This document shows positions 1-64,000 of a stretch of 64,000 nucleotides of DNA, piece by piece. Made by a program: the position numbers and the translations under genes. How positions within the stretch are numbered: position 1 is the first letter of the stretch; every line of letters begins with the position of its first letter. The notes below the pieces were generated by a model. It ran no database searches. It had not been told where the DNA came from and saw only the letters and a list, made by a program, of their open reading frames with translations. The DNA is from Candidatus Nomurabacteria bacterium. Its GTDB lineage: Bacteria > Patescibacteriota > Minisyncoccia > Phycocordibacterales > UBA9973. The stretch spans positions 25,174 to 89,173 of the forward strand of contig CALRAL010000003.1 in the NCBI GenBank assembly GCA_943350875.1, given 5' to 3'.

Positions 1-65
1 TCGATGTCTAATTCTCCTTCGATTTCTACTTCGCTTTTTTCTAGTTTCTTTATTTTTGTTTGCAT
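1..65 (-). CDS. Partial CDS whose 5' end starts at 65 and runs off the window. The N-terminus MQTKIKKLEKSEVEIEGELDI resembles the N-terminus of trigger factor.
   Basis: I translated the minus strand by hand from the ATG (rc of 63-65) and found no stop before the window edge. The trigger-factor-like N-terminal pattern is a weak call. Confidence 0.2.
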   Translation of the reverse strand, partial: MQTKIKKLEKSEVEIEGELDI

Positions 66-88
66 ATTTTTTTTGATTTTTATTTTTT

Positions 89-2101
89 TTATATCAAAAA
101 TGCTACTAAAAGCAAAGCCACAATGTTCAAGATTTTTATCATTGGATTGATAGCAGGACCGGCAGTGTCTTTGTAAGGGTCTCCAACAGTGTCGCCAGTG
201 ATAGCTGCTTTGTGCGCATCGCTTCCTTTACCACCAAAGTGTCCCTTTTCAATATGCTTCTTGGCATTATCCCAAGCGCCTCCACCTGAGGTCATTGAGA
301 TAGCTACGAAAAGTCCAGTGATGATAGAACCAACCAAAAGTCCACCGAGGGCTACTGGTCCTAGGATAAAGCCAACTAAAATAGGAGTGATAACGGGAAT
401 AAGAGCAGGCAGAATCATTTGCTTGATAGCGCTAGTAGTCACCAAGTCAACACATTTGCCGTATTCTGGCTTGCCAGTGCCTTCCATGATGCCTTTGATA
501 TCTCTAAATTGTCGGCGGACTTCTTCTACGACTTTTCCAGCTGTTTTACCTACGGCTTCCATACAAAGTGCACCAAAATAATATGGCAAAAGTCCACCAA
601 TGAAAAGTCCAGCGATTACTTTTGGATCTTCAAGAGTAAAATTCAAATGGACTCCTGCGTTTAAAAATTCTTGAGTATAAGAAGAGAACAACACCAAAGC
701 TGCAAGTCCGGCTGAACCGATGGCATATCCTTTGGTGACAGCTTTAGTGGTGTTGCCGACAGCATCGAGAGCGTCTGTTACTTCACGAACTTTTTCATCC
801 ATTCCAGACATTTCTGCTATCCCTCCAGCATTGTCCGTGATTGGTCCATAAGAATCAATAGCTACGATAATTCCTGTCATTGAGAGCATGCTCATGGCTG
901 CGATAGCAATACCGTAAAGTCCAGCAAAATTATATGAAAGTAAAATACCAGCGACGATGACGAGTAAAGGCCAAGCAGTGGATTTCATTGAAATAGCCAA
1001 ACCTTGAATAATATTTGTGCCGTGTCCTGAGACAGAAGATTCAGCAATGGATTTCACCGGAGCGTATTTTGAAGATGTGAAATATTCTGTGATCACTACG
1101 AGCAGAGCAGTGATGACAAGCCCGACTATAGAAGCGAAGAAAAGATTGTTTACACTATAAATACCATTTTCACTCATCAAAATTTTAGTAATTGGATAAA
1201 AGAGGATAGCAGAGATGACACCGGCACTGACTAGACCTTTGTAAAGAGCATTCATGATGTTTGGAGTTTCACCTTCTTTTTTGGATTTGCCTAATCGGAC
1301 GAACCAAGTTCCAATGATCGAAGCGAGAGTGGCTGCTCCGCCTAAAACTAACGGATAAACGAGAGCATTTTCCATTTTAGTAAATAAAAGAGAGCCGAGG
1401 AGCATCGCTGCGATAGAAGTGACAGCATAAGTCTCAAAAAGGTCTGCTGCCATACCTGCACAATCCCCAACATTGTCTCCGACATTGTCTGCTATTACTG
1501 CCGGGTTTCTTGGATCATCTTCTGGAATACCAGCTTCTAATTTACCGACGAGATCTGCGCCCACATCTGCAGCCTTGGTAAAGATTCCTCCACCAAGTCT
1601 AGCAAACACTGAGATCAAAGATCCTCCAAAACCGAAACCAATTAGAGCTTTTATATCATTTGTTAAAGCGAAAAATCCTGCTACTCCCAAAAGGGCTAGT
1701 CCAACGACGAGGAGTCCGGTGACTGATCCACCCTTAAAAGCAACGGACAATGCACTTGCTAATCCGTCCTTGGCAGCTTCTGCAGTACGGACATTAGCAC
1801 GGACAGAAACATTCATTCCGATATATCCTGCTAAAGCAGAGAGTATTGCGCCTAGTATAAATCCGAGTGCAGAAGTGATACCTAAACCAAGCCATAATAT
1901 GATAAATAGAACAACAGCTATAGCACCGATAGTTTTGTATTGTCTATTTAGATATGCTTTCGCGCCTTCCGCTATGGCCGAAGCGATAGATTGCATTTTT
2001 TCATTCCCAGCGCTTTTTTTTAAGATAGATTTTGCTAAAAATATTCCATAAACGATAACTACCACTGAACTTATAATTGCAAACAATAAAAATTGATTCA
2101 T
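89..2101 (-). CDS. hppA: Membrane-bound proton- or sodium-translocating pyrophosphatase (V-type H+-PPase)
   Basis: The 670-aa ORF is a multi-pass membrane protein. It carries the characteristic H+-PPase motifs [26 protein letters not shown] and [17 protein letters not shown]. Confidence 0.9.
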
Positions 2102-2124
2102 CTTTTTATTTTTTAACTAATAAT

Positions 2125-3375
2125 TTATTCTTTTTCCCCGCCTGCATCGCTATGCGAAACATTGCGGGCAGGTTCAATTATTTCAACTTTTTCTCCGTCA
2201 GTGGAAGCAAGCACTTTGCCTGCCTGCGCAGGCAGGCCATTACCTTTGATGTCTATTCTCCATCCAGTAAGTTTAGCGGCTAGACGTACATTTTGGCCAC
2301 CTTTACCGATGGCGAGTGATAATTGATCATCAGAGACTTCTACTACTGCTTTGTGTTCTTTTTCATCTACTTTAATAGAGATAACTTTGGCTGGGGAGAG
2401 GGAATTAGAAACGAATTGTTTTGGATCGGCAGTCCAAGGGATAATGTCTATTTTTTCTCCACCCAATTCTTGAGTAATAGTATTTACTCTGGTACCTTTT
2501 TGTCCAACACAAGAACCAACTGGGTCGATATGTTCATCGTTAGAGAAGACTGCTATTTTTGAGCGAGCACCTGCTTCACGAGCGATTGATTTTATCTCTA
2601 CCACGCCATTTTCTATCTCTGGTGCTTCGATGGCAAAGAGTTTCTCGATGAATTTAGGATGGGTCCTAGAAAGCCTCAAATTTATTCCTCTTGGTGAGTC
2701 TTCTACAGAATACAAATATGCGCGGATTCTCTGACCTCGGGCAAAATATTCCCCAGGGATTTGTTCCTCAGCAGGGAGGATGCCAGTTGCGCGGTTGAAA
2801 TCAATATAAACATTCCCTCTTTCCACTTTTTGCACTATGCCAGAAATAACTTCTCCTTCTTTGGTGCCATATTCGTCTATGATGGATGTACGTTCTGCTT
2901 CACGGATCTTTTGGATTATGACCTGCTTTGCAGTTTGAGCTGCGATACGTCCATAATCCTCTTTTGGATCCAGTGGAAAGATTATCTCATCATTCAGTTC
3001 CACCCCCTTTTTTATCTTTCTGGCATCTTCGAGCATGATGTGATGTTCTGCATTGAAACGGACTCTTTCATCATCACTCTTAAAGGAATATTCCCCGCCT
3101 GCATCGCTATGCGAAGCATTGCGGGCAGGAGCTTCTTCTCCTTCCTCTTCTATTTTAGCAATAGTTTCATCTACTACTATTTTCACTTGGTAGAAATCAG
3201 CTTTGCCATTCTCCAAATCAAATTTAGCCCTTATTATTTGGCCTTTTTTACCGTAATCTTTCTTGTAAGCGGCGGCCATGGCTTGCTCGATAGCGTCCAA
3301 TATTTTCTCTTTTGGAATTTTCCTTTCTTCCTCTAGTTGCTCTAATGCTGATTTGAATGTTTTTAGATCTAACAT
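2125..3375 (-). CDS. nusA: Transcription termination/antitermination factor NusA. It carries two in-frame palindromic-element insertions.
   Basis: The 416-aa ORF has a NusA N-terminal domain, S1 and tandem KH domains (GGEKIDIIPW, IGKGGQNVRLAAKLTGWRIDI). The peptide PARNxSHSDAGGE occurs twice, each encoded by a copy of a 37-bp palindromic repeat. Confidence 0.9.
   Translation of the reverse strand: MLDLKTFKSALEQLEEERKIPKEKILDAIEQAMAAAYKKDYGKKGQIIRAKFDLENGKADFYQVKIVVDETIAKIEEEGEEAPARNASHSDAGGEYSFKSDDERVRFNAEHHIMLEDARKIKKGVELNDEIIFPLDPKEDYGRIAAQTAKQVIIQKIREAERTSIIDEYGTKEGEVISGIVQKVERGNVYIDFNRATGILPAEEQIPGEYFARGQRIRAYLYSVEDSPRGINLRLSRTHPKFIEKLFAIEAPEIENGVVEIKSIAREAGARSKIAVFSNDEHIDPVGSCVGQKGTRVNTITQELGGEKIDIIPWTADPKQFVSNSLSPAKVISIKVDEKEHKAVVEVSDDQLSLAIGKGGQNVRLAAKLTGWRIDIKGNGLPAQAGKVLASTDGEKVEIIEPARNVSHSDAGGEKE
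2136..2172. repeat. Family-1 palindromic element (CCCCGCCTGCATCGCTATGCGAAACATTGCGGGCAGG), in-frame in the 3' end of nusA
   Basis: It is near-identical to the copy at 3093-3129 and related to 44821-44860. The sequence is an imperfect hairpin and is GC-rich in an AT-rich context. Confidence 0.8.
3093..3129. repeat. Family-1 palindromic element, second copy, in-frame inside nusA
   Basis: It differs from 2136-2172 at one position and encodes APARNASHSDAGGE in the nusA frame. Confidence 0.8.
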
Positions 3376-3402
3376 AATATTGTTTCGTTTAATGATTGTT
3401 AA

Positions 3403-3446
3403 TTTTTACCTGCCCGCCAAAGCTTTAGCGTCGGCGGGTAAAAATA
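3403..3446. repeat. Family-1-related hairpin (TTTTTACCTGCCCGCC...GGCGGGTAAAAA) in the nusA upstream intergenic region
   Basis: It shares the CCTGCCCGC...AGCG...GGCGGG core with the in-gene family-1 copies. It forms a stem-loop but has no following U-run, so it is not a canonical terminator. Confidence 0.5.
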
Positions 3447-3558
3447 AAAGCCCCAGTTGTGACAGGACTTATACTTGTCTATATTATCACAGTTTACTTT
3501 TTCTTGCAACATACGATTTTATCCACAGATTTTGTTTGTTTCTTAATTTCTTTTTTAG

Positions 3559-3921
3559 TTGTATAATATACATGATATGTCTAGAAAAAATATAATAATA
3601 TTATTTTCTGTCTTAATATTGATATTTACCTTTTTCTTCTTTTATGTGATGGACAAGTCTATTTTCTCTGGTTTTAAATTCGGTGGTCCTAGTGAAGAAT
3701 TAAAAGACTTTTCTCAAGATCCTAAATATACCACCAAGCAAGCACAAACAATTAGAGAACTTGAGAATTTTAAACCCATCCCTAGTCAATCTGTTTCAGG
3801 GGTTGAAATCAAACCAAGAACTCCAGAAGAAATAGTGAAAGAACTTAATTCTTTTAAACCTACAAAAAAAACTTCTCTCAGCGCTAGTCAATTAAAAGCC
3901 CTAAATGATTTTCACCCATAA
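3559..3921 (+). CDS. Small membrane-anchored hypothetical protein
   Basis: 120-aa ORF with an N-terminal TM helix (IIILFSVLILIFTFFFFYV) and low-complexity KP-rich repeats. Confidence 0.3.
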   Translation: MYNIHDMSRKNIIILFSVLILIFTFFFFYVMDKSIFSGFKFGGPSEELKDFSQDPKYTTKQAQTIRELENFKPIPSQSVSGVEIKPRTPEEIVKELNSFKPTKKTSLSASQLKALNDFHP

Positions 3922-3923
3922 TT

Positions 3924-4910
3924 ATGAGCAATTTTAAAAAAATATTTATATTAAGCGCTATTGTAGTGGCTTTTGGTATTTATATTGGTTTTTATGGTTT
4001 TGCAATGTCTGCTAATACACAAAGTCTTTCGGGATATGGGTGGAATGCAGATACATCAACAGGGGGAGTAGGTGGTATGGGTTGGCTTGGTTTTAATGGA
4101 GCTAATTACGGCGTAGATTTAGATAAAGATGCATATTTATTAGGTTATGCTTGGTCCAGTAATTATGGTTGGATTAAATTTGGTGGTCTTGCTGATTTTC
4201 CTGTAGGTGCTGGAACCACAACAGCCAATGCTCAGTTAATTAATGGTGAATTGACAGGCTGGGCGAGAGCTTGCAGTACTTTTCAATCTGGTTGTTCTGG
4301 TGATTATTATTATGGCAATAGTCATCCTGATCCGTTAATTTTTAATGACTTGTCGACTAATCCTTACCTTGGTGGTTGGGATGGATGGATAAGTTTAAGT
4401 GGAAATAGTTTAAATGGGGGCAAATACGGTGTGACTTTTTCTGGTAAAGGTGGAGTATCAAATGCTACCGGTTATGCTTGGGGTGGTGGAGGATATAATA
4501 TAGGTTGGATTGATTTTTCTCAAGTGAAGTTAGGAATTATTGATACTTCTTATTTTACTTTAGTATCAGATAAAACTTTTGTTACTGCTTCAACAGATTC
4601 ATTTAATTTAACTTTACAAGGTTCAGGATTGAATTCAAACAGTGGTGTTGCTACTGGTGGTGATCCAAACTGGATAAATCAAGGATTAAATTTATGCCCT
4701 AATTCCGGTTCACCTGTTACATATGGTCCTCGTAGTTTAAGTGAGATTAGTTCTACAACTACATCTGCAACCTATACACTTACATGTACTACTCTTGCTG
4801 GGAATTTTTTAACAAAGAGCGTGACAATAACTTTAAGAGATGTCAATTTTTGCATAAATAATCCGACTGATCCGACTTGTAAAAAGACACCACATTACAT
4901 TGAGAGATAG
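3924..4910 (+). CDS. Secreted or membrane-anchored repeat protein (GYAWxxxxGWIxF repeats)
   Basis: 328-aa ORF with a signal/TM N-terminus, a Gly/aromatic-rich repeated motif and a Cys-rich C-terminus. Confidence 0.35.
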   Translation: MSNFKKIFILSAIVVAFGIYIGFYGFAMSANTQSLSGYGWNADTSTGGVGGMGWLGFNGANYGVDLDKDAYLLGYAWSSNYGWIKFGGLADFPVGAGTTTANAQLINGELTGWARACSTFQSGCSGDYYYGNSHPDPLIFNDLSTNPYLGGWDGWISLSGNSLNGGKYGVTFSGKGGVSNATGYAWGGGGYNIGWIDFSQVKLGIIDTSYFTLVSDKTFVTASTDSFNLTLQGSGLNSNSGVATGGDPNWINQGLNLCPNSGSPVTYGPRSLSEISSTTTSATYTLTCTTLAGNFLTKSVTITLRDVNFCINNPTDPTCKKTPHYIER

Positions 4911-4955
4911 TGTGTTATAATTATTAAATAACTTTATAAATTTAACTTTTAAAAA

Positions 4956-6863
4956 ATGAATCAAAAATCAAAAATATTTTTAAAATCAATTCTTTTACTT
5001 GTCGTTGTTCTTTTTTCAATAAAAGTTTTTGCTGTAGCTATTAATAGTTGGACAGAGCCTACTCTTTCACCGCCTGGTGGCAATATGCTATCTCCTGTTA
5101 ATGTGGGAGGAACACAACAATATAAAGCTGGATCATTGATTTTAGATGGATTTCGATCTTTAGGTGTTGGTCTTTTTGATGGCTATATTAAAATTGGTAA
5201 TACCTCATCTAGTTGTGATTCTGGAACTGCAGGGGCACAAAAATATAATGGCACCAAAATGCAATATTGTGATGGCGTAGGGTGGAAAGATCTTGGCGGA
5301 TCAAGTACTATTAGCGGAACAGTAAATAATATTGCTATGTTTACCCCTTCTGGAACAAGTATTGGAAATTCTTCAATAACTCAAGATGGCAATACTGGTT
5401 TTGTGGGGATTGGGTTGGCTACAGGTGTATCGGCAGCTAAATTGCTTGATGTGGCTGGAGGAATTAAAACTAGAAGTATTCAGATTACAGGACTAGCGGG
5501 AGATCCATCACCTGTAGGGAAATGGTTAAAAGCAGGCATTAATGGTTTTGCTACTTGGGAAGATCTTCCCGCAGCTGCGGCTGGGGTTTGGGTTCCTGCA
5601 ACCGGAGGTAGTATTAATTACGTCGGTGGGAATGTGGGGATTGGGACAAGTGATCCAAAATCATTATTACATGTATATGGGAGTGCAACTTTAAAAAATC
5701 TTCATTTTGGAGAATCTTTAGGGGCTAATTATATACAAAGTGGAAATTCTCAAATAACTGATGGAAGTTGGCTTCCCCTATTTTTTGGACCATACGGATC
5801 AGGTATAGCTGATGCAAAAATGATGATAGATGGGAGTGGAAATGTTGGGATCGGAACGACAACACCAAACTCTAAACTTACTGTAGCAGGAGATCTTCGC
5901 CTTGAAGGTACTACTGCTTATCCAAGTCTTTTCCCTTTAGATCCAACAGAAAATGTGAATCGTATAACTTGGCCTGGGCACTTTCTCCTTTTGCAAAATA
6001 ATGGTTATGCCCATAACCGTGTAGTTATAGCTCCAGGTGGAGCAACTAGTGGTACAACTGATTCTGAACTTAAAATGTATAGTGCAAGTGCTTCAGCAAC
6101 ACCAGTATATACACAAAAAATTGGTTTTGATACCGGTGGTAATAATTTTTTCATGGGTAATTTGGGGATTGGGACAAGTTCACCAAGCTCGAAATTAACT
6201 GTTGCTGGTACCATCGAATCAACTACTGGTGGTATTAAGTTTCCAGATGGAACTGTGCAAGCTACAGCTTATGTGCCTCATGGCAGCCAAAACTTTTTTT
6301 CGCCAGGAACTTTTCCCTTAACTGTTCCATATGGTGTATCTGAAGTTTTTGTCACAATGAGTGGCGGCGGTGGTGGCGGCGGTGGTGGCGGCGGCAATTG
6401 TCGGGGAGATCATAGTAATTATGCAGGTGCTGGCGGCGGCGGCGGCGGCTCTGCTGGTCCATCTTCTAGGACAAGTTTAACTGTGACACCTAACCAATCT
6501 TACGCGATTGTAGTTGGTTCTGGTGGTTCTGGTGGTCAGGGTGGTAACGGTGGTACTTCCTGTCAAAACAATGCTGGAAATGCTAACGCTGGTCTTGCTA
6601 GTTCTTTTGGATCTTTATTTACAGTGTCTGGTGGTGGAGGTGGTTATAGAGGTGAAGCGGGTAATCTTACTGGCGCTTCTCCTGGATCTGGTGGTCCTGC
6701 TGGCTCCGGCGGTTCTTCTGGTTCCGAAGGTTCTGGTACGTCTGGTGGTACTGGGGCTACTGATGGTTATGGGCATGGCGGTAATGGCGGTAATGGTAGT
6801 AGTGCAGGTAATGGGTCATCTGGTTCTAGTGGTTCACCTGGTTTTATTTCTATAGACTGGTAA
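4956..6863 (+). CDS. Secreted surface protein with tail-fibre-like GNVGIGTxxPxxKLxVAG repeats and a C-terminal Gly-rich, collagen- or PGRS-like low-complexity region
   Basis: 635-aa ORF with a signal peptide and repeated NVGIGTTTPNSKLTVAGD/NLGIGTSSPSSKLTVAG motifs. The long (GGY)n tracts at 6361-6450 encode poly-Gly. Confidence 0.4.
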   Translation: MNQKSKIFLKSILLLVVVLFSIKVFAVAINSWTEPTLSPPGGNMLSPVNVGGTQQYKAGSLILDGFRSLGVGLFDGYIKIGNTSSSCDSGTAGAQKYNGTKMQYCDGVGWKDLGGSSTISGTVNNIAMFTPSGTSIGNSSITQDGNTGFVGIGLATGVSAAKLLDVAGGIKTRSIQITGLAGDPSPVGKWLKAGINGFATWEDLPAAAAGVWVPATGGSINYVGGNVGIGTSDPKSLLHVYGSATLKNLHFGESLGANYIQSGNSQITDGSWLPLFFGPYGSGIADAKMMIDGSGNVGIGTTTPNSKLTVAGDLRLEGTTAYPSLFPLDPTENVNRITWPGHFLLLQNNGYAHNRVVIAPGGATSGTTDSELKMYSASASATPVYTQKIGFDTGGNNFFMGNLGIGTSSPSSKLTVAGTIESTTGGIKFPDGTVQATAYVPHGSQNFFSPGTFPLTVPYGVSEVFVTMSGGGGGGGGGGGNCRGDHSNYAGAGGGGGGSAGPSSRTSLTVTPNQSYAIVVGSGGSGGQGGNGGTSCQNNAGNANAGLASSFGSLFTVSGGGGGYRGEAGNLTGASPGSGGPAGSGGSSGSEGSGTSGGTGATDGYGHGGNGGNGSSAGNGSSGSSGSPGFISIDW

Positions 6864-6887
6864 TTAAAATTTTAAATAAACAACTTC

Positions 6888-6917
6888 AAAAAAATCCCCA
6901 TTATGGGGATTTTTTTG
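6888..6917 (+). terminator. Rho-independent terminator (AAAAAATCCCCATTATGGGGATTTTTTT)
   Basis: Perfect stem with a U-run immediately 3' of the 4956..6863 CDS. A TATAAT-like -10 follows at about 6920, ahead of pilB. Confidence 0.7.
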
Positions 6918-6931
6918 ATATAATATAATTA

Positions 6932-8680
6932 ATGCAAATCAATCAGGAACAATTGAAGAAATTTATTTTGGAGGCAGGATTAATTTCTCGTTCTGATCTA
7001 GAGGCTGAGGAAAAAAAGGCAGGGGGAAATAAGCAAAGTTTTGGAGATACTCTCTTGTCAGATGGAAAAATTTCTGAGGCAGATCTAAAAAAGATGGAGG
7101 CGTATGTGCTAGGGATTCCTTTTGTAAGTTTAGCAACAGAGAAGATTGATTTCTCTATACTTTCTTTTATCCCTGAACCAATAGCGCGCAATTACAATAT
7201 TATCGCTTACAAAAAGACTGATACAAGTCTCGAAGTGGCGATGTTAGATATAGATAATTTGCCGATAATTGATTTTGTAAAAAAGCGTTCAGGCCTCAAA
7301 GTCTTACCACGACTCACTGATTCTGCTTCTATAAAATCTGCTTTGCTTCAGTATAAGAAAAGTCTACAGGCTGAATTTAGTGACATCATTCAAAAAGAAT
7401 CAAACTCGCTTGACGGCTCTCTGAAAGACGAAGTTGAAGAATCAGAAGAGGAATTAAAGGAGATGGCAGATGATTTGCCGGTGGTAAAGATAGTGGATTC
7501 TCTTGTTTCTCATGCAATTTTACAAAATGCGTCTGATATACATATCGAACCAGGGGAGAATGATCTGACAGTGAGGTACAGGATAGATGGGATACTACAT
7601 GACGCGATGGTACTCGACAAGAAAGCAAGTGCTGGTATCACTGCTCGCATAAAAGTTCTTTCCAATTTGAAACTTGATGAAAAAAGACTGCCTCAAGATG
7701 GTAGGTTTAAAATTGATCAAAATGGTCAACGTGTTTCTTTCCGTGTTTCTACTTTGCCGACATTTTATGGAGAGAAAACTGTTATCAGAATATTGCGAGA
7801 AAGCTCACATGGATTTTCCTTAGAGGGTCTTGGTTTTCATGGAGAGGCGTTAGAGAGGATTCATGATTCACTAAAACAAAAGACAGGCATGGTGCTTGCC
7901 GCTGGGCCGACGGGTTCTGGTAAGACGACTACTCTCTACACCATGCTCGATATGTTGAACAAGCCAGATGTAAATATTTCTACTGTTGAAGATCCTATCG
8001 AATATCAGATGCCGAGGATAAATCAGACCCAAGTGAAGTCTGAAATTGGTCTTACTTTTGCCAATGGACTCCGCTCACTCCTACGTCAAGATCCAGATGT
8101 AATAATGGTGGGGGAGATTCGTGATAAAGAGACGGCTGGACTAGCGGTCAATGCTTCACTCACTGGGCACTTGGTGCTATCTACTATCCATACAAACTCC
8201 GCATCTGGAGCTATTCCTAGAATGATAGACATGGGAGTGGAACCATTTTTGATAATTTCTACTGTAAAAACAATTATTGCTCAGAGACTGGTGCGTAAAT
8301 TGACTTCAGGTAAAAAAGAATATTTTTTGTCTTCGGCTGAAATAAAAAACATGGCGAAATATGTTGATTTAGAAAAAATGCTTAGGATTTTAAAAGAAGA
8401 AAAAGTTATAGGACCGAATGCAGTTTGGGATAAAATACCTTTTTATAAACCAGTCAAGGATGCTTCTTCAGAAGATGGATATTCTGGTCGGGTAGGTATA
8501 CACGAAGTGTTAAAAGTTACATCGACTATAAAAGAAATGATCATAAAAGGGTCGTCAGAAGATGAGATAGAGACTCAGGCTAAAAAAGAAGGAATGACAA
8601 CTATGCTTGAAGATGGGATTTTTAAAGCTATATCTGGGGAGACATCTATCGAAGAAGTCTTTCGTGTTATTTCCGAATAA
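6932..8680 (+). CDS. pilB: Type IV pilus assembly ATPase PilB (GspE family)
   Basis: 582 aa with the N-terminal GSPII domain, Walker A GPTGSGKTTT, Asp box and Walker B (VDPDVIMVGEIRD), and the conserved histidine box. Confidence 0.85.
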   Translation: MQINQEQLKKFILEAGLISRSDLEAEEKKAGGNKQSFGDTLLSDGKISEADLKKMEAYVLGIPFVSLATEKIDFSILSFIPEPIARNYNIIAYKKTDTSLEVAMLDIDNLPIIDFVKKRSGLKVLPRLTDSASIKSALLQYKKSLQAEFSDIIQKESNSLDGSLKDEVEESEEELKEMADDLPVVKIVDSLVSHAILQNASDIHIEPGENDLTVRYRIDGILHDAMVLDKKASAGITARIKVLSNLKLDEKRLPQDGRFKIDQNGQRVSFRVSTLPTFYGEKTVIRILRESSHGFSLEGLGFHGEALERIHDSLKQKTGMVLAAGPTGSGKTTTLYTMLDMLNKPDVNISTVEDPIEYQMPRINQTQVKSEIGLTFANGLRSLLRQDPDVIMVGEIRDKETAGLAVNASLTGHLVLSTIHTNSASGAIPRMIDMGVEPFLIISTVKTIIAQRLVRKLTSGKKEYFLSSAEIKNMAKYVDLEKMLRILKEEKVIGPNAVWDKIPFYKPVKDASSEDGYSGRVGIHEVLKVTSTIKEMIIKGSSEDEIETQAKKEGMTTMLEDGIFKAISGETSIEEVFRVISE

Positions 8681-8688
8681 ACAATAAA

Positions 8689-9906
8689 ATGCTTTTTACA
8701 TATAAGGCAAAGTTAAAAACTGGTGAAATTGTTGAAGATACTATAGATTCAATAGATCGTTTTTCAGTTTCCAGAGAATTACGATCGAGGGGTTATACAC
8801 CTTTGTTTATTTCTAAAAAAAATAGTAACTTTTTCAGTTCATTTTTTCGGTCAGAAAATTTTTTAAATAAAGTGAAAGTAGCGGAGCAGATTTTATTTAC
8901 TAAAAACTTGGCAGGAATGTTAAAAGCAGGATTATCACTTTCACGGGCCTTGTCGGTATTACAAAAACAAACCAAAAATGCTTACTTGGGAAAGATTTTG
9001 GCTTCGATATCTACTGAGATAAATTCTGGGGGAACTCTTTCTTCTGGACTTTCTAAATTCCCAAATGTTTTCTCGAAACTTTTTGTATCAATGACTAAAG
9101 CTGGGGAAGAATCTGGTAATTTAGACTTAACTCTTACTGAAGTTGGCGTAAATTTAGAGAAATCTCATGCTTTGACTAAAAAGGTCAAGGGAGCGCTCAT
9201 TTATCCGGGAGTCATATTGTGTGCAATGATTTTAATTGGTGTTTTAATGTTTGCTTTTGTCGTACCAACACTGGCTAATACTTTTAAAGACTTGGGTGCA
9301 AAACTACCCGCCTCGACCCAAATGATAATTTTCCTAGGGGATTTTTTCTCTCACTATTTACTTTTGTCATTGAGTATGATTATATTTTCAATATTTGGAT
9401 TGGTTTCACTCTTTCGTGCGGATTTTATGGCAAAATATATTGATTTCTTTGTACTTAAAATCCCAGTTATTGGAAAATTAGCAAAAGAATTAAATACTGC
9501 TCGTACTGCTCGTACTATGTCTTCGCTTCTCATCTCAGGTATTGCTATTACTCGAGCTGTGGAGATAACACAAGATGTGGTGCAAAATATTTATTATAAA
9601 AAAGTTTTAGATGAAGCCAAAGTTTTTATAGAAAAGGGCATTCCATTCTCTCAAGCTTTTTTAGAAAATACCAATCTCTATCCGGTAATAATGTCAGAGA
9701 TGACTCAAGTGGGTGAGGAAACAGGCAAACTCTCCGAAATGTTACTTCAAATTGCTCTTTTTTATGAAGGGGAAATTGAAAATAAAACTAAAAACCTTTC
9801 CACAATTATTGAACCATTCTTAATGATTTTTATTGGCGCTGCTGTAGGATTCTTTGCTATCTCCATGATCTCTCCTATGTATTCAATCTTAGATAGCATA
9901 AAATAA
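8689..9906 (+). CDS. pilC: Type IV pilus platform protein PilC (GspF family)
   Basis: 405 aa with two GspF-type repeats and TM helices. It sits immediately downstream of pilB. Confidence 0.85.
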   Translation: MLFTYKAKLKTGEIVEDTIDSIDRFSVSRELRSRGYTPLFISKKNSNFFSSFFRSENFLNKVKVAEQILFTKNLAGMLKAGLSLSRALSVLQKQTKNAYLGKILASISTEINSGGTLSSGLSKFPNVFSKLFVSMTKAGEESGNLDLTLTEVGVNLEKSHALTKKVKGALIYPGVILCAMILIGVLMFAFVVPTLANTFKDLGAKLPASTQMIIFLGDFFSHYLLLSLSMIIFSIFGLVSLFRADFMAKYIDFFVLKIPVIGKLAKELNTARTARTMSSLLISGIAITRAVEITQDVVQNIYYKKVLDEAKVFIEKGIPFSQAFLENTNLYPVIMSEMTQVGEETGKLSEMLLQIALFYEGEIENKTKNLSTIIEPFLMIFIGAAVGFFAISMISPMYSILDSIK

Positions 9907-10020
9907 AACTGTTTAGTTAACCTTCAAGGGTGATACTGTGCTAACGCAAATTTTCTTAGTTATAGATGTATTAAATGATTTAATAGTAGAAATGGTATTT
10001 TAATGATATTATTATAGATA

Positions 10021-10542
10021 ATGGAAAAAAGATATAATAATTATGCTTTTATTGATGCTCAAAATGTACATTTAGGAATTTTGGAATTTGGTTGGAAAAT
10101 TGATTGGAGTAAATTTAGGATTTGGCTTCGTGATAAATTTAATGTTGGGAAAGCTTTGATATTTATTGGGTATCAAAGTGGCAACGAAAGTCTTTATGCT
10201 TTTTTGCAACATGCGAGTTTCGTTTGTATTTTTAAGCCCATGCTTAAATACAAGGATGGTACAATTAAAGGAAATTGTGATGCAGAACTAGTTTTACATT
10301 CTAGTGCTATCGAATTTAAAAATTATGAAAAAGCTGTAATAGTGTCTGGTGATGGTGATTTTTCTTGTTTGATAGAATTTTTGCAAGAAAAAAACAAGCT
10401 TGAAATGCTTATTGTTCCGAACGAAAACAAGTATTCTGCGTTGTTGAAAAGATTCAATTTTTCAGACAGGAAATTTATTTTGTTTTTAAATAGAGAAAGA
10501 TCTAAAATAGAATATAGGCCCTTAAATGAAAAGGGCGCATAA
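10021..10542 (+). CDS. NYN-domain (LabA-like, PIN-like) predicted ribonuclease
   Basis: 173 aa with AFIDAQNV, GNCDAELVLH and VSGDGDFSCL, the acidic NYN catalytic signature. It is embedded in the pilus operon. Confidence 0.6.
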   Translation: MEKRYNNYAFIDAQNVHLGILEFGWKIDWSKFRIWLRDKFNVGKALIFIGYQSGNESLYAFLQHASFVCIFKPMLKYKDGTIKGNCDAELVLHSSAIEFKNYEKAVIVSGDGDFSCLIEFLQEKNKLEMLIVPNENKYSALLKRFNFSDRKFILFLNRERSKIEYRPLNEKGA

Positions 10543-10572
10543 GGCATTAAGCCATATGCAGCCTTTTCGTGA

Positions 10573-10588
10573 TGATATAATCAGTATA
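10573..10588 (+). promoter_or_regulatory. Extended -10 promoter (TGATGATATAAT) upstream of the major pilin gene
   Basis: TGnTATAAT-type match about 35 bp upstream of the 10623 start. Confidence 0.4.
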
Positions 10589-10622
10589 TATCAATGAAAA
10601 CAAAAGTCAAGCAAACAAAACC

Positions 10623-11093
10623 ATGAAGAATTTTTATAAAAAAGGAATAAGTATGCTTGAGATGTTGATGGTTGTGGCTATTATTGGGATTATCATGGCA
10701 ATTGTGACACCTCAATTTTCAAAAATAAAAGAGAATCAAGTATTAAAAACAGCTTCTGCTGATGTTTTTTCTTCTATAAATAAAGCTTACTCCCAAACTC
10801 TTGCCTCCTTAAATTCTTCCCAATATGGAGTACACTTTCAATCTGATAAAGTTATAATTTTTAAAGGTACATCTTATGTAGTAAATAATGCAAATAATGA
10901 AACCATAAGCATAATTGCACCTGCGACTATTTCTTCAAGTCTTTCATTAATAGCTGGTGGAACAGTGGTTTCTGACTTGTATTTTAGTCGTCTTTCTGGT
11001 GTCCCAAATGCGATTGGTACTATTACTGTTTCCACTACTTCTTATTCCAAAATAATCACGATATTAGCCACTGGTGCCTTTAGTATAAATTAA
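10623..11093 (+). CDS. Type IV pilin, probably the major pilin
   Basis: 156 aa. It has a class III signal of short basic leader, G|ISMLEMLMVVAIIGI with Glu at +5, and a hydrophobic N-terminal helix. Confidence 0.7.
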   Translation: MKNFYKKGISMLEMLMVVAIIGIIMAIVTPQFSKIKENQVLKTASADVFSSINKAYSQTLASLNSSQYGVHFQSDKVIIFKGTSYVVNNANNETISIIAPATISSSLSLIAGGTVVSDLYFSRLSGVPNAIGTITVSTTSYSKIITILATGAFSIN

Positions 11094-11620
11094 TGTTTAA
11101 TTTTTTTAAAAAAAATAAAAAGTGTGGTGGATTTCTAATGGTGGAAATGATGATAGCTGTGTCTATAATTAGTATATTAGTTTTAGTTGTTATGTCTGTA
11201 GCAAGCAAATCTATCACTGTATCTCGCCAAGCTTTACATGTATCACAAGCAAATTTTCTTCTGGAAGAAGGTGCTGAAGTAGTCAGAATTTTTAGAGATA
11301 ATAATTCTTGGTCATCAGGAACAAATTTTACAAATATGTTTTATAATTTTGCAGTTCGTTATATCCCTAGTTCTATTTCTAGTTGGACTACATCTTTACC
11401 ATATATGTCTTTTGGTAATTTAGTTGGTATTTTTACTCGGACAGTCAGAGCAGATCCAGTAAGTCGTGATAATATTACTAATGATATTGTTGCTAATGGA
11501 GCATCGAATAGTAGTGTTGATTCTGGTACGAAATTAATGACAATCACAGTATCTTGGCCAGAGGGCGAAATCACAGTCACTAAAACTTTAAAATTTTATA
11601 TAATGGATATTTTTTCATGA
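11093..11620 (+). CDS. Type IV minor pilin/pseudopilin
   Basis: 175 aa with the prepilin motif KCGG|FLMVEMMIAV, again with Glu at +5. Confidence 0.6.
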   Translation: MFNFFKKNKKCGGFLMVEMMIAVSIISILVLVVMSVASKSITVSRQALHVSQANFLLEEGAEVVRIFRDNNSWSSGTNFTNMFYNFAVRYIPSSISSWTTSLPYMSFGNLVGIFTRTVRADPVSRDNITNDIVANGASNSSVDSGTKLMTITVSWPEGEITVTKTLKFYIMDIFS

Positions 11621-12141
11621 TTATAATTAAAATTAATAAAAAAAATTTTATAGGAAAGAAAAATAAAGGAGATACTCTAGTAGAAACTCTTTTTTATATA
11701 GCACTTTTTGCTGTCCTTTCTATCGCAGTAATAAATTCAATGATCACCATGATGAAGTCTTTTAAAGAAACAGCGATACAGAGAGAGTTAGCCCAAGGAG
11801 CAAATATTATGGAGAGAATTTCTCGTGAAATAAGAGGTGCTTCCAGTGTTAGTTTTACAAACTCAAATGATATAATTTTAACAGAAACGGGGAAGACTTT
11901 AGAGTTTAAAATGTCTGTTGGTACTAATTATATTCAACTTATAGATACTCCCACTTCAGGTAGTCCCACTATAGCTAATTTAAATCCTTCCAATGTTGCA
12001 GTTTCTGGTTTAACCTTCACACAGATTACAACAGCAAAAGGTGTAGCAGTGAAAGTGTTTTTAACTATTTATTCCAATCATGATACATCAAGTCGCACAG
12101 AAAACTTTTATGATACAATAGTTTTGCGTGGAGATTATTAA
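11617..12141 (+). CDS. Type IV minor pilin/pseudopilin
   Basis: 174 aa with the prepilin motif KG|DTLVETLFYIALFAV. Confidence 0.6.
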   Translation: MIIIKINKKNFIGKKNKGDTLVETLFYIALFAVLSIAVINSMITMMKSFKETAIQRELAQGANIMERISREIRGASSVSFTNSNDIILTETGKTLEFKMSVGTNYIQLIDTPTSGSPTIANLNPSNVAVSGLTFTQITTAKGVAVKVFLTIYSNHDTSSRTENFYDTIVLRGDY

Positions 12142-12143
12142 TT

Positions 12144-13937
12144 ATGAAAATAAATTTTAATTTTCTTAAAAAAGAAAACTTGCCTGCCAATAGGCAGGGT
12201 GGGGCAGCAATGCTGATATCTGTAGTTTTTTTTATTTTTATTTCTCTGGCTATTGTTTCTGGACTAGTATCACCCACAGTGCGTGATTTTAAAAATTCTA
12301 CTGTAAATTTGAATTCTAAAAAATCATATTTTTTATCTGAATCAGGTATAGAAGATGCGACATATCGTATTGTAAAAAATAAAACAATTGGATCAAGTGA
12401 GACTATTACTCTCGATTCAAATACTGTGACAACAACGATTACGTCTGTTTCAGGTAGTATAAAACAAATAAGTTCAGAAATAATTTCCGGTGGAAACGCT
12501 CCTATTTATAATCGTAAGAATAGTGCCACGCTTACAAGTAGTGCTGGGACTTCTTTTAACTATGGTGTCCAAGTAGGACAAGGCGGAGTGTATCTTTCAA
12601 GTGGTACGATAAATGGTAATGTGTATGCCAATGGACCGATTATGGTTGATGACTCTAACAATAATGCTATTACTGGTACTGCTATTTCGGCTAATAGTCC
12701 AGCTTTGACTTCCGACCAGTCCAATGGTGCTGGCACTCCTGCTTATAATATTGTTTTTGGTAATGCCAATAGTGCTCAAGATATAGCTCAGAGTTTTCAA
12801 GTTTCAACTGACCAAAATCCATTTAATAAAATACGATTATATATTAAAAAAGTTGGCTCACCGAGCGATGCTACTATTAAAATAGTGAATGATTCAAATG
12901 GCCTTCCTGGAAACACTGTATTTGCCACTGGTACACTTTTAGCTTCCTCTGTGACAATTTCTTATGGTTGGCTTGATATAACTTTTGATTCTAATCCATT
13001 ATTGGATATTAATACTACATATTGGATTACAGTAAATGCTAGTAGTTCGAGTAGCAAATATTATACTATTGGTGCATCAAATGGAGGCTATCCTAATGGT
13101 CTTGGTAAAATTGGTCAAGTAGGTGGAACTTGGAACAGTACCACACCTTCCGGACTCGATTATTTTTTCAGTATTTATTTAGGTGGGGTGAATGGTTCAA
13201 TTATTGGAGATAATGTAAACAATCAACTGCACATAGGCACTGTTTCCGGTACAGCTCAAGCCCATACAGTAAATTATGTAACTGCTACTGGAAACATTTA
13301 TTGTGTCTTTGGTACTGGAAATAATAAATCTTGTACTTCGCAAGCAGATCCGACTTATATAGCTTATCCAATTTCTGATGCCAATATTACCCAATGGCAA
13401 GCCGATGCTCTAGCTGGAGGTATTTCTAATGGTAATTATTCTGTAGGCGGGGCTGGAGCAACTTTAGGTCCTAAAAAAATAGTTGGTGATTTATCTGTTT
13501 CTGATAGTGGTGTCTTGACTGTGTCTGGGACATTGTGGGTGACAGGTAATATTAATTTATCTGGTAACGGAACAATTCAATTGGCTTCTAGCTATGGGAC
13601 AAATGATGGAGTATTGGTTGTTGATGGTACTGTGTCTGTTTCTGGTGGTGGTCATGCTACTGGCTCAGGAATAGCCGGTAGTTATATTATGATGCTTACT
13701 AATGATTCTTCTGAAAATGCTGTTAAAATAGTTGGCGGAGCTGGAGCAGTTATTGTCTATGCCCCAAATGGTACTATTGAAATAGGAGGCGGTGCTAGCC
13801 TGAAAGAGGCAACTGGATATAAAGTTAAAATTGAAGGTAGATCGAGTATTACCTACGAGTCTGGCTTGGCAAACAGCAATTTCTCGAGTGGACCTTCTGG
13901 TTCGTGGACAGTGGGAGGCTGGGGTGAAACACAGTAA
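12144..13937 (+). CDS. Large pilus-associated protein (PilX/PilY-like minor pilin or adhesin)
   Basis: 597 aa with the pilin-like N-terminus RQGGAAMLISVVFFIF, a Thr/Ser/Gly/Asn-rich beta-type body, and position as the last gene of the pilin operon. Confidence 0.45.
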   Translation: MKINFNFLKKENLPANRQGGAAMLISVVFFIFISLAIVSGLVSPTVRDFKNSTVNLNSKKSYFLSESGIEDATYRIVKNKTIGSSETITLDSNTVTTTITSVSGSIKQISSEIISGGNAPIYNRKNSATLTSSAGTSFNYGVQVGQGGVYLSSGTINGNVYANGPIMVDDSNNNAITGTAISANSPALTSDQSNGAGTPAYNIVFGNANSAQDIAQSFQVSTDQNPFNKIRLYIKKVGSPSDATIKIVNDSNGLPGNTVFATGTLLASSVTISYGWLDITFDSNPLLDINTTYWITVNASSSSSKYYTIGASNGGYPNGLGKIGQVGGTWNSTTPSGLDYFFSIYLGGVNGSIIGDNVNNQLHIGTVSGTAQAHTVNYVTATGNIYCVFGTGNNKSCTSQADPTYIAYPISDANITQWQADALAGGISNGNYSVGGAGATLGPKKIVGDLSVSDSGVLTVSGTLWVTGNINLSGNGTIQLASSYGTNDGVLVVDGTVSVSGGGHATGSGIAGSYIMMLTNDSSENAVKIVGGAGAVIVYAPNGTIEIGGGASLKEATGYKVKIEGRSSITYESGLANSNFSSGPSGSWTVGGWGETQ

Positions 13938-13961
13938 TTTAAATAATGGTATAATCTTTTT

Positions 13962-14750
13962 ATGTCTAAAAAAATAGTAATTGCCAATTGGAAAATGAAT
14001 CCGCTTTCATTAAAAGAAGCAGAGAAATTATTTTCTGATATAGCCAAACTTGTTTTAGATATTAAAAAAACAAAAATTGTTGTCTGTCCACCTATTGTGT
14101 ACACAGAGAAATTAAAAAAGCTTTCCCTCGGCTGTACGGGCAAGGCTAGAAAAATAATTCTTGGTGTACAAGATGCCTTTTATGAAGATATGGGAGCTTA
14201 TACAGGTAAAATTAGCACAGAAATGCTTTATAATATCGGGGCTAGGTATATTATTTTAGGGCATTCTGAAACACGAGCATTAGGGGATACAAATCAAGAT
14301 GTAAATAAAAAGATTAAATCTTCGCTCAAAGCAGGACTCTCGCCGGTACTTTGTATTGGAGAGAATGTACGAGATGAGAATCATGAATATTTAAATGCTA
14401 TTAAAACTCAAATTTTTGAGTGCTTGAATGGAGTTTCTAAAGCTTCATTTTCCAAGATAATCATCGCTTATGAGCCAATTTGGTCCATTTCTACTACAGT
14501 GAATCATCATAATGCGACTCCGACAGACTCCATAGAGATGATCATATTTATAAAGAAAGTTCTTTCTGATATTAGCTCGCCAGATATAGCTCAAAGTATG
14601 CGTATGATATATGGTGGTTCTGTGAACAAAAAAAACACTTTTGATTTTTTGAAGAATGGTGGAGTCTCTGGTGTGCTAATTGGTAAAGCGAGTTTGGATG
14701 CAAAAGAATTTTCTGAAATAGTAAAAATTACTGAAAATGAAATCAATTAA
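13962..14750 (+). CDS. tpiA: Triosephosphate isomerase
   Basis: IANWKMN, ILGHSETR and IAYEPIWSI motifs. Confidence 0.9.
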   Translation: MSKKIVIANWKMNPLSLKEAEKLFSDIAKLVLDIKKTKIVVCPPIVYTEKLKKLSLGCTGKARKIILGVQDAFYEDMGAYTGKISTEMLYNIGARYIILGHSETRALGDTNQDVNKKIKSSLKAGLSPVLCIGENVRDENHEYLNAIKTQIFECLNGVSKASFSKIIIAYEPIWSISTTVNHHNATPTDSIEMIIFIKKVLSDISSPDIAQSMRMIYGGSVNKKNTFDFLKNGGVSGVLIGKASLDAKEFSEIVKITENEIN

Positions 14751-15888
14751 ACAATTAAAAAATGTAAAAGGTAAAGTATCTCTGGTGCGAGTTGATTTTA
14801 ATGTGCCCATCAAAGATGGGGTAGTGGAAGATGATTTTAGAATCAAAAAAGCTCTACCCACTATTAAATTTTTAATCAAAAAAGGTATGAAAGTAGTCCT
14901 CATTACTCATTTAGGCAAAGGCGGTGAGACACTGTTACCTGTGGCAAAAGCTTTAAATAAATTTATTAAAACAAAATTTATACCGGAAATAATAAGTGAA
15001 AATGTTTCAAAAGCAGTTAGAGAGATGAAAAATGGTGATGTTATTTTGCTTGAGAATCTAAGGAATGATAAAGGGGAACAGTCTGGTGATAAATTTTTTG
15101 CCATGAATTTGGCTAAATTAGCAGACCCGACCTTAAGTGGACGGGCAGGCATCTATGTAAATGAAGCATTTCCAGTTTCGCATAGAGATGATTCCTCAAT
15201 AGTGCTTTTACCTAAGCTTTTACCGAGTTTTGCTGGACTTCAGATGGAGCTAGAAGTGAAAAATCTTTCTAAAGTCATGAAAAATCCAAAGCATCCATTT
15301 TTATTTATTTTGGGTGGAGCTAAATTTTCGACTAAAATGCCTCTAATCAAGAAATATTTAAAATTAGCAGATTATGTATTTATAGCTGGGGCATTACTAG
15401 ATGATTTCTTAAAAGATGAAGGCTATGAAGTGGGTCAATCTTTGGTAGATGATGAAAACTTTGGGATAGATAAAATTTTAAAAAACAAAAAACTTATTTT
15501 ACCTGTCGATGTGGTTGTACAACACAAAGATAGTTTGATAAATAAAAAAGTAAATGAGATAAATAAAGATGAAATAATCATAGATATAGGGAGTGAGTCA
15601 GTCGAAATGCTAAAACCTTATATCAAAAATTCCAAATTAATACTTTGGAACGGTCCTTTGGGTAAATATGAGTCTGGTGGTGGAGTTGCCACAAAAGAAG
15701 TATTAAAATTAGTTGCAAAAAGTAAAGCGGAAAGTGTTATTGGAGGAGGTGATACCGTGGAGATAATTTCTGAAATGACTAATAAAAATTTTAGCGAAAA
15801 TAAATTCTCTTTTGTTTCAACTGGTGGTGGTGCTACTTTGGACTTTTTAGTAAATGGTACATTACCAGGGATTAAAGCATTGAAATAA
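14737..15888 (+). CDS. pgk: Phosphoglycerate kinase
   Basis: VRVDFNVP N-terminal motif, glycine-rich hinge and a C-terminal GGGDT-like motif (GGGDTVE). It overlaps the tpiA stop. Confidence 0.9.
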   Translation: MKSIKQLKNVKGKVSLVRVDFNVPIKDGVVEDDFRIKKALPTIKFLIKKGMKVVLITHLGKGGETLLPVAKALNKFIKTKFIPEIISENVSKAVREMKNGDVILLENLRNDKGEQSGDKFFAMNLAKLADPTLSGRAGIYVNEAFPVSHRDDSSIVLLPKLLPSFAGLQMELEVKNLSKVMKNPKHPFLFILGGAKFSTKMPLIKKYLKLADYVFIAGALLDDFLKDEGYEVGQSLVDDENFGIDKILKNKKLILPVDVVVQHKDSLINKKVNEINKDEIIIDIGSESVEMLKPYIKNSKLILWNGPLGKYESGGGVATKEVLKLVAKSKAESVIGGGDTVEIISEMTNKNFSENKFSFVSTGGGATLDFLVNGTLPGIKALK

Positions 15889-15987
15889 ATTTTTTCGCAA
15901 GGTATTTCTTTTTTAATTATTTTACAAAATATACAATCGTCTTTTTTTTATAAGATATATTTTAACATATATGTTAAAATTTGCTCT

Positions 15988-17691
15988 ATGCAAAAGTATG
16001 GGGAATTATTAAGAATGCTATTAGAGAAGAGAGGTATAAAGGACGAGGCGCAAGCTGAAGTTTTTCTTAACCCATCTTATAAAAGGGATCTTCACGATCC
16101 GTTTTTAATGAGAGATATGAATGTGGCTTGTGAGAGGATTCTGGAAGCCATAAAAAATAATGAAAGAATAGTTATTTATGCGGATTATGATTGTGATGGT
16201 ATTCCCGGGGCGGTGATTTTACATGATTTGTTTACTAAATTAGATTATAAAAATTACGAGGTTTATATTCCCCAGAGGAATTCGGAAGGTTATGGGTTAA
16301 ATAGTGAGGCAATAGAAATATTTTCAAAAAGTAATGCGAAATTAATAATTACCATAGACTTGGGTATTACAGCTATAGATGAAGTAGCACAAGCAAATGG
16401 CCTTGGCATAGATGTGATTATTACAGATCATCATTTACCTCACAAGAATTTACCAAAAGCTTTGGCCATTTTAAATCCCAAAGTGGATAGTTATCCAGAG
16501 AAGATGTTGTGTGGAGCAGGAGTTGTTTTTAAATTAGTACAGGGTTTAATTCAAAAGATAGTTCCTCAAGGACTTGTCTTGGACCCTCTAAAGGCAAGAC
16601 CTTTCCCCACTATCCTTGATGGTTGGGAGAAATGGATGCTTGATATGGCAGGGCTTGCCACACTTTCAGATATGGTCCCACTTACAGGAGAGAATAGGGC
16701 TATATCTTATTTCGGAATGAAAGTTTTAAGGAAGTCCCCACGTCCAGGATTGATTAAGCTTCTTGCAAAAATGAAAGTGGATCAGAAGTATATGTCAGAA
16801 GATGATGTGAGTTTTATGATTACTCCTAAAATAAATGTCGCTTCTCGCATGGGTGACCCAGTAAAAGCGTATGAACTTCTTTCTGCAAAGGATGAGGCAC
16901 AGGCCGGGGCTATTGTGGATTATTTATTAAAAATAAATGATGAAAGAAAAACTATGGTGACAGGCATAATGCGAGAAGTAAATAAAAAATTAAGCGTAAG
17001 AGAAACAAAAGAAGTAATAGTGATAGGTAATGGTGAATGGAGGGTTGGAGTTTTGGGACTTGTAGCAGGGAAAATCTGTGATGAATATCAAAAGCCAGTT
17101 TTTGTATGGGGCAGAGATGAAAATGACGCTATAAAAGGTTCTTGTCGTTCGGATGGGTCCGTGTCGGTGGTTGAGCTTATGACTGAAGCTACTGAACACT
17201 TTTCTGATTTTGGTGGTCATGAACTAGCAGGAGGTTTTACTGTCCGAAACGATAAAATTCATTTTTTGGAAGATGCTTTATCTGTTGTATTTTTAAAAAT
17301 TTGCGGGAAAAGGCAAGACCTTAAGGAGATTCAAGGTCTTGCATTGAAGAGCGATCTAACTATAAATCTGGGGCAGGTGAATATGAAAAATTGGAATGAG
17401 ATAGAGAAGATGGCGCCTTTTGGCCTAGCAAATCATAAACCAATTTTTCTTTTTGAAAATGTAAAAATAGAAAAAATAAAAAAATTTGGCAAAAATGGTT
17501 CAGGCGAGCATTTGGAAATAATATTTTCTGATTCTTTAGGTAAAGTAAAGGCAATTTCTTTTTTCTCTACCGTTGATTCCTTTAAAAGGACAATCTCAGG
17601 CGGAGAGAGGGTTAAATTACTAGCAAGTTTTGATTTGTCTTATTTTGGTGGTAAAAAAGAGCTTCGATTACGAATTATTGATATAATATAA
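15988..17691 (+). CDS. recJ: Single-stranded-DNA-specific exonuclease RecJ (DHH/DHHA1). It carries two in-frame family-3 element insertions.
   Basis: DYDCDGI, the DHH motif (ITDHH) and a DHHA1 C-terminal region. Insertions lie at 16564-16608 and 17303-17352. Confidence 0.85.
   Translation: MQKYGELLRMLLEKRGIKDEAQAEVFLNPSYKRDLHDPFLMRDMNVACERILEAIKNNERIVIYADYDCDGIPGAVILHDLFTKLDYKNYEVYIPQRNSEGYGLNSEAIEIFSKSNAKLIITIDLGITAIDEVAQANGLGIDVIITDHHLPHKNLPKALAILNPKVDSYPEKMLCGAGVVFKLVQGLIQKIVPQGLVLDPLKARPFPTILDGWEKWMLDMAGLATLSDMVPLTGENRAISYFGMKVLRKSPRPGLIKLLAKMKVDQKYMSEDDVSFMITPKINVASRMGDPVKAYELLSAKDEAQAGAIVDYLLKINDERKTMVTGIMREVNKKLSVRETKEVIVIGNGEWRVGVLGLVAGKICDEYQKPVFVWGRDENDAIKGSCRSDGSVSVVELMTEATEHFSDFGGHELAGGFTVRNDKIHFLEDALSVVFLKICGKRQDLKEIQGLALKSDLTINLGQVNMKNWNEIEKMAPFGLANHKPIFLFENVKIEKIKKFGKNGSGEHLEIIFSDSLGKVKAISFFSTVDSFKRTISGGERVKLLASFDLSYFGGKKELRLRIIDII
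16564..16608. repeat. Family-3 palindromic element, orientation A (CCTCAAGGACTTGTCTTGGACCCTCTAAAGGCAAGACCTTTCCCC), in-frame in recJ
   Basis: Near-identical to 18575-18619 in comEC. It encodes PQGLVLDPLKARPFP. Confidence 0.8.
17303..17352. repeat. Family-3 palindromic element, orientation B (GCGGGAAAAGGCAAGACCTTAAGGAGATTCAAGGTCTTGC...), in-frame in recJ
   Basis: Perfect 10-bp inverted repeat GCAAGACCTT/AAGGTCTTGC. It is homologous to 25269-25320 in argS and is the reverse complement of orientation A. Confidence 0.8.
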
Positions 17692-17696
17692 AGACG

Positions 17697-18227
17697 ATGA
17701 AGAATGATGAGATTATAGTTTATACAGATGGTAGCTCGCTTGGGAATCCTGGGCGGGGCGGTTGGGCTTCTGTTTTAGTGATGCCGGAGGATAAAGTCAG
17801 AGAGTTAGGGGGAAGAGAAAATGAATCCACAAATAACAGGATGGAGATAACAGCTGCTATTGAAGCATTGAAGTTTATTGAGGAGAGAAAAGTAAAAGCA
17901 AAAAGAATAAAAATACACACTGATTCACTTTATTTATTAAATGGTATCACAATGTGGATCTATGTTTGGGTCAAGAATAATTGGCGCACCAAAGGCAAAG
18001 ATCCAGTCCTCAATAAAGATCTATGGGAAATACTTTTTAAAGTTCATTCTAATTTAAAGATGAAATATGAGATAGATTGGATAAAAGTTGAAGGGCACGC
18101 TGGGGTAGATCTAAATGAAAGGTGTGATGTTATAGCTACGAATTTGGCTGGAGAAGAAAGAATGGTTCTATTTACTGGAGATATTAAAGACTATAAAAAA
18201 CTTTTTAGATTCTCTAATATAACTTAA
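17697..18227 (+). CDS. rnhA: Ribonuclease HI
   Basis: VYTDGSSLGNPGRGGWA and TNNRMEITAAIEAL match the RNase H fold signature. Confidence 0.85.
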   Translation: MKNDEIIVYTDGSSLGNPGRGGWASVLVMPEDKVRELGGRENESTNNRMEITAAIEALKFIEERKVKAKRIKIHTDSLYLLNGITMWIYVWVKNNWRTKGKDPVLNKDLWEILFKVHSNLKMKYEIDWIKVEGHAGVDLNERCDVIATNLAGEERMVLFTGDIKDYKKLFRFSNIT

Positions 18228-18229
18228 TA

Positions 18230-19750
18230 ATGAAAGACAAAGCTTTTTACGCTTGTTGTTTTGGTGTCATATTTGGGATATTTTTACGTTCTTTTATTGC
18301 AATAGACATTTATGCACTTATATTTTTTGCTTTAATTTCTATCTCTTTGCTCTTGTTTTTTAGCTTTATCTCAAAAAGAAAATTAGGAATAATATTTTCG
18401 ATTTTTCTATTTGCTTTTTGTTTAGGTGTTTTCAGGTTTCATATATATGACAAAATAAATCCTGATATTTTTGAAACAAAAGTGGGTAAAGAATTTTCTT
18501 TTTCTGGGTTAATAATAGATGAACCAAGCGTTGCAGAAAATAATCAGAAATTAATTATTGAAACAGGATTGGCTCCTCAAGGACTCGCCTTGGACTCCCT
18601 TAAGGCAAGACCTTTTCCCGCCAAAAGTCGCATTTTGGTATCTACGAATTTTGATGAGAGTTTTAAATATGGTGACGAGATAAGTTTTAAGGGAATTTTA
18701 GAAAAACCGGAGAATTTTATTACAGATCAGGGCAAAGAATTTGATTATGTAAATTATCTCAAAAAAGACGGAATATTTTACGTGATGAAATACCCAAAAA
18801 TAGATATTTTGTCCCATAGTAACGGAAGTTTTATAAAAAGTATCTTATTTTCTGCAAAAGAAAAGTTTCTGGATAAAATAAATTTTGTAATTCCAGAACC
18901 AGAGAGCTTACTCATGGGCGGACTTATTTTAGGCGAAAAATCTTCGTTTGGTCAAGAATTAAGGCAAAGTTTTGTAAATACTGGGACTATCCACATAGTG
19001 GCTTTATCTGGGTACAATGTGACAATAGTAGCCGAATGGTTTATGAAATTATTTTCTTTTTTACCTATAAATTTTAGTATTTTTGCTGGTATTTTAGCCA
19101 TCTTACTTTTTATCTTGATGACTGGAGGATCTTCCACTGCTATCAGAGCAGGGGTAATGGCAACTTTGGCTTTGATAGCCCGCGCCACTGGTAGGAATTA
19201 TGATGTGGCGCGGGCGCTTATTCTCTCTGGTGTAGTGATGCTCCTATTTAATCCACTTTTGCTAGTGTATGATGTGTCATTTCAACTATCTTTTTTGGCG
19301 ACCATTGCGGTAATATTTTTGACGCCAAAAATTGAGAAATACTTTTTTTGGGTGACGGAAAGATTTGGTCTGCGGGATGTCGTATCTATCACATTTTCTG
19401 CTTACATTTTTGTGATGCCTTTTATTTTGTATAAGATGGGGAACCTTTCGTTGGTGGCTTTACCTACAAATGTTTTGGTTCTCCCATTTATTCCGTTTAC
19501 CATGTTACTAGGATTTGTGACTGGATTTATAGGACTTATTTCAAGTATCCTAGCTATCCCTCTTGGGTATATTTCTTACTTTTTCTTACATTATGAATTA
19601 TTTATAATTAATTTATTCTCAAACATTCCATTTTCTTCCATATCTATATCAAATTTCCCATTGTTTATTACAATTTTAATTTACATAGTTTTTATTTACA
19701 AAATTTTCGGCACAGATGTTAAAAAACTTTTTACTGTTTTGCCTGAATAA
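18230..19750 (+). CDS. comEC: ComEC/Rec2 competence channel protein (DUF4131 plus competence domain) lacking the C-terminal metallo-beta-lactamase domain. It carries an in-frame family-3 insertion.
   Basis: Polytopic membrane protein with the ComEC competence motif (GTIHIVALSGYNV). The MBL domain is encoded separately at 20342..21211. Confidence 0.75.
   Translation: MKDKAFYACCFGVIFGIFLRSFIAIDIYALIFFALISISLLLFFSFISKRKLGIIFSIFLFAFCLGVFRFHIYDKINPDIFETKVGKEFSFSGLIIDEPSVAENNQKLIIETGLAPQGLALDSLKARPFPAKSRILVSTNFDESFKYGDEISFKGILEKPENFITDQGKEFDYVNYLKKDGIFYVMKYPKIDILSHSNGSFIKSILFSAKEKFLDKINFVIPEPESLLMGGLILGEKSSFGQELRQSFVNTGTIHIVALSGYNVTIVAEWFMKLFSFLPINFSIFAGILAILLFILMTGGSSTAIRAGVMATLALIARATGRNYDVARALILSGVVMLLFNPLLLVYDVSFQLSFLATIAVIFLTPKIEKYFFWVTERFGLRDVVSITFSAYIFVMPFILYKMGNLSLVALPTNVLVLPFIPFTMLLGFVTGFIGLISSILAIPLGYISYFFLHYELFIINLFSNIPFSSISISNFPLFITILIYIVFIYKIFGTDVKKLFTVLPE
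18575..18619. repeat. Family-3 palindromic element, orientation A, in-frame in comEC
   Basis: CCTCAAGGACTCGCCTTGGACTCCCTTAAGGCAAGACCTTTTCCC encodes PQGLALDSLKARPFP. Confidence 0.8.
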
Positions 19751-20327
19751 AGTTTTTTTCAACTGCTTCCCAATTTAAATTTTCAAAAAATGCTTCAATG
19801 TAATGTTTTTTCCCACTTGGTTGAAAGTCTGTGATAAAAGCATGTTCCCACATATCAAGTGCAAGGATGAGTTTGCAGTCTTGAAGTTGTCCTAAATGCT
19901 GTTCATCTACCCAGGCATTCATTAATTTGTTTTCTTTTTTATCAAAATAAAGCATAGCCCAACCGACGCCTCGGATGGTAGCGATACTTTTAAATAATTC
20001 TAGCCATTTTTCAAATGATCCCCATTCTGAAGATATCGCTTTTTTGAGTTCGCTATTTTCTGTCAGATTATTTGATTTTCCAGACAAAGAATTGAAATAA
20101 ATTTCATGATTACGCATACCATTGTATTCAAAACCAAATCTTCTCTGTAATCCACTCAAAATGCCTATATTTTCTTCAGGTTTTACAGATAGTTCTTCTA
20201 TTTTAGCCAGCACTAAGTTTGATTGATTCACATACCCCGCATAGAGTTTTAGATGTTCCTCGATGTTTTTAGCACTTATGCCTTTTAACTCACCAATGTT
20301 AAACTTCTGTTCTTCAAATTTTTTCAT
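19731..20327 (-). CDS. sodA: Fe/Mn superoxide dismutase
   Basis: 198 aa with the DMWEHAF signature and N-terminal metal-ligand His residues. It is convergent with comEC and overlaps it by about 20 bp. Fe versus Mn specificity cannot be decided from the sequence. Confidence 0.85.
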   Translation of the reverse strand: MKKFEEQKFNIGELKGISAKNIEEHLKLYAGYVNQSNLVLAKIEELSVKPEENIGILSGLQRRFGFEYNGMRNHEIYFNSLSGKSNNLTENSELKKAISSEWGSFEKWLELFKSIATIRGVGWAMLYFDKKENKLMNAWVDEQHLGQLQDCKLILALDMWEHAFITDFQPSGKKHYIEAFFENLNWEAVEKNFIQAKQ

Positions 20328-20341
20328 GCTAGTATTATAAC

Positions 20342-21211
20342 ATGCTTCTATATTGCAAAAAGTATGGACTGTTGATTTTTATTTTAGTCCTGATTTTTGC
20401 AGACTTTTTCATTTTTAAAATTGATTTACAAAGTTCAAATCATGAGCTTACTTTTGCGATGCTTGATATTGGGCAAGGTGATGCTATTTTTATACAATCG
20501 CCGACTGGTACACAGATCATGTTTGATGGTGGGCCGATACATAAAGTTCTAGGTCCACTTTCTCGTGTCATGCCTTTCTATGATAAAACTATAGATGCGA
20601 TTGTTATTACAAATCCTGATGCAGATCACATCGGAGGATTTTTAGATATTTTAAAGAATTATAAAGTTAGTACGGTATTTGAGCCAGGAACGAGTAATGT
20701 GTCAAAAACATATCAGAATTTAGAAAATGAAATAAAAAAACAAAATATTAAAGATGTTTTAGTAAAAAGGGGGATGAGGTTAGATATCGGCGGGGGAGCA
20801 TATATAGATATTTTATTCCCGGATCGTGATGTGTCTTCTTGGAGTACAAATGACGGTTCTATAGTGGCAAGACTTGTATATGGTAACACCTCTGTGATGC
20901 TGACTGGAGATGCGACAAAGATGACAGAGCAAATAGTTATGGCAGAGAATTCACCTTCGAAATTAAAAAGTAATATTTTGAAAGTTGGACATCATGGCTC
21001 ACATACTTCTACATCAGCAGAATTTATACAGGAAGTTGCGCCTGCTTATGCGCTCATTTCTGATGGTAAAAATAATAAATATGGACATCCGCATCAAGAA
21101 ACTCTAGACACTTTGAATAATTTTGGCACGAAGATTTTTAGGACTGATTTGTTGGGTACTATAATTATAAATTCAGATGGAGAAAAGTTTTCTTTCATCA
21201 CGAATTTTTGA
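20342..21211 (+). CDS. MBL-fold metallo-hydrolase that corresponds to the detached C-terminal domain of ComEC
   Basis: 289 aa with MLDIGQGDA, HxHxDH-like PDADHIGG and a C-terminal HHGSH. It has an N-terminal TM anchor. Confidence 0.7.
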   Translation: MLLYCKKYGLLIFILVLIFADFFIFKIDLQSSNHELTFAMLDIGQGDAIFIQSPTGTQIMFDGGPIHKVLGPLSRVMPFYDKTIDAIVITNPDADHIGGFLDILKNYKVSTVFEPGTSNVSKTYQNLENEIKKQNIKDVLVKRGMRLDIGGGAYIDILFPDRDVSSWSTNDGSIVARLVYGNTSVMLTGDATKMTEQIVMAENSPSKLKSNILKVGHHGSHTSTSAEFIQEVAPAYALISDGKNNKYGHPHQETLDTLNNFGTKIFRTDLLGTIIINSDGEKFSFITNF

Positions 21212-21326
21212 TCGACACGCATAATTTTCTGCTGAAAATTTGCTATGCTCGGCCCAGTCGGCCTGTGCAATGTCTCTCAAAAACTGTGATTTCAAGAAAA
21301 ACTATAATTTATGATACAATAAAAAC

Positions 21327-22523
21327 ATGCAAGACAAACAAGTGGAAAAATTAATAAAAGATGAGGCAAAAAGGCAGAAAAGCGTCATAAATCTCATAGC
21401 TTCTGAGAACTATGTTTCCAAGGATATTTTACAAGCCTTGGGCTCAGAATTGACCAATAAATATGCAGAAGGGTACCCTGGGAGGCGATATTACGGAGGT
21501 AACACTATCATTGATAAAGTTGAGAATTTGGCCATTTCTCGTGCCTTAAAATTGTTCAAGTTAAAACCTGAGGATTGGCATGTGAATGTGCAACTCCTAT
21601 CTGGTAGCCCTGCGAACTTTGCTCTATATTCCGCTCTTGTATCCCCAGAATTTGATAAAGAAGGCAAACCAACAAAAAAAATCATGGGTATGAAATTGAC
21701 TTCTGGTGGGCACCTTACTCACGGACATCCGCTTTCGATAACTGGTAAACTCTGGAAATCAATCCAGTTCGAATTAGATCCTGTGACTCAAATGATTGAT
21801 TATGAAAAATTAAAAGCTTTGGCTGTGGCAGAAAAGCCAGATATCATAGTGGCTGGATTTACTGCGTATCCTCGTTTTGTAGATTTTAAAAAATTTAGAG
21901 AAATTGCAGATGTGTCAGATTCTTTGCTCCATGTAGATATGTCTCACTTTGCAGGACTCGTGGCAGGGGGAGTGTATCCTTCGCCATTTCCTTATGCCGA
22001 TAGTGTGATGACAACTACTCACAAATCTCTCCGCGGTCCAAGGCAAGCTATTTTATTTGTGAAAAAAGATGAACGTGGATTTGATAAGAAATTAGACAAA
22101 ATGGTTATTCCAGGACTTTTTGGTGGCCCTCATGAGAACAATATTGCAGGTGTAGCTATAGCTCTCAAAGAAGATGATACTCCGGCTTTCAAAAAATATG
22201 CAAAGCAAGTCGTGAAAAATGCGCAGACTCTTGCGAAAGGATTACAGAAATTAGGTTGGAAGATTATTTCTGGCGGGACTGATTCACATTTGATATTAAT
22301 GGATACTTTTTCTTCAAAAGGTATCTCTGGAAAAGAAGCGAGTGAAAAATTAGAAAAGGCAGGAATAATAGTAAATATGAATACTGTGCCAGGGGATACA
22401 CGCAGTGTCATGGACCCTTCTGGTATTCGTCTTGGCACTTGCGCAGAAACTACTCGTGGAAAGAAAGAAAAAGATATGCTCAAAATTGCCCAGAAAATAG
22501 ATAAAATTTTAAAAGGGAAATAA
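21327..22523 (+). CDS. glyA: Serine hydroxymethyltransferase
   Basis: 398 aa with SHMT motifs including the PLP-lysine region TTTHKSLRGPR. Confidence 0.9.
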   Translation: MQDKQVEKLIKDEAKRQKSVINLIASENYVSKDILQALGSELTNKYAEGYPGRRYYGGNTIIDKVENLAISRALKLFKLKPEDWHVNVQLLSGSPANFALYSALVSPEFDKEGKPTKKIMGMKLTSGGHLTHGHPLSITGKLWKSIQFELDPVTQMIDYEKLKALAVAEKPDIIVAGFTAYPRFVDFKKFREIADVSDSLLHVDMSHFAGLVAGGVYPSPFPYADSVMTTTHKSLRGPRQAILFVKKDERGFDKKLDKMVIPGLFGGPHENNIAGVAIALKEDDTPAFKKYAKQVVKNAQTLAKGLQKLGWKIISGGTDSHLILMDTFSSKGISGKEASEKLEKAGIIVNMNTVPGDTRSVMDPSGIRLGTCAETTRGKKEKDMLKIAQKIDKILKGK

Positions 22524-22527
22524 AAAT

Positions 22528-23220
22528 ATGATAAAAAGTGGCAAATTGATTGTGATAGACGGTACGGATGGGAGCGGGAAGACTACTCAGGCAGAATTGT
22601 TGATAAAACATCTAAAAGCAAATAAGCAAAAAGCAAAGTTTATTCATTTTCCACGATACGAAGATAATTTCTTTGGTAAATTCATAGCTCATTGTCTTTC
22701 TGAACAATATTACAATTGGGTAAATATTCACCCTAAAATAGCCAGCATTGCATATGCAGCTGATAGATGGGAGTCTTCAGAGAAAATCAAAAATTGGATA
22801 AAGAAAGGATATACAGTGGTTATGGATAGATATGTCTCTTCAAATCAAATACATCAAGGTGGTAAGATCGCTAATGTGAAGAAAAGAGAAGCATTTATAA
22901 AGTGGCTTGCTGAATTAGAGTATAAAGTTTTTAAAATTCCGGAACCAGATATGACTGTGTATTTGTCTTTACCCATCGAGATAGTTTTAAAATTAATAAA
23001 AAGCAGGGATTACAAAGGAGCCCGGGTATATCTAAACAGCAAAAAAGATGTTCATGAAAAGGACAAGAACTTTTTGAAGAATTCTATCAATAGCGCATTC
23101 TGGCTTTCTAAAACCCAGAAGAATTGGATAAAGATTGATTGTTCAAAGAATGGAGAGATTTTACCACGTGAAGAAATTCATGAGATGATTTATGAAAAAG
23201 TTAAAAAGATTATAAAATAA
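22528..23220 (+). CDS. tmk: Thymidylate kinase
   Basis: P-loop IDGTDGSGKTTQ, and DRY..S..AYQ-like VMDRYVSSNQIHQ. Confidence 0.8.
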   Translation: MIKSGKLIVIDGTDGSGKTTQAELLIKHLKANKQKAKFIHFPRYEDNFFGKFIAHCLSEQYYNWVNIHPKIASIAYAADRWESSEKIKNWIKKGYTVVMDRYVSSNQIHQGGKIANVKKREAFIKWLAELEYKVFKIPEPDMTVYLSLPIEIVLKLIKSRDYKGARVYLNSKKDVHEKDKNFLKNSINSAFWLSKTQKNWIKIDCSKNGEILPREEIHEMIYEKVKKIIK

Positions 23221-23223
23221 ATG

Positions 23224-23345
23224 AATCCCGTTAGAAATCATATAGTTAAGTTATGTTTCTTGGAAAAAATAAATTATGAATTATATAAAAATCATTATTA
23301 ATAAGTTAACTACGGAAATCTAAAGATTTCCTATTTCTAACGGGA
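23224..23345 (+). other. Long-range inverted repeat (AATCCCGTTAGAAAT ... ATTTCTAACGGGAT) enclosing an inner hairpin GGAAATCTAAAGATTTCC, in the tmk-dut intergenic region
   Basis: Seen directly in the sequence. The 13-bp arms lie about 90 nt apart. Confidence 0.4.
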
Positions 23346-23779
23346 TGAAACTAAAAATTAAAAAATTAAAAGAAGGGGCGAAGTTACCAACACATGGACA
23401 CCCAGGAGACGCAGGGATAGATATTTATGCGCTTGGAGAAGTGATTTTTTTACCCCATGAACAGAAACGGGTATATACCGGAATTGCATTTGAAATTCCT
23501 GAAGGGTATGTGGGTTTGGTGTGGGACAAGTCCAGTATTTCTTTCAATAAAAGTCTTAAAATTATGGGAGGAGTTATTGATGCCTGTTTTCGAGGAGAAT
23601 TTGTCGCTTCAATGGTGAATCTGTCGGATCAAAAACAAGTCATTGAAAAGGGTCAAAAATTTACTCAAATGGTTATACAGAAATTCGAGCATTGTGATAT
23701 TGTAGAGGTAGATAAATTGTCAGAAACTGCAAGAGGAGAAGGTAGAGAAGGGAGTACTGGTCATATGCACAAGGAATAG
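23345..23779 (+). CDS. dut: dUTP diphosphatase
   Basis: 144 aa with the GxxGDAGIDI and trimeric dUTPase motifs. Confidence 0.85.
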   Translation: MKLKIKKLKEGAKLPTHGHPGDAGIDIYALGEVIFLPHEQKRVYTGIAFEIPEGYVGLVWDKSSISFNKSLKIMGGVIDACFRGEFVASMVNLSDQKQVIEKGQKFTQMVIQKFEHCDIVEVDKLSETARGEGREGSTGHMHKE

Positions 23780-23780
23780 A

Positions 23781-25583
23781 ATGATAAAAGAAAAAATAGA
23801 AAAATTAATAAAAGATGCGTTGAAAAGTCTCGGTCTCGAAGATCTTAATTTTGTGGTAGAACATCCAGAGGATTTGAAGAATGGAGATTATTCTACAAAT
23901 GTAGCAATGGTTTGTGCTAAAAATCTAAAAACAAATCCTAGAGAATTGGCAGAAAATATAGTTGCCGAGTTAAAAAACTCTCCCCTTGCCAAGGGGGAGG
24001 TTGGAGGGGGTCTAATACATGAAATTCAAATAGCCGGTGCTGGGTTTATCAATTTTTATCTTTCTCGTGAATTTTTTTCAAACTCCATAAAAGAAATCCT
24101 AGAACAAAAAGAAAATTGGGGTAAAAATAGTTTCCTTGCGGGGAAAAAGGTAATGGTGGAATATACAGACCCAAATCCTTTTAAACCTTTTCATATCGGG
24201 CATTTGATGAGTAATGCTATAGGTGAATCAATATCAAGAATTTTTGAATTCTCTGGAGCACATACTGTTCGTGCAAATTATCAGGGTGATGTAGGGCTTC
24301 ATGTGGCCAAAGCAATATATGGGATTTTGAATGACCCTCTCGCCTTCGACACTCCCCCTTGGCAGGAGGAGATTGGAACGATGCCTGCTTCTGTGCAGGC
24401 AGACTATATTGGGCGATTCTATGCAAAAGGCAGTGATGCTTATGAAAGTGATGAAAAAGCAAAAAATGAAATTGATGAAATAAATAAAAAAGTTTATGAA
24501 AAAAGTGACGATGAAATAAATAAAATATATAATTGGGGTAGAAGAGTCACATTAGAGGCTTTTGAAGAAATATATAAAGTTCTTGGAACAAAATTCAAAT
24601 ATTACTTTTTTGAAAGCGAGATGGCGCCTATTGGCAATAAAATAGTCCGTGCAAATATGAGTAAAATTTTTGAAGAATCAGATAACGCAATAATTTTTCA
24701 TGCCGAAACATACGATCCAAAACTCCACACTCGTGTATTTGTAACTTCAAAGAATTTACCTACATATGAAGCAAAAGAAATTGGCTTAACATTCACAAAG
24801 TTTGAAAAAGAAAATCCAGATATTTCTGTAGTAGTGACAGCACACGAGCAAGCTGAATATATGAAAGTTGTAGCGAAAGCCATCTCACTAATACACCCTG
24901 AATACGAAAACAGGATGAAACACATCACTCATGGTATGATGCGCCTAGCCTCGGGCAAGATGTCTTCTCGAAAGGGAAATGTGGTCACCGGTGAATCCCT
25001 TTTGCATGATTCGATAGATACGATAAAAGAAAAAATATCCGCCCGAGGCGGACCAGCCTTGGGCTGGAAAGAAGTAGAAGTTCAAGAAGTTTCAGAATCT
25101 GTGGGAGTATCGGCGCTTAAATATTCAATTCTTCGTTCCTCAATGGGTTCTGATATAGTTTATGATTTTGAGAAGTCCATTTCGTTTGAAGGTGATTCTG
25201 GGCCATATCTGCAATATTCTGCAATTCGTGCGAAATCAGTTTTAGCAAAAGCTGGCGATACCAACTTTGGCGGGAAAAGGTCAGACCTTAAGAATTTAGA
25301 AAGGTCTGTCCTTGAGGAGCCAAAAGAAGTTTCAAATTTAGAAAAAACCCTATATCGTTTCCCCGAAGTTGTAGTTTTGTCATATCAAAAGTTTGAACCA
25401 CATCATATTGCAACATATCTGACAGAACTTGCCTCATCATTTAACACTTTTTACACAGAAACAAAAATAATAAACGAAGCAGATAAATATTCACCATATT
25501 ATCTTGCATTGACCAAAGCATTTCTACAAACAATACAAAACGGCCTTTGGCTCCTTGGCATCACTCTGCCAGAGAAGATGTAA
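23781..25583 (+). CDS. argS: Arginine--tRNA ligase. It carries two in-frame GC-rich element insertions.
   Basis: 600 aa with HIGH (PFHIGHLMS), the DALR anticodon-binding domain and a C-terminal Met. Insertions lie at 23981-24017 and 25269-25320. Confidence 0.9.
   Translation: MIKEKIEKLIKDALKSLGLEDLNFVVEHPEDLKNGDYSTNVAMVCAKNLKTNPRELAENIVAELKNSPLAKGEVGGGLIHEIQIAGAGFINFYLSREFFSNSIKEILEQKENWGKNSFLAGKKVMVEYTDPNPFKPFHIGHLMSNAIGESISRIFEFSGAHTVRANYQGDVGLHVAKAIYGILNDPLAFDTPPWQEEIGTMPASVQADYIGRFYAKGSDAYESDEKAKNEIDEINKKVYEKSDDEINKIYNWGRRVTLEAFEEIYKVLGTKFKYYFFESEMAPIGNKIVRANMSKIFEESDNAIIFHAETYDPKLHTRVFVTSKNLPTYEAKEIGLTFTKFEKENPDISVVVTAHEQAEYMKVVAKAISLIHPEYENRMKHITHGMMRLASGKMSSRKGNVVTGESLLHDSIDTIKEKISARGGPALGWKEVEVQEVSESVGVSALKYSILRSSMGSDIVYDFEKSISFEGDSGPYLQYSAIRAKSVLAKAGDTNFGGKRSDLKNLERSVLEEPKEVSNLEKTLYRFPEVVVLSYQKFEPHHIATYLTELASSFNTFYTETKIINEADKYSPYYLALTKAFLQTIQNGLWLLGITLPEKM
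23981..24017. repeat. Family-2-type GC-rich hairpin (CTCCCCTTGCCAAGGGGGAGGTTGGAGGGGGTC), in-frame in argS
   Basis: CTCCCC/GGGGAG stem. It is related to the CCCCTTGTCAGGGGG and GGAGGGGGTTGGGGGTGG modules at 60524, 63845 and 52830. Confidence 0.6.
25269..25320. repeat. Family-3 palindromic element, orientation B, in-frame in argS
   Basis: GGCGGGAAAAGGTCAGACCTTAAGAATTTAGAAAGGTCTGTCCTTGAGGAGC encodes GGKRSDLKNLERSVLEE. Compare recJ GKRQDLKEIQGLALKS. Confidence 0.8.
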
Positions 25584-25644
25584 TCTTGTAAAAGTTATCC
25601 CCGTTTTTGTTGTGTATTAGTGGTAGACCTGTATAATTGGACTA

Positions 25645-28600
25645 ATGCGTACAAACAAGACGTTTAGTTTCCTGTTTGTGTTTTTTATTTTTCTCAGCAT
25701 TTTCTATATTTTTACTCCGAAAGTTTACGCTAATTCTCCGACCATTGTGACGAATAATATTACGGAAAATATAACTTGGAATTTAGAAGGAAGTCCATAT
25801 TTAGTGGTTGATCATATCACTGTAATTCGGGGTGTGACCCTTACTATAGATGCAGGAGTTGTTGTTAAATTTGACGACAACTCCATCGCTGTTTTAGGTA
25901 CCATAAATGTAAATGGTACTTCTGGCTTACCAGTATTTTTTACTTCGTATTATGATGATACAGTTAGTGGTAGTATTGATGATAAAGAATCTTGTTATGA
26001 AAATATAGATGAGGAAGGTAATGACTTAGGTGAAATTTGTGAAACCTACGATCTGGGCGATCCATCTTTTGAGGATTGGCATGGAATTTTTGTAAGTGAT
26101 ATAACAGGTGCTAGCAATTTCTCTTATGCTAATTTTAGCTATGCTAGAACTGCCTTATTTTTAGATAGTAATCCTTCATTTACAGCGGACGATATAAATA
26201 TCAATGAAGCCAAGAGTGGTATTACCATTAGTAAAAGCACAGCTAATTTTTCAAATTTAAAGGAAAATAATGTTTCTTCTGATGGTTTGGTAATTTATGA
26301 TCATGGCATTGTCACTTTGGATGGTTTTATAAATGCTGGTAGTCGTGATGCAGTGAGTGTTTATAATACGAGCTCTCTTACACTAAAAAATGCTAGCATT
26401 TCAAGTGCCTTCGGTGATAGTATAGCTATTTTTAATGATAGTAGTTTAATTTCGACCAATGTAATGATAAGTGAATCATTCCACAATTCTCTAGCCATTT
26501 TTAATAACAGTAAGGCAGTTTTTAATAATAGTAAAATCACTAATGGTCAATATATCTTTAATGCTGTTGCGGTTTTTAATGATTCTTCACTTTCAGCGGA
26601 TAAGACTATTTTTGATGGAGGTTTAAGTGGCGGTATTGAAATTTTTAATAGTTCTAAGCTAATACTGACGCATTCTGTCGTGAAGAATTTTCTAACAGCA
26701 GGTATCGAAGATTATGGAAGTGAATTAAATTCCGAGCCTAATGTTATTTCTATTAATAATTCAAGCATCACAAACAATGATATAGGGCTAGACATTTATA
26801 ATGCACCTACTCGGACTCCTACTACACTCTTGGTTTCCAATAATATTATTTCAGACAATACTTCTTTTGGGGCACGGACTTTTAGTGAAATTATTGATGC
26901 ATCTTTTGAGAAGAATTGGTGGGGAGACAAAACTGGACCATACAATGACCCCTCGAATCCTGATGGCCTAGGTGATATGGTTTCCAGTCATATAGCCTTT
27001 ACTCCATGGTGTCTGAATAAATTCTGCTCTTTTCATGAGTCTGTGATAATCATCCCGGGGATAATGGGTTCAGAAATTGTAAAGAATTATGATGATTTTG
27101 GGGAAGTGTGGCCGAATGTCACGAAGCTAGTCCTTTCTTTCTTTGACGGCCACTTAGATGAGCTGATATTGAACCCTGACGGCACGGAGAGTGTAGACAG
27201 GCCAATGCTCGAGCCAGACATCATCCGGAAGACAGTCACGACAGATACATTTGATGGATTGATCAAAGAATTAACCGCTAATGGCTATGAAGAGGGCAAG
27301 GATTTATTTGTTTTCCCTTATGATTGGCGCAAAGATAATGCAGAGACAGCTCTAAAGTTGAAAGAGAAAATTGCAGAAGTGCTGAAGATAGATGGAGGGA
27401 CAAAGGTAGACATCGTTGCGCACTCGATGGGTGGCTTGGTAGCGAAGGCATACATTGCAGAGAACGGCGTCAGTAAAGTGGACCAGCTTTTCTTTGTAGG
27501 CACACCGCACCTGGGTGCGCCAAAGGCCTTCAAAGCTCTGATGTATGGAGATGATATGGGAATAAATACATTTTTTGGTTTTATACAACTTTTAAGTCCA
27601 AACAGAATAAGAGTAATTTCTCAAAATATGCCTGCAGTATATGAGCTCCTACCAAGTCGGAAATATGTGGATACTTTGGGTTTTAAATATGTAAAAGATT
27701 TATTTACTGGTTTCTTGTATGGAGCGGAACTTGCGAATTTGAATTATGCAGATACGCAGGCTTTGATGGTCAAAGATGGCAGGAATAAAGATATGTTTCT
27801 GATGGCGAATAGTTTACACGAGAGCATAGATAGTTTAGATTTATCCAAAATAGACGTTTATAACTTCATCGGCGCCGGCACGAAGACCTTGGGCAAGATA
27901 ATAATCAAAAACAAGAGGGAGAGGATGGGCTTCTTCTCCCTTTTCTCTCCAGACTATATGTTGGAGTATGTGAGTGGCGACAAGACAGTGCCGAAGGCCT
28001 CGGCGGAGGGCCAAATATATGGCAAGAAATATTACGTAGATAGCGTGTCACACTCAGAGCTTCCTTCATTCCAAAGTGTGAGAGATAAAATCTTGGAAAT
28101 ATTAAAGAAAGATACAGAGAAAGATTTAGCACATCTTTCAAAGAATCAGAAAGCGTACAATATATCTGGCAAAGTAGTGAGCTCACATGATTCTGTGGTG
28201 CTTCATATATATGATGACGCGGGGCACCATACAGGCCCAGTGGATGAAAAGGGTGTACCATCAAAGACGAATACTGGCCATATAGAACAGGGGATAAGCG
28301 GGGTGAGCTATGACCAGATAGGGGCAAATAGCTTTGCTTTCTTGCCAGCTGAGGGACATTATAAAGTAGTGAATTATACAGCAGAGGCTGATTCTACCGG
28401 ATATTACAATTTTTACATTGAAAACATAGACACAGATGATATAAAGACAAAAGAGACATATTGGGACCAAATACCTGTGAAAACTCCTGAGACTGTTTCT
28501 GAGATAGATGTAGTGGATGATGTAGCTATTCCAGATCCATCAATACCAGAAGCTTTACCTGTAATCCTTGTGGATAATGATGGCGATGGTGTTTTTGAGC

Positions 28601-29232
28601 AGAGCATCACTCCTTCTTCAGTGCTTGATACAGTACAGGCATCTGACTTGATTCCGCCAGTGGCTGTGGGCTCTGTAGTAGAGAATACTGTCTCTATTAT
28701 ATCTACCGATGAGAACTCGGGGGTATTAAAAACTGAATATTCTACAGACGGAGCGACTTGGCTGAAATATGAAATTCCTATTTTAGTAAAGCCTCATACT
28801 GACGGCACAGAGATAGTTTTCCAATATTTTTCTACTGATAAAGCGGGGAATGTGGGCGAAGTGAAGACTCTAAATATTCTACCATCAGTACCTGAAAAGG
28901 TAATTGCTCAAGATGTTGTGCCTGTAGTGCATAGTTCTGGAGGCGGACATGTGTTTTTGAATAATCAACCGAATATTCCCGTTTTAGTAACTGTAGTGCA
29001 AAATAAAGAAGAAGTGACAGAAAAAAAGCCGAAGGTCCCGACAACAGGAGGGATAAAAAAGAAGACCGTAAAAGTAGCTGTAACACCAAATATTCCTAAA
29101 AATAAAATAGAGCCGATAGACCTTACAGCTTCAGCGGGCAGTACGGGCACACATACGAATACAGTGCTACTTATCTCTGTCATAGGTGGTTCTGCAGTTT
29201 TGTTATTAGCTAAAAGGTTTATAAAAATGTAG
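25645..29232 (+). CDS. Large secreted surface protein with a right-handed beta-helix region, an alpha/beta-hydrolase (LCAT/PGAP1-like lipase, GxSxG) domain, and a C-terminal TM anchor with a basic tail
   Basis: 1195 aa with a signal peptide and NNS/NDS beta-helix repeats. DIVAHSMGGLVAKAY is the serine nucleophile elbow. It ends in a hydrophobic helix followed by KRFIKM. Confidence 0.5.
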   Translation: MRTNKTFSFLFVFFIFLSIFYIFTPKVYANSPTIVTNNITENITWNLEGSPYLVVDHITVIRGVTLTIDAGVVVKFDDNSIAVLGTINVNGTSGLPVFFTSYYDDTVSGSIDDKESCYENIDEEGNDLGEICETYDLGDPSFEDWHGIFVSDITGASNFSYANFSYARTALFLDSNPSFTADDININEAKSGITISKSTANFSNLKENNVSSDGLVIYDHGIVTLDGFINAGSRDAVSVYNTSSLTLKNASISSAFGDSIAIFNDSSLISTNVMISESFHNSLAIFNNSKAVFNNSKITNGQYIFNAVAVFNDSSLSADKTIFDGGLSGGIEIFNSSKLILTHSVVKNFLTAGIEDYGSELNSEPNVISINNSSITNNDIGLDIYNAPTRTPTTLLVSNNIISDNTSFGARTFSEIIDASFEKNWWGDKTGPYNDPSNPDGLGDMVSSHIAFTPWCLNKFCSFHESVIIIPGIMGSEIVKNYDDFGEVWPNVTKLVLSFFDGHLDELILNPDGTESVDRPMLEPDIIRKTVTTDTFDGLIKELTANGYEEGKDLFVFPYDWRKDNAETALKLKEKIAEVLKIDGGTKVDIVAHSMGGLVAKAYIAENGVSKVDQLFFVGTPHLGAPKAFKALMYGDDMGINTFFGFIQLLSPNRIRVISQNMPAVYELLPSRKYVDTLGFKYVKDLFTGFLYGAELANLNYADTQALMVKDGRNKDMFLMANSLHESIDSLDLSKIDVYNFIGAGTKTLGKIIIKNKRERMGFFSLFSPDYMLEYVSGDKTVPKASAEGQIYGKKYYVDSVSHSELPSFQSVRDKILEILKKDTEKDLAHLSKNQKAYNISGKVVSSHDSVVLHIYDDAGHHTGPVDEKGVPSKTNTGHIEQGISGVSYDQIGANSFAFLPAEGHYKVVNYTAEADSTGYYNFYIENIDTDDIKTKETYWDQIPVKTPETVSEIDVVDDVAIPDPSIPEALPVILVDNDGDGVFEQSITPSSVLDTVQASDLIPPVAVGSVVENTVSIISTDENSGVLKTEYSTDGATWLKYEIPILVKPHTDGTEIVFQYFSTDKAGNVGEVKTLNILPSVPEKVIAQDVVPVVHSSGGGHVFLNNQPNIPVLVTVVQNKEEVTEKKPKVPTTGGIKKKTVKVAVTPNIPKNKIEPIDLTASAGSTGTHTNTVLLISVIGGSAVLLLAKRFIKM

Positions 29233-29241
29233 AATGCTATT

Positions 29242-29583
29242 ATGGCTGGAAAATTACAAAATTTATTTCATACTGAAACTTGGTGGGGTAAAACAATTTT
29301 TATTGTTTTAGTATATTCTATTTTCTGGTGTATTTCTTATGGAAGTATTCTTCTTATTCCAGAAGATACTTTCACTAATTCCAATAGTTATATGCCTTTT
29401 TTCTTATTTATTTATGTTGCAGTATTATTACCTATCTTGAGTTTATTTTTTACTTCTCGTATTAGAAAATCTATTTTTATAAAACATTATTATTTATTTA
29501 ATACCATTTTTATAATTTTATCTCTTCTCTTATTTTTTTACATTGATTTATTAAAGTCAATGCCTAATTGGTTTAATTTCTAA
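29242..29583 (+). CDS. Small polytopic membrane protein, hypothetical
   Basis: 113 aa with three predicted TM helices. Confidence 0.25.
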   Translation: MAGKLQNLFHTETWWGKTIFIVLVYSIFWCISYGSILLIPEDTFTNSNSYMPFFLFIYVAVLLPILSLFFTSRIRKSIFIKHYYLFNTIFIILSLLLFFYIDLLKSMPNWFNF

Positions 29584-29715
29584 TCCACTTTACTTTACTA
29601 AACTAAAGTAGATAGGAGGGGGGAATGGGAGTTTTTTTTAAAGGTCTTTCCTTGAAGGGGGAGCGTAGCGACGGGAAAGGTGAGGCCTTGGGGAGTTTTG
29701 TGGTAGACTTAAGGG

Positions 29716-30009
29716 GTGAAGAAGAAACCATCAAAATTAAAGTCTACAAAAGACAGGGTTATCAAATATTGTATTCTTTGTAGTAGTAAAATTAAGGTTA
29801 TTTTATATACTGACCGTTCTTATGTGGGTGGGTATTATTTTGGTAAGATTCCAATGTCTACAAAAAAAGAATGGGCAAGAGTTATGAAACTTGGAACAAG
29901 GAAATCAAAAATAGGGAGTTTAGATATTCAAGTCTTAAAAGAAGATCCAAAACCATATAAATATTTTGAGTATTGGGAATGTTTGAAGTGTTGCACGGAT
30001 GCTATTTGA
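29716..30009 (+). CDS. Small basic hypothetical protein with CxxC...CxxCC (zinc-ribbon-like) cysteines
   Basis: 97 aa with YCILCSS and WECLKCC, at the edge of the accessory island. Confidence 0.3.
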   Translation: MKKKPSKLKSTKDRVIKYCILCSSKIKVILYTDRSYVGGYYFGKIPMSTKKEWARVMKLGTRKSKIGSLDIQVLKEDPKPYKYFEYWECLKCCTDAI

Positions 30010-30143
30010 GCCTGTTTTTCTAGGTGTTTTTGTGGTAAAATGAATGTTTAATATAAAGAACAAATTAGATATCTAAAACTTATGATGATTACAAAATTGG
30101 TGAAAGTGGTTGGGATTTTAGTTAATAAACTTTTGAAATAATT

Positions 30144-33100
30144 ATGGCAATTACCAACATTGGAACAAATACATTATCTTCAAACCTAAAAACAATCTTA
30201 CCTGAGTGCGACAAGATTGATGCTTTAGTTGGCTATTTTTATTTTTCAGGGTTTAAAGATTTACACAATGAACTAAAAGATAAACAAATCCGTATTCTTG
30301 TGGGAATGGATATTGATAAAAAAATTATTGAAAAAGTATCAACGTTAAAAGAATTAAATTTAGACTCTTATTCTATAGATACTCACATAACTTCCCGATC
30401 AAGTGTTACTGAAGATTATATTGATAATTTCTCTCAAATTTTTAATGATAATGATTATTTCGATAACGAAGAATCACAAAATGCATTTGAAATATTTTTG
30501 AATAAAATAAAAGACGGTAGTTTGCAAATTAAGAAAACAGCTAAGGCTAACCACTCTAAATTTTATATACTACATAATAAAAATGGAGGCGGAATAGTAA
30601 TTGAGGGCTCAAGCAATTTAACGTTATCCGGATTGCGAGGACAAGCGGAACATAATAGAATCTTGACTGAAAAACATTATTACGATGATGATGTAAATAG
30701 ATTTGAAGAATGCTGGAACGATCAAGAGAATATAATTTTAACTAATATTGAATCAGCGGATAATTTTATAAAAGAAGTAAAAAGTAAAATTTGGTTATAT
30801 GCATTACCTGACCCACTGTTAATGTATTATAGAGTTTTAAATGAATATTTCTCAATTACTGAAATTGAGAATATGAAGACTCCTAAAAACATAACTGCTG
30901 GTAAGTTCTCTGATTTAAAATATCAAAAAGATGCGATTAATTTAGGTATTGATAGAATAAACAAATTTGGTGGTGTAATTATTGCAGATGTTGTTGGACT
31001 TGGAAAAAGTATTATTGCTTCAGCAATTGCACATAATTTGGGATTAAAAACTGTGATAATTGCTCCACCTCATCTTGAAGATCAATGGAATGACTATCGT
31101 TCTGATTTTAATTTTAACGGATTTGTTTACAGCACAGGTAAAATTGAAGAAGCCCTTGAAAGACATCAAAATGACGAAAAACTCCTCATTGTTTTAGATG
31201 AAGCACATAAACATAGAAATGAGGATACAGATAATTATAAACTTCTTCATAAACTTTGTGCCGGTCATCCTGTTATGGCTCTTTCTGCCACACCATTTAA
31301 CAATGATCCTAAAGATATTTATGCTTTGATAAAATTATTTAGTACACCCGGACAATCTACCATAAGGACAGTAGAAAATTTAAGCATGGCTTTCCATACT
31401 CTTTTTAAGAGATATAAAAAAGTTAGAAAAGATTTAAGAAAAACTAATGCAAAGGAAGAAAAGAAAGATGAAGTAAATAAAGAATCACATGAAATAGCAA
31501 AATATCTTAGAATAATGATCGAACCACTCATTATTCGTCGTTCCCGTAGAGATTTAGAAGAAATAGAAGATTATAAAAATGACCTAAAAAATCAAGGGGT
31601 TGCTTTTGCGAAAGTGAAAGAACCGGAATTGCTAGAATATCCACTTAACGGAATGTCAGACCTTTACATTAGAACACTTGAAAAAATATCACCGAATGAT
31701 AAAAGTGTAAGTTTTCGTGGTGTTCGATACAAGATATTAAGTTATTTAAAAGAGGGTTCAAATTTTGCTGAAAAATTAGTAGAAGATATTGATGATGATA
31801 GTATTTCTGCAGAAGAAAAAGTACAGCAAATTAAACAAGCTCAAGTAAACATAGCAAAATTTATGAGACGTTTGCTTGTGCGTAGATTTGAGAGTTCTGT
31901 TGGTGCTTTCAACATATCTCTTGAAAATATGATAACTTCTTCTGAAAAAATTCTTGAATGGTATAAAAATAGGCAAGAAATTCCAATATATAAGAAGGGT
32001 GAACTACCAACCGCAGAATATCTAAACGATTTAGATGAGGAAGAATTGGAGGGGGTTTTATCTAATTTGGACGCTAAAGGATTAATTCGTGTTCCCACTT
32101 CTGAATTACAATCTTCTTTTGAAAAACACTTAAATGAAGATATCGCATTATTAAAAAAAATAAAATCAGAATGGTTAGAAAATAATGAAGATCCTAAATT
32201 TGATTTCCTTAAAGAAAAAATTGCGAATTCTATATCAAGTGATTCTAATAGGAAAATTATAATTTTTACTGAATTTTCTGATACTGCAAATTATTTATTT
32301 AAAAAATTTAATGAGGATAATTTTAAGCGTATTTTCAAATATAGCTCAGAGGATTCTAACGATACTAATAAAAAGATTATTCGTTCAAATTTTGATGCTG
32401 GATTAGAAAAATTACAACAGGCTAACGATTTTGATGTAATTATCGCCACAGATGCAATTTCTGAAGGTTTTAATTTACATAGAGCAGGAAGTGTTATAAA
32501 TTACGATATTCCTTATAATCCAACAAAGGTTATACAGCGAGTTGGTCGTATTAATCGCATTAATAAAAAAGTTTTTGAAGAATTATATATTTTTAACTTT
32601 TTTCCTACATTTATTGGTGAAGAAGAAACCGGTATGCGTTCTATATCCACACTAAAAATGGATTTTATTCATGATCTTTTGGGTGAAGATACAAAAATCT
32701 TAACAAAAGAGGAAGACCTGAAAAATTATTTTGCTAAACAATATCAAGAAGAAAATACTAAAAATGATAGTTTGTCTTGGGATGCAAGATATAGAAATGA
32801 TTGGCTTAAAATAAAAGATGATCAAGATATAATTGCAAAAATTTCAAAGATTCCTCATAGATCAAGAATTGCTAGAAAATCTAAAGATATTTCTGGTGTT
32901 GTAGCATTTGCAAAAAAGGGTTCAAATTACATTTTTGCATTTGGTGAGAACCCTGAAAATGTTCGGATTGTTTCGCCTGAAGAAGCATTACCACTTTTCA
33001 ATGAAGTTGCTGATATGGAAAAATCTCTTGAGACAAGTATTAAATTTGAGCCCATCTATAAAATAGCAAAAGAACATATATTTAAGGACAATACCCACGC

Positions 33101-33404
33101 ACCGATAGACACCGGCAGAAGACAAGACGCTTTGTTGAAATTAACCCTTATCAAAGAAAACTACACACAAGCAGTTGAGTTGTGTAAAGATTTAGAGACT
33201 TTAATAAAAGATTTTGATGCGCTACCAAATGGGTTACTAAAAGATATTATTGACTTATCTATTGATAGAAATGATTATAGTAAGATTTTTAAAGAATTAA
33301 AAAATATGTTTCCTAATAATTATATTAAAAAGTTATTCCTAACAGCTGATAAAGCCAAAGATAATGGAAAACTTATTGTATTATCCGAAGAACTAATTGC
33401 ATGA
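30144..33404 (+). CDS. Fusion protein of a PLD-family (HKD) nuclease domain and an SNF2/SF2 helicase. Candidate restriction or DISARM-like DrmC+DrmD-type effector.
   Basis: 1086 aa. The N-terminus has the HKD motif NHSKFYILHNKNGGGIVIEGSSNLT. The SNF2 motifs are I (ADVVGLGKS), II (LIVLDEAHKHRN), III (SATPFNND) and V/VI (TDAISEGFNLHRAGSVINYDIPYNPTKVIQRVGRINR). It overlaps the downstream MTase by 4 bp. Confidence 0.75.
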   Translation: MAITNIGTNTLSSNLKTILPECDKIDALVGYFYFSGFKDLHNELKDKQIRILVGMDIDKKIIEKVSTLKELNLDSYSIDTHITSRSSVTEDYIDNFSQIFNDNDYFDNEESQNAFEIFLNKIKDGSLQIKKTAKANHSKFYILHNKNGGGIVIEGSSNLTLSGLRGQAEHNRILTEKHYYDDDVNRFEECWNDQENIILTNIESADNFIKEVKSKIWLYALPDPLLMYYRVLNEYFSITEIENMKTPKNITAGKFSDLKYQKDAINLGIDRINKFGGVIIADVVGLGKSIIASAIAHNLGLKTVIIAPPHLEDQWNDYRSDFNFNGFVYSTGKIEEALERHQNDEKLLIVLDEAHKHRNEDTDNYKLLHKLCAGHPVMALSATPFNNDPKDIYALIKLFSTPGQSTIRTVENLSMAFHTLFKRYKKVRKDLRKTNAKEEKKDEVNKESHEIAKYLRIMIEPLIIRRSRRDLEEIEDYKNDLKNQGVAFAKVKEPELLEYPLNGMSDLYIRTLEKISPNDKSVSFRGVRYKILSYLKEGSNFAEKLVEDIDDDSISAEEKVQQIKQAQVNIAKFMRRLLVRRFESSVGAFNISLENMITSSEKILEWYKNRQEIPIYKKGELPTAEYLNDLDEEELEGVLSNLDAKGLIRVPTSELQSSFEKHLNEDIALLKKIKSEWLENNEDPKFDFLKEKIANSISSDSNRKIIIFTEFSDTANYLFKKFNEDNFKRIFKYSSEDSNDTNKKIIRSNFDAGLEKLQQANDFDVIIATDAISEGFNLHRAGSVINYDIPYNPTKVIQRVGRINRINKKVFEELYIFNFFPTFIGEEETGMRSISTLKMDFIHDLLGEDTKILTKEEDLKNYFAKQYQEENTKNDSLSWDARYRNDWLKIKDDQDIIAKISKIPHRSRIARKSKDISGVVAFAKKGSNYIFAFGENPENVRIVSPEEALPLFNEVADMEKSLETSIKFEPIYKIAKEHIFKDNTHAPIDTGRRQDALLKLTLIKENYTQAVELCKDLETLIKDFDALPNGLLKDIIDLSIDRNDYSKIFKELKNMFPNNYIKKLFLTADKAKDNGKLIVLSEELIA

Positions 33405-36400
33405 TAAATTTTAATGATAAATATAATTATAATGAGTTTATAGATTTCTTATGTAACTTTCTACCGAATGACTTCAAGGAAATAGAAAAAGATATTGTTA
33501 TAAAAAAAGAAAGATATAAAGAAATTTCTAAAGCAAAAATACTTGGCTATTCAAGCTCTTTAGATTTGCATGTATTAGAAATGGATCATGCTCGTGAAAA
33601 TGACCCGAGAATTACGATTGCGACAGATGCTTTCAAAATACTTGCTGATAATTGGGTACATAAAGCTTTAGTAATCTTCAAGAACAGCACTTCAGATAAT
33701 TATCGATTTTCTTACTTAACAATATCTATAGATTTAAATGATAAAAATAAACCAATTAAAACATATTCAAACGCCCGCCGGTATTCTTTTTATCTTGGTT
33801 CCGGCGCAAAAATTAACACCCCAAAACAACAACTTGTTAGTAAGGGTCGAATAAAAGATTTAAATGATTTAGTAAGTAGATTTTCTGTTGAAGTTGTGAA
33901 TAAGCAATTTTACTTTGAGATTGCAAAATTCTTTGATGAACTTGTTTCGAGTGAGGATAAAAATCTAGCACTTCCGGGTATATCAGAAGAAGACACGAAT
34001 ATCAGAAAGAGTTTTGCTGTTCGGCTTATTGGTCGTATAATGTTTTGTTGGTTTTTGAAACAGAAAAAATCTGACAATGGTCAACTTATTCCTGATGAAC
34101 TACTTTCCTCAAAAACAGTATCGGATAGTTATTATCACAGTACTCTTGAACCATTATTTTTCGGCGTATTAAATACCAGCATTGAATCTCGAGATATTCG
34201 TAGTGATTTGTTTGATAAAGTGCCGTATCTCAATGGAGGACTGTTTAATCCTCAATCAGACGACTATTATGACCTAGATAGAGAAACTTTTACCTCGAGA
34301 CATATTAACACTCTTAAAATCAGTGATGACTGGTTCAAGAACTTCTTTGAGCTTCTCGAGACTTATAATTTTACAATTGATGAGAATACTGTTTTTGATC
34401 AAGAGCTTTCTGTTGATCCAGAAATGCTTGGAAGGATTTTTGAGAATTTGCTTGCAGAAATAAACCCAGAAACTGGAAGCAGTGAGCGTAAGCGTACGGG
34501 AAGTTTTTATACGCCACGTCAGATTGTTGAATATATGGTAGACCAGTCTTTGATTGAATATTTAAAAACAAAAACAGGGATTCAAGATAAAAAATTATCT
34601 GCTCTTGTTAGCTACGATTTAGCAGACGATACAGAGCACCCACTAGACGATAAGGATAAACAAGAAATAATAAACGCAATAGAATCTCTTAAAATTCTTG
34701 ATCCAGCTTGTGGTTCGGGGGCATACTCAATCGGTGCGCTTCAAAAAATTGTTTATATTCTTCAACAAATAGATCCAGATTGTAAATTATGGCTTGAGCA
34801 AAAATTAAAAGGTGTTCCAGAGTTGTATAAGAAAAAAATAATTGATGAAGTTAAATCGAACCCTTTTGACTACACACGGAAACTAGATATTATTAAAAAT
34901 TCAATCTTTGGCGTAGATATTCAGCCAATTGCTGTAGATGTTTCCCGTTTGAGATGCTTTTTGACACTTGTCGTTGAGTCAGAAGTAAATGATACAAAAC
35001 TAAACAGAGGGATAGAACCTTTACCGAACTTGGACTTTAAATTTGTCTGTGCAAATACTTTGATTAGCTTGCCAAAATCTCAATCTAGCAATCTTTTCGA
35101 AGACCATTCCGGTATCATCGAGCTTTCAAAAATAATGTCGGAATATTTCTCTTGCAATAGCCAAAGAAAAAATGAAATTAAACTTAAATTTACAAATTTA
35201 CAAAAAGAAATACTAGAAAAGACAATATCCGCTTTCGGTAAAAATACGGGAGAGCTAACTTTAAAACTTACAACTTGGAATCCATTTAGTAATAATTCAA
35301 ATTCTTGGTTTGACCCGGAATGGATGTTTGGGTTGGAGGAAAAGTTTGATGTGGTTATCGGTAATCCGCCCTATGTTGATTCAGAGACAATGGTAAAAGA
35401 TAACCCTGATTTGAGAAATTTGTATACTTTGCTTTACAAAACAGCTATAGGTAATTGGGATTTGTTTATCATTTTTATAGAGCAGGGCATCAATTTTCTA
35501 AGCAATTATGGAAATTTGTCATTTATCGTGCCTAACAAATTGATTGCTGCGAAATATTCTGAGTCTATTAGATTACACATGCAGACTAAAAATATAAAAT
35601 ACATAAGAGATTATTCTGATGTGAGAGTATTTAAGGAAGCGAGCGTGTATCCTATTGTTTTTCAGATATCGAACTCATTGAATTCAGATTCAAGCGTTAT
35701 CTTAACAAAAATGAAAGATATCGAAGAATATGAATTAATTAACAAAATACCCCATGCACTGTTTTATGCGGATGTATTTTGGGATAGGTATTTTATAAAA
35801 CCAGAAGCACTCAAGGTAATTATTAAAATCTCACAAAATCCTAAACTTGAAAAAATTAATGATTTAGTTTTGGGTGCAGCCACTGTTAATGAAGCATATA
35901 AATTAAAAGAAATTATTACTGAGGCAGAAATTGAAAAACAAGAATATAAAAAACTAATTAATTCCGGGACAATTGATCCATATACTTCTTTATGGGGTGA
36001 CAAAAAAACTCAATATATTAAATCGTCATATAAAGTGCCTGTGGTGGAAAATGACAAGCTAAATAAATTATTACCGAGACGATTTATTCAAGCAAATAGT
36101 GAAAAGCTTATTATTGCCGGGATGTCAAAGAGATTAGAGGTTTTCTATGATTCCGGTGAATACATTGCTGGTAAATCTACCACAATCATTTTAAATAATG
36201 AGAAAATTGACTTGTTATATTTACTTGCAGTTCTTAATTCAAAATTGATTTCTTATTGGTATAAGGTATATTTTAGTTCTTTGTCACTTGCTGGAGGTTA
36301 TTTGAGAATTAGTAATAACGAAATCAAAAAGATTCCAATTGTAGTGGCTAATAAAAAGACGCAAGAAGGTATAATTAAAATTGTTAACCAAATTCACGAT

Positions 36401-36514
36401 TGTAAAAAAGGAAGTAATAAAAATACAGACGACCTAGAGTCAAAAATTGATGAATTGGTCATGGATTTATACGGACTAAATGAAGATGAAAAAGAAATTA
36501 TTAGAAATTCGTAA
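33401..36514 (+). CDS. Large gamma-class N6-adenine DNA methyltransferase (Eco57I/type IIG/BREX-PglX-like) with a C-terminal specificity region
   Basis: 1037 aa with LGRIFENLL...GSFYTPRQIVEYMV, motif I LDPACGSGAYSIG and motif IV VIGNPPYV. It is translationally coupled to the PLD-SNF2 gene. Confidence 0.8.
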   Translation: MINFNDKYNYNEFIDFLCNFLPNDFKEIEKDIVIKKERYKEISKAKILGYSSSLDLHVLEMDHARENDPRITIATDAFKILADNWVHKALVIFKNSTSDNYRFSYLTISIDLNDKNKPIKTYSNARRYSFYLGSGAKINTPKQQLVSKGRIKDLNDLVSRFSVEVVNKQFYFEIAKFFDELVSSEDKNLALPGISEEDTNIRKSFAVRLIGRIMFCWFLKQKKSDNGQLIPDELLSSKTVSDSYYHSTLEPLFFGVLNTSIESRDIRSDLFDKVPYLNGGLFNPQSDDYYDLDRETFTSRHINTLKISDDWFKNFFELLETYNFTIDENTVFDQELSVDPEMLGRIFENLLAEINPETGSSERKRTGSFYTPRQIVEYMVDQSLIEYLKTKTGIQDKKLSALVSYDLADDTEHPLDDKDKQEIINAIESLKILDPACGSGAYSIGALQKIVYILQQIDPDCKLWLEQKLKGVPELYKKKIIDEVKSNPFDYTRKLDIIKNSIFGVDIQPIAVDVSRLRCFLTLVVESEVNDTKLNRGIEPLPNLDFKFVCANTLISLPKSQSSNLFEDHSGIIELSKIMSEYFSCNSQRKNEIKLKFTNLQKEILEKTISAFGKNTGELTLKLTTWNPFSNNSNSWFDPEWMFGLEEKFDVVIGNPPYVDSETMVKDNPDLRNLYTLLYKTAIGNWDLFIIFIEQGINFLSNYGNLSFIVPNKLIAAKYSESIRLHMQTKNIKYIRDYSDVRVFKEASVYPIVFQISNSLNSDSSVILTKMKDIEEYELINKIPHALFYADVFWDRYFIKPEALKVIIKISQNPKLEKINDLVLGAATVNEAYKLKEIITEAEIEKQEYKKLINSGTIDPYTSLWGDKKTQYIKSSYKVPVVENDKLNKLLPRRFIQANSEKLIIAGMSKRLEVFYDSGEYIAGKSTTIILNNEKIDLLYLLAVLNSKLISYWYKVYFSSLSLAGGYLRISNNEIKKIPIVVANKKTQEGIIKIVNQIHDCKKGSNKNTDDLESKIDELVMDLYGLNEDEKEIIRNS

Positions 36515-36577
36515 ATAACAGGAAAAATCACTGTAACCGGCGTAAGTGATTTTTCAAAACTTCAACATAAGAAGTTT

Positions 36578-36796
36578 TTAACCGCGTGGTGGAAATGGAT
36601 CGTTTCCAAAAGAGTTTCTTTCACGAATTTTGCCATCTCGTCCGTGGATGAGAAGTTCAACTTGGTATGCTATTGCAAGTGATGTACCAGAATCTATGAT
36701 TTCTGATTGTGTCTTTGCTGTAAATACCGGATATGGATTGTGTTCTTGTTTGAGTGCCCAGTTTTGTCCGTTTTTTACTACATGTAGATTACTCAT
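36578..36796 (-). CDS. DUF2188-like small protein
   Basis: 72 aa with the C-terminal LIHGRDGKIRERNSFGNDPFPPRG signature, which I recall as typical of the DUF2188 family. Called from memory of the family consensus. Confidence 0.35.
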   Translation of the reverse strand: MSNLHVVKNGQNWALKQEHNPYPVFTAKTQSEIIDSGTSLAIAYQVELLIHGRDGKIRERNSFGNDPFPPRG

Positions 36797-36951
36797 AATG
36801 AATTTGAATTAAAGTTTTATTATTTTAGTTCTGTAATTTTCATTTCTTCGATTTCAGTGCCGGTTTCTGGTAAGCCGAAATGTAGACCTACATTTGCATT
36901 ATAGCATATTTTTTATTGAATCCAAAATTTTGCCGACGAAGAGGGGGATTG

Positions 36952-37118
36952 ACTTGAACGAAGCTCATGAACTCTGGCAAGAGCTTTAACTTTAACTTCA
37001 CCACTCAGCTAGGCCTTACCTATCAATTAACAAGGCCCAAAATCAATCTACTTTACTCAACTAAAGTGTAGAATGGTTTTTGGGGTTCTGTGAATTATCA
37101 TTACTGTGATAGACTTAG
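36952..37118 (+). repeat. Direct repeat copy A of an approximately 170-bp repeat (AACGAAGCTCATGAACTCTGGCAAGAGCTTTAACTTT ... ATCAATCTACTTTACTCAACTAAAGTGTAGAATGG...)
   Basis: Approximately 85-90% identical to copy B at 37352-37520. It contains a degenerate CTAGGC..CCTA hairpin. Confidence 0.7.
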
Positions 37119-37127
37119 CAAGTGAAA

Positions 37128-37304
37128 GAAGAAAATAATGTTGCCTATATAGACGGAGCTAACTTGCACAATGGTGTGGAAACTTTAGATTGGGAATTTG
37201 ATTACAAACGCTTCAGAGTATGGTTAAAAGAAAAATACAGTGTTAAGCAAGCTTATTTATTTCTAGGATTAATTCCAAAATATAAAGATCTTTGAATAGT
37301 AAGA
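37128..37304 (+). pseudogene. Truncated NYN-domain gene fragment (VKEENNVAYIDGANLHNGVETLDWEFDYKRFRVWLKEKYSVKQAYLFLGLIPKYKDL*)
   Basis: I translated it by hand. It is homologous to the N-terminal 60 aa of the NYN protein at 10021..10542, has a GTG start and a premature stop, and is flanked by the 170-bp direct repeats. Confidence 0.45.
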
Positions 37305-37351
37305 ACCGTTCTTGCTATAGGACATGACTTCAAGAACTTATCGATGAAACT

Positions 37352-37520
37352 GGATTAGATGTAAACGAAGCTCATGAACTCTGGCAAGAGTTTTAACTTT
37401 CATTCTATGAATTGCTAGGCAAGACCTAGCAATTACAATTAACAAGGCCCAGAATCAATCTACTTTACTAAACTAAAGTGTAGAATGTTTTTTTGATTCT
37501 GTAAATCGTCATAGTAATTT
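37352..37520 (+). repeat. Direct repeat copy B of the approximately 170-bp repeat, containing the GCTAGGCAAGACCTAGC hairpin
   Basis: See copy A. Its internal hairpin is identical to the rpsR terminator core at 57466-57482. Confidence 0.7.
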
Positions 37521-37536
37521 TAATATTTCAGAGAGC

Positions 37537-37830
37537 TTATGATTTAGTCTTGAATGGTCGTTTGTTTGCTTCTTTTAGAATTCTAAGTGTTGCTTGTACT
37601 GAAAGGTTCTCGCTGGTAAGAAGCACTAATCTATCATTCAACTGATTAAGTAATGGGCTTAAAAACTCATCTGCCCATGATGGCGACAATGTCAAAACAC
37701 CAGCGAAATCTATTTCTAGTTCTTCGTCTTTAGGAAACTCACGCAAGGTCGGAGTAAATGCTTTGAAAGCCTCACTGCCCAATTCTCGTGATATTAATGT
37801 CTTTCCAAATTTTTCTAATTGTAATTTCAT
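37537..37830 (-). CDS. STAS-like DUF4325-type small protein, the putative partner of the upstream GHKL ATPase
   Basis: 97 aa with an anti-sigma-antagonist-like fold signature (ELEIDFAGVLTLSPSWADEFL). It is immediately downstream of 37855..38610 on the same strand. Confidence 0.45.
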   Translation of the reverse strand: MKLQLEKFGKTLISRELGSEAFKAFTPTLREFPKDEELEIDFAGVLTLSPSWADEFLSPLLNQLNDRLVLLTSENLSVQATLRILKEANKRPFKTKS

Positions 37831-37854
37831 ATATTTTAAAAATTATTAAACTAC

Positions 37855-38610
37855 TTAAAATTCTATTTTTGCTAAACAGCCTCGTACGATACGCTGACCA
37901 CGCGTAACATGAAACACTTTGTCTGGACTACTCATACGTACTTCGGCATCACCACTTTTATAAAATAAATCTATTGGCTGATCAGTAACGACTTCTCTGA
38001 CAAGTTTCAAACCGTTCCCGCGCTTCTCCGGCGCACGCCCAGAAATGAATTCTGTAAAGGCGACTTCCACGGCAGCGACATGGCTCGGAAGCTCCGGCCG
38101 AATTTGCCGTAATGTTTCTAAAATGCCCAATCCTCTATCGGCAAGAACAATGATCCGTTTTTCCAGATCGTAGCCAAAGAATATTCCCGCGGTGTCTGGC
38201 CATTTGCCTAAGTTGTGAGCAAACGAGTTATCACCAATCTCCCCAGTAATCAAAGTGATCAAAGAATACAACTGCTCAAACCCTGGCTTTCCCAATAATG
38301 CATTTTGCATCTTAATCAGTCTGGCATTAAAAATAGAACTTGTCGGACAGTAAAACGTCCCCGGGAACTCAGTCCCATTTTCTATCCAATCGGATGCAAA
38401 CTTTATCAAATCGCTAGCAAATATTTCCAAGTCTTTTTCACGGTAATATCGATGAGTACCCCCGTCCTTTTTAATCGGTAGCAGTTTACCGCTTTCGTCC
38501 CAACGACGAAGCGTTTGCAAGGAAATCCCTAGATATTCAGCTGCCTGGCTGATTGTAAGTAATTTTTCATCCATATAATTAAGGATACCATAATATACAA
38601 ATCTATACAA
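37855..38610 (-). CDS. MerR-type HTH fused to a GHKL (HATPase_c, RsbW-like) ATPase/kinase domain
   Basis: LTISQAAEYLGISLQTLRRWDESGKL is the MerR/excisionase HTH. The ATPase shows N-box ITGEIGDNSFAHN and G-boxes LADRGLGI and RGNGLKLV. The real start is probably the internal Met at about 38574, since the annotated start is TTG. Confidence 0.55.
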   Translation of the reverse strand: MYRFVYYGILNYMDEKLLTISQAAEYLGISLQTLRRWDESGKLLPIKKDGGTHRYYREKDLEIFASDLIKFASDWIENGTEFPGTFYCPTSSIFNARLIKMQNALLGKPGFEQLYSLITLITGEIGDNSFAHNLGKWPDTAGIFFGYDLEKRIIVLADRGLGILETLRQIRPELPSHVAAVEVAFTEFISGRAPEKRGNGLKLVREVVTDQPIDLFYKSGDAEVRMSSPDKVFHVTRGQRIVRGCLAKIEF

Positions 38611-38650
38611 CTAGAAGATAAATCTATACAAAAATATACCAATCTATACA
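38600..38650. promoter_or_regulatory. Three direct AATCTATACA repeats spaced 20-21 bp apart, immediately upstream of the MerR-GHKL gene
   Basis: Repeats at 38600, 38621 and 38641 have about two-helical-turn spacing, which is iteron- or operator-like. Confidence 0.4.
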
Positions 38651-38777
38651 TTTCTTAGTAAAAACTACCCTTAAAATAGTTTCGTATAATCAGCTAGGCC
38701 TTGCCTAGCAGTTTTGCTCGGTTTTAGGCTGATAACCGTGAAAAATGGCATTAAAAACACAGCTTTTCACGATTATG

Positions 38778-38805
38778 TTGACAAAAGCGTGAAAATGACT
38801 ATAAT
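38778..38805 (+). promoter_or_regulatory. Consensus sigma70-type promoter (TTGACA, 16-bp spacer, TATAAT) for the Fic gene, overlapped by three CGTGAAAA repeats
   Basis: TTGACA lies at 38778-38783 and TATAAT at 38800-38805. The CGTGAAAA octamer occurs at 38742, 38764 (reverse complement) and 38787. Confidence 0.55.
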
Positions 38806-38807
38806 AG

Positions 38808-39710
38808 ATGTATATGGCGAAAGTCCCTGCAGTATTTAATAAAATAAATTCTCTTCGCGAGAGGTACTGGAAAGCTTTCAATAACAAAGAATCTCTAATT
38901 AAACTTGTTAGCGAGTCAGAAATTGCTGAGCAAGTGTATAACTCAAATGCTATCGAAAATAGTACTCTTACACTTGAAGAAACAGAAAAAATTTTATTAC
39001 AGATTGACCTAGATCGATATATAAGTGAGCGCGAGATTTTTGAAGCCAAAAATCTCGCGCGAGTGGTGTCATATATTGAGAAGCGAGCAAAAGAACAGGA
39101 GTTAACACTTGAAGTTGTATTATCACTTCACAAGATGCTTATTTCAAATATTCGTGATGAAATTGCAGGCAGGTTTAGAAAAGAAAAAGAATTTGTGCGA
39201 GTGGGTAGTCACATTGCTCCCGCACCGCAAGAAATACTTGAGAGGTTGGGAAATATGCTCGCAGAATATAATGCAAATAATCATGAAAATATTGTAAAAT
39301 GTATTGCACGATTGCATTTAGATTTTGAGTATATCCATCCATTTATCGATGGCAATGGTTGTATTGGTCGCGCGCTTAATAATTATCTTTTGATTCGTGA
39401 AGGATTTGTCCCCATCAATATTAAATTTATAGATCGCAAAAAATATTATGATGCATTTAAAGAATTTGATGAAAAAGGTAAAATAGAAATAATGGAAGAA
39501 ATTGTTGCCAAAGCTCTGACCAATAGTTATCACAAGCGTTTGGCATATTTAGAAGACAAGAAAATTATAACATTAGTGGAATATGCAAAATCTCAAAAAA
39601 TTTCTCATTCAAATTTGATAAATAAAGCTAAACGACAAACTATTGAAGCTTTTATGGAACGAGGGATTTGGAAAATAGGAGTTGAGTATAAGAAAAAATT
39701 ATATGAATGA
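38808..39710 (+). CDS. Fic/Doc family protein (AMPylator or toxin-like)
   Basis: 300 aa with the canonical Fic motif HPFIDGNGCIGRAL. The start may be the ATG at 38814, giving a leaderless transcript. Confidence 0.8.
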   Translation: MYMAKVPAVFNKINSLRERYWKAFNNKESLIKLVSESEIAEQVYNSNAIENSTLTLEETEKILLQIDLDRYISEREIFEAKNLARVVSYIEKRAKEQELTLEVVLSLHKMLISNIRDEIAGRFRKEKEFVRVGSHIAPAPQEILERLGNMLAEYNANNHENIVKCIARLHLDFEYIHPFIDGNGCIGRALNNYLLIREGFVPINIKFIDRKKYYDAFKEFDEKGKIEIMEEIVAKALTNSYHKRLAYLEDKKIITLVEYAKSQKISHSNLINKAKRQTIEAFMERGIWKIGVEYKKKLYE

Positions 39711-42700
39711 AGAAAATGTAAAAAATAATAAATCAGAAGTAGCTCTCAGGGAGGAGAGGGTTTTGGAATTTTGGGAGCAAAATAAAATATTTGAAAAAGT
39801 TTCAAAAAAGGTAGCGAAGAAGGGTGACTATGTATTTTATGACGGTCCGCCGACGGCCAACGGCATGCCGGGGCTACACCATGTGGAGCCACAATCTTTC
39901 AAGGATTTAATTCCTCGATACAAAACTATGCGAGGGTATAATGTCTTGCGTAAAGCGGGCTGGGATACACACGGGCTTCCAGTAGAGCTTCAAGTAGAAA
40001 AAGCGCTTGGGCTAAAATCTAAAAAAGATATTGAAAAATACGGAGTAGAACTTTTTAATCAGAAATGCAAAGAAAGTGTTTGGCAATATAAAGCAGAATG
40101 GATGAAAATGCGTACTCGCATGGGTTTCTGGACTGATCTGGAGAATGCATACGTAACTTATACGAATAATTATATTGAAGCCTTGTGGGGAGTAGTGCAA
40201 AAGGCAGATGAGAGAGGATTCTTGTATAAAGATTTCAAGATCTTGCCTTGGTGCCCTCGCTGTGGGACAGCTCTCTCTAGCCATGAGCTCAATCAGCCTG
40301 GGGCATACAAAGATGTAAAAGATCTGTCTGTTTATGTGAAATTTAAAATTATTGGTGGCAATGATGCTTTTGCGGGGTCGCTGTCTCCGTCTGTTGACGG
40401 AGCGCTGCCTCTCGGCTCGTCAGCCTGCGAGACACCCCGACAAAAGCACATTGCCACCAATTTTTACATTCTTGCTTGGACAACAACACCTTGGACTTTG
40501 CCGGGGAATGTGGCTTTGGCAGTGGGGAATGATATTGATTACGTAAAAGTGAAATTTGGTGGGGAGATTTTGATTTTAGCAGAGGCTAGACTTTCTGTTT
40601 TGGGTGGCGAATATGAAATTTTGGAAAAATTGAAAGGCAAAGATTTAATTGGTTTAGAATATGAACCACTTTTTCCATATTTGTCCGCCCAAGGCGGATC
40701 CGCCTCTGGCGGAAAAGATTTTAGTGAAAGTATAAAAAATGCTTTTAAAATTTATCCAGCAGACTTTGTGACGACCACAGACGGCACAGGAGTGGTGCAT
40801 ACAGCTGTGATGTATGGAGTGGATGATTTTGAGCTTGGAACTAAATTAAATTTACCGAAATATCATCTCGTAAATGAAGAAGGTAAATTTATAAAAGGTA
40901 CAGGATTCTTGGAGGGGCGATATGTTAAGGAAGCTGACGAGAATGGCAAGCCGACACTCGCTGTGGACATCATTGATGACTTAACCAAGCGTGGACTTTT
41001 GTTTAAAAAAGAAAATCACTTGCACAGCTATCCACATTGTTGGCGTTGTGATACACCACTTATTTATTACGCTCGGATGTCTTGGTATTTTAAGATGAGT
41101 GCGCTACGTAGCCAATTAATGGCTGGAAATGAAAAGATACATTGGGAGCCAGAACATATCAAACACGGACGTTTTGGTGAGTGGCTTGATGGTATAAAAG
41201 ACTGGGCCATTTCTCGGGACAGATATTGGGGTACACCGATACCAGTCTGGCAGAAAAAAGATGGCACATATAAAACTATCGGCTCACTTTCAGAACTAAA
41301 AAAATATACTAAAAAGTCAGGTAATAAGTATTTTGTCATGCGACATGGGGAAGCAGAAAATAATATGGGAGAATTATATAAAGTTGATCCGACTCAAAGT
41401 TTTAATCTTACTGAAAAAGGGTGTCAACAGGTTTTAGAAAATATTAAAAATTTTAAAGAAAAAGTAGATGTTATTATTTCTTCCCCATTTGAACGAACAA
41501 GAGAAACTACAAAAATAGTTTGTGAATTTTTAGGTTTTCCGTTAGATAAAGTTATTTATGATGATAGAGTGCAAGAGTGGGAAGTAAGCTCTATGTTTAA
41601 TGGTAAGACACGTAAAGAGATGAAACAATATTATGATAATGATTATATGTATGCTCCACACGAAAGTCTTGCTGATGCAGAAAGTTTTATCCATGTTGTA
41701 AAAAGAACTGGGGATTTCCTTTATGACATAGAATCTAAATATAAAGATAAAACTATTTTACTTGTTAGCCATGCTGGGGCAGGCAGGGCTATGACGTTTG
41801 TCTCGAATGGAGCTACTTTTACTGATTTACCAAATAGACCAGATATAACCAAGATGCTAGATAATGCAGAAATCAAAAAACTTGATTTCGTGCCACTTCC
41901 TCACAATCAAAATTATGAACTTGATTTTCATAAACCATATATTGATGAAATAATTTTAGAAGAAAACGGAGAACAAATGTCTCGCACACCGGAGGTGATG
42001 GATGTGTGGTTTGATTCAGGGGCTATGCCTTATGCACAGAGTCATGTGTTAGGTACTCCGATGGACTTCTCTCCAGCCAAGGCAGACTACATATCTGAAG
42101 CGATAGATCAGACTCGTGGATGGTTCTATACTTTGCATGCAGTTATAAATTTGGTAAATAATAAATCAAGTAATGCTTTTAAAAATGTTATTTGTCTCGG
42201 GCATATTTTGGATGCGAATGGGCAGAAAATGTCTAAATCAAAAGGCAATGTAGTGGACCCATGGATGATGTTTGATAAATACGGGGCGGACACCCTCCGC
42301 TTATGGATGTATTCTGTGAATCAGCCAGGGGAGTCAAAGAACTTTGACGAGAAAAATGTTTTGGAATTAAATAGACAAGTTTTTGGCTTGCTTTATAATA
42401 TTGTGGCTTTTTATGAGCTTTATCGGGATAAAGATTTAGAAATTATACAAGGACAGTCCTTAAGAGAGTTTCCCCAAGGACTGTCCTTTAAAAATATTTT
42501 AGATATTTGGATTCTTGCTAGATTAAACGAGTTGATAGAACTCACTACTAAAAATCTAGATAGTTTTAAACTTTTAGAGCCGACTCGAGCTATGAAAGAT
42601 TTTATAAATGATCTCTCTACATGGTATCTGCGTCGTTCTAGAGATAGATTAAAAGATGAAGATAAAAATGCAAAACTTACACTGTATTTTGTATTAAAAA

Positions 42701-43347
42701 ATCTGGCAAAACTTATGGCACCATTTGCTCCCTTTTCTGCGGAAGATATCTGGCAGAAATTGAAAAATGAGGAAGATGTAGAAAGTGTGCATTTGGTAGA
42801 TTGGCCAAAAGTGTCAAAGGGCATCTTTGACATGTTTAGCAAAAAAGAGGAGAAAGTCTTGAAAAATATGCAAATTGTGCGTGATATTGTTTCTCTTGGG
42901 CTTGAAGCGAGGCAGAAAGCGGGGATAAAAGTCCGTCAACCGCTCGCTACGCTCAAGTGTAAAGTAGAAAGTGGAAAGTTGTCGAGTGAATACTTGGAAC
43001 TTATTAAAGACGAGTTGAACGTAAAAGAAGTATTATTAGAGCCTCGAGCCTCGAACCTAGAAACTAATGTAGAACTCGATACAAGAATAACTCCAGAATT
43101 AAAATCTGAAGGAGATTATAGGGAGCTTGTGCGAGCAATACAGGATATGAGGAAAAAGATGGGGCTGACTCCGAGTGATGTGGTGTCTTTCTCCTTTGAC
43201 ACAAATGAAGAAGGAAAAAAGTTAATCCAGAATTTTGAAAAGGAACTAAAAAAAGTAATTCTTGCTTCAGAAATAAAATTCATGGCAAATGATGGCGACC
43301 CAATCGTTATAGATGAACTAATATTTAAAATAAAAGTGGTAAAATAA
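39682..43347 (+). CDS. ileS: Isoleucine--tRNA ligase with an inserted histidine-phosphatase (PGAM-like) domain and two short in-frame palindromic-element insertions
   Basis: 1221 aa with HVEPQ (HIGH-like), TTTPWTLPGN, HKPYIDE, KMSKSKGN and the anticodon-binding domain. The phosphatase insertion is bounded by FVMRHGEAENN...SSPFERTRET...LLVSHAG at about 41300-41925. Confidence 0.9.
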   Translation: MSIRKNYMNEENVKNNKSEVALREERVLEFWEQNKIFEKVSKKVAKKGDYVFYDGPPTANGMPGLHHVEPQSFKDLIPRYKTMRGYNVLRKAGWDTHGLPVELQVEKALGLKSKKDIEKYGVELFNQKCKESVWQYKAEWMKMRTRMGFWTDLENAYVTYTNNYIEALWGVVQKADERGFLYKDFKILPWCPRCGTALSSHELNQPGAYKDVKDLSVYVKFKIIGGNDAFAGSLSPSVDGALPLGSSACETPRQKHIATNFYILAWTTTPWTLPGNVALAVGNDIDYVKVKFGGEILILAEARLSVLGGEYEILEKLKGKDLIGLEYEPLFPYLSAQGGSASGGKDFSESIKNAFKIYPADFVTTTDGTGVVHTAVMYGVDDFELGTKLNLPKYHLVNEEGKFIKGTGFLEGRYVKEADENGKPTLAVDIIDDLTKRGLLFKKENHLHSYPHCWRCDTPLIYYARMSWYFKMSALRSQLMAGNEKIHWEPEHIKHGRFGEWLDGIKDWAISRDRYWGTPIPVWQKKDGTYKTIGSLSELKKYTKKSGNKYFVMRHGEAENNMGELYKVDPTQSFNLTEKGCQQVLENIKNFKEKVDVIISSPFERTRETTKIVCEFLGFPLDKVIYDDRVQEWEVSSMFNGKTRKEMKQYYDNDYMYAPHESLADAESFIHVVKRTGDFLYDIESKYKDKTILLVSHAGAGRAMTFVSNGATFTDLPNRPDITKMLDNAEIKKLDFVPLPHNQNYELDFHKPYIDEIILEENGEQMSRTPEVMDVWFDSGAMPYAQSHVLGTPMDFSPAKADYISEAIDQTRGWFYTLHAVINLVNNKSSNAFKNVICLGHILDANGQKMSKSKGNVVDPWMMFDKYGADTLRLWMYSVNQPGESKNFDEKNVLELNRQVFGLLYNIVAFYELYRDKDLEIIQGQSLREFPQGLSFKNILDIWILARLNELIELTTKNLDSFKLLEPTRAMKDFINDLSTWYLRRSRDRLKDEDKNAKLTLYFVLKNLAKLMAPFAPFSAEDIWQKLKNEEDVESVHLVDWPKVSKGIFDMFSKKEEKVLKNMQIVRDIVSLGLEARQKAGIKVRQPLATLKCKVESGKLSSEYLELIKDELNVKEVLLEPRASNLETNVELDTRITPELKSEGDYRELVRAIQDMRKKMGLTPSDVVSFSFDTNEEGKKLIQNFEKELKKVILASEIKFMANDGDPIVIDELIFKIKVVK
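40351..40460. repeat. MITE-like 110-bp GC-rich element with perfect 13-bp terminal inverted repeats (ATTGGTGGCAATG / CATTGCCACCAAT), in-frame in ileS just upstream of TTTPWTLP
   Basis: The terminal and nested inverted repeats (CTCCGTC/GACGGAG) are visible directly. It encodes IGGNDAFAGSLSPSVDGALPLGSSACETPRQKHIATN. Confidence 0.7.
40685..40717. repeat. Family-4 palindromic element (CCGCCCAAGGCGGATCCGCCTCTGGCGGAAAAG), in-frame in ileS
   Basis: It shares GGATCCGCCTTGGGCGGAAAA with the copies at 57605-57628 and 62428-62451 and encodes SAQGGSASGGKD. Confidence 0.7.
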
Positions 43348-43351
43348 AAGT

Positions 43352-43915
43352 ATGAAAAAGGTATTTATGATACATGGTTTTGAGGGAGAACCAAATGGCG
43401 GTTGGAGGCCTTGGCTGATGGGTGAATTAGCAAAGAAGGATATTTATGCGTGTGCCTTACCTATGCCCACTCCAGATAAGCCAGAGAAAAATGAATGGAT
43501 AAAAGTTGTCTCTGATTCTGTTAGAGTCCCAACTGAAGAAATATTTCTAATTGGCCATTCTCTCGGTGTGCCAACTATTCTAAGATATTTAGAAACTTTG
43601 CCAGAAGAAACAAAAATCGGTGGGGCTATACTTATAGCTGGTCCAGCTTTTGTAATAAATAAGTCTGGGTATGAAAAAGTAAACGTTTTTTTAAAAGAGC
43701 CATTTGATTTTGGGCATATAAAAAATGCTTGTAAAAAATTTGCCATAATTCATGGAGATAATGATACAGCTGTTCTATTTTCTGATGCCGAATATTTAGC
43801 AAAAAATCTTTCTTGTAGTTTAATTTCTATAAAAAATGGTAAACATTTAGCTGGTCACGATGGTTTTTATGAACTCCCAGAAGCATTAGAAGAAATTTTA
43901 AAAATGGTAAAATAA
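43352..43915 (+). CDS. RBBP9/YdeN-family alpha/beta serine hydrolase
   Basis: 187 aa with the GHSLG nucleophile elbow and small esterase architecture. Confidence 0.55.
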   Translation: MKKVFMIHGFEGEPNGGWRPWLMGELAKKDIYACALPMPTPDKPEKNEWIKVVSDSVRVPTEEIFLIGHSLGVPTILRYLETLPEETKIGGAILIAGPAFVINKSGYEKVNVFLKEPFDFGHIKNACKKFAIIHGDNDTAVLFSDAEYLAKNLSCSLISIKNGKHLAGHDGFYELPEALEEILKMVK

Positions 43916-43919
43916 TGGT

Positions 43920-44423
43920 ATGGAAAGAAAATTAATTTGTGGAGATAAATTTGTTTTTGGTCACGGGACTATATCATTACCAGTTTCGTTTGAAAATGTT
44001 CCAAATGAGCTAGTATTTGAGGGTAATAATCTTTTGATAAATGATTTTTTACATGTGAGTTTGGTATGTATAGGTAAAATAATTGAAAAATATAATGTTA
44101 AGATTCCTGATTTTGAAAATAAAATAATAGAAGATTTTTGTGAGTTTTCTAATGAAAATAGTGTTGAACCTGTAATTTATAATAATGATTATAAATTAGC
44201 TGAGAAAGATGAAAAGAAAACTATAGTTGTGATGTGCAAGGTTCCTAACCTGAATAAATTTTTTGAATTGATAAATAAAAAATATGGATTAAATGTAGAA
44301 TATCCTCCTACACATGTGACTTTGTACAAACAGCCTGGTAAACTTGGTATATTCTTAACTAATATGGAAGATATAAAAAATTTTACTAAGCCTATTACAA
44401 ATCCAATAGGCCATTTGTTGTAA
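43920..44423 (+). CDS. Hypothetical protein, possibly a 2H phosphoesterase (LigT/ThpR-like)
   Basis: 167 aa with two H-x-[ST]-L motifs (HVSL, HVTL) about 90 aa apart. Confidence 0.3.
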   Translation: MERKLICGDKFVFGHGTISLPVSFENVPNELVFEGNNLLINDFLHVSLVCIGKIIEKYNVKIPDFENKIIEDFCEFSNENSVEPVIYNNDYKLAEKDEKKTIVVMCKVPNLNKFFELINKKYGLNVEYPPTHVTLYKQPGKLGIFLTNMEDIKNFTKPITNPIGHLL

Positions 44424-44427
44424 TCTA

Positions 44428-45051
44428 ATGCATCATATACACCACACAGAGGGGATAATATTAGGGAGTAGGAATTTTGGAGAGACGGGGAAATATTATT
44501 CCATTTTCACTCGTGATTTGGGCTTGGTATATGCTAGCGCGCAGGGAGTACGCAAGATGTCCTCCAAACTCCGTTTTGTCCTTTCAGATTATTCTCATAT
44601 AAAAGTGGATTTAGTAAAAGGCAAAGACCTCTGGCGAGTGACGAGCGCTTCAAAGACAGGGAGTCTTGAAGACATCTCAAAAGATAAAGAGAATTTTGTA
44701 GTTTTTGTCAGTATTTTAAATCTATTGAAAAGATTATTAGCTGGGCAAGAAGCAAATGAAACTTTATTTACAGATTTGGTAAAAGGTTTTAATTTTTTAG
44801 AAAAAGTTGGGCAAAAAGAACCTGCCCGCAATGCTTTCAGTATAGCTGATGCAGGCGGGGATAATTTAAGGAATATAGAAATAATAATAGTTTTACGAAT
44901 GTTGAATAATCTGGGATACATAGGAGCCGGAGAAACATCAGAGAATATAATAAAATCTCCATTTGAAGAGAATTTGGTGTTTGAAGTATCAAAGAATAGG
45001 TCTAAAGTTTTAGAGCAGATAAACAAGGCCTTAAAAGAGACTCATTTGTAA
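44428..45051 (+). CDS. recO: DNA repair protein RecO, compact, with an in-frame family-1 insertion
   Basis: RecO N-terminal OB-fold pattern EGIILGSRNFGETGKYYSIFTRDLGLVYASAQGVRK. The insertion at 44821-44860 encodes EPARNAFSIADAGGD. Confidence 0.65.
   Translation: MHHIHHTEGIILGSRNFGETGKYYSIFTRDLGLVYASAQGVRKMSSKLRFVLSDYSHIKVDLVKGKDLWRVTSASKTGSLEDISKDKENFVVFVSILNLLKRLLAGQEANETLFTDLVKGFNFLEKVGQKEPARNAFSIADAGGDNLRNIEIIIVLRMLNNLGYIGAGETSENIIKSPFEENLVFEVSKNRSKVLEQINKALKETHL
44821..44860. repeat. Family-1 palindromic element, in the reverse-complement orientation relative to the nusA copies, in-frame in recO
   Basis: CCTGCCCGCAATGCTTTCAGTATAGCTGATGCAGGCGGGG. Confidence 0.75.
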
Positions 45052-45107
45052 TGTGTTTGCCCCGTAAGAAATTTCTAAAATTTCGTTCGGGGTGGTATAA
45101 TTAAAGG

Positions 45108-47033
45108 ATGTCATTGCGAGACAGAGAGAAATTAAATAGGGTGGAAGAACTAAAAGCCAAGCTATTTAGTAAAGATTATCAGACAAAGATAGGCTTTAGG
45201 GATGGCTTTTCTCATACAGAACGGGTGGATGTGCCGGATTCTTGGCAGGATGATACTAAAAACAGTTTGAAAGAAAAGTTTTTTATGAAGACATCCATGT
45301 TTAAAAAGTTTTTTATTTTTTCTATTGTATTTTTTATTCTAGCTTTGGGATATGCTTCCTATGTATTTTTCGTAGGTAGTAACATCGTATCTAATGACAA
45401 CATAGAGATATCAGTATTAGGGAATGCTTTCACCGCTGGTGGGGAAGATCTACCACTCCAAGTGGAAATAGCTAATAAAAATAATTCTGCCCTCGAACTC
45501 GTGGATCTAGTATTAGAATATCCAAAAAGTTCATCCACAGATCTCTCCCAGGACACTGAGCACATCAGGGAGTCATTAGGTACTATTCCTGCGGGGTCAG
45601 TAAAAGATGAAAATGTAAAAGTCATGCTTTTTGGAGAACAAGGTAGTACTCGCCAAGTAAAAATCTCTATTGAATACAGAGTAGAAGGCTCAAACGCTAT
45701 ATTTGTGAAAGATAAATTATATGATGTCAGCATAAATGGAACCCCGATAAACCTCTCGGTGGATGCTCCAGAAGAAACGACTCCAAACCAAGACATAACT
45801 TTGAACGTGAAAGCTACCTTGAATGCTACCAAGCCAGCGTCTAAAATGCTTATAAAGGTTGATTATCCAGCTGGTTTTCAATTTGCATCTGCAAAACCTT
45901 CTCCTTCTTTTGGTAATAATGTCTGGAATTTAGGGGATCTGGCGCCTGGGTCTGAACGCAACATCTCGATCCTAGGCAAGATGGTGGATGTGTTTGACGG
46001 GGAAGATAAAACTTTCCATATCTGGAGTGGTCCGCAATCTGATTCGGATAAATCATTGATCGGAGTAGTGTTCAATTCACTTGGGCATACTGTTGCTATA
46101 AAGAAGTCTTCTGTAGAAGCTCGACTTTTCATAAACGGTGTCTACCAGAGAGAATATGCTATTAACACTAAGACTATCATTCAAGGAAATATAAATTGGG
46201 CAAACAATTTAGACACTAAAATAAACGATCTTACTATTACTGCTAAAATATCTGGAAATGCTGTAAATAAAAGTACTATTTCGGCTTCGCAAGGATTTTA
46301 TAATTCTTTAACTAACTCCATCATCTGGGATAAAAATTCACAAAATAATTTAGCAGGAGTAAATCCTGGAGATACAGGTACTGTCACTTTTTCTCTGTAT
46401 CCACTTTCACTTTTCTCTGGGGGTAGTGGGATGCTCACTGAGCCGAGTGTGAATATAGAGGTGAATATCACAGGTAAGCAATCTCTCGAAGGTTATGCTG
46501 TGAAAAACCTTGGCAGTTCTGAATCAAAAGTTGTAAAAATAATTTCAGATGTTGGATTTGCCACTAAAGCCCTTTACTATTCTGGGCCTTTTTCAAACAC
46601 TGGACCTATTCCTCCAAAAGTAGATAAAGAGACTACTTATACTATCGTTTGGACTCTTTCAAATACTGCTAATAATATATCAAATGCACAAGTGAGCTCG
46701 ACTTTGCCACCATGGATCCGTTTTGTGGGGCCTATTTCGCCTCCAGCTGAAGACCTGACTTATAACCCTTCTACCAAGGAAATCCTTTGGAAAATAGGAG
46801 GAATTCCTAGGGGGACGGGCATCACAGAGGCTGGCAGGGAAGTTGCTTTTCAAGTGGCCCTCATTCCTTCGCTTTCTCAGGTGAATACCGCGCCTCTATT
46901 GATCAATGATGCTATTTTGACGGGACACGATGATTTTGCTAATGTGAATGTGAGGGTGAATAAATCGTCGCTTAATACTTTGCTTTCAAATGATCCATTG
47001 TTACCTCCTTCTGGAGATAGGGTGGTGGAATAA
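45108..47033 (+). CDS. Large membrane-anchored extracytoplasmic protein, hypothetical
   Basis: 641 aa with a cytoplasmic N-terminus, a single TM segment at about aa 65-87, and a large beta-rich ectodomain. Confidence 0.35.
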   Translation: MSLRDREKLNRVEELKAKLFSKDYQTKIGFRDGFSHTERVDVPDSWQDDTKNSLKEKFFMKTSMFKKFFIFSIVFFILALGYASYVFFVGSNIVSNDNIEISVLGNAFTAGGEDLPLQVEIANKNNSALELVDLVLEYPKSSSTDLSQDTEHIRESLGTIPAGSVKDENVKVMLFGEQGSTRQVKISIEYRVEGSNAIFVKDKLYDVSINGTPINLSVDAPEETTPNQDITLNVKATLNATKPASKMLIKVDYPAGFQFASAKPSPSFGNNVWNLGDLAPGSERNISILGKMVDVFDGEDKTFHIWSGPQSDSDKSLIGVVFNSLGHTVAIKKSSVEARLFINGVYQREYAINTKTIIQGNINWANNLDTKINDLTITAKISGNAVNKSTISASQGFYNSLTNSIIWDKNSQNNLAGVNPGDTGTVTFSLYPLSLFSGGSGMLTEPSVNIEVNITGKQSLEGYAVKNLGSSESKVVKIISDVGFATKALYYSGPFSNTGPIPPKVDKETTYTIVWTLSNTANNISNAQVSSTLPPWIRFVGPISPPAEDLTYNPSTKEILWKIGGIPRGTGITEAGREVAFQVALIPSLSQVNTAPLLINDAILTGHDDFANVNVRVNKSSLNTLLSNDPLLPPSGDRVVE

Positions 47034-47036
47034 AAT

Positions 47037-48260
47037 ATGAAAAAAGAAAATACAGAAGAAAATAATTTAATGGAGAAAATAGTGTCGCTATGTAAAAGGC
47101 GAGGCTTTATCTTTTCTGGTTCAGAGATATACGGTGGGTTTGCCGGCACGTATGATTGGGGGCATTTTGGGTTGGCATTAAAGAATAATATAAAGCAAAA
47201 TTGGTGGAAAAAGTTTGTGGATTCGAGGCGTGATATGTATGGCATAGATGCTGCGATATTGATGCGACAAGAAGTCTGGCAGGCCACGGGGCATGTGGCG
47301 AATTTTGCTGACCCCCTTGATGGTAAAGCTTTTAATACGATGCTCAAGACGCAAGTCGGGGCCAAGAAAGACGAAATTGCAGTTTCTTATTTACGTCCAG
47401 AAACAGCTCAGGGAATGTTTGTGAATTTTAAAAATACAGTGGATGCTTTTCATCCAAAACTTCCTTTTGGTATGGCGCAAATTGGTAAAGCGTTTAGGAA
47501 TGAAATAGCTCCACGGGATTTTCTTTTTCGTCAGAGAGAGTTTGAGCAGATGGAAATAGAATATTTTATAAGAGCAGAAGATTGGGAAAAATATTTTGAT
47601 TATTGGAAAGATGAAATGCTTGTTTGGATGGAAGAAGTTGGTATTGATATGTCCAAAGTGCATGAACTAGAGGTAGTAAAAGAAGATAGAGCTCATTATT
47701 CTAGCCGAACCATTGATTTTGAATTTGATTATCCTTTTGGCAAGAAAGAACTTTTTGGTTTAGCTTATAGAACTGATTTTGATTTAAAAACTCACAAACT
47801 TGAATATATAGACGAAGAAGAAGGTGGAAAAATGGTTCCACATGTGATAGAGCCGACTTTTGGAGTAGATAGAGCATTTTTAGCTTTGATACTTTCTTCC
47901 TACAAAGAAGATGAGAAGGACGGGGAAGTGCGTTCATATCTTAAATTTAAACCCAGCATTGCTCCAGTGATCTGTGCCGTGTCTCCACTTTTGAAAAATA
48001 AACCAGAACTCGTGGAATATGCAAATACCAAAGTTTTCGTTCCACTCAAATCAGAATTTGGACGAGTGATCTGGGATGACAATGGGAACATTGGTAAGCG
48101 GTACCGCCGTCAAGATGAGATAGGCACTCCATGGTGTATCGTTGTTGATTTTGATACTTTGACAAACAATACTGTGACGGTCCGCGACCGTGATACAGGA
48201 GAGCAAGAACGAGTAAAAGTCTCCGAATTAATTTCGTATATAAAAGATAAGTTGGATTAA
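47037..48260 (+). CDS. glyQS: Glycine--tRNA ligase, alpha2 dimeric class II type
   Basis: SEIYGGFAGTYDWGHFG and class II motifs 2 and 3 (FRNE, GxGxGxxR-like), with a C-terminal anticodon-binding domain. Confidence 0.85.
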   Translation: MKKENTEENNLMEKIVSLCKRRGFIFSGSEIYGGFAGTYDWGHFGLALKNNIKQNWWKKFVDSRRDMYGIDAAILMRQEVWQATGHVANFADPLDGKAFNTMLKTQVGAKKDEIAVSYLRPETAQGMFVNFKNTVDAFHPKLPFGMAQIGKAFRNEIAPRDFLFRQREFEQMEIEYFIRAEDWEKYFDYWKDEMLVWMEEVGIDMSKVHELEVVKEDRAHYSSRTIDFEFDYPFGKKELFGLAYRTDFDLKTHKLEYIDEEEGGKMVPHVIEPTFGVDRAFLALILSSYKEDEKDGEVRSYLKFKPSIAPVICAVSPLLKNKPELVEYANTKVFVPLKSEFGRVIWDDNGNIGKRYRRQDEIGTPWCIVVDFDTLTNNTVTVRDRDTGEQERVKVSELISYIKDKLD

Positions 48261-48718
48261 TGAAAACTTTGACTTTGGCAATTTTGTTTCGAGGGGATAA
48301 AATTCTTCTAGCGATGAAGAAGCGGGGTTTTGGTGTAGGGAAGTGGAATGGTTATGGAGGTAAATTAGAAGGAGTAGAAAAGCCGATAGATGCTATTGTG
48401 CGCGAAATAGAAGAAGAAAGTGGTTTGGTTGTGGATAGAAATTTACTGAAAGAACTTGGTTTCATAGATTTTTATTTTGATGATAAAAAAGAATGGGATC
48501 AAAGAGTAATAATTTACAGACTTAATAAGTTTACAGGTGAACCGATAGAGACAGAAGAAATGGCGCCAGAATTTTTTGATTTAGATAAAATACCATACAA
48601 TGATATGTGGCCTGCTGATAGTAAATGGTTGCCATACGTTATTTCGGGGATAAAATTTAGTGGTGAAATACATTTTTCTGGCACTGGTGAGCGTATTTTT
48701 AGTTGTGTGATAGAATAA
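48260..48718 (+). CDS. NUDIX hydrolase (MutT-like)
   Basis: Nudix box GGKLEGVEKPIDAIVREIEEESGL. Confidence 0.75.
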   Translation: MKTLTLAILFRGDKILLAMKKRGFGVGKWNGYGGKLEGVEKPIDAIVREIEEESGLVVDRNLLKELGFIDFYFDDKKEWDQRVIIYRLNKFTGEPIETEEMAPEFFDLDKIPYNDMWPADSKWLPYVISGIKFSGEIHFSGTGERIFSCVIE

Positions 48719-48755
48719 CTTGACATCCTGTAGCACAATTTGCTACACTTAAAAT

Positions 48756-48971
48756 ATGAGAACAACATTAAATATATCAATGCCACCGAAGCTTTTTAGC
48801 CAAGTGGAATCAACAGTTAGGGAACATAATTATTCATCTATAAGTGAGTTTATTCGTGATGCTATAAGGGCATGGAATGAGGAGCAACTGTATCAGTCTG
48901 TTTTACGAAGTGAAAGAGAATTTGCTCAAGGAAAAGGGAAGAGACTTCGTTCACTAAAGGATTTATTGTAA
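48756..48971 (+). CDS. Ribbon-helix-helix antitoxin (ParD/RelB-like)
   Basis: 71 aa with N-terminal beta-strand LNISMP and an RHH pattern. It is immediately upstream of a RelE/ParE-like toxin. Confidence 0.5.
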   Translation: MRTTLNISMPPKLFSQVESTVREHNYSSISEFIRDAIRAWNEEQLYQSVLRSEREFAQGKGKRLRSLKDLL

Positions 48972-48979
48972 TTATTTTT

Positions 48980-49237
48980 ATGGATATAGATTATTCACCG
49001 GAATTTAATCATTGTTTTAAAAAATTACCTCACAAACTAAAGCTTAAAGCTATTGAAAAAGAAAAAATTTTTAGAAAAAATCAGTTTGATCCCCAGTTAA
49101 AAACTCATAAACTTTCGGGTAAGTTAAAAGGTAAGTATGCTTTTTGGATTGATTTTAAAAATAGAATCATTTTTTCTATTATCAATTCAAAAATAATCTA
49201 CTTTCACTCCATTGGCAGTCATGATATTTATAAATAG
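48980..49237 (+). CDS. RelE/ParE-family toxin
   Basis: 85 aa with LKTHKLSGKLKGKYAFWIDFKNRIIF...IYFHSIGSHDIYK, the RelE/ParE C-terminal pattern. Confidence 0.5.
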   Translation: MDIDYSPEFNHCFKKLPHKLKLKAIEKEKIFRKNQFDPQLKTHKLSGKLKGKYAFWIDFKNRIIFSIINSKIIYFHSIGSHDIYK

Positions 49238-49270
49238 AGTTATGTGATAGAATGAAGATAATTTAAATTT

Positions 49271-49702
49271 ATGCAAAAAGGGATTGATTATGTAGGTGTC
49301 ACTGTGTCTTACATTTGCCATGATGGCAAGGGTAACTATATCATGAATAAGAGGAGTAAAAATTGTCGTGATGAGCATGGCACGTGGGATTTTGGCGGTG
49401 GCGGTTTAGATTTTGGTGATACTGTGGAAGAAACACTCAAGAAAGAATTAAGAGAAGAATATTGTGTAGAAAATATTAGTTATGAATTTCTTGGGTATTA
49501 TGATTTGTTTCGTGAATTAAATGGAAAGAAAACCCATTGGCTTGCATTAAACTTTTTAGTGCTTGTCGATCCAAAAGAGGTAAAAAATGGTGAGCCACAT
49601 AAATTTGATGATTTACAATGGTTTAAAATTGATAATTTACCCACACCACTTCATTCTGCCATGCCTTTATTTATAAAAAAATACAAAGATAAATTAATTT
49701 AA
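49271..49702 (+). CDS. NUDIX hydrolase
   Basis: Nudix box GGGLDFGDTVEETLKKELREEYCVE. Confidence 0.7.
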   Translation: MQKGIDYVGVTVSYICHDGKGNYIMNKRSKNCRDEHGTWDFGGGGLDFGDTVEETLKKELREEYCVENISYEFLGYYDLFRELNGKKTHWLALNFLVLVDPKEVKNGEPHKFDDLQWFKIDNLPTPLHSAMPLFIKKYKDKLI

Positions 49703-49707
49703 GATTT

Positions 49708-50979
49708 ATGCAATTCTCAAAAAAGATTTTAAAGAATGGTTTGCGTGTGGTGACAGTACCGATGAAAGACAATCCGACTGTGACGGTGTTGGTACTCGTC
49801 GAAGCAGGTTCAAAATACGAGACGAAAAGGGTAAATGGCATATCCCACTTTTTGGAGCATATGTGTTTTAAAGGTACTGTGAAAAGGCCAAAGGCTATTG
49901 ATATATCTAAAGAATTAGACTCTATTGGGAGCCAATATAATGCTTTTACAGCTCAAGAATACACTGGATATTATGCCAAATCCGATGCTAAGCATTTTGC
50001 TAGAATTTTTGATGTAGTTTCTGATATTTATTTGAATTCTACTTTTCCTGAGGCAGAGATAGAAAGGGAAAAAGGTGTGATAATCGAGGAAATAAATATG
50101 TATGAAGATATGCCAAACAGACACGTACAGGATCTGATCATGGAGCTACTTTATGGTGACCAGCCAGCTGGCTGGAATGTAGCCGGAGAGAAAAAGAATA
50201 TTACAGATATGAAACGTACTGATTTCGTGGCTTACAAAAAAGCTCATTATGTACCGAGCGCGACCACGATAGTAGTATCAGGCTCTGTGACAGAAAAAGA
50301 AGTTTTAAAAGAAGTTAAAAAAGTTTTCGGTGACATTTCCGGTGGTAAAAAAACAGGTAAATTAAAAGTAAAAGAAAGTCAGAACAAACCAGAAGTTTTA
50401 GTGAAATTTAAAAAGACGGATCAGACCCATTTCGTGCTTGGCGTGCGCACTTATGATTTGTTTAGTAAGAAAAATGCTGTTTTGTCAGTTTTAGGAGGAG
50501 TGCTTGGTGGGGGAATGAGTTCCAGACTTTTCCAAAAACTGCGGGAAGAGATGGGAGTTTGCTATTACGTGCGTGCTTACAATGACTCTTATACTGACCA
50601 CGGATTTTTCCAGATATCTGCCGGAGTAGACAATAAAAGAGTCACAGAGGTTGTAAAAGTTATCTTAGAAGAATGTAAGAAATTAAAAAATGAGAAAGTA
50701 AGTGCAGATGAATTGGAAAAAGTAAAAGAATGCTTGATAGGTAACATGAAGCTTTCTCTTGAGTCTAGCGACGACATAGCAAACTTCATCGGTGGACAAG
50801 AATTGTTAAAAAAAGAGATTTTGTTGGCCGAAGAAAAAGCCAAAGAGATAAGGAAAGTAAAAGCGGAAGACGTACAGAAGTTAGCTAAAGAAATATTTAT
50901 AGATAAAAAATTAAATCTGGGCTTGATTGGACCTTTTGCAGGCAAAAAAGAGTTTTTAGATATATTAAGTCTAAAGTAG
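49708..50979 (+). CDS. M16-family (pitrilysin/insulinase-like) zinc peptidase
   Basis: Inverted zinc motif HFLEHMCFKGT with the downstream Glu. Confidence 0.8.
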   Translation: MQFSKKILKNGLRVVTVPMKDNPTVTVLVLVEAGSKYETKRVNGISHFLEHMCFKGTVKRPKAIDISKELDSIGSQYNAFTAQEYTGYYAKSDAKHFARIFDVVSDIYLNSTFPEAEIEREKGVIIEEINMYEDMPNRHVQDLIMELLYGDQPAGWNVAGEKKNITDMKRTDFVAYKKAHYVPSATTIVVSGSVTEKEVLKEVKKVFGDISGGKKTGKLKVKESQNKPEVLVKFKKTDQTHFVLGVRTYDLFSKKNAVLSVLGGVLGGGMSSRLFQKLREEMGVCYYVRAYNDSYTDHGFFQISAGVDNKRVTEVVKVILEECKKLKNEKVSADELEKVKECLIGNMKLSLESSDDIANFIGGQELLKKEILLAEEKAKEIRKVKAEDVQKLAKEIFIDKKLNLGLIGPFAGKKEFLDILSLK

Positions 50980-51011
50980 TTTATAGTATTTTTTTATGAT
51001 ATAGTATTTGT

Positions 51012-52091
51012 ATGTTTGAAAAGGATGAAATAACTTCTATCTCAATATCGACGGGTACGCTGATTCGCGCAGTTTTGGTCGCGCTTGGTGTTTTCCTTCT
51101 ATGGTATTTGCATGGTTTGATTTTAATTATTTTGACGGCGATAGTTTTGGCTTCTTTTGTGGAGTCTACCTTGCCATATTTCGCTAAAATAAAGATTTCT
51201 CGTGTTTGGGGAGTAGTTATATTTTATTTTCTTTCTATCCTTATATTTGCCGGAGTATTTTATTTATTTGCGCCACTTCTCATCACTGAAGTTTATAATT
51301 TTTCTACATTCATTTCTCATTATGTGCAGGGAGTGGACTTTTTGGATTATTTCAAGAGCAATAATTTCTCTGGGGCCAAGGATCTAGTAGCCAATCTTTC
51401 TAATAATTTTTCCTTACCAGAACTCCTCTCTGTATCCAAAGCATTTATCACCAATCTTTCTGGAGGATTCTTTCAGACTCTCTCCATCACTTTCGGTAGC
51501 ATCTTTAATTTTATCTTAATAATCATTATTTCTTTTTACCTTTCCATTCAAGAGAGGGGAATTGAAGACTTTTTAGGAATTATTGTACCGGCTAAATATG
51601 AAGATTATGCGATAGATTTATGGCAACGTTCAAATAGGAAAATAGCTCTTTGGATCAGGGGCCAGATGCTTGTCGGATTCTTGATAGCAGTGCTAACTTA
51701 CCTAGTACTCTCGCTTATGGGCATACAGTATGCTTTGCTTTTGTCTATCATTTCTGGAGCCATGGATTTGGTGCCATATGGTATCCTAATAGCTTTGATA
51801 CCTGCCGCTTCTTTTTCATATGTTTCAGGTGGTATCTCAACTGCTCTCATGGTGACTGGCGCTTATTTGATAATTCACCAATTTGAAGTTTTCCTTTTTG
51901 CTCCGCTTATTATTAAAAAAGTAGTAGGACTTTCACCCCTCGTCATTATTCTCTCTGCGGTGGTTGGGTTTGAATTGGGTGGTATCTGGGGGCTCGTGCT
52001 TGCAATACCTCTGACTATATTTATCATGGAATTGATAGGTGATGTTGAAAAGCATAAAAGTTTTGCTAGAACAAAAAATGAAGAAAAATAG
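51012..52091 (+). CDS. AI-2E family (PerM/UPF0118-like) membrane transporter
   Basis: 359 aa with about 8 TM helices and the AI-2E topology. Confidence 0.5.
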   Translation: MFEKDEITSISISTGTLIRAVLVALGVFLLWYLHGLILIILTAIVLASFVESTLPYFAKIKISRVWGVVIFYFLSILIFAGVFYLFAPLLITEVYNFSTFISHYVQGVDFLDYFKSNNFSGAKDLVANLSNNFSLPELLSVSKAFITNLSGGFFQTLSITFGSIFNFILIIIISFYLSIQERGIEDFLGIIVPAKYEDYAIDLWQRSNRKIALWIRGQMLVGFLIAVLTYLVLSLMGIQYALLLSIISGAMDLVPYGILIALIPAASFSYVSGGISTALMVTGAYLIIHQFEVFLFAPLIIKKVVGLSPLVIILSAVVGFELGGIWGLVLAIPLTIFIMELIGDVEKHKSFARTKNEEK

Positions 52092-53607
52092 TTTTTATAT
52101 TACCACTACTTTGCCTTATGTAAATGCTCCATTGCATTTAGGACACGCTACGGAGATAATACGTGCAGATACTATAGCTCGATTTAAAAAAATACAAGGT
52201 TTCGATGTGTTTTTTAATACTGGAACAGATGAACATGGGCAAAAAATTTATGAATCTGCAGAAAAGGCTGGTAAGGGAGTAAAAGAATATGTTGATTATT
52301 ATGCGGATTTATACAAGAGAACTTTAGAGAGGTTTGGTGTATTGTCAGATGTGCATTATATCCGGACGACAGATGAAAATCATACAAAAGCCGCAAAAGA
52401 ATTTTGGGCAAGATGTAAAGACAAGGGTTTTATATACAAAAAGAATTACCAGGCAAAGTATTGTGTTGGTTGCGAGGAAGAGAAAACTGAAAGTGAACTG
52501 GTTGATGGCAAATGCCCTGAACATGATAGGGTTCCGGATTTAATAAACGAAGAGAACTACTTTTTTAAATTTAGTGCTTTTACAGATAAATTAGAGAATT
52601 TCTATAAAGAAAATTCAGATTTTATCGTTCCTAATTATAGGATGAATGAGATGCGTGAGTTCATAAAACATGGACTCAATGATTTTAGTATTTCTCGCTT
52701 AAAATCAAAGATGTCTTGGGGTATAGATGTGCCGGGAGATGAAGATCATGTCATGTATGTCTGGTTTGATGCATTAACAAATTATATTTCTACATTAGGA
52801 TGGCCGGATAAAACTCCCCTCCTTATGGAGGAGGGGGTTGGGGGTGGTAATTCAAAAAATCACCACCTCGCCCTAAAGGGCTCTCCTCCTCAACAAGGAG
52901 GAGAGGAATCTCTATTTTCAAAGTACTGGATAAATGGTAATCCAACACAATATTGTGGTAAAAATAATACTCGTTTTCAAGGTCTTATGTGGCAGGCAAT
53001 GCTCTTGGCAGTAGATTTGCCATTAACACATCAGATTATCGTTGATGGTTTTATTTTAGGAGAAGGAGGTATAAAAATGTCTAAGACTCTTGGCAACACA
53101 ATAGATCCACTAGATTTAATACAAGAATATGGGACCGATGGACTCCGATATTTCGTATTACGAGATTTTCATTCTTTTGAGGATACCGCGGTTTCAAAAG
53201 ATAGGCTTAAAGAATCATATAATGCAAATCTGGCGAATGGGCTAGGGAATCTGACTAGTCGCATTTTGACTTTATCTGAGAAATATTTAGATAATGGAAT
53301 AAAAGAAACGAAATTTTCTATACCACAAGTAAATGATTTCTTAAATACTTTTGACATACAGCTTGCAATGAAAGTTATTTTTGATTTGATAAACGATTTG
53401 GATAAACAAATACAGAAAACAGAACCGTTCAAAGTTATAAAAGTGAATGAAGAAGAAGGAAAGAAATTAATTAAAAGTCATGTAAAGCAACTCCTTACCA
53501 TCGCGAAATCTTTAGCTCCATTTTTGCCTGAGACCTCAGAAAAAATAGTAGAACTTATTAAACAAAATAAAAAACCAGAAAAGCCCCTATTTTTAAGGAA
53601 AGAATAA
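52039..53607 (+). CDS. metG: Methionine--tRNA ligase with an in-frame family-2 GC-rich element insertion
   Basis: LHLGHA (HIGH) and KMSKT motifs. The insertion at 52813-52915 encodes DKTPLLMEEGVGGGNSKNHHLALKGSPPQQGGEESLF. Confidence 0.9.
   Translation: MMLKSIKVLLEQKMKKNSFYITTTLPYVNAPLHLGHATEIIRADTIARFKKIQGFDVFFNTGTDEHGQKIYESAEKAGKGVKEYVDYYADLYKRTLERFGVLSDVHYIRTTDENHTKAAKEFWARCKDKGFIYKKNYQAKYCVGCEEEKTESELVDGKCPEHDRVPDLINEENYFFKFSAFTDKLENFYKENSDFIVPNYRMNEMREFIKHGLNDFSISRLKSKMSWGIDVPGDEDHVMYVWFDALTNYISTLGWPDKTPLLMEEGVGGGNSKNHHLALKGSPPQQGGEESLFSKYWINGNPTQYCGKNNTRFQGLMWQAMLLAVDLPLTHQIIVDGFILGEGGIKMSKTLGNTIDPLDLIQEYGTDGLRYFVLRDFHSFEDTAVSKDRLKESYNANLANGLGNLTSRILTLSEKYLDNGIKETKFSIPQVNDFLNTFDIQLAMKVIFDLINDLDKQIQKTEPFKVIKVNEEEGKKLIKSHVKQLLTIAKSLAPFLPETSEKIVELIKQNKKPEKPLFLRKE
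52813..52915. repeat. Family-2 composite GC-rich hairpin element (CCCCTCC..GGAGGGG, GGTGGTAATT..AATCACCACC, GCCCTAAAGGGC, CTCCTCC..GGAGGAG), in-frame in metG
   Basis: Collinear with the intergenic copy at 60509-60655 and with the ftsK copy at 62891-62975. All three are read in frame. Confidence 0.8.
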
Positions 53608-53611
53608 ATTA

Positions 53612-53636
53612 CACAGGGTTCCCCTGTGTAATTTAT
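53612..53636. repeat. REP-like 24-bp palindrome TTACACAGGGTTCCCCTGTGTAAT, copy 1
   Basis: Identical palindromes occur at 54228-54252 and 54941-54965, flanking the RAYT gene. Confidence 0.8.
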
Positions 53637-53650
53637 ATAAGACTTACAAT

Positions 53651-54202
53651 TTAATTAGCTGTACAAAAAAACTCTCTTACGCACCAAACTTTTCCATCTA
53701 CAGGCTGACTTATCGATTCGCTAACAAAAGATTTTGGCATTCTATGGTTACCATATTTTAAATTAAAAGTGTCCATCATTTGTTGCACTTTACCTGATTG
53801 TTTAAGTTCTGTCTCTACATTATCATGAGCTATTTGAGGTGTTTCCCCAAACAAAAGTGTTCCTCGTCTATCGAAATAGTAATCAGCTTCTTCTTTTTTA
53901 GATTTAACAAAATTGCAATGCCAAGTAAATTTAAACTTACTTACTCCTGATTCTTTAATAACCTCGATTTTTACCAATGGATTTTGGACTTTTGAAGGAT
54001 ATTGTTTTTTTAAAGTGTCTCCAACTATTTTTGCAAATTCATTCCCACTTTTATGAGCTTCTGCTCCATTTGTAGATTCAAATGTATATTCATTATGTTC
54101 TCGAAAATTCTTATCACTAAACGCATCTAGTGAACCAAAGATCGCCGTTCCCGCTATAATTTTACTTGTTTGTTTTATAAAATTTCTTCGTGATTCATCC
54201 AT
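53651..54202 (-). CDS. Tat-signal secreted hypothetical protein, lying between REP copies
   Basis: 183 aa whose N-terminus SRRNFIKQTSKIIAGTAIFG is a twin-arginine motif. Confidence 0.45.
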   Translation of the reverse strand: MDESRRNFIKQTSKIIAGTAIFGSLDAFSDKNFREHNEYTFESTNGAEAHKSGNEFAKIVGDTLKKQYPSKVQNPLVKIEVIKESGVSKFKFTWHCNFVKSKKEEADYYFDRRGTLLFGETPQIAHDNVETELKQSGKVQQMMDTFNLKYGNHRMPKSFVSESISQPVDGKVWCVREFFCTAN

Positions 54203-54227
54203 CTTTAAATTATATCACAACGAAGGT

Positions 54228-54252
54228 TATACACAGGGTTCCCCTGTGTAAT
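54228..54252. repeat. REP-like palindrome, copy 2, at the 5' flank of the RAYT gene
   Basis: ACACAGGGTTCCCCTGTGTAAT. Confidence 0.8.
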
Positions 54253-54267
54253 GTGTGGTATATTACA

Positions 54268-54966
54268 GTAATGGAAAGAAAAATACCTTTTGTGAAAGGT
54301 GAATACTATCATATTTATAATCGTGGCGTAGAAAAGAGAATTATATTTAAGACAGATTTTGATTATAAAAGATTTATTCTTTTGTTGCATGTTTTGAATA
54401 CAGACAAAAATCTTAAAATAAGGGATTTACTCCGGTCTAGTTCTTTTAATGAATTGTTAAAAATAAAAAATGATAATCCTATTGTGGCGATTGGATCATA
54501 CTGCCTGATGCCAAATCATTTCCATCTACTTATTACTCCTTTGGTGGAGGGAGGTATTTCAAAATTTATGTTGAAATTAGAAACTGCGTATTCTATGTAT
54601 TTTAATGGAAAAAATGAACGAAGTGGTGCTTTATTTCAAGGTGTGTTTAAATCGCAACATCTAGACAATGATGAGTATTTAAGATACATATATTCTTATA
54701 TACACTTAAATCCAGCAAAATTAAAAGATAAAAATTGGAAAGAGAATAGACCCAAAGATTCTAGATCTTTAAAAGAATTTATTGTGAGTTATAAATATTC
54801 TAGTATTGGAGAATATATTAATAATAACTTTACTATAGTAAATATTTCAGTTTTTCCTGATTATAGAGAGTTATATAAATCTAATAAGGAATTTTTCAAG
54901 ATTATGATTGATGATTGGTTGAATTATAAGGAGATTACAACAATTACACAGGGGAACCCTGTGTAA
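54268..54966 (+). CDS. REP-associated tyrosine transposase (RAYT; IS200/IS605 TnpA-like HUH Y1 transposase)
   Basis: YHIYNRGVEKRIIF, the HUH motif LMPNHFHLLI and Tyr-containing YIYSYIHLNPAK. I placed the start at 54268 (MERKIPFVKGEYY), whereas the ORF track begins at 54190. It is flanked by identical REP hairpins. Confidence 0.7.
   Translation, partial: VMERKIPFVKGEYYHIYNRGVEKRIIFKTDFDYKRFILLLHVLNTDKNLKIRDLLRSSSFNELLKIKNDNPIVAIGSYCLMPNHFHLLITPLVEGGISKFMLKLETAYSMYFNGKNERSGALFQGVFKSQHLDNDEYLRYIYSYIHLNPAKLKDKNWKENRPKDSRSLKEFIVSYKYSSIGEYINNNFTIVNISVFPDYRELYKSNKEFFKIMIDDWLNYKEITTITQGNPV
54941..54965. repeat. REP-like palindrome, copy 3, in the reverse-complement orientation, at the 3' end of the RAYT gene
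   Basis: ATTACACAGGGGAACCCTGTGTAAT overlaps the last RAYT codons. Confidence 0.8.
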
Positions 54967-54977
54967 TTTAAGAGATT

Positions 54978-55817
54978 ATGCCAATATATATAGATATACA
55001 TAGTCATGTTAATTTCAAAGCTTTTGACGAAGACAGAGATACTGTCATCAAACGAGCTCTTGATAATGATACGTGGGTCATAAATGTAGGCACTCAAGTA
55101 GATACTTCAAGGAGTGCAGTAGAACTTGCAGATAAATACGAGGACGGGGTGTATGCTATCGTCGGTCTTCACCCGATACATACCAGTGCATCGTATCATG
55201 ATGAGCAAGAGTTGGGTGTTGGTGGTGTAGAATTTACTTCGCGTGGAGAAATTTTTGATAAAAACGTTTACAGAGAATTCTTAAAAGATCCAAAGGTAGT
55301 GGCGATAGGTGAGTGTGGGTTAGATTATTTTAGATGTACCCCTGAAACTATTTCAAAACAAAAAGAAGCCTTTATCGCGCAAATAGGACTTGCAAATGAA
55401 TTCAATAAGCCGTTGATGCTTCATATCCGTAATAATCCTAAAGACAAAACGAAAGATGCTTACAAAGATGCAATAGAAATTCTTAAGAAATATCCTACGG
55501 TTAGGGGCAATGTGCATTTTTTCGCTGGGATGCCAGAACATGCGAAAAGTTTCCTTGAGATTGGCTTTACACTTTCTTTTACCGGAGTGATAACTTTTAC
55601 CCATGATTATGATGAAGTAATTAAAAATACTCCGCTAGATATGATCATGTCTGAGACGGATTCCCCGTATGTTGCTCCTGTGCCATATAGGGGCAAAAGA
55701 AATGAGCCGGTGTATGTAAGTGAGGTGGTCAAAAAGATTGCTGAAATAAAAAATTTGCCAATAGACGAGGTTGCACAGGCGATAATAGCCAATGCAAAGC
55801 GAGTTTTTTGGATTTGA
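54978..55817 (+). CDS. tatD: TatD-family metal-dependent DNase/hydrolase
   Basis: IDIHSHVNF N-terminus and TIM-barrel TatD motifs. Confidence 0.85.
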   Translation: MPIYIDIHSHVNFKAFDEDRDTVIKRALDNDTWVINVGTQVDTSRSAVELADKYEDGVYAIVGLHPIHTSASYHDEQELGVGGVEFTSRGEIFDKNVYREFLKDPKVVAIGECGLDYFRCTPETISKQKEAFIAQIGLANEFNKPLMLHIRNNPKDKTKDAYKDAIEILKKYPTVRGNVHFFAGMPEHAKSFLEIGFTLSFTGVITFTHDYDEVIKNTPLDMIMSETDSPYVAPVPYRGKRNEPVYVSEVVKKIAEIKNLPIDEVAQAIIANAKRVFWI

Positions 55818-55943
55818 TTTCTTATACCTTTCTATGTTATAATACATTTGGTTCAGTGAGAAGAGGGTTTGTGTTCTCACCGGAGACTTTGGTCTTTGAA
55901 AACTTAAATTCACAATTTTTTTCAGGGAGTGAAAGACAGAAAT

Positions 55944-56087
55944 TATGCTGAAAAAATTCCTATATTTTGTTCTTGTATTTATAGGAGTAATGTGTTTACT
56001 TTACAGTATTCACTTACTCTATGCTTATAAAGAACAATCAGTAAAAAATACCCACCAGACTACTGTCGGTGGGTATTTTATTTTTTA
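55944..56087 (+). CDS. Possible small hydrophobic peptide (MLKKFLYFVLVFIGVMCLLYSIHLLYAYKEQSVKNTHQTTVGGYFIF)
   Basis: I translated it by hand. It ends in a hairpin plus T-run at 56044-56088. It is speculative. Confidence 0.15.
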
Positions 56088-56095
56088 GATTTAAA

Positions 56096-56190
56096 TTCTC
56101 CTCTTGAGGAGTACCTGCAGGGGGAGGTGGATGAATTCTTCCACCTCGTCTTTTGATTACAAAAGCCACCCCTCAAGAGGGGAATATGAA
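56096..56190. repeat. Cluster of GC-rich hairpins (CTCCTCTTGAGGAG; GAGGTGG..CCACCTC; CCCCTCAAGAGGGG) upstream of rpsF
   Basis: Same polypurine/polypyrimidine stem style as family 2. Confidence 0.5.
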
Positions 56191-56231
56191 AACAGTGGAC
56201 TTTTCCAAAACTTTTTGCTATTATCAATCCA

Positions 56232-56753
56232 ATGAAAGATTTAGGAGTTAAAAATGAAAATGACTCATTGGTAGATGAGAATGGTGTTTCGGACGCTCGG
56301 GTCTACGAAGTGGGGTACCTTTTGGTGCCTACTTTGGGCGAGGAAAACGTTCCTGCCATCTATGGCAACTTGAAAGAACTCGTGTCCTCTTTTGGTGGGG
56401 AGATGATCTCAGATGAAATGCCAAAGATGATAGATCTTGCCTACACTATGGAAAAAGTCACAGCAAATGTCCGCAGTAAATTCAACACTGCTTATTTTGG
56501 TTGGGTGAAATTCTACATAGACAGTCAGAAAGTTTTAGAATTAAAGAAAAAGCTCGCCCTCGATGCAAACATTATTCGTTTTTTGATAGTGAAGACTGTT
56601 AAAGAAAATACAATTGCTGCCAAGAGATTTGTGCATAGAGATACTTTTAAAAAGAGGACGCCTGTTATGAAAGAGGGTGCTGAAAATGAAGAAGTAGTGC
56701 CTATAAACAAAGAAGAGATAGATAAAGAAATAGATGCGATGGTAGCTGTTTAA
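56232..56753 (+). CDS. rpsF: 30S ribosomal protein S6, with terminal extensions
   Basis: The S6 core VYEVGYLLVP...LAYTMEK. It is followed by ssb and rpsR in the conserved order. Confidence 0.7.
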   Translation: MKDLGVKNENDSLVDENGVSDARVYEVGYLLVPTLGEENVPAIYGNLKELVSSFGGEMISDEMPKMIDLAYTMEKVTANVRSKFNTAYFGWVKFYIDSQKVLELKKKLALDANIIRFLIVKTVKENTIAAKRFVHRDTFKKRTPVMKEGAENEEVVPINKEEIDKEIDAMVAV

Positions 56754-56775
56754 TTATCATTTAACCAATCAAATT

Positions 56776-57231
56776 ATGTATTTAAACAAAGCAATTGTAA
56801 TAGGGAACTTAACTCGTGATCCAGAATTAAAGTCTTTGCCTTCTGGTATCAAAGTATGTTCTTTTTCTTTAGCTACAAATCGTGTTTGGAAAGATAAGAA
56901 TGGTGCTCGCCAAGAATCTGCTGATTATCACAATGTGGTAGTATTTGGACGCCAAGCCGAGACAGTCGCTCAGTATATGAAAAAGGGAAGCTCAATGATG
57001 GTAGAAGGCAGGATGCAGACTAGGAGCTGGGATGATAAAAACAGTGGTGAGAAGAAATACCGCACCGAGATAGTAGCAGAGAAAACACAGTTTGGTCCAA
57101 AAAGTGCTGGTTCTACAGGTGGATCATCGATGTCATCTCCTAAAACACCGACAGTAGATGTGGCAGGTGGGGAAGTAGATACCATAGAATACCCAGAAGA
57201 GGACATTAACCCAGAAGATATACCATTTTAA
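56776..57231 (+). CDS. ssb: Single-stranded DNA-binding protein
   Basis: OB-fold N-terminus NKAIVIGNLTRDPEL, with an acidic C-terminal tip DIPF. Confidence 0.9.
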   Translation: MYLNKAIVIGNLTRDPELKSLPSGIKVCSFSLATNRVWKDKNGARQESADYHNVVVFGRQAETVAQYMKKGSSMMVEGRMQTRSWDDKNSGEKKYRTEIVAEKTQFGPKSAGSTGGSSMSSPKTPTVDVAGGEVDTIEYPEEDINPEDIPF

Positions 57232-57249
57232 TAAAATTTTAATAAATAT

Positions 57250-57450
57250 ATGAAACAAGATTATTTTTCAGCCAACAACATAAAACACATAGATTACAAA
57301 GATATTGAGATCTTAAGTAAATTCATCAACCCAAATGGCAAGATTTTAAGCCACAAGAAGACTGGGGTGACAGCTAAAAACCAGCGTCAACTCTCAGGAG
57401 CCATCAAAAACGCTCGTTTTATGGGCCTTTTGCCTTTCGTAGCGAAGTAG
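57250..57450 (+). CDS. rpsR: 30S ribosomal protein S18
   Basis: IDYKDIEILSKFI...RQLSGAIKNARFMGLLPF. Confidence 0.85.
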   Translation: MKQDYFSANNIKHIDYKDIEILSKFINPNGKILSHKKTGVTAKNQRQLSGAIKNARFMGLLPFVAK

Positions 57451-57456
57451 TTTAGT

Positions 57457-57491
57457 GTCAAAGTTGCTAGGCAAGACCTAGCAACTTTGAC
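57457..57491 (+). terminator. Rho-independent terminator with a perfect 15-bp stem (GTCAAAGTTGCTAGG-CAAGA-CCTAGCAACTTTGAC) plus T-rich tail
   Basis: Immediately 3' of rpsR. The core GCTAGGCAAGACCTAGC recurs at 37405 and, in variant form, at 38699 and 59830. Confidence 0.7.
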
Positions 57492-57527
57492 TTTATATGT
57501 TAATAACTTTGCCTTTACTTCTCGCGC

Positions 57528-57538
57528 GGGGGGGGGGG
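57528..57538. repeat. Homopolymeric G11 tract upstream of a surface-protein gene
   Basis: GGGGGGGGGGG sits in an AT-rich intergenic region about 95 bp upstream of the ATG at 57632. Confidence 0.8.
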
Positions 57539-57604
57539 TTATACTTACCTTATGCTTAAAAGGTGTATCTTTTTGAGCTTTAAAATTAACTTATTTCAGC
57601 CATA

Positions 57605-57628
57605 GGCTGATCCGCCTTGGGCGGAAAA
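57605..57628. repeat. Family-4 palindromic element (GGCTGATCCGCCTTGGGCGGAAAA) immediately upstream of the 57632 start codon
   Basis: Matches 62428-62451 in ftsK and 40685-40717 in ileS. Confidence 0.7.
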
Positions 57629-59770
57629 ATTATGAAAAAATATATAGGAATTTTGTTTGTTTTGAGTTTTTTGATTGCCTCACCGAGTTTTGTTTTCGCT
57701 GCTCAGGATGGAGATCTTGATCCAGCCGATGTCGGAGCGAGTTGTGCCGATATTACTCATGACTTGCGTTATAGGATGCGAGATACTGCTACTAATGATG
57801 ACATTGCTGTCTTGCAAGATTTCTTGAATAGTAATGGATATACGACTGTATCTCCAGCTGGATTCTTCGGAACTTCTACCTTGAAAGCGGTTAAAAAGTT
57901 TCAGTCTGCCAATGGTTTGCGTCAAACTGGTTTCGTTGGTCCTAAAACTCGTGCCAAAATAAAAGCGATTGATTGTGGAGATGTAATTGTTCCCCCTGTT
58001 GCCGGTGCTCCTTGTATTTCTATAAATAGTCCATTAGCTAATTCGCAAGTTGCTCTTCCTTTTACTGTGAGAGGTGTATTTAATGATGACAGAAGTGAAA
58101 GACCTACAGGGTGTTCAATGTGGAAATTCTTTGAAGGACAGGCTGGGACAGCTAAATTACATTACAAGAATAATGGCTCTTGGTTTTCTCTAGGTGGAGT
58201 AAAAGTTATTCCAGTTTCTGATTGGATGTCATCAGGACCAAAATCTTTTTCTGTGATTATGGATTTGAAGGGTGGTAGTGGTGTTGACGCCATGTATTCA
58301 TTCAAAGACGGTATGCCATTGGAGGTTGTATTTCAAGAAGAAGATCCTTCGGGCATGGGTCATGGTAAAGCTTTTACATTACCACTTGTATATAAATCTA
58401 CAGTCACTCCTCCTACCACCCCATCCATTACAGTCCTTTCTCCAAATGGAGGGGAGACATATACAGCGGGACAACAGATTATGGTGAAATGGAACAGTTC
58501 AAATATTACATATCCAGTTTCAATTTATCTAGATAAAGTACCTGTAGGATATATTCCATCTTTTAGTAATGTAATATCTAGAGTTACTTTAGTTTCTAGT
58601 ACACCTAATGATGGACAAGAACAAATTACATTACCAAATTCTTCTGATTGGTTTTCTGGTCAAAAGCAATATGCTGTGACTGTATCTCCAGTAGAGTCAT
58701 CAGGTCTTGATGTTGCTGATATTTCTAATAATTCATTTACAATCAACGCCCCATCTTCCACCAATCCTCCCGTTATTGATGGCGTCTCTGGACCTTCAAC
58801 ATTAAACACAGGTGCGACAGGTACTTGGACAGTCACAGCTCACGATTCAAATGCTGGTAATTTGTCATACTCTGTAGTCTGGGGTGATGAAGGTTCTAAG
58901 AGAGCTATGGCTTCTTCTACCACATCTCAAACAGCTACATTTACACATGTTTACAGTACTGCTGGGAATTATGTTCCTACCTTTACAGTCACAAACATGA
59001 CAACCAATCAGAGTGCTACTACTAGTTTGAGTGTAAATGTGACAGCTACAACTCCTTCTCTATCTGTAGTTTTGTCTAGAAATACAGCTTATATAAATCA
59101 GAGTTTCTATACTAACAGTACTCATAAAAAAATTGCTTCATTTACAATACAAGCTGGAGGTTCTCAAGGTGTTCATGTAAACAATTTTCAGATGGATTTT
59201 TCTGGATATAATCCAGGAAGTATTGCTCCTACAGGTATTTCTAACTTAGGCATATATTCAAATGGTGTTCAGCTTGGTTCAACTATTGCTACTGTCCTTA
59301 CTATCAATAATGTCCCAATGAACTTCAATATAGTTGCTGGCAATACTTCTGTTATTGATGTTTATGCTGATTTAGGATCTTCAGCTGGTTCCTTGATAGT
59401 ACCATTAAATGCAAGTGGAATTGGTCTCGTATCTGGAACTACTTTCTCTACCCAGACAATGAATGGTCAAACAATCACTGTGAAGATTCCAACCCCTCCT
59501 CAAATATTTGGTGTCTCTGGTCCTTCATCGTTAGGTCCAAATCAAATGGGAACTTGGACAGTATCATCTCATGATAATAATACTGGTACTTTGCAATATG
59601 CCGTAAATTGGGGTGAATCAGATCCAAATTATTATCCACAATCAACTTCTGTTTTTACTCATGCTTATAAAACTGTGGGGACATATACAGCTACATATAT
59701 TGTCACGAATACTGCAACAGGTCAGTACACACAAAAGACATTTAGTACAAAAATCAGTTTAATTAATTAA
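57617..59770 (+). CDS. Secreted cell-surface protein with a peptidoglycan-binding (PG_binding_1) domain and tandem PKD/Ig-like domains
   Basis: Signal peptide MKKYIGILFVLSFLIASPSFVFA, so the likely true start is 57632. The PG-binding motif is LQDFLNSNGYTTVSPAGFFGTSTLKAVKKFQSANGL. The repeated PKD-like blocks are TGTWTVTAHDSNAGNLSYSVVWGDEGS and MGTWTVSSHDNNTGTLQYAVNWGESD. Confidence 0.6.
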   Translation: MGGKIMKKYIGILFVLSFLIASPSFVFAAQDGDLDPADVGASCADITHDLRYRMRDTATNDDIAVLQDFLNSNGYTTVSPAGFFGTSTLKAVKKFQSANGLRQTGFVGPKTRAKIKAIDCGDVIVPPVAGAPCISINSPLANSQVALPFTVRGVFNDDRSERPTGCSMWKFFEGQAGTAKLHYKNNGSWFSLGGVKVIPVSDWMSSGPKSFSVIMDLKGGSGVDAMYSFKDGMPLEVVFQEEDPSGMGHGKAFTLPLVYKSTVTPPTTPSITVLSPNGGETYTAGQQIMVKWNSSNITYPVSIYLDKVPVGYIPSFSNVISRVTLVSSTPNDGQEQITLPNSSDWFSGQKQYAVTVSPVESSGLDVADISNNSFTINAPSSTNPPVIDGVSGPSTLNTGATGTWTVTAHDSNAGNLSYSVVWGDEGSKRAMASSTTSQTATFTHVYSTAGNYVPTFTVTNMTTNQSATTSLSVNVTATTPSLSVVLSRNTAYINQSFYTNSTHKKIASFTIQAGGSQGVHVNNFQMDFSGYNPGSIAPTGISNLGIYSNGVQLGSTIATVLTINNVPMNFNIVAGNTSVIDVYADLGSSAGSLIVPLNASGIGLVSGTTFSTQTMNGQTITVKIPTPPQIFGVSGPSSLGPNQMGTWTVSSHDNNTGTLQYAVNWGESDPNYYPQSTSVFTHAYKTVGTYTATYIVTNTATGQYTQKTFSTKISLIN

Positions 59771-59810
59771 ATATTATTAATATCAAGGACTACCCTTGAT
59801 ATTAATACAA

Positions 59811-59886
59811 AAATCCCTAAGGTTAGCCTAGGGATTTTGCGTTAGGTCTTGCCTAACGCACAAATACACAGGCGTTGCCTGTGTAT
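59811..59886 (+). terminator. Three consecutive GC-rich hairpins (CCCTAAGG..CCTAGGG; GCGTTAGGTCTTGCCTAACGC; GCACAAATACACAGGCGTTGCCTGTGTATTTGTGC) between the convergent PKD-protein gene and efp
   Basis: Stems seen directly. The third resembles the REP palindrome TACACAGG..CCTGTGTA. They are probably bidirectional terminators and REP-like elements. Confidence 0.55.
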
Positions 59887-59895
59887 TTGTGCTAA

Positions 59896-60474
59896 TTACA
59901 CTCGCTCCACATATTCTCCAGTTTCTGTGTTGATGCGGATAGTGTCGCCTTCGGCGACGAACATCGGAGCGTTGATAGTGGTGCCATTTTCAAGGGTTAT
60001 GACTTTTATTCCACCTTTGGATGTGTCTCCACGGACTGCAGGAGGAGCTTCTTTGACTTTGAATTCCATTTTGATAGGCAGATCCACACTGATATTCACT
60101 TCTTCGCCGTCATTGTCCCAGACTAGGACTGTGGTGTTGCTATTTTGTTTCAAGAATTTTGCTGCAGTACCGATGAGTGATGCGTCTAGTTTGAATCTGT
60201 TTGCTTTGTCATTTGGATCGCAGAACCAATATTCTCCACGGTTAGCGTATAAGAATGTGACTTCGCGTTTCTGTATATCTGCTTCATCGGCAGAGTCTGC
60301 GACGTGAAAAGTAGCAGGGAAGACCTTACCAGATATTAAGCTTTTTAATTTGACCTGATTTTGAGGCTTCCTTTGTTGGGTACGAGCGACATGCGACTCC
60401 ACCACCATGCATGGCTCATCATTATGAATTATAATTTTTTTTTCTCTGATTTCAGAGTATTGTAATTGAGACAT
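59896..60474 (-). CDS. efp: Elongation factor P
   Basis: 192 aa with the three-domain EF-P pattern. The loop sequence is divergent from the canonical KPGKG. Confidence 0.8.
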   Translation of the reverse strand: MSQLQYSEIREKKIIIHNDEPCMVVESHVARTQQRKPQNQVKLKSLISGKVFPATFHVADSADEADIQKREVTFLYANRGEYWFCDPNDKANRFKLDASLIGTAAKFLKQNSNTTVLVWDNDGEEVNISVDLPIKMEFKVKEAPPAVRGDTSKGGIKVITLENGTTINAPMFVAEGDTIRINTETGEYVERV

Positions 60475-60508
60475 GACTTTATACTAGCAGAAAAATTGTT
60501 TAAATCAA

Positions 60509-60655
60509 CCCCCTAAATCCCCCTTGTCAGGGGGACTTTCTATTTTTCCTCCCCTCCTTAATCAAGGAGGGGAATGAGGGGTGGTAATTAAGAAATTTAA
60601 TAAATCACCACCTCGCCCTAAAGGGCACTCCTCCTCCACAAGGAGGAGATGATCC
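60509..60655. repeat. Family-2 composite GC-rich hairpin element, intergenic copy between efp and recA
   Basis: Its modules are CCCCTTGTCAGGGGG; CCCCTCCTTAATCAAGGAGGGG; GGTGGTAATTAAG...ATCACCACC; GCCCTAAAGGGC; and CTCCTCCTCCACAAGGAGGAG. It is collinear with the metG in-frame copy. Confidence 0.8.
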
Positions 60656-60657
60656 AA

Positions 60658-61701
60658 TTATGCCTCCTCCACAAATTTCTTGCGGATTTCCTTTAATATT
60701 TCATTTGCAATTTTTGTATTCTCTTTCAAGAATGTGCGAGTGGAGTCATAGCCTACACCTAGTTTCATTTTTTCTTTTGATTCACCACTTGGCATATAAA
60801 AGTATGAATTCCCAGTTTTCTCTACTATTTTAAATTTCTCTCCGAGGGCTATTATTTCTCCTTCTTTAGAAATTCCTTCGTTGTAGATGATATCAAACTC
60901 TGTTTGTTTAAACGGCGCGGCGACTTTGTTCTTGACCACTTTTATACGAGTTCTAGAACCCACTATTTCCTCTCCTTTTTTGATTTGGGCAATTTTACGT
61001 ATATCTAGGCGAACTGAAGTGTAGAATTTGAGAGCTTTACCTCCTGGGGTAGTCTCTGGGTTACCAAACATCACTCCTATCTGCATGCGGATCTGGTTTA
61101 TGAATATGACAGCTGTTTTAGAATGAGAAACTATCGCTGTGAGCTTGCGGAGCGCTTGAGACATCAGACGGGCTTGTTTACCCACGTGATATGCTCCCAT
61201 ATCGCCTTCTATTTCATCTTTTGGGGTGAGTGCTGCTACAGAGTCCACGACTATCACATCCACTTTACCTGTACGCACAAGGCTGTCCACTATGTCGAGA
61301 GCTTGTTCACCTGTGTCTGGTTGAGAAATGAGCAAGTCATTTATATTTACTCCGAGCTTTTTTGTGTAATCAGGATCCATCGCATGTTCGGCATCTATGT
61401 ATGCACAAACCCCGCCGAGTTTTTGCGCCTCAGCTACTATATGGAGCGAGAGGGTAGTCTTGCCGGAGGACTCTGGCCCGAATATCTCAATTATTCTTCC
61501 ACGTGGTATGCCTCCGATGCCGAGCGCCATGTCGAGCCCTATCGAGCCAGTCGGTATCGCATTTATGTGCACTTTTGGAGTTTCACCTAGTTTCATTATT
61601 GAACCCTCGCCGAATTTTGCTTGAATGGCCTTTAATGTATCATCTAGCCCTGTTGCTCCCATTGATTTGTCTTCTTTCTGCTCTTTTTTCTTTTTCATCA
61701 T
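60658..61701 (-). CDS. recA: Recombinase RecA
   Basis: [10 protein letters not shown] Walker A and full-length RecA signature motifs. Confidence 0.95.
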
Positions 61702-61816
61702 AATCTTATCCTTCTTAGGATTACAGGATTTGCTTTTTTGAGCTGGTCTGGCTGGGATAGGGACCCAGAGAACCGAGGACCCGAAAAAAAGAAAAGCCTG
61801 TGATCCTAATTATTAA

Positions 61817-62167
61817 CTAATAAACTAATTTATAATTTTTTTCATCAACATTCCCAAATTTATCGCTTGCTTTTATATTTACCACATTATACCCCGAAAG
61901 TAGAGCTATCGTTTCCTTAAAATTTCCACTCTGATCTACTGATATTTCTCGACCATTCAAGTAGAGTTTGTTGGCATTTTTGGCATTTCCAGCAATATTC
62001 ATAATACTTTCAGTTATTTTTGTCCCATCTACTATATTTACGTCTCTTATTTTTACTCCTGTTATCAGATTTTGTGAACGGTAAATTCCATAGAATATTA
62101 TTATTAAGAAAAACACTGCTAGCCCCATCATTTTCAATATCCTTTTGTTAGTTGGTTCTGTACTCAT
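61817..62167 (-). CDS. Small membrane-anchored protein, possibly a FtsQ/POTRA-like division protein
   Basis: 116 aa with an N-terminal TM helix. It sits immediately downstream of ftsK on the same strand. This is a weak call. Confidence 0.25.
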   Translation of the reverse strand: MSTEPTNKRILKMMGLAVFFLIIIFYGIYRSQNLITGVKIRDVNIVDGTKITESIMNIAGNAKNANKLYLNGREISVDQSGNFKETIALLSGYNVVNIKASDKFGNVDEKNYKLVY

Positions 62168-62168
62168 T

Positions 62169-63971
62169 TTATTGCATTATATTATTTCCAGATTCATCGT
62201 GTTCTATTTTTTGTAATACTTCCCTTGGTTTTGCTCCATCGCCAGGGCCTATCACTTCGCGTTCTTCGAGTTGGTCCATGAGTCGGGCTGCTCTAGCGTA
62301 GCCCAGCTTTAATTTCCTTTGTAAATACGAAGTAGATGCCTTGCCAGCTTCTATGACACAAGCTCGAGCTTCTTCATACATTTCATCATCTGATTCATTA
62401 TTTTCATCTAAGTTTTCCCAGCCAAAGGCTGGTCCGCCTTGGGCGGAAAATATCGATTTGTCAGCTGAGATACTTCCGTTACTGAGTGATATCTCTTCTG
62501 TTATTTCATCTCGATATTTATCTGCCAAATACTTGACCACTTTCTTTACTTCATTTTCAGAAATAAAGGCAGACTGGAGTCTTTCTGGTTGAGCTTCTCC
62601 CGAAGAGTAGAGCATGTCTCCAGCTCCGAGGAGCTTTTCTGCTCCGCCGGTGTCAAGTATAGTGCGAGAATCTATTTGGGAAGACACTTTTAGAGCGATG
62701 CGGGCAGGGATGTTGGCCTTGATGAGTCCAGTAATGACGTTTACCTCTGGGCGTTGAGTGGAAAGTATGAGGTGTATGCCCACAGCTCGAGACATTTGAG
62801 CCAGGCGCACGATAGCGGACTCGAGCTCTCTAGGATAGGAGCTCATTATATCTGCCAATTCATCCAATATTATGACTATATATGGCAAACGATCACCACC
62901 CCCTGCTCCCTCCTCCACAAAGAGGGGGTCTGAGTTTCCCCGCCTCGATGAGGAGGGGACGGAAGGGGTGGTCTTTCCCCATACATTATTGTGATAACTT
63001 TCTATATCTCGTACTGATTCCGCTTCCAAGATGTCATAACGGCGATCCATTTCTTTGGCCGCCCATTTAAGGGCGAGTATTGCCTTTTTGGCTTCAGTTA
63101 TGACAGGGGTGAGTAAGTGAGGGATCTTGTTATAAAGGGTGAGTTCTACTCGTTTTGGATCTATCATTATTAATTTCAAATCATCTGGACTATTTCTGTA
63201 TAACAAGGATGTGATGATAGCGTGTATTGAGACAGATTTTCCAGAGCCAGTAGTTCCTGCGATGAGAACGTGTGGCATCTTGGCCAAGTTCCCAAAGCTG
63301 GCTCTGCCAGATATTCCACGCCCGAGCGCAATAGTGAGTGGTTTAGTAGAATTTTGGAATTTCTCATCGGAAAGGAGAGTAGCGAGGCCCACGGTTGATT
63401 TTACTTTATTTGGGATTTCGATACCTACGAGGGATTTGCCAGGAATTGGTGCTTCTATGCGGATAGGGTGTGCGGCTAGGGCTAGGGCGAGGTCACTTTG
63501 AAGTCCGACTATGCGGGAGAGTTTCACTCCTTCGGCTGGTTTTAGCGCATACCTCGTCACTGTGGGGCCAATGGTTATCTCATCCATCTCGACTTCGATA
63601 CCGAAGTTCTGTAAGGTACGTTTTATTATATTTGCATTTGCTTTTATGTCTCCAGTATTTGGTTTGCCTTGATCGCCTTCGAGGAGGGAGAGTGGGGGAG
63701 GTGTATAAGCTGAAAATAGTCCAGACTTTATTTTTTTAATCGGCATCTCATCTTCTTCCTCTGTTTTTTCTTCTTTTTTATTTTTTCCTACACCTAATGC
63801 TTTTTTAATTTTTTCTCCTGTTGTCTCATTTCCCTCCTCCCCTGACAAGGGGAGGAAAGAGGAGGGGTTATTTACCCCCTCTGCTTCCGGTATCTCCCCC
63901 GAGGCCGAGGGCGAAATGTATCCATTTTTTTTCTTCCAAATCATCCCCCACACTTTTTTCAAAAATGGCAT
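62169..63971 (-). CDS. ftsK: DNA translocase FtsK/SpoIIIE with three in-frame palindromic-element insertions
   Basis: Walker A GTTGSGKSVSI, the motor domain, and a C-terminal gamma winged-helix. Insertions lie at 62428-62451, 62891-62975 and 63826-63895. Confidence 0.9.
   Translation of the reverse strand: MPFLKKVWGMIWKKKNGYISPSASGEIPEAEGVNNPSSFLPLSGEEGNETTGEKIKKALGVGKNKKEEKTEEEDEMPIKKIKSGLFSAYTPPPLSLLEGDQGKPNTGDIKANANIIKRTLQNFGIEVEMDEITIGPTVTRYALKPAEGVKLSRIVGLQSDLALALAAHPIRIEAPIPGKSLVGIEIPNKVKSTVGLATLLSDEKFQNSTKPLTIALGRGISGRASFGNLAKMPHVLIAGTTGSGKSVSIHAIITSLLYRNSPDDLKLIMIDPKRVELTLYNKIPHLLTPVITEAKKAILALKWAAKEMDRRYDILEAESVRDIESYHNNVWGKTTPSVPSSSRRGNSDPLFVEEGAGGGDRLPYIVIILDELADIMSSYPRELESAIVRLAQMSRAVGIHLILSTQRPEVNVITGLIKANIPARIALKVSSQIDSRTILDTGGAEKLLGAGDMLYSSGEAQPERLQSAFISENEVKKVVKYLADKYRDEITEEISLSNGSISADKSIFSAQGGPAFGWENLDENNESDDEMYEEARACVIEAGKASTSYLQRKLKLGYARAARLMDQLEEREVIGPGDGAKPREVLQKIEHDESGNNIMQ
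62428..62451. repeat. Family-4 palindromic element, in-frame in ftsK
   Basis: GGCTGGTCCGCCTTGGGCGGAAAA encodes, on the minus strand, FSAQGGPAFGW. Confidence 0.7.
62891..62975. repeat. Family-2 GC-rich hairpin element, in-frame in ftsK
   Basis: ACCACCCC...GGGGTGGT outer stem with inner CCCTCC/GGAGGG stems. It encodes ...PLFVEEGAGGGD. Compare the metG insertion PLLMEEGVGGGN. Confidence 0.75.
63826..63895. repeat. Family-2-type GC-rich nested hairpin (CCCTCCTC-CCCTGACAAGGGG-AGGAAA-GAGGAGGG), in-frame near the ftsK 5' end
   Basis: Encodes NNPSSFLPLSGEEGNE. It shares the CCCCTGACAAGGGG module with 60524-60538. Confidence 0.65.
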
Positions 63972-64000
63972 GAGTTCTGGTTTTGTATCAAATATAACGA

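Follow-up and report, generated by a model that had tools for sequence, protein, structure and literature searches.

Two adjacent genes in Candidatus Nomurabacteria, a CPR bacterium, constitute a tightly coupled two-gene module of the restriction-modification (R-M) kind, in which a fusion of an HKD/PLD nuclease with a Swi2/Snf2 ATPase (gene 1) is followed by a gamma-class N6-adenine DNA methyltransferase (gene 2). The favored reading, which is given a probability of about 0.68, is that the pair amounts to an ATP-dependent R-M system complete in itself, whose working would resemble that of the Type III and Type ISP enzymes despite being built from different parts. A Res-like subunit paired with a Mod-like subunit, as an earlier sequence-only reading of this DNA had suggested, is also the best functional description of the pair reached here. 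The window, namely the whole stretch of DNA analysed, comprises 64,000 nucleotides (64 kb), and the features discussed are collected in Table 1.

Table 1. Positions of the gene pair, its domains and its surroundings in the window.
Feature	Position	Strand	Basis
Accessory island, 14.1 kb, between ArgRS and IleRS	25584..39681		Pfam; comparison with relatives
Gene 1, HKD/PLD nuclease - Swi2/Snf2 ATPase - C-terminal domain, 1086 aa; proposed Res-like restriction subunit	30144..33404	+	ORF, Pfam, PADLOC, PHROG, AF2, Foldseek
HKD nuclease domain, aa 1-200, single HxK...GSxN motif	30144..30743	+	Pfam PLDc_2 and RE_NgoFVII N-terminal PLD
Swi2/Snf2 ATPase core, aa 256-860	30909..32723	+	Pfam; fold matches to Swi2/Snf2 enzymes
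Gene 1 C-terminal region, aa 861-1086, helices and small beta-sheet	32724..33401	+	AF2 secondary structure
ATGA start/stop overlap, 4 bp	33401..33404	+	Junction sequence GCATGATAA
Gene 2, gamma-class N6-adenine DNA methyltransferase and specificity domain, 1037 aa; proposed Mod-like modification/target-recognition subunit	33401..36514	+	Pfam, PADLOC, PDB profiles, Foldseek
Gene 2 N-terminal alpha/beta domain, aa 1-135; proposed degenerate nuclease, possibly gene-1 interface	33401..33805	+	AF2 topology
Helical spacer aa 136-330 (DUF7814/MmeI_hel-like) and conserved methylase N-terminal part aa 331-640	33806..35320	+	Pfam, identity profile
Swappable cassette aa 641-1037: motif IV NPPY, remaining catalytic lobe, TaqI_C-type TRD	35321..36511	+	Identity profile, TRD clusters, homology end points

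Both open reading frames were recovered exactly where the sequence-only reading had placed them, together with the ATGA junction, an overlap which is consistent with translational coupling of the two genes. Gene 2 lies directly 3' of gene 1 in all 24 CPR genome loci with room for it, in each of seven IMG/VR loci (identity 40-74 %), and likewise on a Parabacteroides plasmid that carries homologues of both. The homologous DNA begins at 30093-30217, i.e., at the gene-1 start codon, in 24 of the 25 other CPR loci and ends at 36353-36515 in those loci where homology runs through, so that the two genes, and nothing else, make up the shared unit. No third conserved gene was found beside the pair among the neighbors within 10 kb in the 24 CPR loci.

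The proposed fusion of an HKD nuclease with a complete SNF2 helicase was borne out by Pfam, which matched PLDc_2 (residues 46-191; 29.6 bits, cut-off 27), SNF2-rel_dom (residues 346-472, E 1e-10) and Helicase_C (residues 687-807, E 1e-16) to gene 1. The motifs are intact in its translation, being represented by H137-S-K139 (nt 30552-30560) and G155-S-S-N158 (nt 30606-30617) for the HKD nuclease, G285LGKS289 (nt 30996-31010) for Walker A, D352EAH355 (nt 31197-31208) for the DEAH box and Q798RVGR802 (nt 32535-32549) for motif VI, and the ATPase core is interrupted by a helical insertion at aa 471-680. Throughout 52 close and 45 distant gene-1 homologues, the latter at 28-61 % identity, H137, K139, S156 and N158 of the nuclease and K288, D352, E353, H355, Q798, R799 and R802 of the motor are invariant. 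The best PADLOC match was 'HKD+Snf2' (1e-31, 108 bits, residues 26-853), followed by DrmD, and PHROG 26785 covers residues 3-862 (3e-100); models for this family are already present in PADLOC, CDD and PHROGs. The AF2 model is of moderate quality (pLDDT 71.6, pTM about 0.45), and its top Foldseek matches are RapA, SWR1, SRCAP, BAF, CSB, Chd1 and Mot1. The C-terminal region is covered by no Pfam, NCBIfam or PADLOC model and displays 66 % mean pairwise identity, the protein being evenly conserved along its length (64-81 %). Since gene 2 carries no conserved nuclease site, the pair offers no nuclease candidate other than the HKD domain, and gene 1 is therefore likely the restriction subunit.

For gene 2, Pfam matched the Eco57I methylase (residues 500-744, E 1e-31) and TaqI_C (residues 892-980, E 1e-10), in addition to N6_Mtase and, weakly, MmeI_hel/DUF7814 in the helical spacer. 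SAM motif I (P435ACGSG440, nt 34703-34720) precedes motif IV (N655PPY658, nt 35363-35374), which places the enzyme in the gamma class; these matches and the motif order agree with the earlier description of an Eco57I/PglX-like N6A methyltransferase with a C-terminal specificity region. PxCGSG and NPP are invariant across 62 gene-2 homologues, and the Y of NPPY is retained in at least 90 %. REase_MTase_IIG was the best PADLOC match (3e-84), confined to model positions 202-563, while CamA, M.BseCI, PglX/BrxX and TaqI were matched by PDB profiles in agreement with Foldseek, which aligned the BrxX/PglX structures over about 1050 columns. The AF2 model is moderate overall (pLDDT about 72, pTM about 0.45).

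The N-terminus had been described as one long helical region, which holds for the spacer but not for aa 1-135, an alpha/beta domain with no Pfam match. Its AF2 elements (H10-20, E25-32, E42-51, E56-63, H70-83 and E88-95, pLDDT about 80-89) give it a PD-(D/E)xK-like alpha-beta-beta-beta-alpha-beta topology. The catalytic lysine expected at position 62 is never K in the 62 CPR homologues, being replaced by D/E/N/S/Q; in distant relatives this position varies among K/Y/D/S/T/N/E, and conservation is also lacking at the acidic residue upstream. It is proposed from the model and the alignments that this part is a degenerate nuclease domain, and it possibly serves as an interface with gene 1. The Bacteroidota-like relatives carry E-V-K or E-I-K where the motif would be expected, and with E-x-K present in some distant relatives a second nuclease activity is possible in part of the gene-2 family.

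Conservation along gene 2 is uneven. Mean pairwise identity amounts to 70-83 % over aa 1-560 (79-83 % over aa 136-560) and 65 % over aa 561-640, and falls to 35 % over aa 641-760 and 19 % in the TRD, which divides into 35 clusters at 50 % identity among the 62 homologues. The divergence of gene 1 follows that of gene 2 aa 1-560 (Spearman 0.72) and is uncorrelated with that of aa 645-1037 (Spearman 0.19). Homologous DNA breaks off at 35370-35384 in nine loci and at 35059-35065 in five, a pattern which indicates that the C-terminal catalytic-lobe/specificity cassette is exchanged at recurrent junctions, one of which coincides with the NPPY codons. No silent methylase cassettes were found within the 64-kb window, and the variation was found between genomes. 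A gene 1 that stays uniform while only the gene-2 TRD diversifies fits gene 2 as the supplier of specificity.

The pair resides in an accessory island, as had been claimed, which also contains an LCAT/beta-helix protein, small ORFs, DUF2188, a gene fragment, DUF4325, an HTH protein and Fic; in the three nearest relatives the island is absent, and no more than 0.4-2 kb separates ArgRS from IleRS. Among the neighbors named in the sequence-only reading, Fic, DUF2188 and the STAS-like DUF4325 were confirmed, and GHKL was not supported by Pfam in the C-terminal half of the HTH protein (37855-38610). The GC content of the pair (0.29-0.30) is the lowest in the window, compared with about 0.36. The best non-self match of ArgRS reaches 70 %, compared with 92 % for gene 1 and 90 % for gene 2, on different contigs, and in the 24 CPR loci the pair often adjoins a serine recombinase/terminase-like element. 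The distribution is accordingly patchy rather than universal and syntenic, and the pair is a horizontally acquired mobile cassette, not a housekeeping unit.

The architecture, which had been believed to be undescribed, has in fact several antecedents. Fusions of HKD nucleases with SWI2/SNF2 ATPases within R-M operons are cited in PMC3417536, and in Bacteroides ovatus CP083813.1 a PLD (cd09178) plus SNF helicase CDS lies immediately 5' of an Eco57I/Cj0031-type R-M CDS, the methylase of which is varied by programmed inversion (PMC9881135); the PADLOC and PHROG families mentioned above precede it as well. The same pair is also borne by the Parabacteroides distasonis plasmid NZ_OY725763.1 (WP_009274870.1 / WP_009274871.1), with 41 % identity over 99 % of the length of gene 1 and 35 % for gene 2 from the N-terminal domain to the C-terminus. 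These Bacteroidota pairs share architecture, gene order and full-length homology with the present one; the differences are that B. ovatus relies on inversion, whereas here the variation is between genomes, and that the Bacteroidota gene-2 proteins keep the N-terminal E-x-K which the CPR clade lacks. No experimental or biochemical study of the two-gene form, the Bacteroidota pairs included, was found in the literature.

Assignment to DISARM, BREX, MANTIS or canonical Type III was rejected. The 'DISARM-like' label did not stand: Class 1 DISARM (DrmA, DrmB, DrmC, DrmD, DrmMI) has an SNF2 helicase, a PLD nuclease and an N6A methylase in common with the pair, and DrmD models match the C-terminal ATPase lobe of gene 1, but the NCBIfam DrmD score was 137 bits against a cut-off of 610, DrmMI was only a weak secondary match of gene 2, and the PLD domain shares a chain with the helicase here instead of being a protein of its own like DrmC. 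The core proteins DrmA and DrmB (DUF1998), rightly said to be missing, occur neither in the window nor next to the pair in the 24 related loci. Among characterised systems the nearest is MANTIS (Gao_RL), a four-gene (MtsA-D), BREX-related Type 2 system described in 2026, whose components include an HKD-helicase effector as well as an N6A methylase (10.64898/2026.09.23.753747; PMC12839542). In both, an HKD/PLD domain N-terminal to an SF2/Snf2-type ATPase makes up the effector, and its partner is an N6-adenine methylase, the TRD of which in MANTIS sets specificity for methylation and restriction alike. MANTIS, however, possesses MtsA (a DUF499 AAA+ ATPase) and MtsB (DUF3780), neither of which turned up in the window or among the neighbors of the pair at the 24 loci, and MtsC is a DPPY methylase, whereas gene 2 is of the NPPY Eco57I-PglX type with a TaqI_C TRD. 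If the PADLOC 'HKD+Snf2' model represents the Gao_RL effector, gene 1 would be related to MtsD, but no more than distantly, given a match of only 108 bits.

A larger system of the BREX-related, MANTIS-like or DISARM-like kind, of which the pair would be one portion and whose DUF499 or BrxC-type ATPase, DUF3780, DrmA/DrmB or PglZ would be encoded elsewhere in the genome, is unlikely. The PADLOC ranking of gene 1, the weak PglX and DrmMI matches and the long BrxX/PglX alignment of gene 2, and the requirement of MANTIS methylation for both MtsA and MtsB would suit it, and the partner search in this genome covered the 64-kb window out of a 150-kb contig. The window is free of any such gene, though, as are the 10 kb around the pair at the 24 CPR loci, the DNA common to the genomes is exactly the two genes, the NCBIfam PglX score reached only 77 against a cut-off of 500, and gene 2 bears a full TaqI_C/CamA-type TRD as in stand-alone methylases, unlike MtsC. 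Quite unlikely, too, is that gene 2 works by itself as a Type IIG/IIL enzyme (MmeI/Cj0031 kind) and cuts via its own N-terminal domain, with gene 1 as an accessory or a separate linked defence. The REase_MTase_IIG match, the MmeI_hel match, the nuclease-like N-terminal topology and the E-x-K of the Bacteroidota-like relatives speak for it; the first 200 positions of the model, its nuclease part, find no match in gene 2, the lysine is missing throughout the CPR homologues with a variable acidic partner, and gene 1 is strictly linked and co-diverges with the N-terminal part of gene 2. Gene 2 has the MmeI-type layout of helical spacer, gamma methylase and TRD, and Type ISP enzymes (LlaGI/LlaBIII) also combine nuclease, motor, methylase and TRD, but in a single chain; in contrast to both types, the gene-2 N-terminal domain lacks the catalytic D...ExK, motor and nuclease sit on a separate protein, and the nuclease is HKD rather than PD-(D/E)xK or Mrr.

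It is very unlikely that gene 1 acts alone as a SauUSI-like Type IV enzyme or abortive-infection effector next to an orphan or regulatory methylase. The order of PLD, motor and C-terminal recognition domain is that of SauUSI, and the 226-aa C-terminal domain of gene 1 could bind DNA, but SauUSI, which acts on modified DNA without a methylase, is outside the top 50 Foldseek matches, and the gene 1 motor is Swi2/Snf2-like; moreover, a cell whose methylase is always translationally coupled with a nuclease of the modification-dependent type would damage itself unless the two specificities were disjoint, and only the gene-2 TRD diversifies. Least credible of all is a non-defensive pair, in which an epigenetic regulator accompanies a motor for DNA remodelling or repair. 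RapA, the top fold match of gene 1, exemplifies the Swi2/Snf2 ATPases with housekeeping roles, and phase-variable methylases of the Eco57I type can act as phasevarions. Phase variation of Cj0031 is mentioned in PMC9881135. Against this stand the patchy, horizontally transferred distribution with the frequent recombinase/terminase-like neighbor, the invariant HKD motif and the rapid diversification of the TRD.

The self-contained R-M system favored here would share with Type III enzymes (EcoP15I-like Mod2Res) the division into two subunits, with specificity on the methylase and an SF2 ATPase plus nuclease on its partner, and likely the logic of ATP-dependent communication along DNA ahead of cleavage. 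Type III Mod, however, is beta-class with an internal TRD and gene 2 gamma-class with a C-terminal one; Type III Res joins a DEAD/ResIII-type helicase to a C-terminal PD-(D/E)xK nuclease and gene 1 a Swi2/Snf2 motor to an N-terminal HKD domain; and the gene order here is res-mod. In the proposed mechanism, the C-terminal TaqI_C/CamA-like domain of gene 2 would find a short DNA sequence, at which the PACGSG and NPPY motifs would serve to methylate an adenine and thereby mark host DNA as self, and the conserved N-terminal two-thirds would be the docking surface for gene 1. On an unmethylated site, gene 2 would switch on the Swi2/Snf2 motor, resulting in ATP-driven movement along double-stranded DNA. 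SauUSI and the HKD nucleases BfiI and Nuc have a single HKD motif per chain, implying a dimeric active site; BfiI lacks a motor, unlike gene 1. With one HKD motif per chain, two gene-1 chains would likewise be needed for one active site, formed either by a permanent dimer, of which MtsD, SauUSI and BfiI are examples, or by collided complexes, and the strands would be cut one after the other, metal-free, via a phosphohistidine intermediate. Exchange of the catalytic-lobe/TRD cassette at the conserved motif-coding sequences would yield new specificities. The interaction of both proteins, translocation, dimeric cleavage, site-orientation rules and an anti-phage or anti-plasmid role are what we infer from this arrangement.

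MANTIS provides the precedent, where a dimeric HKD and SF2 effector with one shared PLD site, a SauUSI-like motor nuclease, owes its targeting to an N6A methylase, the TRD of which determines specificity; in vitro DNA cutting by this HKD-helicase is not yet demonstrated, and the methylase loads on DNA only with the DUF499 AAA+ ATPase and a small co-factor (10.64898/2026.09.23.753747). The dependence of that methylase on two further proteins means that an autonomous two-gene version is not guaranteed. The pair nevertheless presents, in a CPR bacterium, a DNA-motor/nuclease fusion coupled with a DNA methylase, an arrangement which has already been noted in other bacteria.

The two-gene arrangement was found to be a real and intact feature, with both open reading frames located exactly where the sequence-only reading had placed them, and the HKD-SNF2 fusion and the gamma-class N6-adenine methylase proposed there were verified in domains and motif integrity. 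In gene 1, Pfam placed PLDc_2 on residues 46-191 with a score barely over threshold, SNF2-rel_dom on residues 346-472 and Helicase_C on residues 687-807. The order of an HKD/PLD domain N-terminal to a Snf2-type helicase within one coding sequence was recovered both by Pfam and by the PADLOC model 'HKD+Snf2', the latter at just 108 bits over residues 26-853. As read from the translation, gene 1 carries one copy of the HKD motif (H137-S-K139 ... G155-S-S-N158), together with Walker A GLGKS, DEAH and the motif VI sequence QRVGR. The family comprises 839 clusters at 50 % identity in a representative search (E <= 1e-30), and among 45 members drawn from it at 28-61 % identity, H137, K139, S156, N158 and K288 as well as D352, E353, H355, Q798, R799 and R802 are invariant. 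The AF2 model of gene 1 is of moderate quality (pLDDT 71.6), and its best fold matches are Swi2/Snf2 enzymes, including RapA, SWR1, SRCAP, BAF, CSB, Chd1 and Mot1. Conservation is even along the protein, with a mean pairwise identity of 64-81 % per region.

Gene 2 starts within the stop of gene 1 at the junction GCATGATAA, where the two overlap by ATGA. Its product harbors an Eco57I methylase domain (Pfam, residues 500-744, 1e-31), an N6_Mtase match and TaqI_C, preceded by a helical spacer with a weak MmeI_hel/DUF7814 match, and motif I PACGSG (435-440) before motif IV NPPY (655-658) follows the gamma-class order. The C-terminal half was revealed to be CamA/BseCI/TaqI-like by a PDB profile search and a fold search; the profile was required for these matches, as the gene 2 sequence alone retrieved only TaqI from the PDB. 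The PADLOC model REase_MTase_IIG was matched at 3e-84, aligned only from model position 202, with its nuclease part skipped. In the AF2 model, which is of moderate quality overall (mean pLDDT 72), residues 1-135 form a confident alpha-beta-beta-beta-alpha-beta domain with the topology of a PD-(D/E)xK nuclease, placed as the nuclease of MmeI-type enzymes is. The position of the would-be catalytic lysine is occupied by D/E/N/S/Q and never by K in 62 CPR homologues, and by K/Y/D/S/T/N/E in distant relatives, where the acidic residue upstream of it likewise lacks conservation. On these grounds, the N-terminal part of gene 2 is read as a decayed nuclease-like domain.

The two ends of gene 2 evolve very differently. 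Mean pairwise identity is 70-83 % over residues 1-560, declines to 35 % over residues 641-760 and reaches 19 % in the target-recognition domain (TRD), which falls into 35 clusters at 50 % identity among the 62 homologues. Gene 1 and residues 1-560 of gene 2 diverge in step (Spearman 0.72), and residues 645-1037 do not follow (0.19); the sequence pairs are non-independent, so that P values are without meaning. In nine loci the DNA homology with the window breaks at the NPPY codons, and a second recurrent break point was found in five. An exchange of specificity modules by recombination at conserved motif-coding sequences would be expected to leave this pattern, and the co-divergence and the recurrent break points together suggest that gene 1 and the N-terminal part of gene 2 work as partners. 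Silent specificity cassettes or a shufflon were not found in the window.

Coordinates of the pair and of surrounding features (positions in the window)
Feature	Position	Strand	Remark
ArgRS segments with core CCCCTTGCCAAGGGGGAG	23979-24008; 24343-24372		30 nt each, opposite orientation
Accessory island (ArgRS-IleRS gap)	25584-39681		14.1 kb
Beta-helix/LCAT protein	25645-29232		1195 aa
CTACTTTACTAAACTAAAGT copies	29590-29609; 37048-37067; 37460-37479		20 nt each
Onset of DNA homology with other loci	30093-30217		24 of 25 loci
Gene 1	30144-33404	+	1086 aa
Gene 2	33401-36514	+	1037 aa
Second homology break point	35059-35065		5 loci
NPPY codons	35363-35374
Homology break point at the NPPY codons	35370-35384		9 loci
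End of DNA homology, where run-through	36353-36515
Direct duplication (~125 nt)	36957-37081; 37364-37493		407-412 nt apart, 95-97 % identical
Fragment ORF	37122-37295		57 aa
IleRS	39682-43347
Weaker CCCCTTGCCAAGGGGGAG copy	60517-60534		3 mismatches

Gene 1 and gene 2 travel together. Gene 1 shows 61-74 % identity across 25 loci taken from GTDB species representatives, and a gene-2 homologue begins at, or a few bases from, the gene-1 stop in all 24 loci with room for it; the same succession was observed in seven of seven IMG/VR contigs (40-74 % identity), and a Parabacteroides distasonis plasmid harbors the same full-length pair at 41 % (gene 1) and 35 % (gene 2) identity. DNA homology between the window and the 25 genome loci begins around the gene-1 start codon in all but one and, where run-through, ends close to the gene-2 stop. 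All-against-all ORF clustering of the 25 loci and the window revealed no conserved third gene beside the pair. Its only recurrent neighbours form a five-gene module of a large serine recombinase, a terminase-large-like protein, a small HTH protein, a ParB-fused DNA methylase and a LexA-like repressor, adjacent in 10 of the 25 CPR loci (listed with the module are genome loci L001, L002, L009-L013, L015 and L016 and IMG/VR loci L029 and L030), and this adjacency suggests that a CPR prophage or an integrative element carries the pair as cargo at its edge. None of the module genes is present in the window, and no full-length gene-1 homologue was found in cultured-phage genomes. Metagenome bins of CPR/Patescibacteria, with Moranbacteria, Paceibacteria and Nomurabacteria among them, supplied the nearest relatives of both proteins, and among the best 120 homologues (63-92 % identical), those with a source name are almost all CPR, from several classes. 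The cassette is abundant in CPR/Patescibacteria. Distant gene-1 relatives (29-32 % identity) occur on the Thermaceae plasmids pMESIL02 of Allomeiothermus silvanus and pTHEOS02 of Thermus oshimai in the order DNA methyltransferase, hypothetical protein, HKD-helicase, a variant of the theme.

The pair belongs to an accessory island that occupies a variable hotspot, as evidenced by an ArgRS-IleRS gap of 14.1 kb here versus 0.4-2 kb, with variable small genes, in the three nearest relatives, all of which keep the order SHMT - dNK - dUTPase - ArgRS - IleRS; this distribution is patchy rather than housekeeping in the sense of the sequence-only reading. The 64 kb examined belong to a 150.5-kb ENA contig, and the remaining window is housekeeping (H+-PPase, NusA, pilus genes, glycolysis, RecJ, ComEC, tRNA synthetases and FtsK). 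The lowest G+C in the window is that of the pair, 0.29-0.30 versus about 0.36. The best relatives of gene 1 (92 %) and gene 2 (90 %) lie on different contigs, and the host ArgRS has no non-self database relative above 70 % identity. Fic, DUF2188 and a STAS-like DUF4325 were confirmed as neighbours, whereas the 'GHKL' element named alongside them is without Pfam support. Scans of the window for tRNAs and Rfam families were empty, and promoter and terminator scans returned counts equal to the shuffled expectation.

Several further features of the region were observed. In one relative (L039) the hotspot (11746-13748 of that locus) holds a PIF1/nSTAND3-like helicase gene, and in the other two (L040 and L041) small ORFs only. 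Some 9 kb upstream, L039 also has a diversity-generating retroelement (bAvd + RVT_1). Directly after ArgRS, the island encodes a protein with a right-handed beta-helix and an LCAT/PGAP1-like alpha/beta-hydrolase (lipase) domain, absent there in the three relatives. IleRS carries a His_Phos_1 domain at residues 551-718, within the class I catalytic domain, and its presence in all three relatives marks the insertion as a feature of the lineage, not an artefact of assembly. Three copies of the motif CTACTTTACTAAACTAAAGT were counted in 64 kb, against 0.01 expected, and they stand only on either side of the pair. Their alignment shows an AT-rich hairpin with a T-run behind it, which disfavours att-like direct repeats, and the copies are probably terminators of one type. 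The repeat-flanked gene debris named in the sequence-only reading lies downstream of the pair, as a direct duplication around a fragment ORF with a weak C2185-like N-terminal match. Within ArgRS, two G+C-rich segments lie in frame and coincide exactly with small insertions relative to the closest homologue, which recalls small palindromic elements of the kind found inserted in coding regions.

The closest match to the pair, itself uncharacterised, is already in the literature. In Bacteroides ovatus, a two-gene locus that is a target of programmed inversions has a PLD(cd09178)-SNF helicase coding sequence directly upstream of a Cj0031/Eco57I-type restriction-modification coding sequence (PMC9881135), and the pair likewise combines an HKD-SNF2 coding sequence (cd09178/cd18793 in such loci) with an adjacent Eco57I-type methylase. 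HKD domains fused to SWI2/SNF2 ATPases in restriction-modification operons are traced to 2006 work in PMC3417536, and PglX-like methylases and SWI2/SNF2 ATPases are enriched in CPR (2026 preprint). The architecture, believed undescribed in the sequence-only reading, had therefore been noticed by comparative genomics. A biochemical study of the two-gene form was not found in the literature searched, which excluded REBASE and most subscription journals, so that this absence is no proof.

With regard to the established classes, the pair was placed outside Type III, Type IIG/IIL, Class 1 DISARM and BREX, since defining features of each are lacking. A Type III Mod is a beta-class methylase with an internal TRD, whereas gene 2 is gamma-class with its TRD at the C-terminus (TaqI_C, residues 892-980); a Type III Res joins a ResIII/DEAD-type helicase to a C-terminal PD-(D/E)xK nuclease, whereas gene 1 has an N-terminal HKD domain and a Swi2/Snf2 fold, and its ResIII score of 18.3 bits lies under the Pfam cut-off of 22.5. 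Type IIG/IIL (MmeI-like) enzymes share with gene 2 the helical spacer, the gamma N6A methylase and the C-terminal TRD, yet hold in the methylase chain an N-terminal PD-(D/E)xK nuclease with a conserved D...ExK, a motif that gene 2 does not have. The proposed likeness to DISARM proved limited to shared domains: gene 1 scores 137.4 bits against DrmD (NCBIfam NF038317, cut-off 610) over residues 557-904 only, and neither DrmA nor DrmB (DUF1998) was detected in the scanned window ORFs or as a conserved gene in 24 related loci. BREX membership was similarly rejected, as gene 2 reaches 77 bits against NCBIfam PglX (cut-off 500) and PglZ and BrxC are absent from the window. Among characterised systems, MANTIS (Gao_RL, BREX-related Type 2) comes closest; there, the N6A methylase MtsC directs the HKD-helicase MtsD. 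MtsD has the same architecture as gene 1, an HKD nuclease with an SF2/Snf2 helicase, and the likeness is at this level; MANTIS also requires a DUF499 AAA+ ATPase (MtsA) and a DUF3780 protein (MtsB), both absent from the window and from the flanks of 24 related loci. A compact Res-like/Mod-like pair, which would work like Type III or MANTIS and yet be a member of neither, remains the best explanation, with a probability of roughly 0.7.

The invariant motifs and Swi2/Snf2 fold of gene 1, set against a gene 2 without a conserved nuclease lysine, led us to assign the nuclease and motor functions to gene 1 as one subunit, and methylation and specificity to gene 2 as the other. Judged by its sequence and distribution, the pair is clearly a mobile cassette of a putative defence type. 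In the proposed mechanism, the C-terminal half of gene 2 would read a short site and methylate the adenine there; at an unmethylated site, gene 2 would switch on the Snf2 motor of bound gene 1, which would then translocate along duplex DNA. One HKD active site is assembled from two motifs in Nuc and BfiI. MtsD and SauUSI likewise build one active site from two HKD motifs (bioRxiv 10.64898/2026.09.23.753747). Because each gene-1 chain has one such motif, cleavage would need a gene-1 dimer, either constitutive or formed on the meeting of two complexes; a preference for inverted sites in cleavage is a property of Type III, Type ISP and MANTIS (same preprint). There is about an even chance that the pair represents an autonomous minimal restriction system of a distinct, unnamed type, in which a PglX/IIG-like methylase directly licenses an HKD-Swi2/Snf2 motor nuclease without an AAA+ loader, and in which a common mobile restriction chassis of CPR bacteria accepts dozens of plug-in specificity cassettes exchanged at the NPPY-coding sequence; such a system would be the simplest experimental model for the hand-over from methylase to helicase-nuclease in BREX-related, MANTIS and DISARM-type systems.

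To our knowledge, CRISPR is mostly absent from CPR/Patescibacteria, and these organisms are thought to rely on restriction-type defences. The pair introduces no new principle, its components having been recognized before; what the present analysis adds is the exact two-gene unit of transfer, a chassis/cassette structure whose junctions lie at the NPPY codons, and the apparently decayed nuclease-like N-terminal domain of gene 2. If two genes suffice, the pair would be the simplest known methyltransferase-directed HKD/Snf2 motor nuclease and would offer a tractable way into the still unresolved step by which MANTIS, BREX-related and DISARM systems restrict DNA, cleavage by MANTIS not having been reconstituted in vitro by its authors (bioRxiv 10.64898/2026.09.23.753747). 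The recurrent use of the NPPY codons as a recombination junction points to a natural route by which specificity could be reprogrammed, which could aid methylation-motif prediction and engineering.

Follow-up and report, generated by a model that had tools for sequence, protein, structure and literature searches.

Direct repeats composed of small-gene relics and REP-like hairpins flank a truncated NYN gene in a Candidatus Nomurabacteria defence island

Two similar stretches of DNA in direct orientation bracket a short NYN-domain reading frame on a contig of Candidatus Nomurabacteria. What are these repeats made of, how did they come to stand on either side of the gene, and what has happened to the gene between them? 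The DNA analysed here (the window) is 64,000 nt long and has a GC content of 36%. All three stop codons are in use, and the remaining genes are ordinary housekeeping ones. The initial annotation had put the two copies, here called A and B, at 85-90% identity. Both copies are indeed present, but they are less alike than that (81-84%): in a BLASTN comparison of the window against itself, copy A (36957-37101) and copy B (37364-37512) are 80.8% identical over 151 columns (E ~1e-34), and a MAFFT alignment over 206 nt has a mean column identity of 84%. The copies have two ungapped blocks in common, one of 37 nt (97% identical; 36957-36993 and 37364-37400) and one of 58 nt (37024-37081 and 37436-37493), and the ~30 nt between these blocks can hardly be aligned. 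Fainter similarity reaches leftward to ~36917 in A and ~37325 in B; at the right-hand end, the similarity of copy B to copy A fades by 37512. The repeats had also been described as ending in the palindrome CTACTTTACT[C/A]AACTAAAGTGTAG; this palindrome occurs in both copies (37048-37071 and 37460-37483), but the similarity runs ~30 nt past it. A GCTAGGCAAGACCTAGC hairpin reported for copy B lies at 37414-37430. The principal parts of the locus are:

36917-36989, plus strand: coding relic of copy A; in-frame TGA at 36917-36919, then IQNFADEEGIDLNEAHELWQEL, of the P0152 subtype, and the stop TAA at 36987-36989
37024-37081, plus strand: 58-nt block of copy A, 95% identical to that of copy B; holds hairpin 2 (TCTACTTTACTCAACTAAAGTGTAGA, 37047-37072), then a T-run
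37122-37295, plus strand: NYN gene remnant; GTG start, 57 codons, TGA stop formed at the deletion junction 37293/37294
37325-37396, plus strand: coding relic of copy B; in-frame TGA at 37325-37327, then LQELIDETGLDVNEAHELWQEF, of the P0143 subtype, and the stop TAA at 37394-37396
37436-37493, plus strand: 58-nt block of copy B; holds hairpin 2 (37459-37484), then a T-run

A repeat-bounded arrangement of this kind could be an assembly artefact, either a mis-join or a duplicated repeat, and collapse or duplication during assembly had been named at the outset as the outcome that would undo the observation. At three loci the arrangement recurs with 100% identity across 2001 nt; these come from two independent assemblies, L001 and L004 from an ENA MEGAHIT contig and L005 from a Logan contig of another run. 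Because different assemblers arrive at the same sequence from separate assemblies, and because the copies differ at 19% of positions, collapse and duplication are excluded, and we assign an artefact a negligible probability. A scan of GTDB genomes with a 24-mer from the repeat gave 0 matches.

The 5' block of both repeats reads in a single frame as ...NEAHELWQE[L/F] followed by a stop codon. Protein searches with the two tails led to a family of 43-aa acidic proteins, all hypothetical, from Paceibacteria and Nomurabacteria, and by this homology the 5' part of each repeat corresponds to the last 22 codons of the conserved 43-aa small ORF. Both tails fit the motif of the C-terminal half of the family, ...[LI]Q.[LF].[DE]E.[GD][LI]D[VLI].EAHELWQE[LMF] and stop. 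The tail of copy B agrees at 20 of 22 residues with P0143 (MDDEVFEKAKEEDMSKDEAEELQELIDETGLDVDEAHELWQEL; its cluster has 65 members), has LQELIDETGLDV in common with it, and is 88-90% identical in DNA over 69 nt to intact genes in two other loci (L014, L015). The tail of copy A is frameshifted by one extra G in a GGGGG run; with one G removed, 19 of its 22 residues are identical to P0152 (C-terminal stretch ...EIQNFADEEDLDLDEAHELWQEL, also given as ...DDAKEIQNFADEEDLDLDEAHELWQEL), and its DNA is 76% identical over 63 nt to a P0152-type gene in L016. When the small ORF is searched against the window by tblastn, only residues 22-43 are recovered, and a complete small ORF, with a start codon and the N-terminal half MDDEVFEKAKEEDMSKDEAEE, is absent from the window and from the 10 kb beyond it. 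Copies A and B are both gene fragments. A reading of the tail as the C-terminus of an NYN protein was rejected, as full-length NYN homologues end in ...SPYETKKCSILLKRTGVKISYI.DQKNILKK.

Did A and B arise by local tandem duplication of a segment comprising the repeat and the NYN gene, followed by divergence and decay of the second unit? The copies are direct and adjacent and have the same internal order, and both tails start at the same codon, with the first 21 codons missing and a TGA one codon before the homology begins. Such a common cut, with a TGA in both copies, would follow more readily from a single ancestral unit that was already truncated than from two separate decays. However, in their first 12 codons the tails represent two different small-ORF subtypes (A has IQNFADEE, as does P0152, whereas B has LQELIDET), each of which is found intact elsewhere, and the data point to separate clades for the A and B tails, each with intact genes. 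Three of the 11 codons that differ between A and B are synonymous, and most of the others are conservative. Because the copies carry different subtypes, a recent local duplication is unlikely, and the initial proposal of a simple duplicated cassette does not hold for the same reason. In addition, there is no trace of a second NYN gene after B, and the hairpins in the middle of A and B (hairpin 1, below) resemble different dispersed copies in opposite orientations. We regard tandem duplication as distinctly unlikely.

The small ORF itself is conserved, protein-coding and under purifying selection. At ~30 loci it stands 17-22 nt upstream of unrelated genes, and a -10-like box lies between its stop codon and the next ATG. 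No Pfam, NCBIfam or PADLOC model covers the family, a literature search returned nothing relevant on it or on the hairpins that disrupt it, and both seem to be undescribed. In other genomes the ORF is frequently disrupted (L051, L083, L059/L066, L062, L064 and L090). For example, 45-nt two-hairpin insertions break it once in L051 and twice in L083, other short insertions are found in L059/L066 and L090, its 5' part is truncated in L019 and L062, and an internal deletion in L064 leaves ...HELWQEL alone. L011 and L064, which are syntenic and 88% identical in nucleotide sequence, differ by the small ORF as a clean ~140-nt unit between the same flanking genes. By this pattern of disruption, the tails in the window are part of a wider set of 3' relics in repeat-rich intergenic DNA. 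No other genome examined has the 3' hairpin part of the repeats next to the small ORF. A GTDB scan with the small-ORF profile was flooded by degenerate matches, with three loci confirmed; a scan of JGI metagenomes gave 69 loci, about two-thirds of which are an unrelated flavobacterial gene that shares PEAHELWQD; and scans of viral contigs with the small ORF and hairpin 2 gave no match.

What of the gene between the repeats? The 57-codon ORF had been proposed to be homologous to an NYN gene at 10021-10542, and this is borne out by 42% identity over 48 aa (E 3e-15). The ORF aligns to residues 3-50 only of that protein, has no Pfam match, and lacks a full NYN/LabA-like nuclease domain (PF01936, ~130-145 residues). 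An alignment of the two genes at the nucleotide level, suggested as a means of dating a duplication, revealed no nucleotide-level similarity, which together with the 42% amino acid identity argues against a recent duplication of the 10021 gene. The two are distant paralogues from different NYN subfamilies. The subfamily of the remnant is ~165 aa long and 75-87% conserved across Paceibacteria, and the closest relatives of the fragment come from metagenome bins of Paceibacteria, Nomurabacteria and other Patescibacteria (CPR).

That the gene is decayed, as first described, is confirmed by an intact version in a sister sample. Between 34244 and 37293 its contig L002 agrees with the window at every position; beyond this it runs on with ...KYKDLYTKLQEQGYTLVFKEVIYDTNGKAKGNCDADIVVLAMQDAYENRFDNSIL to the contig end, such that the NYN ORF runs uninterrupted for 107 aa to the end of the contig, at 87% identity to full-length 165-aa NYN proteins. 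The window reads GAATAGTAAG... from 37294, which is hairpin 0 of copy B (below), and is missing at least 108 NYN codons together with the 3' flank of the gene. The deletion spans from NYN codon 57 (37293) to 2 nt before the hairpin at the left edge of copy B. The NYN truncation is a recent, polymorphic deletion, and the repeats do bracket a former gene cassette. No exact match to the 107-aa partial product, and no identical cluster member, was present in the protein collection. Two of the origins initially offered for the locus can be set against these data. First, deletion between the repeats is not supported, as the NYN deletion stops 2 nt short of the left-edge hairpin of copy B and copy A is intact in the L002 allele. 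Second, there is no support for the repeats as termini of a mobile element with NYN as its cargo: four NYN loci elsewhere have no such repeats, the small ORF never stands beside NYN among ~28 small-ORF loci, and no recombinase is adjacent. The small ORF was also considered as an antitoxin to NYN, and this was dropped because the two genes are not neighbours anywhere else.

The hairpins in and around the repeats fall into three groups (0, 1 and 2). Besides the copies of hairpin 2 in the 58-nt blocks, these are:

36878-36895, plus strand: weak hairpin at the left edge of copy A, AAATGTAG-AC-CTACATTT, in a position equivalent to hairpin 0 of copy B
37296-37318, plus strand: hairpin 0 of copy B, ATAGTAAGAAC-C-GTTCTTGCTAT; starts 2 nt past the deletion junction; fold z -2.9
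37008-37024, unstranded: hairpin 1 of copy A, GCTAGGCCTTACCTATC, degenerate; its loop is the reverse complement of that in copy B
37412-37432, unstranded: hairpin 1 of copy B, TTGCTAGG-CAAGA-CCTAGCAA; 21/21 identical to the copy at 57464-57484
38691-38711, unstranded: hairpin 1 copy, CAGCTAGGCCTTGCCTAGCAG, between divergent MerR-HTH and Fic genes; nearest to the copy A version
57464-57484, unstranded: hairpin 1 copy immediately after the gene for ribosomal protein S18 (rpsR)
59839-59859, unstranded: hairpin 1 variant, GCGTTAGGTCTTGCCTAACGC, with compensatory changes; within a run of four intergenic hairpins
29587-29612, plus strand: third copy of hairpin 2, ACTTTACTTTACTAAACTAAAGTAGA, just after a 113-aa membrane ORF, at the drop in GC that forms the left edge of the island

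Hairpins 1 and 2 recur well above expectation. The hairpin 1 pattern GCTAGG-N5-CCTAGC has 8 matches in the window against 0.63 expected, of which 5 are credible, in both orientations; when oriented alike, the A-type and B-type versions are reverse complements of each other. In the alignment of hairpin 1, 92.5% of cells are paired and 3 pairs have changed on both sides. Hairpin 2 has 3 loci in the window against 0.58 expected, and its third copy is 19/19 identical (E 2e-4; BLASTN of the window against itself). Per 64 kb this amounts to five copies of hairpin 1, three of hairpin 2 and one of hairpin 0, with none in a further 10 kb, and several hairpins stand in a row at 59780-59892. Four aligned copies of hairpin 0 are 100% paired, with 2 pairs changed on both sides. 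The hairpin at the left edge of copy A, which was placed by alignment with B and L019, differs from hairpin 0, and as DNA it folds no better than shuffles (z -0.95). When the whole copies are folded as RNA, z is -1.7 on the plus strand and -0.5 on the minus strand for A, and -3.0 and -4.1 for B; these scores reflect the individual hairpins and no shared global fold. No site in a consensus terminator scan passed, because the stems are AT-rich. Rfam at gathering score gave no match in the window or related loci, and a relaxed-threshold scan of the locus gave a single match at chance level (E 2.4).

Hairpin 0 is also found in other genomes, directly upstream of the 5'-truncated small ORF in L019 (from a Saccharibacteria-labelled bin) and in three tandem copies upstream of the disrupted small ORF in L090/L091. 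Two matches to its pattern in viral contigs lie in unrelated sequence and look like chance. The proximity of hairpin 0 to the deletion junction (2 nt), and the occurrence of its family next to broken small ORFs in other CPR genomes, raise the possibility that copy B (~37294-37529) is a small non-autonomous mobile unit of the MITE or REPIN kind, whose hairpin 0 end inserted into NYN and removed the 3' part of the gene; the intact allele would then never have had B. In agreement with this, L006, the other contig of the low-coverage sample with the intact allele, stops at window position 37530, the right edge of B, and ATAGTAA is present at both ends of B (37296-37302 and 37511-37517). Yet the end at 37530 may be a coverage break, as this sample yielded only short contigs (3.2 kb and 0.8 kb), whose remaining ends fall at arbitrary places. 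Moreover, B has the internal order of A, which sits in an ordinary intergenic position, no second hairpin 0 exists in the window, and we see neither a target duplication nor a further copy of B in 74 kb. A candidate source of mobility is an ORF at 54190-54966 with an IS200-type Y1 or REP-associated tyrosine transposase (RAYT)-like domain, which passes the Pfam cut-off (33 bits against 23) and misses the NCBIfam equivalog cut-off (37.9 against 80). It is flanked by a hairpin of its own, TACACAGGG-N3-CCCTGTGTA, that differs from hairpins 0, 1 and 2. Because this ORF and its flanking hairpins are in the window, hairpin-mobilising machinery in the genome is plausible. Taking both sides together, we consider insertion of copy B as a mobile unit rather unlikely.

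The repeats lie within a low-GC defence island, whose components are:

29716-39710, unstranded: defence island, low GC, no integrase
within 29716-39710: 97-aa CxxC ORF
30144-33404: HKD+SNF2 helicase
33401-36514: type IIG-like methyltransferase
36578-36796, minus strand: DUF2188/PDC-S16
37537-37830, minus strand: DUF4325, partner of the excisionase-type HTH protein
37855-38610, minus strand: HTH-excisionase-like protein of 251 aa
38808-39710: Fic (SoFic/PDC-S04)

These genes are typical defence-island content, and the NYN family matches HEC-09/NYN models. GC content is 28-33% from ~29.5 to 36.5 kb, compared with 36-42% in the flanks. Genomic islands that integrate at the 3' end of a gene leave direct-repeat scars (attL/attR), and the repeats might be scars of this type, left by an integrative element with the 3' half of the small ORF as its target, which carried in NYN, or restriction-modification (RM)-like genes and NYN one after the other. 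As in such islands, direct repeats derived from the 3' portion of a gene enclose accessory genes in a compositionally distinct defence island; in addition, three copies of hairpin 2 lie in direct orientation at 29.6, 37.05 and 37.46 kb, the truncation point in L019 is similar, and an excisionase-type HTH protein is adjacent. However, the bounded segments neither contain nor adjoin an integrase, resolvase or transposase, no junction holds an intact small ORF as target gene, the repeats are only 81% identical and come from two gene subtypes, and NYN genes of other genomes are not accompanied by such repeats. More broadly, inspection of long ORFs and domain searches found no integrase, resolvase or reverse transcriptase in the window and no recombinase between or beside the repeats, and BLAST against phages and plasmids gave no match. 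We judge an origin as attachment-site scars to be improbable. A dif/Xer site at the replication terminus was considered separately and dropped, there being no strand switch or skew turnover at the locus.

How do these structures compare with known systems? Repetitive extragenic palindromes (REPs) and their mosaic clusters (BIMEs) are mobilised by RAYTs. The hairpins resemble REP elements: they are short imperfect palindromes of 17-26 nt that are exclusively intergenic, recur in both orientations, sometimes in clusters (as at 59780-59892), and have stems preserved by compensatory changes (hairpins 0 and 1), and a RAYT-like Y1 gene with flanking hairpins is in the same window. In contrast to REPs, they occur in low copy number (3-5 per 64 kb), the hairpin of the RAYT-like gene is unlike those in the repeats, and the repeats hold a coding relic; we know of no REP cluster that contains one. 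In integrons, imperfect palindromes (attC) separate single-gene cassettes, as imperfect palindromes do here, but the window has no IntI-type integrase and its cassettes are of mixed orientation. An attC site as such was dropped, as the repeats have one RYYYAAC, no GTTRRRY and no paired core sites. A diversity-generating retroelement with template and variable repeats (TR/VR) was rejected as well: the 63 mismatches are spread across all base pairs, 17 of them at A per copy, and the window has no reverse transcriptase domain.

Based upon these observations, we favour, with moderate confidence, a reading in which A and B represent one kind of composite junction module between accessory cassettes, both of them old, decayed and of separate derivation, and in which a deletion next to a hairpin is part of an ongoing loss of the NYN cassette. 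From 5' to 3', such a module consists of a left-edge hairpin (clear in B, weak in A), the 22-codon tail, a REP-like hairpin and the 58-nt block with its second imperfect hairpin and T-run. Modules of this composition may be placed at junctions between accessory-gene cassettes, where their hairpins could act as terminators or insulators, or could be the targets or products of a hairpin-mobilising activity. They may thereby supply short homology and secondary structure at sites where cassettes are gained, lost or truncated. Loss of NYN would then be in progress through the deletion from codon 58 to 2 nt before hairpin 0 of B, with the junction itself making the new stop codon, and hairpin-associated slippage or cleavage is the likely cause. 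Counting against this reading, A and B are the only two full modules in ~74 kb of genome, so the designation as a junction module rests on two copies and the partial ones. The cut at one and the same codon behind a TGA also sits awkwardly with it, and further points against it are that the 3' hairpin part is missing next to small ORFs in the other genomes examined, that the consensus scan yielded no terminator-like site, and that the hairpin beside the RAYT-like ORF is of another sequence.

A broader reading, which we think unlikely, takes the 43-aa ORF itself as a self-propagating CPR mini-cassette of ~140 nt, whose 3' end doubles as a promoter for the next gene. Such a cassette would move precisely, would be hit by small hairpin elements and would leave 3' relics, and its copies and relics, including A and B, would serve as recombination points for defence and other accessory cassettes. 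A comparable concept is that of 'mobile promoters', homologous upstream sequences that precede unrelated genes. Like these, the 43-aa ORF, with its -10-like box, stands just upstream of very different genes, and as a unit it is precisely present or absent between the same genes in L011 and L064. Unlike these, the propagating unit would be a conserved protein-coding ORF, and the window keeps only the ORF tail, followed by hairpins instead of a -10 box. If this reading were true, these reduced genomes would have a cassette system of their own that works without an integrase.

Defence islands with direct repeats that combine gene relics and REP-like hairpins are a known kind of arrangement, of which this locus is a new instance. 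Taken alone, the finding is a minor case of genome wear, with a defence-island cassette seen mid-loss amid repeat debris. A more novel lead than the repeats themselves is the small ORF, together with the hairpin elements by which it is disrupted. Repeats and mobile DNA are generally regarded as scarce in CPR genomes, and the locus points to three things. The first is a highly conserved, unannotated 43-aa protein family of Patescibacteria that stands before unrelated genes and is unusually often disrupted. The second is a set of REP-like hairpin families, one of which is common to distant CPR genomes. The third is an accessory nuclease gene whose presence is directly seen to be polymorphic at the population level. 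Should the modules turn out to be points of cassette exchange, they would help to explain the turnover of defence genes in these tiny genomes.

Other genes stand beside the two diverged direct repeats, copies A and B, that bracket the NYN remnant within the low-GC defence island.

Genes near the repeats and at the island edge (window coordinates)
29716-30009: zinc-ribbon-like 97-aa ORF (two CxxC pairs), where the low-GC island begins on the left
37537-38610, minus strand: two-gene unit with copy B on one side and the Fic gene on the other
39682-43347: isoleucyl-tRNA synthetase gene

In the two-gene unit, the 251-aa product of one gene combines an HTH of the excisionase/MerR type (mad1-like in PADLOC) with a C-terminal part that is uncharacterised. 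The product of the other is a 97-aa STAS-like DUF4325 protein, and the two may work as a pair in defence or regulation. At the island edge, the 97-aa CxxC ORF had no match in Pfam or PADLOC, and its start region (GTGGTAGACTTAAGGGGTGAAGAAGAAA) loosely resembles that of the NYN remnant (GTGATAGACTTAGCAAGTGAAAGAAGAAA). In the isoleucyl-tRNA synthetase, an inserted histidine-phosphatase (His_Phos_1) domain occupies residues 551-718 and splits the catalytic domain into two halves. The matching ENA contig shows this architecture as well in its precomputed domains.

Among loci from other genomes and contigs, NYN genes of the remnant's subfamily in three unrelated contexts share GAAAAAGCCCCCGATGGAGACGAACTCCATAAGGGTCTTTTTCGTAAGGAT, positioned over or just after the stop codon (L007 5490-5610; L009 5487-5610; L010 5120-5200). 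This sequence folds as a long hairpin, with a compensatory change in the inner stem (GGAG/CTCC to GTGG/CCAC), and at these three loci it had no match in Rfam. A DnaA-box-like TTATCCACA lies 3' of the hairpin and is inverted in L010.

The conserved 43-aa acidic ORF, of which only the 3' tail survives in copies A and B, is broken elsewhere by a two-hairpin element of about 45 nt (GGCCGCGC...GCGCGGC followed by ATGATTTCGCAAAATCA), at one site in L051 (150-200) and two sites on the minus strand of L083; at every site, the element stands in place of 9-14 nt of the ORF. L011 (4440-4560) and the reverse strand of L064 (5660-5900) are syntenic and 88% identical. In one of them, the 116-aa and 281-aa genes common to both are separated by the 43-aa ORF; in the other, this unit of about 140 nt is cleanly absent. 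L064 retains upstream a 24-nt relic of another copy of the ORF.

Another hairpin recurs further along the window, around a transposase-domain ORF.

The transposase-domain ORF and its hairpins
54190-54966: ORF with an IS200-type Y1/REP-associated tyrosine transposase (RAYT) domain, between the MetRS and TatD genes
53610-53630, 54230-54250 and 54945-54965: hairpins bracketing this ORF (region 53604-54968)
59865-59885: fourth hairpin variant, 5 kb from the ORF

In the spacer 3' of the S18 gene, just downstream of a copy of hairpin 1 (the recurrent GCTAGG-N5-CCTAGC palindrome), a run of about 11 G (57527-57540) may be prone to slippage. A single 110-nt intergenic spacer (59780-59892) holds four different perfect or near-perfect hairpins in series, including a hairpin 1 variant and the fourth transposase-associated variant, and forms a cluster like a BIME, a mosaic of repetitive extragenic palindromes (REPs). 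Around the ORF itself, the hairpin TACACAGGG-N3-CCCTGTGTA occurs in three copies, its loop inverted in the downstream one. Together, this ORF and its hairpins appear to be a cognate RAYT-REP pair carried by a CPR genome.

Follow-up and report, generated by a model that had tools for sequence, protein, structure and literature searches.

A widespread and exceptionally conserved kinase-STAS gene pair of Patescibacteria, probably controlled through its own direct-repeat operator

A pair of adjacent genes, hereafter A and B, is widespread and exceptionally conserved in Patescibacteria. A encodes a protein in which an N-terminal helix-turn-helix (HTH) is joined to a GHKL-type kinase domain, as assigned from its predicted structure and motifs, and B encodes a small STAS protein. 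The best reading of the pair is that of a new architectural variant of the CapK/CapS and partner-switching systems, in which the DNA-binding domain is carried by the kinase and appears to be matched to an array of direct repeats in the promoter of the A-B operon.

The window, i.e. the whole 64-kb stretch of DNA that was analysed, contains one such pair; its ORF list places the two genes co-directionally on the minus strand. Gene A (37855..38574, stop codon at 37855-37857) codes for an HTH-GHKL protein of 239 aa. The ORF was listed as 37855..38610; we set the start at the ATG at 38572-38574, because almost all homologues are 239 aa long and begin there, and because the conservation upstream of this ATG is of the non-coding kind. 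Gene B (37537..37830), 24 nt downstream of A, codes for a single-domain STAS/DUF4325 protein of 97 aa. Upstream of the pair, a Fic gene (38808..39710) diverges from A-B, and an HKD+Snf2 helicase and a type IIG restriction-modification enzyme are encoded on the plus strand. Downstream of B there are only decayed fragments and, further on, a DUF2188 gene (the PADLOC candidate PDC-S16). Neither Rfam nor tRNA scans gave any match in the window.

The MerR-type HTH that a preliminary description had attributed to A was readily recovered: residues 5-52 (38419..38562, minus strand; residues are numbered from Met1) match HTH_17/MerR in Pfam with E-values of 1e-11 to 1e-10. The same segment matches TIGR01764, the excisionase family, and excisionase is also the JGI annotation. 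BldC is among the closest solved HTHs, and the recognition helix begins near residue 19. The other domain, described beforehand as GHKL and RsbW-like, escaped direct profile search. The window protein had no HATPase_c match in Pfam even at E ≤ 1; the 185 residues beyond the HTH had no match in Pfam, NCBIfam or PADLOC; and comparison with PDB sequences, by single sequence and by profile HMM, returned MerR HTHs only and no GHKL domain. Structure and motifs, on the other hand, bore the assignment out. The AlphaFold (AF2) model of A (pLDDT 92.6, pTM 0.82) finds its best structural match in SpoIIAB. When 1.84 billion representative proteins were searched exhaustively with phmmer, only 288 relatives emerged, and an alignment of 46 of them (30-51% identity) has an invariant N-box (E112/N116/H120/N121), G1 box (D146-x-G148-x-G150) and G2 box (R185-G186-x-G188-L189). 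In these 46 proteins the Pfam matches were weak (HATPase_c_2 in 10, HATPase_c in 3; best E 8.7e-4). Going by the predicted structure and the motifs, we regard the Bergerat fold of A (residues ~101-239; 37858..38274, minus strand) as established, the outcome of direct profile search notwithstanding. Between the two domains the model has only two helices (~residues 56-94; 11 and 16 residues) and no STAS domain, and the long coiled-coil helix that might follow the HTH is absent from it.

For B, the proposed STAS-like/DUF4325 identity held, although the window protein itself scores right at the threshold (23.1 bits for a Pfam cut-off of 23). Many homologues at 82-92% identity are annotated PF14213 or "STAS-like", and the model of B (pLDDT 87) shows the beta-alpha-beta-alpha-beta-alpha STAS topology, with SpoIIAA as the best structural match. 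PDB sequence searches with B retrieved VapS only, and weakly (PDB 9z7o, B profile, E 0.09). B consists of the STAS domain alone, with no DNA-binding domain. Its alignments reveal a conserved S49-P50-S51-W52-x-D-E-F motif at the N-terminus of helix 2, which begins at residue 50 of the model; S51 is invariant and S49 nearly so. In SpoIIAA-type proteins the phosphorylated serine lies at the N-terminus of helix 2. The alignments, the start of the helix and the alignment with S54 of CapS (see below) all designate Ser51 (codon 37678..37680, minus strand) as the predicted phospho-acceptor.

The promoter region of the pair has a distinctive layout. Three exact copies of the 10-mer AATCTATACA, and no others, are present in the window; they lie at 38600, 38621 and 38641, with spacings of 21 and 20 nt. 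Read on the coding (minus) strand as TGTATAGATT, these sites are R3 (38600..38609), R2 (38621..38630), which lies 21 nt upstream of R3, and R1 (38641..38650), a further 20 nt upstream. A degenerate fourth repeat, R0 (AGGGTAGTTT, 38662..38671, minus strand), precedes R1 by 21 nt (pair 38671/38650, one mismatch); in the family consensus its position is occupied by a weakly conserved agtT motif. R3 overlaps the -35 hexamer of the predicted A-B promoter (38582..38610, minus strand), which is made of TTGTAT (38605-38610), a 17-nt spacer, the TG of an extended -10 (38589-38590) and TATCCT (38582-38587). The ATG comes only 7 nt after the -10, so that the mRNA is predicted to be leaderless or nearly so and transcription would start at or near the ATG.

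That these repeats are not a chance match follows from the related loci: the same array is found in 158 of the 163 that could be tested (131 distinct sequences). When the upstream regions were aligned on the promoter-proximal repeat, a shared arrangement emerged. The family repeat is TGnnTAGaTT, with 20 nt from R1 to R2 and 21 nt from R2 to R3; a strict pattern, applied to 70 loci, showed this 20 + 21 nt spacing in 69 of them, and the distance from R3 to the ATG is 34-35 nt in 54 of the 70. The promoter consensus has R3 inside the -35 element (cTTGtgT), followed by N17 and the extended -10 TG-n-TAnnAT, with the ATG ~7 nt further on. In one divergent clade the leader is longer and contains a GAGG motif. 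Since a phasing of 20-21 bp corresponds to two helical turns, all the sites should lie on one face of the DNA. In the window, no further paired sites were detected at up to one mismatch from TGnnTAGaTT. The promoter of the Fic gene, more than 100 nt away from the array, is flanked by a different palindrome.

The variable bases of the repeat provide a means of asking which protein reads it. Among the 239 columns of the A alignment, those with the highest mutual information with the variable repeat dinucleotide are residues 20, 14 and 19, all of them located in helix 1 of the HTH or in the recognition helix. Asn20 goes with G at base 4 of the repeat (58 of 62 cases) and Asp20 with A (50 of 50); the window protein combines Gln20 with A. 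In a neighbour-joining tree of the kinase domain alone, 15 changes are counted for residue 20, 17 for the base and only 18 for the joint character, which indicates that residue and base have repeatedly switched together. The upstream regions of more distant relatives vary with the type of HTH. A second MerR-type clade keeps TGCATAG direct repeats at other spacings, a variant with an HTH_11-type domain has instead a palindrome (GTTGACAGTTGAC/GTCAACTGTCAAC) over its -35, and no repeats were found upstream of an HTH-less variant. These comparisons strongly support the proposal that the HTH of A reads the repeats, with residue 20 (Gln in the window) as the predicted specificity residue. The preliminary description had singled out the three repeats as an operator; they now appear, with the support of the comparative sequences, as a conserved operator that co-varies with the recognition helix of A.

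A and B are an obligate unit. Out of 170 loci fetched, 165 could be tested (the contig continues past A), and in all 165 B lies 7-69 nt downstream of A in the same orientation. The pairing extends to a relative with 50% identity, to the second MerR-type clade, to the HTH_11-type variant and to the HTH-less variants of 188-199 aa. The A family amounts to ~2,800 to 4,900 clusters at 90% identity, so that the composition of the locus, first thought unusual, is not rare. The metagenome scan gave close relatives only, and the distant members were taken from matches in the representative library. All the named sources are Patescibacteria, representing no fewer than 20 candidate phyla or classes. A few MAGs carrying the family bear other automated labels.

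Proteins of relatives are 62-92% identical to the window copy, with saturated synonymous sites (median pS 0.73, pN 0.13, dN/dS ≤ 0.06). Even for the 92%-identical relative pS is 0.65, and values of ~0.65-0.73 among the closest relatives rule out recent horizontal spread as the cause of the high identity. The high protein identity is thus the mark of long-term purifying selection and not of recent transfer. GC3 is correlated with flanking GC content (r = 0.51). There is no support for an origin from phages or plasmids: tblastn detected no relative in INPHARED phages or PLSDB plasmids, and the single match in IMG/VR is a locus adjoining a large serine recombinase. One locus (L081) has two copies of A; these are not divergent paralogues but the product of a duplication of 5 kb, their proteins being identical and their promoter regions nearly so.

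To place the pair among known systems, we took the CapK and CapS sequences from the source data of Chambers et al., EMBO J 2026 (PMC13373217). CapK has an HTH-STAS-GHKL architecture and is activated by ssDNA, the sensing of which is proposed to occur at the STAS/GHKL groove; it phosphorylates Ser54 of CapS, a STAS-wHTH protein, which dissolves the CapS dimer and de-represses the downstream immune operon (PMC13373217). In hhalign comparisons, the kinase domain of A aligned with CapK residues 208-337 (E 3.2e-5), which brings the catalytic Asn into register (N116 opposite CapK N218); the alignment of B covers residues 18-74 of CapS (E 2.4e-4) and sets S51 against S54. As a rough control, A aligned with SpoIIAB at E 0.083 and B gave no significant match to SpoIIAA. 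The suggestion that the two genes resemble an RsbW/RsbV pair is supported both by the SpoIIAB/SpoIIAA structural matches and by homology to a kinase-substrate pair studied by experiment, CapK/CapS (PMC13373217).

The similarities to CapK/CapS are extensive: a kinase gene followed by an adjacent STAS gene, an N-terminal HTH on the kinase, autoregulation of the operon (predicted for A-B), a conserved Ser at the start of STAS helix 2, and a frequent location in defence-rich regions. The differences are equally clear. CapK is 368 aa long with a STAS domain between HTH and GHKL, whereas A is 239 aa long and has none; CapS has a wHTH and is a DNA-binding repressor, whereas B is reduced to 97 aa of STAS. 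CapS binds palindromes, while A-B has a phased direct-repeat array matched to the HTH of the kinase. CapK/CapS sits immediately upstream of the immune operon that it controls, whereas the genes downstream of A-B are heterogeneous (at most 6 of 128 per family). Finally, the named A-B members are Patescibacteria, whereas the capKS dataset of PMC13373217 contains no 'Candidatus' organism, and that paper mentions neither DUF4325, nor MerR, nor Patescibacteria. Judged by these alignments, A and B are relatives of CapK and CapS that fail their defining architectures.

Other systems share some of these traits. VapK and VapS control the VapC toxin in the same way as CapK and CapS control their operon, and VapS is comparable to B in being a small, short-tailed STAS protein; it serves as the substrate of a CapK-like kinase (PMC13373217). 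Transcriptional coupling to DUF4325 genes has been reported for the PIN.4 VapC proteins (PMC5499597), and for that reason VapS probably belongs to the DUF4325 family. VapK, however, is a STAS-GHKL protein without HTH, its VapC/PIN gene has no counterpart linked to A-B, and B lacks the C-terminal inhibitory helix of VapS. With SpoIIAB/SpoIIAA and RsbW/RsbV, the pair has in common the N, G1 and G2 boxes, the STAS Ser at the N-terminus of helix 2 and the adjacency of the genes; it departs from them in the fusion of the kinase to a DNA-binding domain and in having no linked sigma factor or PP2C. SpoIIAB and SpoIIAA are the best structural matches of A and B, yet the sequence similarity is marginal. 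As to the HTH, A resembles BldC in having a MerR-type domain without the long dimerisation helix and direct repeats instead of a palindrome. BldC is a 68-residue stand-alone global developmental regulator, whereas the HTH of A is the N-terminal module of a kinase, and the only site identified for it is its own promoter. Classical MerR regulators have a long coiled coil and a palindromic operator within a 19-20-bp spacer; A-B has neither, and its spacer is 17 bp.

We consider it probable that A and B make up a switch of the kinase-STAS type that is self-contained and autoregulated, and that is minimal in comparison with its relatives, CapK/CapS and the SpoIIAB/SpoIIAA-type pairs. Binding of the MerR/BldC-like HTH of A to the four same-face TGnnTAGaTT repeats, in their 20-21-bp phasing, is the strongly supported part of this scheme, on the evidence of the aligned operators and proteins. 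It would probably occur as a head-to-tail cooperative oligomer, the way in which BldC multimers occupy direct repeats (PMC5859096). A would thereby repress its own near-leaderless A-B operon; repression is preferred because the operator lies over the -35 of an intrinsically good promoter, this position being the sole basis for choosing it over activation. The fold, the catalytic motifs and the homology suggest that the GHKL domain would bind B and phosphorylate Ser51, with Ser49 as a possible alternative. By analogy, a stress signal would then set the balance between free, A-bound and phosphorylated B. As for CapK, the signal may be DNA damage, ssDNA or phage infection; A has no equivalent of the internal STAS domain of CapK, the proposed ssDNA sensor, so its signal may also differ from that of CapK. 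The balance of B forms would in turn toggle the oligomeric state of A or its DNA binding, and hence expression of the operon. As the main output, A or B probably interacts with a conserved host target that is not linked to the pair. Since the HTH-less relatives keep the same kinase-STAS pair, the HTH is best seen as an autoregulatory add-on. Several observations go against this explanation: the GHKL domain of A is missed by Pfam and B barely reaches DUF4325, no PP2C, sigma factor or third component is linked to the pair, and deletion of the CapK HTH had no phenotype, the role of that HTH being left open (PMC13373217).

A more specific version can be put forward, tentatively and as a prospect well short of even: A-B would be a stand-alone stress or infection switch of Patescibacteria, not a controller of local genes, and its output would consist in the kinase or the STAS protein binding some highly conserved part of the host that is not linked to the pair, for instance the ribosome, RNA polymerase or the housekeeping sigma factor. 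Such a target would explain how an accessory cassette that changes location is kept at 62-92% identity in spite of saturated synonymous sites.

The opposite view, according to which the pair is a Cap-type controller that senses damage or infection and switches on the neighbouring restriction-modification, Fic or other immune genes, appears unlikely to us. The homology of A and B to CapK and CapS speaks for it, as do the neighbours in the window (Snf2/HKD, type IIG restriction-modification, DUF2188/PDC-S16 and Fic). It is also true that the genes encountered most often downstream of the pair are those for DNA methyltransferases and restriction-modification, and that defence-island contexts are seen for some loci. 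When the neighbours were classified with Pfam, however, no downstream family was present in more than 6 of 128 loci and no upstream family in more than 3 of 126; many neighbours are housekeeping genes, and Fic is found in 2-3 of ~130 distinct loci. Nor did a conserved third gene or effector emerge from the 128 downstream and 126 upstream neighbours compared with Pfam, the downstream ones also with PADLOC. As neighbours are not conserved, the adjacency of Fic and restriction-modification genes in the window is to be regarded as incidental. The remaining features point in the same direction: the 64-kb window contains no second operator array, B has no DNA-binding domain, and the Fic promoter is remote from the repeats. 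The defence role that the preliminary description deduced from gene placement is thus left with little weight once the neighbourhoods of homologues are tabulated, and nothing in this analysis indicates a role in abortive infection.

It is likewise doubtful that A-B is an anti-sigma-type switch, in which the GHKL domain of A would sequester a conserved host protein, e.g. a sigma factor, to be released by unphosphorylated B, with the HTH serving for autoregulation only. This proposal overlaps with the last step of the mechanism favoured above and does not exclude it. Structurally, A and B match anti-sigma kinases and their antagonists best, the persistence of the pair in HTH-less relatives means that its output need not be DNA binding, and these HTH-less members are labelled anti-sigma regulatory factors by JGI. 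A dN/dS of at most 0.06 with saturated dS also fits a conserved host target. Against this, neither a sigma factor nor a PP2C is present among the 25 most frequent Pfam families of the 128 downstream and 126 upstream neighbours or in the flanks of the window, and the A and B sequences are closer to CapK/CapS than to SpoIIAB/SpoIIAA.

Much less probable is a toxin-antitoxin or abortive-infection module, consisting of a kinase toxin with HipA-like logic and of a STAS antitoxin or decoy substrate, similar to VapKSC without VapC. A two-gene cassette, predicted to be autoregulated and found at variable, often defence-rich locations, would be compatible with it; so would the toxin-antitoxin setting in which the related VapK/VapS acts (PMC13373217) and the coupling of PIN.4 VapC proteins to DUF4325 genes (PMC5499597). 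The pair has no toxin-type domain, however, and no PIN gene appears in the neighbour families listed for the 128 downstream and 126 upstream positions; its conservation is far above what is usual for toxin-antitoxin or defence genes, and matches in mobile-element collections are limited to the one in IMG/VR, with none in INPHARED or PLSDB. The notion of an excisionase, or recombination directionality factor, whose HTH would bind direct repeats at an attachment site, is very improbable: Xis proteins typically bind direct repeats, and the HTH_17 and TIGR01764 matches, the JGI annotation and the recombinase next to the IMG/VR locus agree with it, but the repeats lie 34-35 nt from the start codon and overlap the -35 and -10 of the gene itself, recombinases are adjacent in only 2 of 126 loci, and the HTH is fused to a kinase that is always paired with a STAS protein.

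For the Patescibacteria (CPR), a group of mostly uncultured bacteria with tiny genomes, hardly any regulatory circuits have, to our knowledge, been described. The switch favoured here comes with precise predictions as to its operator, promoter, specificity residue and phosphorylation site. It would add a third architecture to the theme set by CapK/CapS and VapKSC, one with the DNA-binding domain on the kinase and a bare STAS partner. The exchange of HTH types among relatives (MerR-type, winged HTH or none), with a corresponding change of operator, suggests that the HTH of CapK may autoregulate its own operon. It is unusual for defence-island genes to be under such extreme purifying selection while their location is not conserved, and this hints at a conserved host target; if that target is indeed an unlinked host component, A-B would be one of the earliest signalling modules to be recognised across this whole lineage of reduced genomes.

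Among the relatives of protein A, the 239-aa HTH-GHKL protein, the N-terminal DNA-binding domain proved interchangeable. As found at loci L169-L172 and L177, the kinase core of the family is preceded by a MerR/HTH_17 domain, an HTH_11 winged helix, an Xre-type HTH_3 domain, or by none of these. Whichever N-terminal domain was present, the kinase core was followed in all checked cases by a gene for a DUF4325 protein of 93 to 103 aa, the counterpart of gene B. The sole relative of A on a viral contig (IMG/VR; locus L088; 48% identity) has a 556-aa large serine recombinase encoded directly upstream, an arrangement located at 3191-5717. At another locus, L081, the A-B cassette and its operator (i.e. 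the direct-repeat array upstream of A) occur twice about 5 kb apart, at 2018-3067 and 7015-8064. The proteins of the two copies are identical and their promoter regions nearly so; the second copy comes either from a recent segmental duplication or from an assembly repeat.

Downstream of B, at a distance of about 740 nt and on the same strand as A-B, lies a gene for a 72-aa DUF2188 protein (36578-36796), for which PADLOC gives a match to its candidate defence family PDC-S16 (E = 3.5e-24); DUF2188 was absent from the recurrent neighbours at the other loci of A-B relatives. The region separating this gene from B contains two copies of a direct repeat of about 125-130 nt (36957-37081 and 37364-37493), in which two segments, of 37 nt (97% identity) and 58 nt (95% identity), are conserved with an offset of 407-412 nt between copies. 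Both copies carry hairpins as well as the 3' end of an ORF that has decayed (...NEAHELWQE[L/F]*), and a truncated NYN-like ORF (37122-37295) sits between them. The whole looks like the remains of a duplicated or degraded gene.

On the other side of A, the end of the divergent Fic gene is overlapped by the start, at 39682, of an isoleucyl-tRNA synthetase-like gene (39682-43347; 1221 aa), the product of which has a His_Phos_1 histidine-phosphatase domain (residues 551-718, E = 2e-23) inserted into its catalytic class I synthetase domain.

The Fic promoter has a perfect -35 hexamer, TTGACA, at 38778, near an inverted pair of the box TTTTCACG(A/G)TTAT, one half on the minus strand (38732-38744) and the other on the plus strand (38764-38776). 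The hexamer is enclosed by a palindrome which the box forms with CGTGAAAA (38788-38795). In the window, the exact box is confined to 38732-38795; with at most one mismatch allowed, 6 occurrences were observed versus 0.5 expected. Among 131 distinct related loci, about 12 likewise have the box, in one orientation or the other, between 100 and 170 nt upstream of gene A. It may be the site of some regulator, or a portable promoter element.
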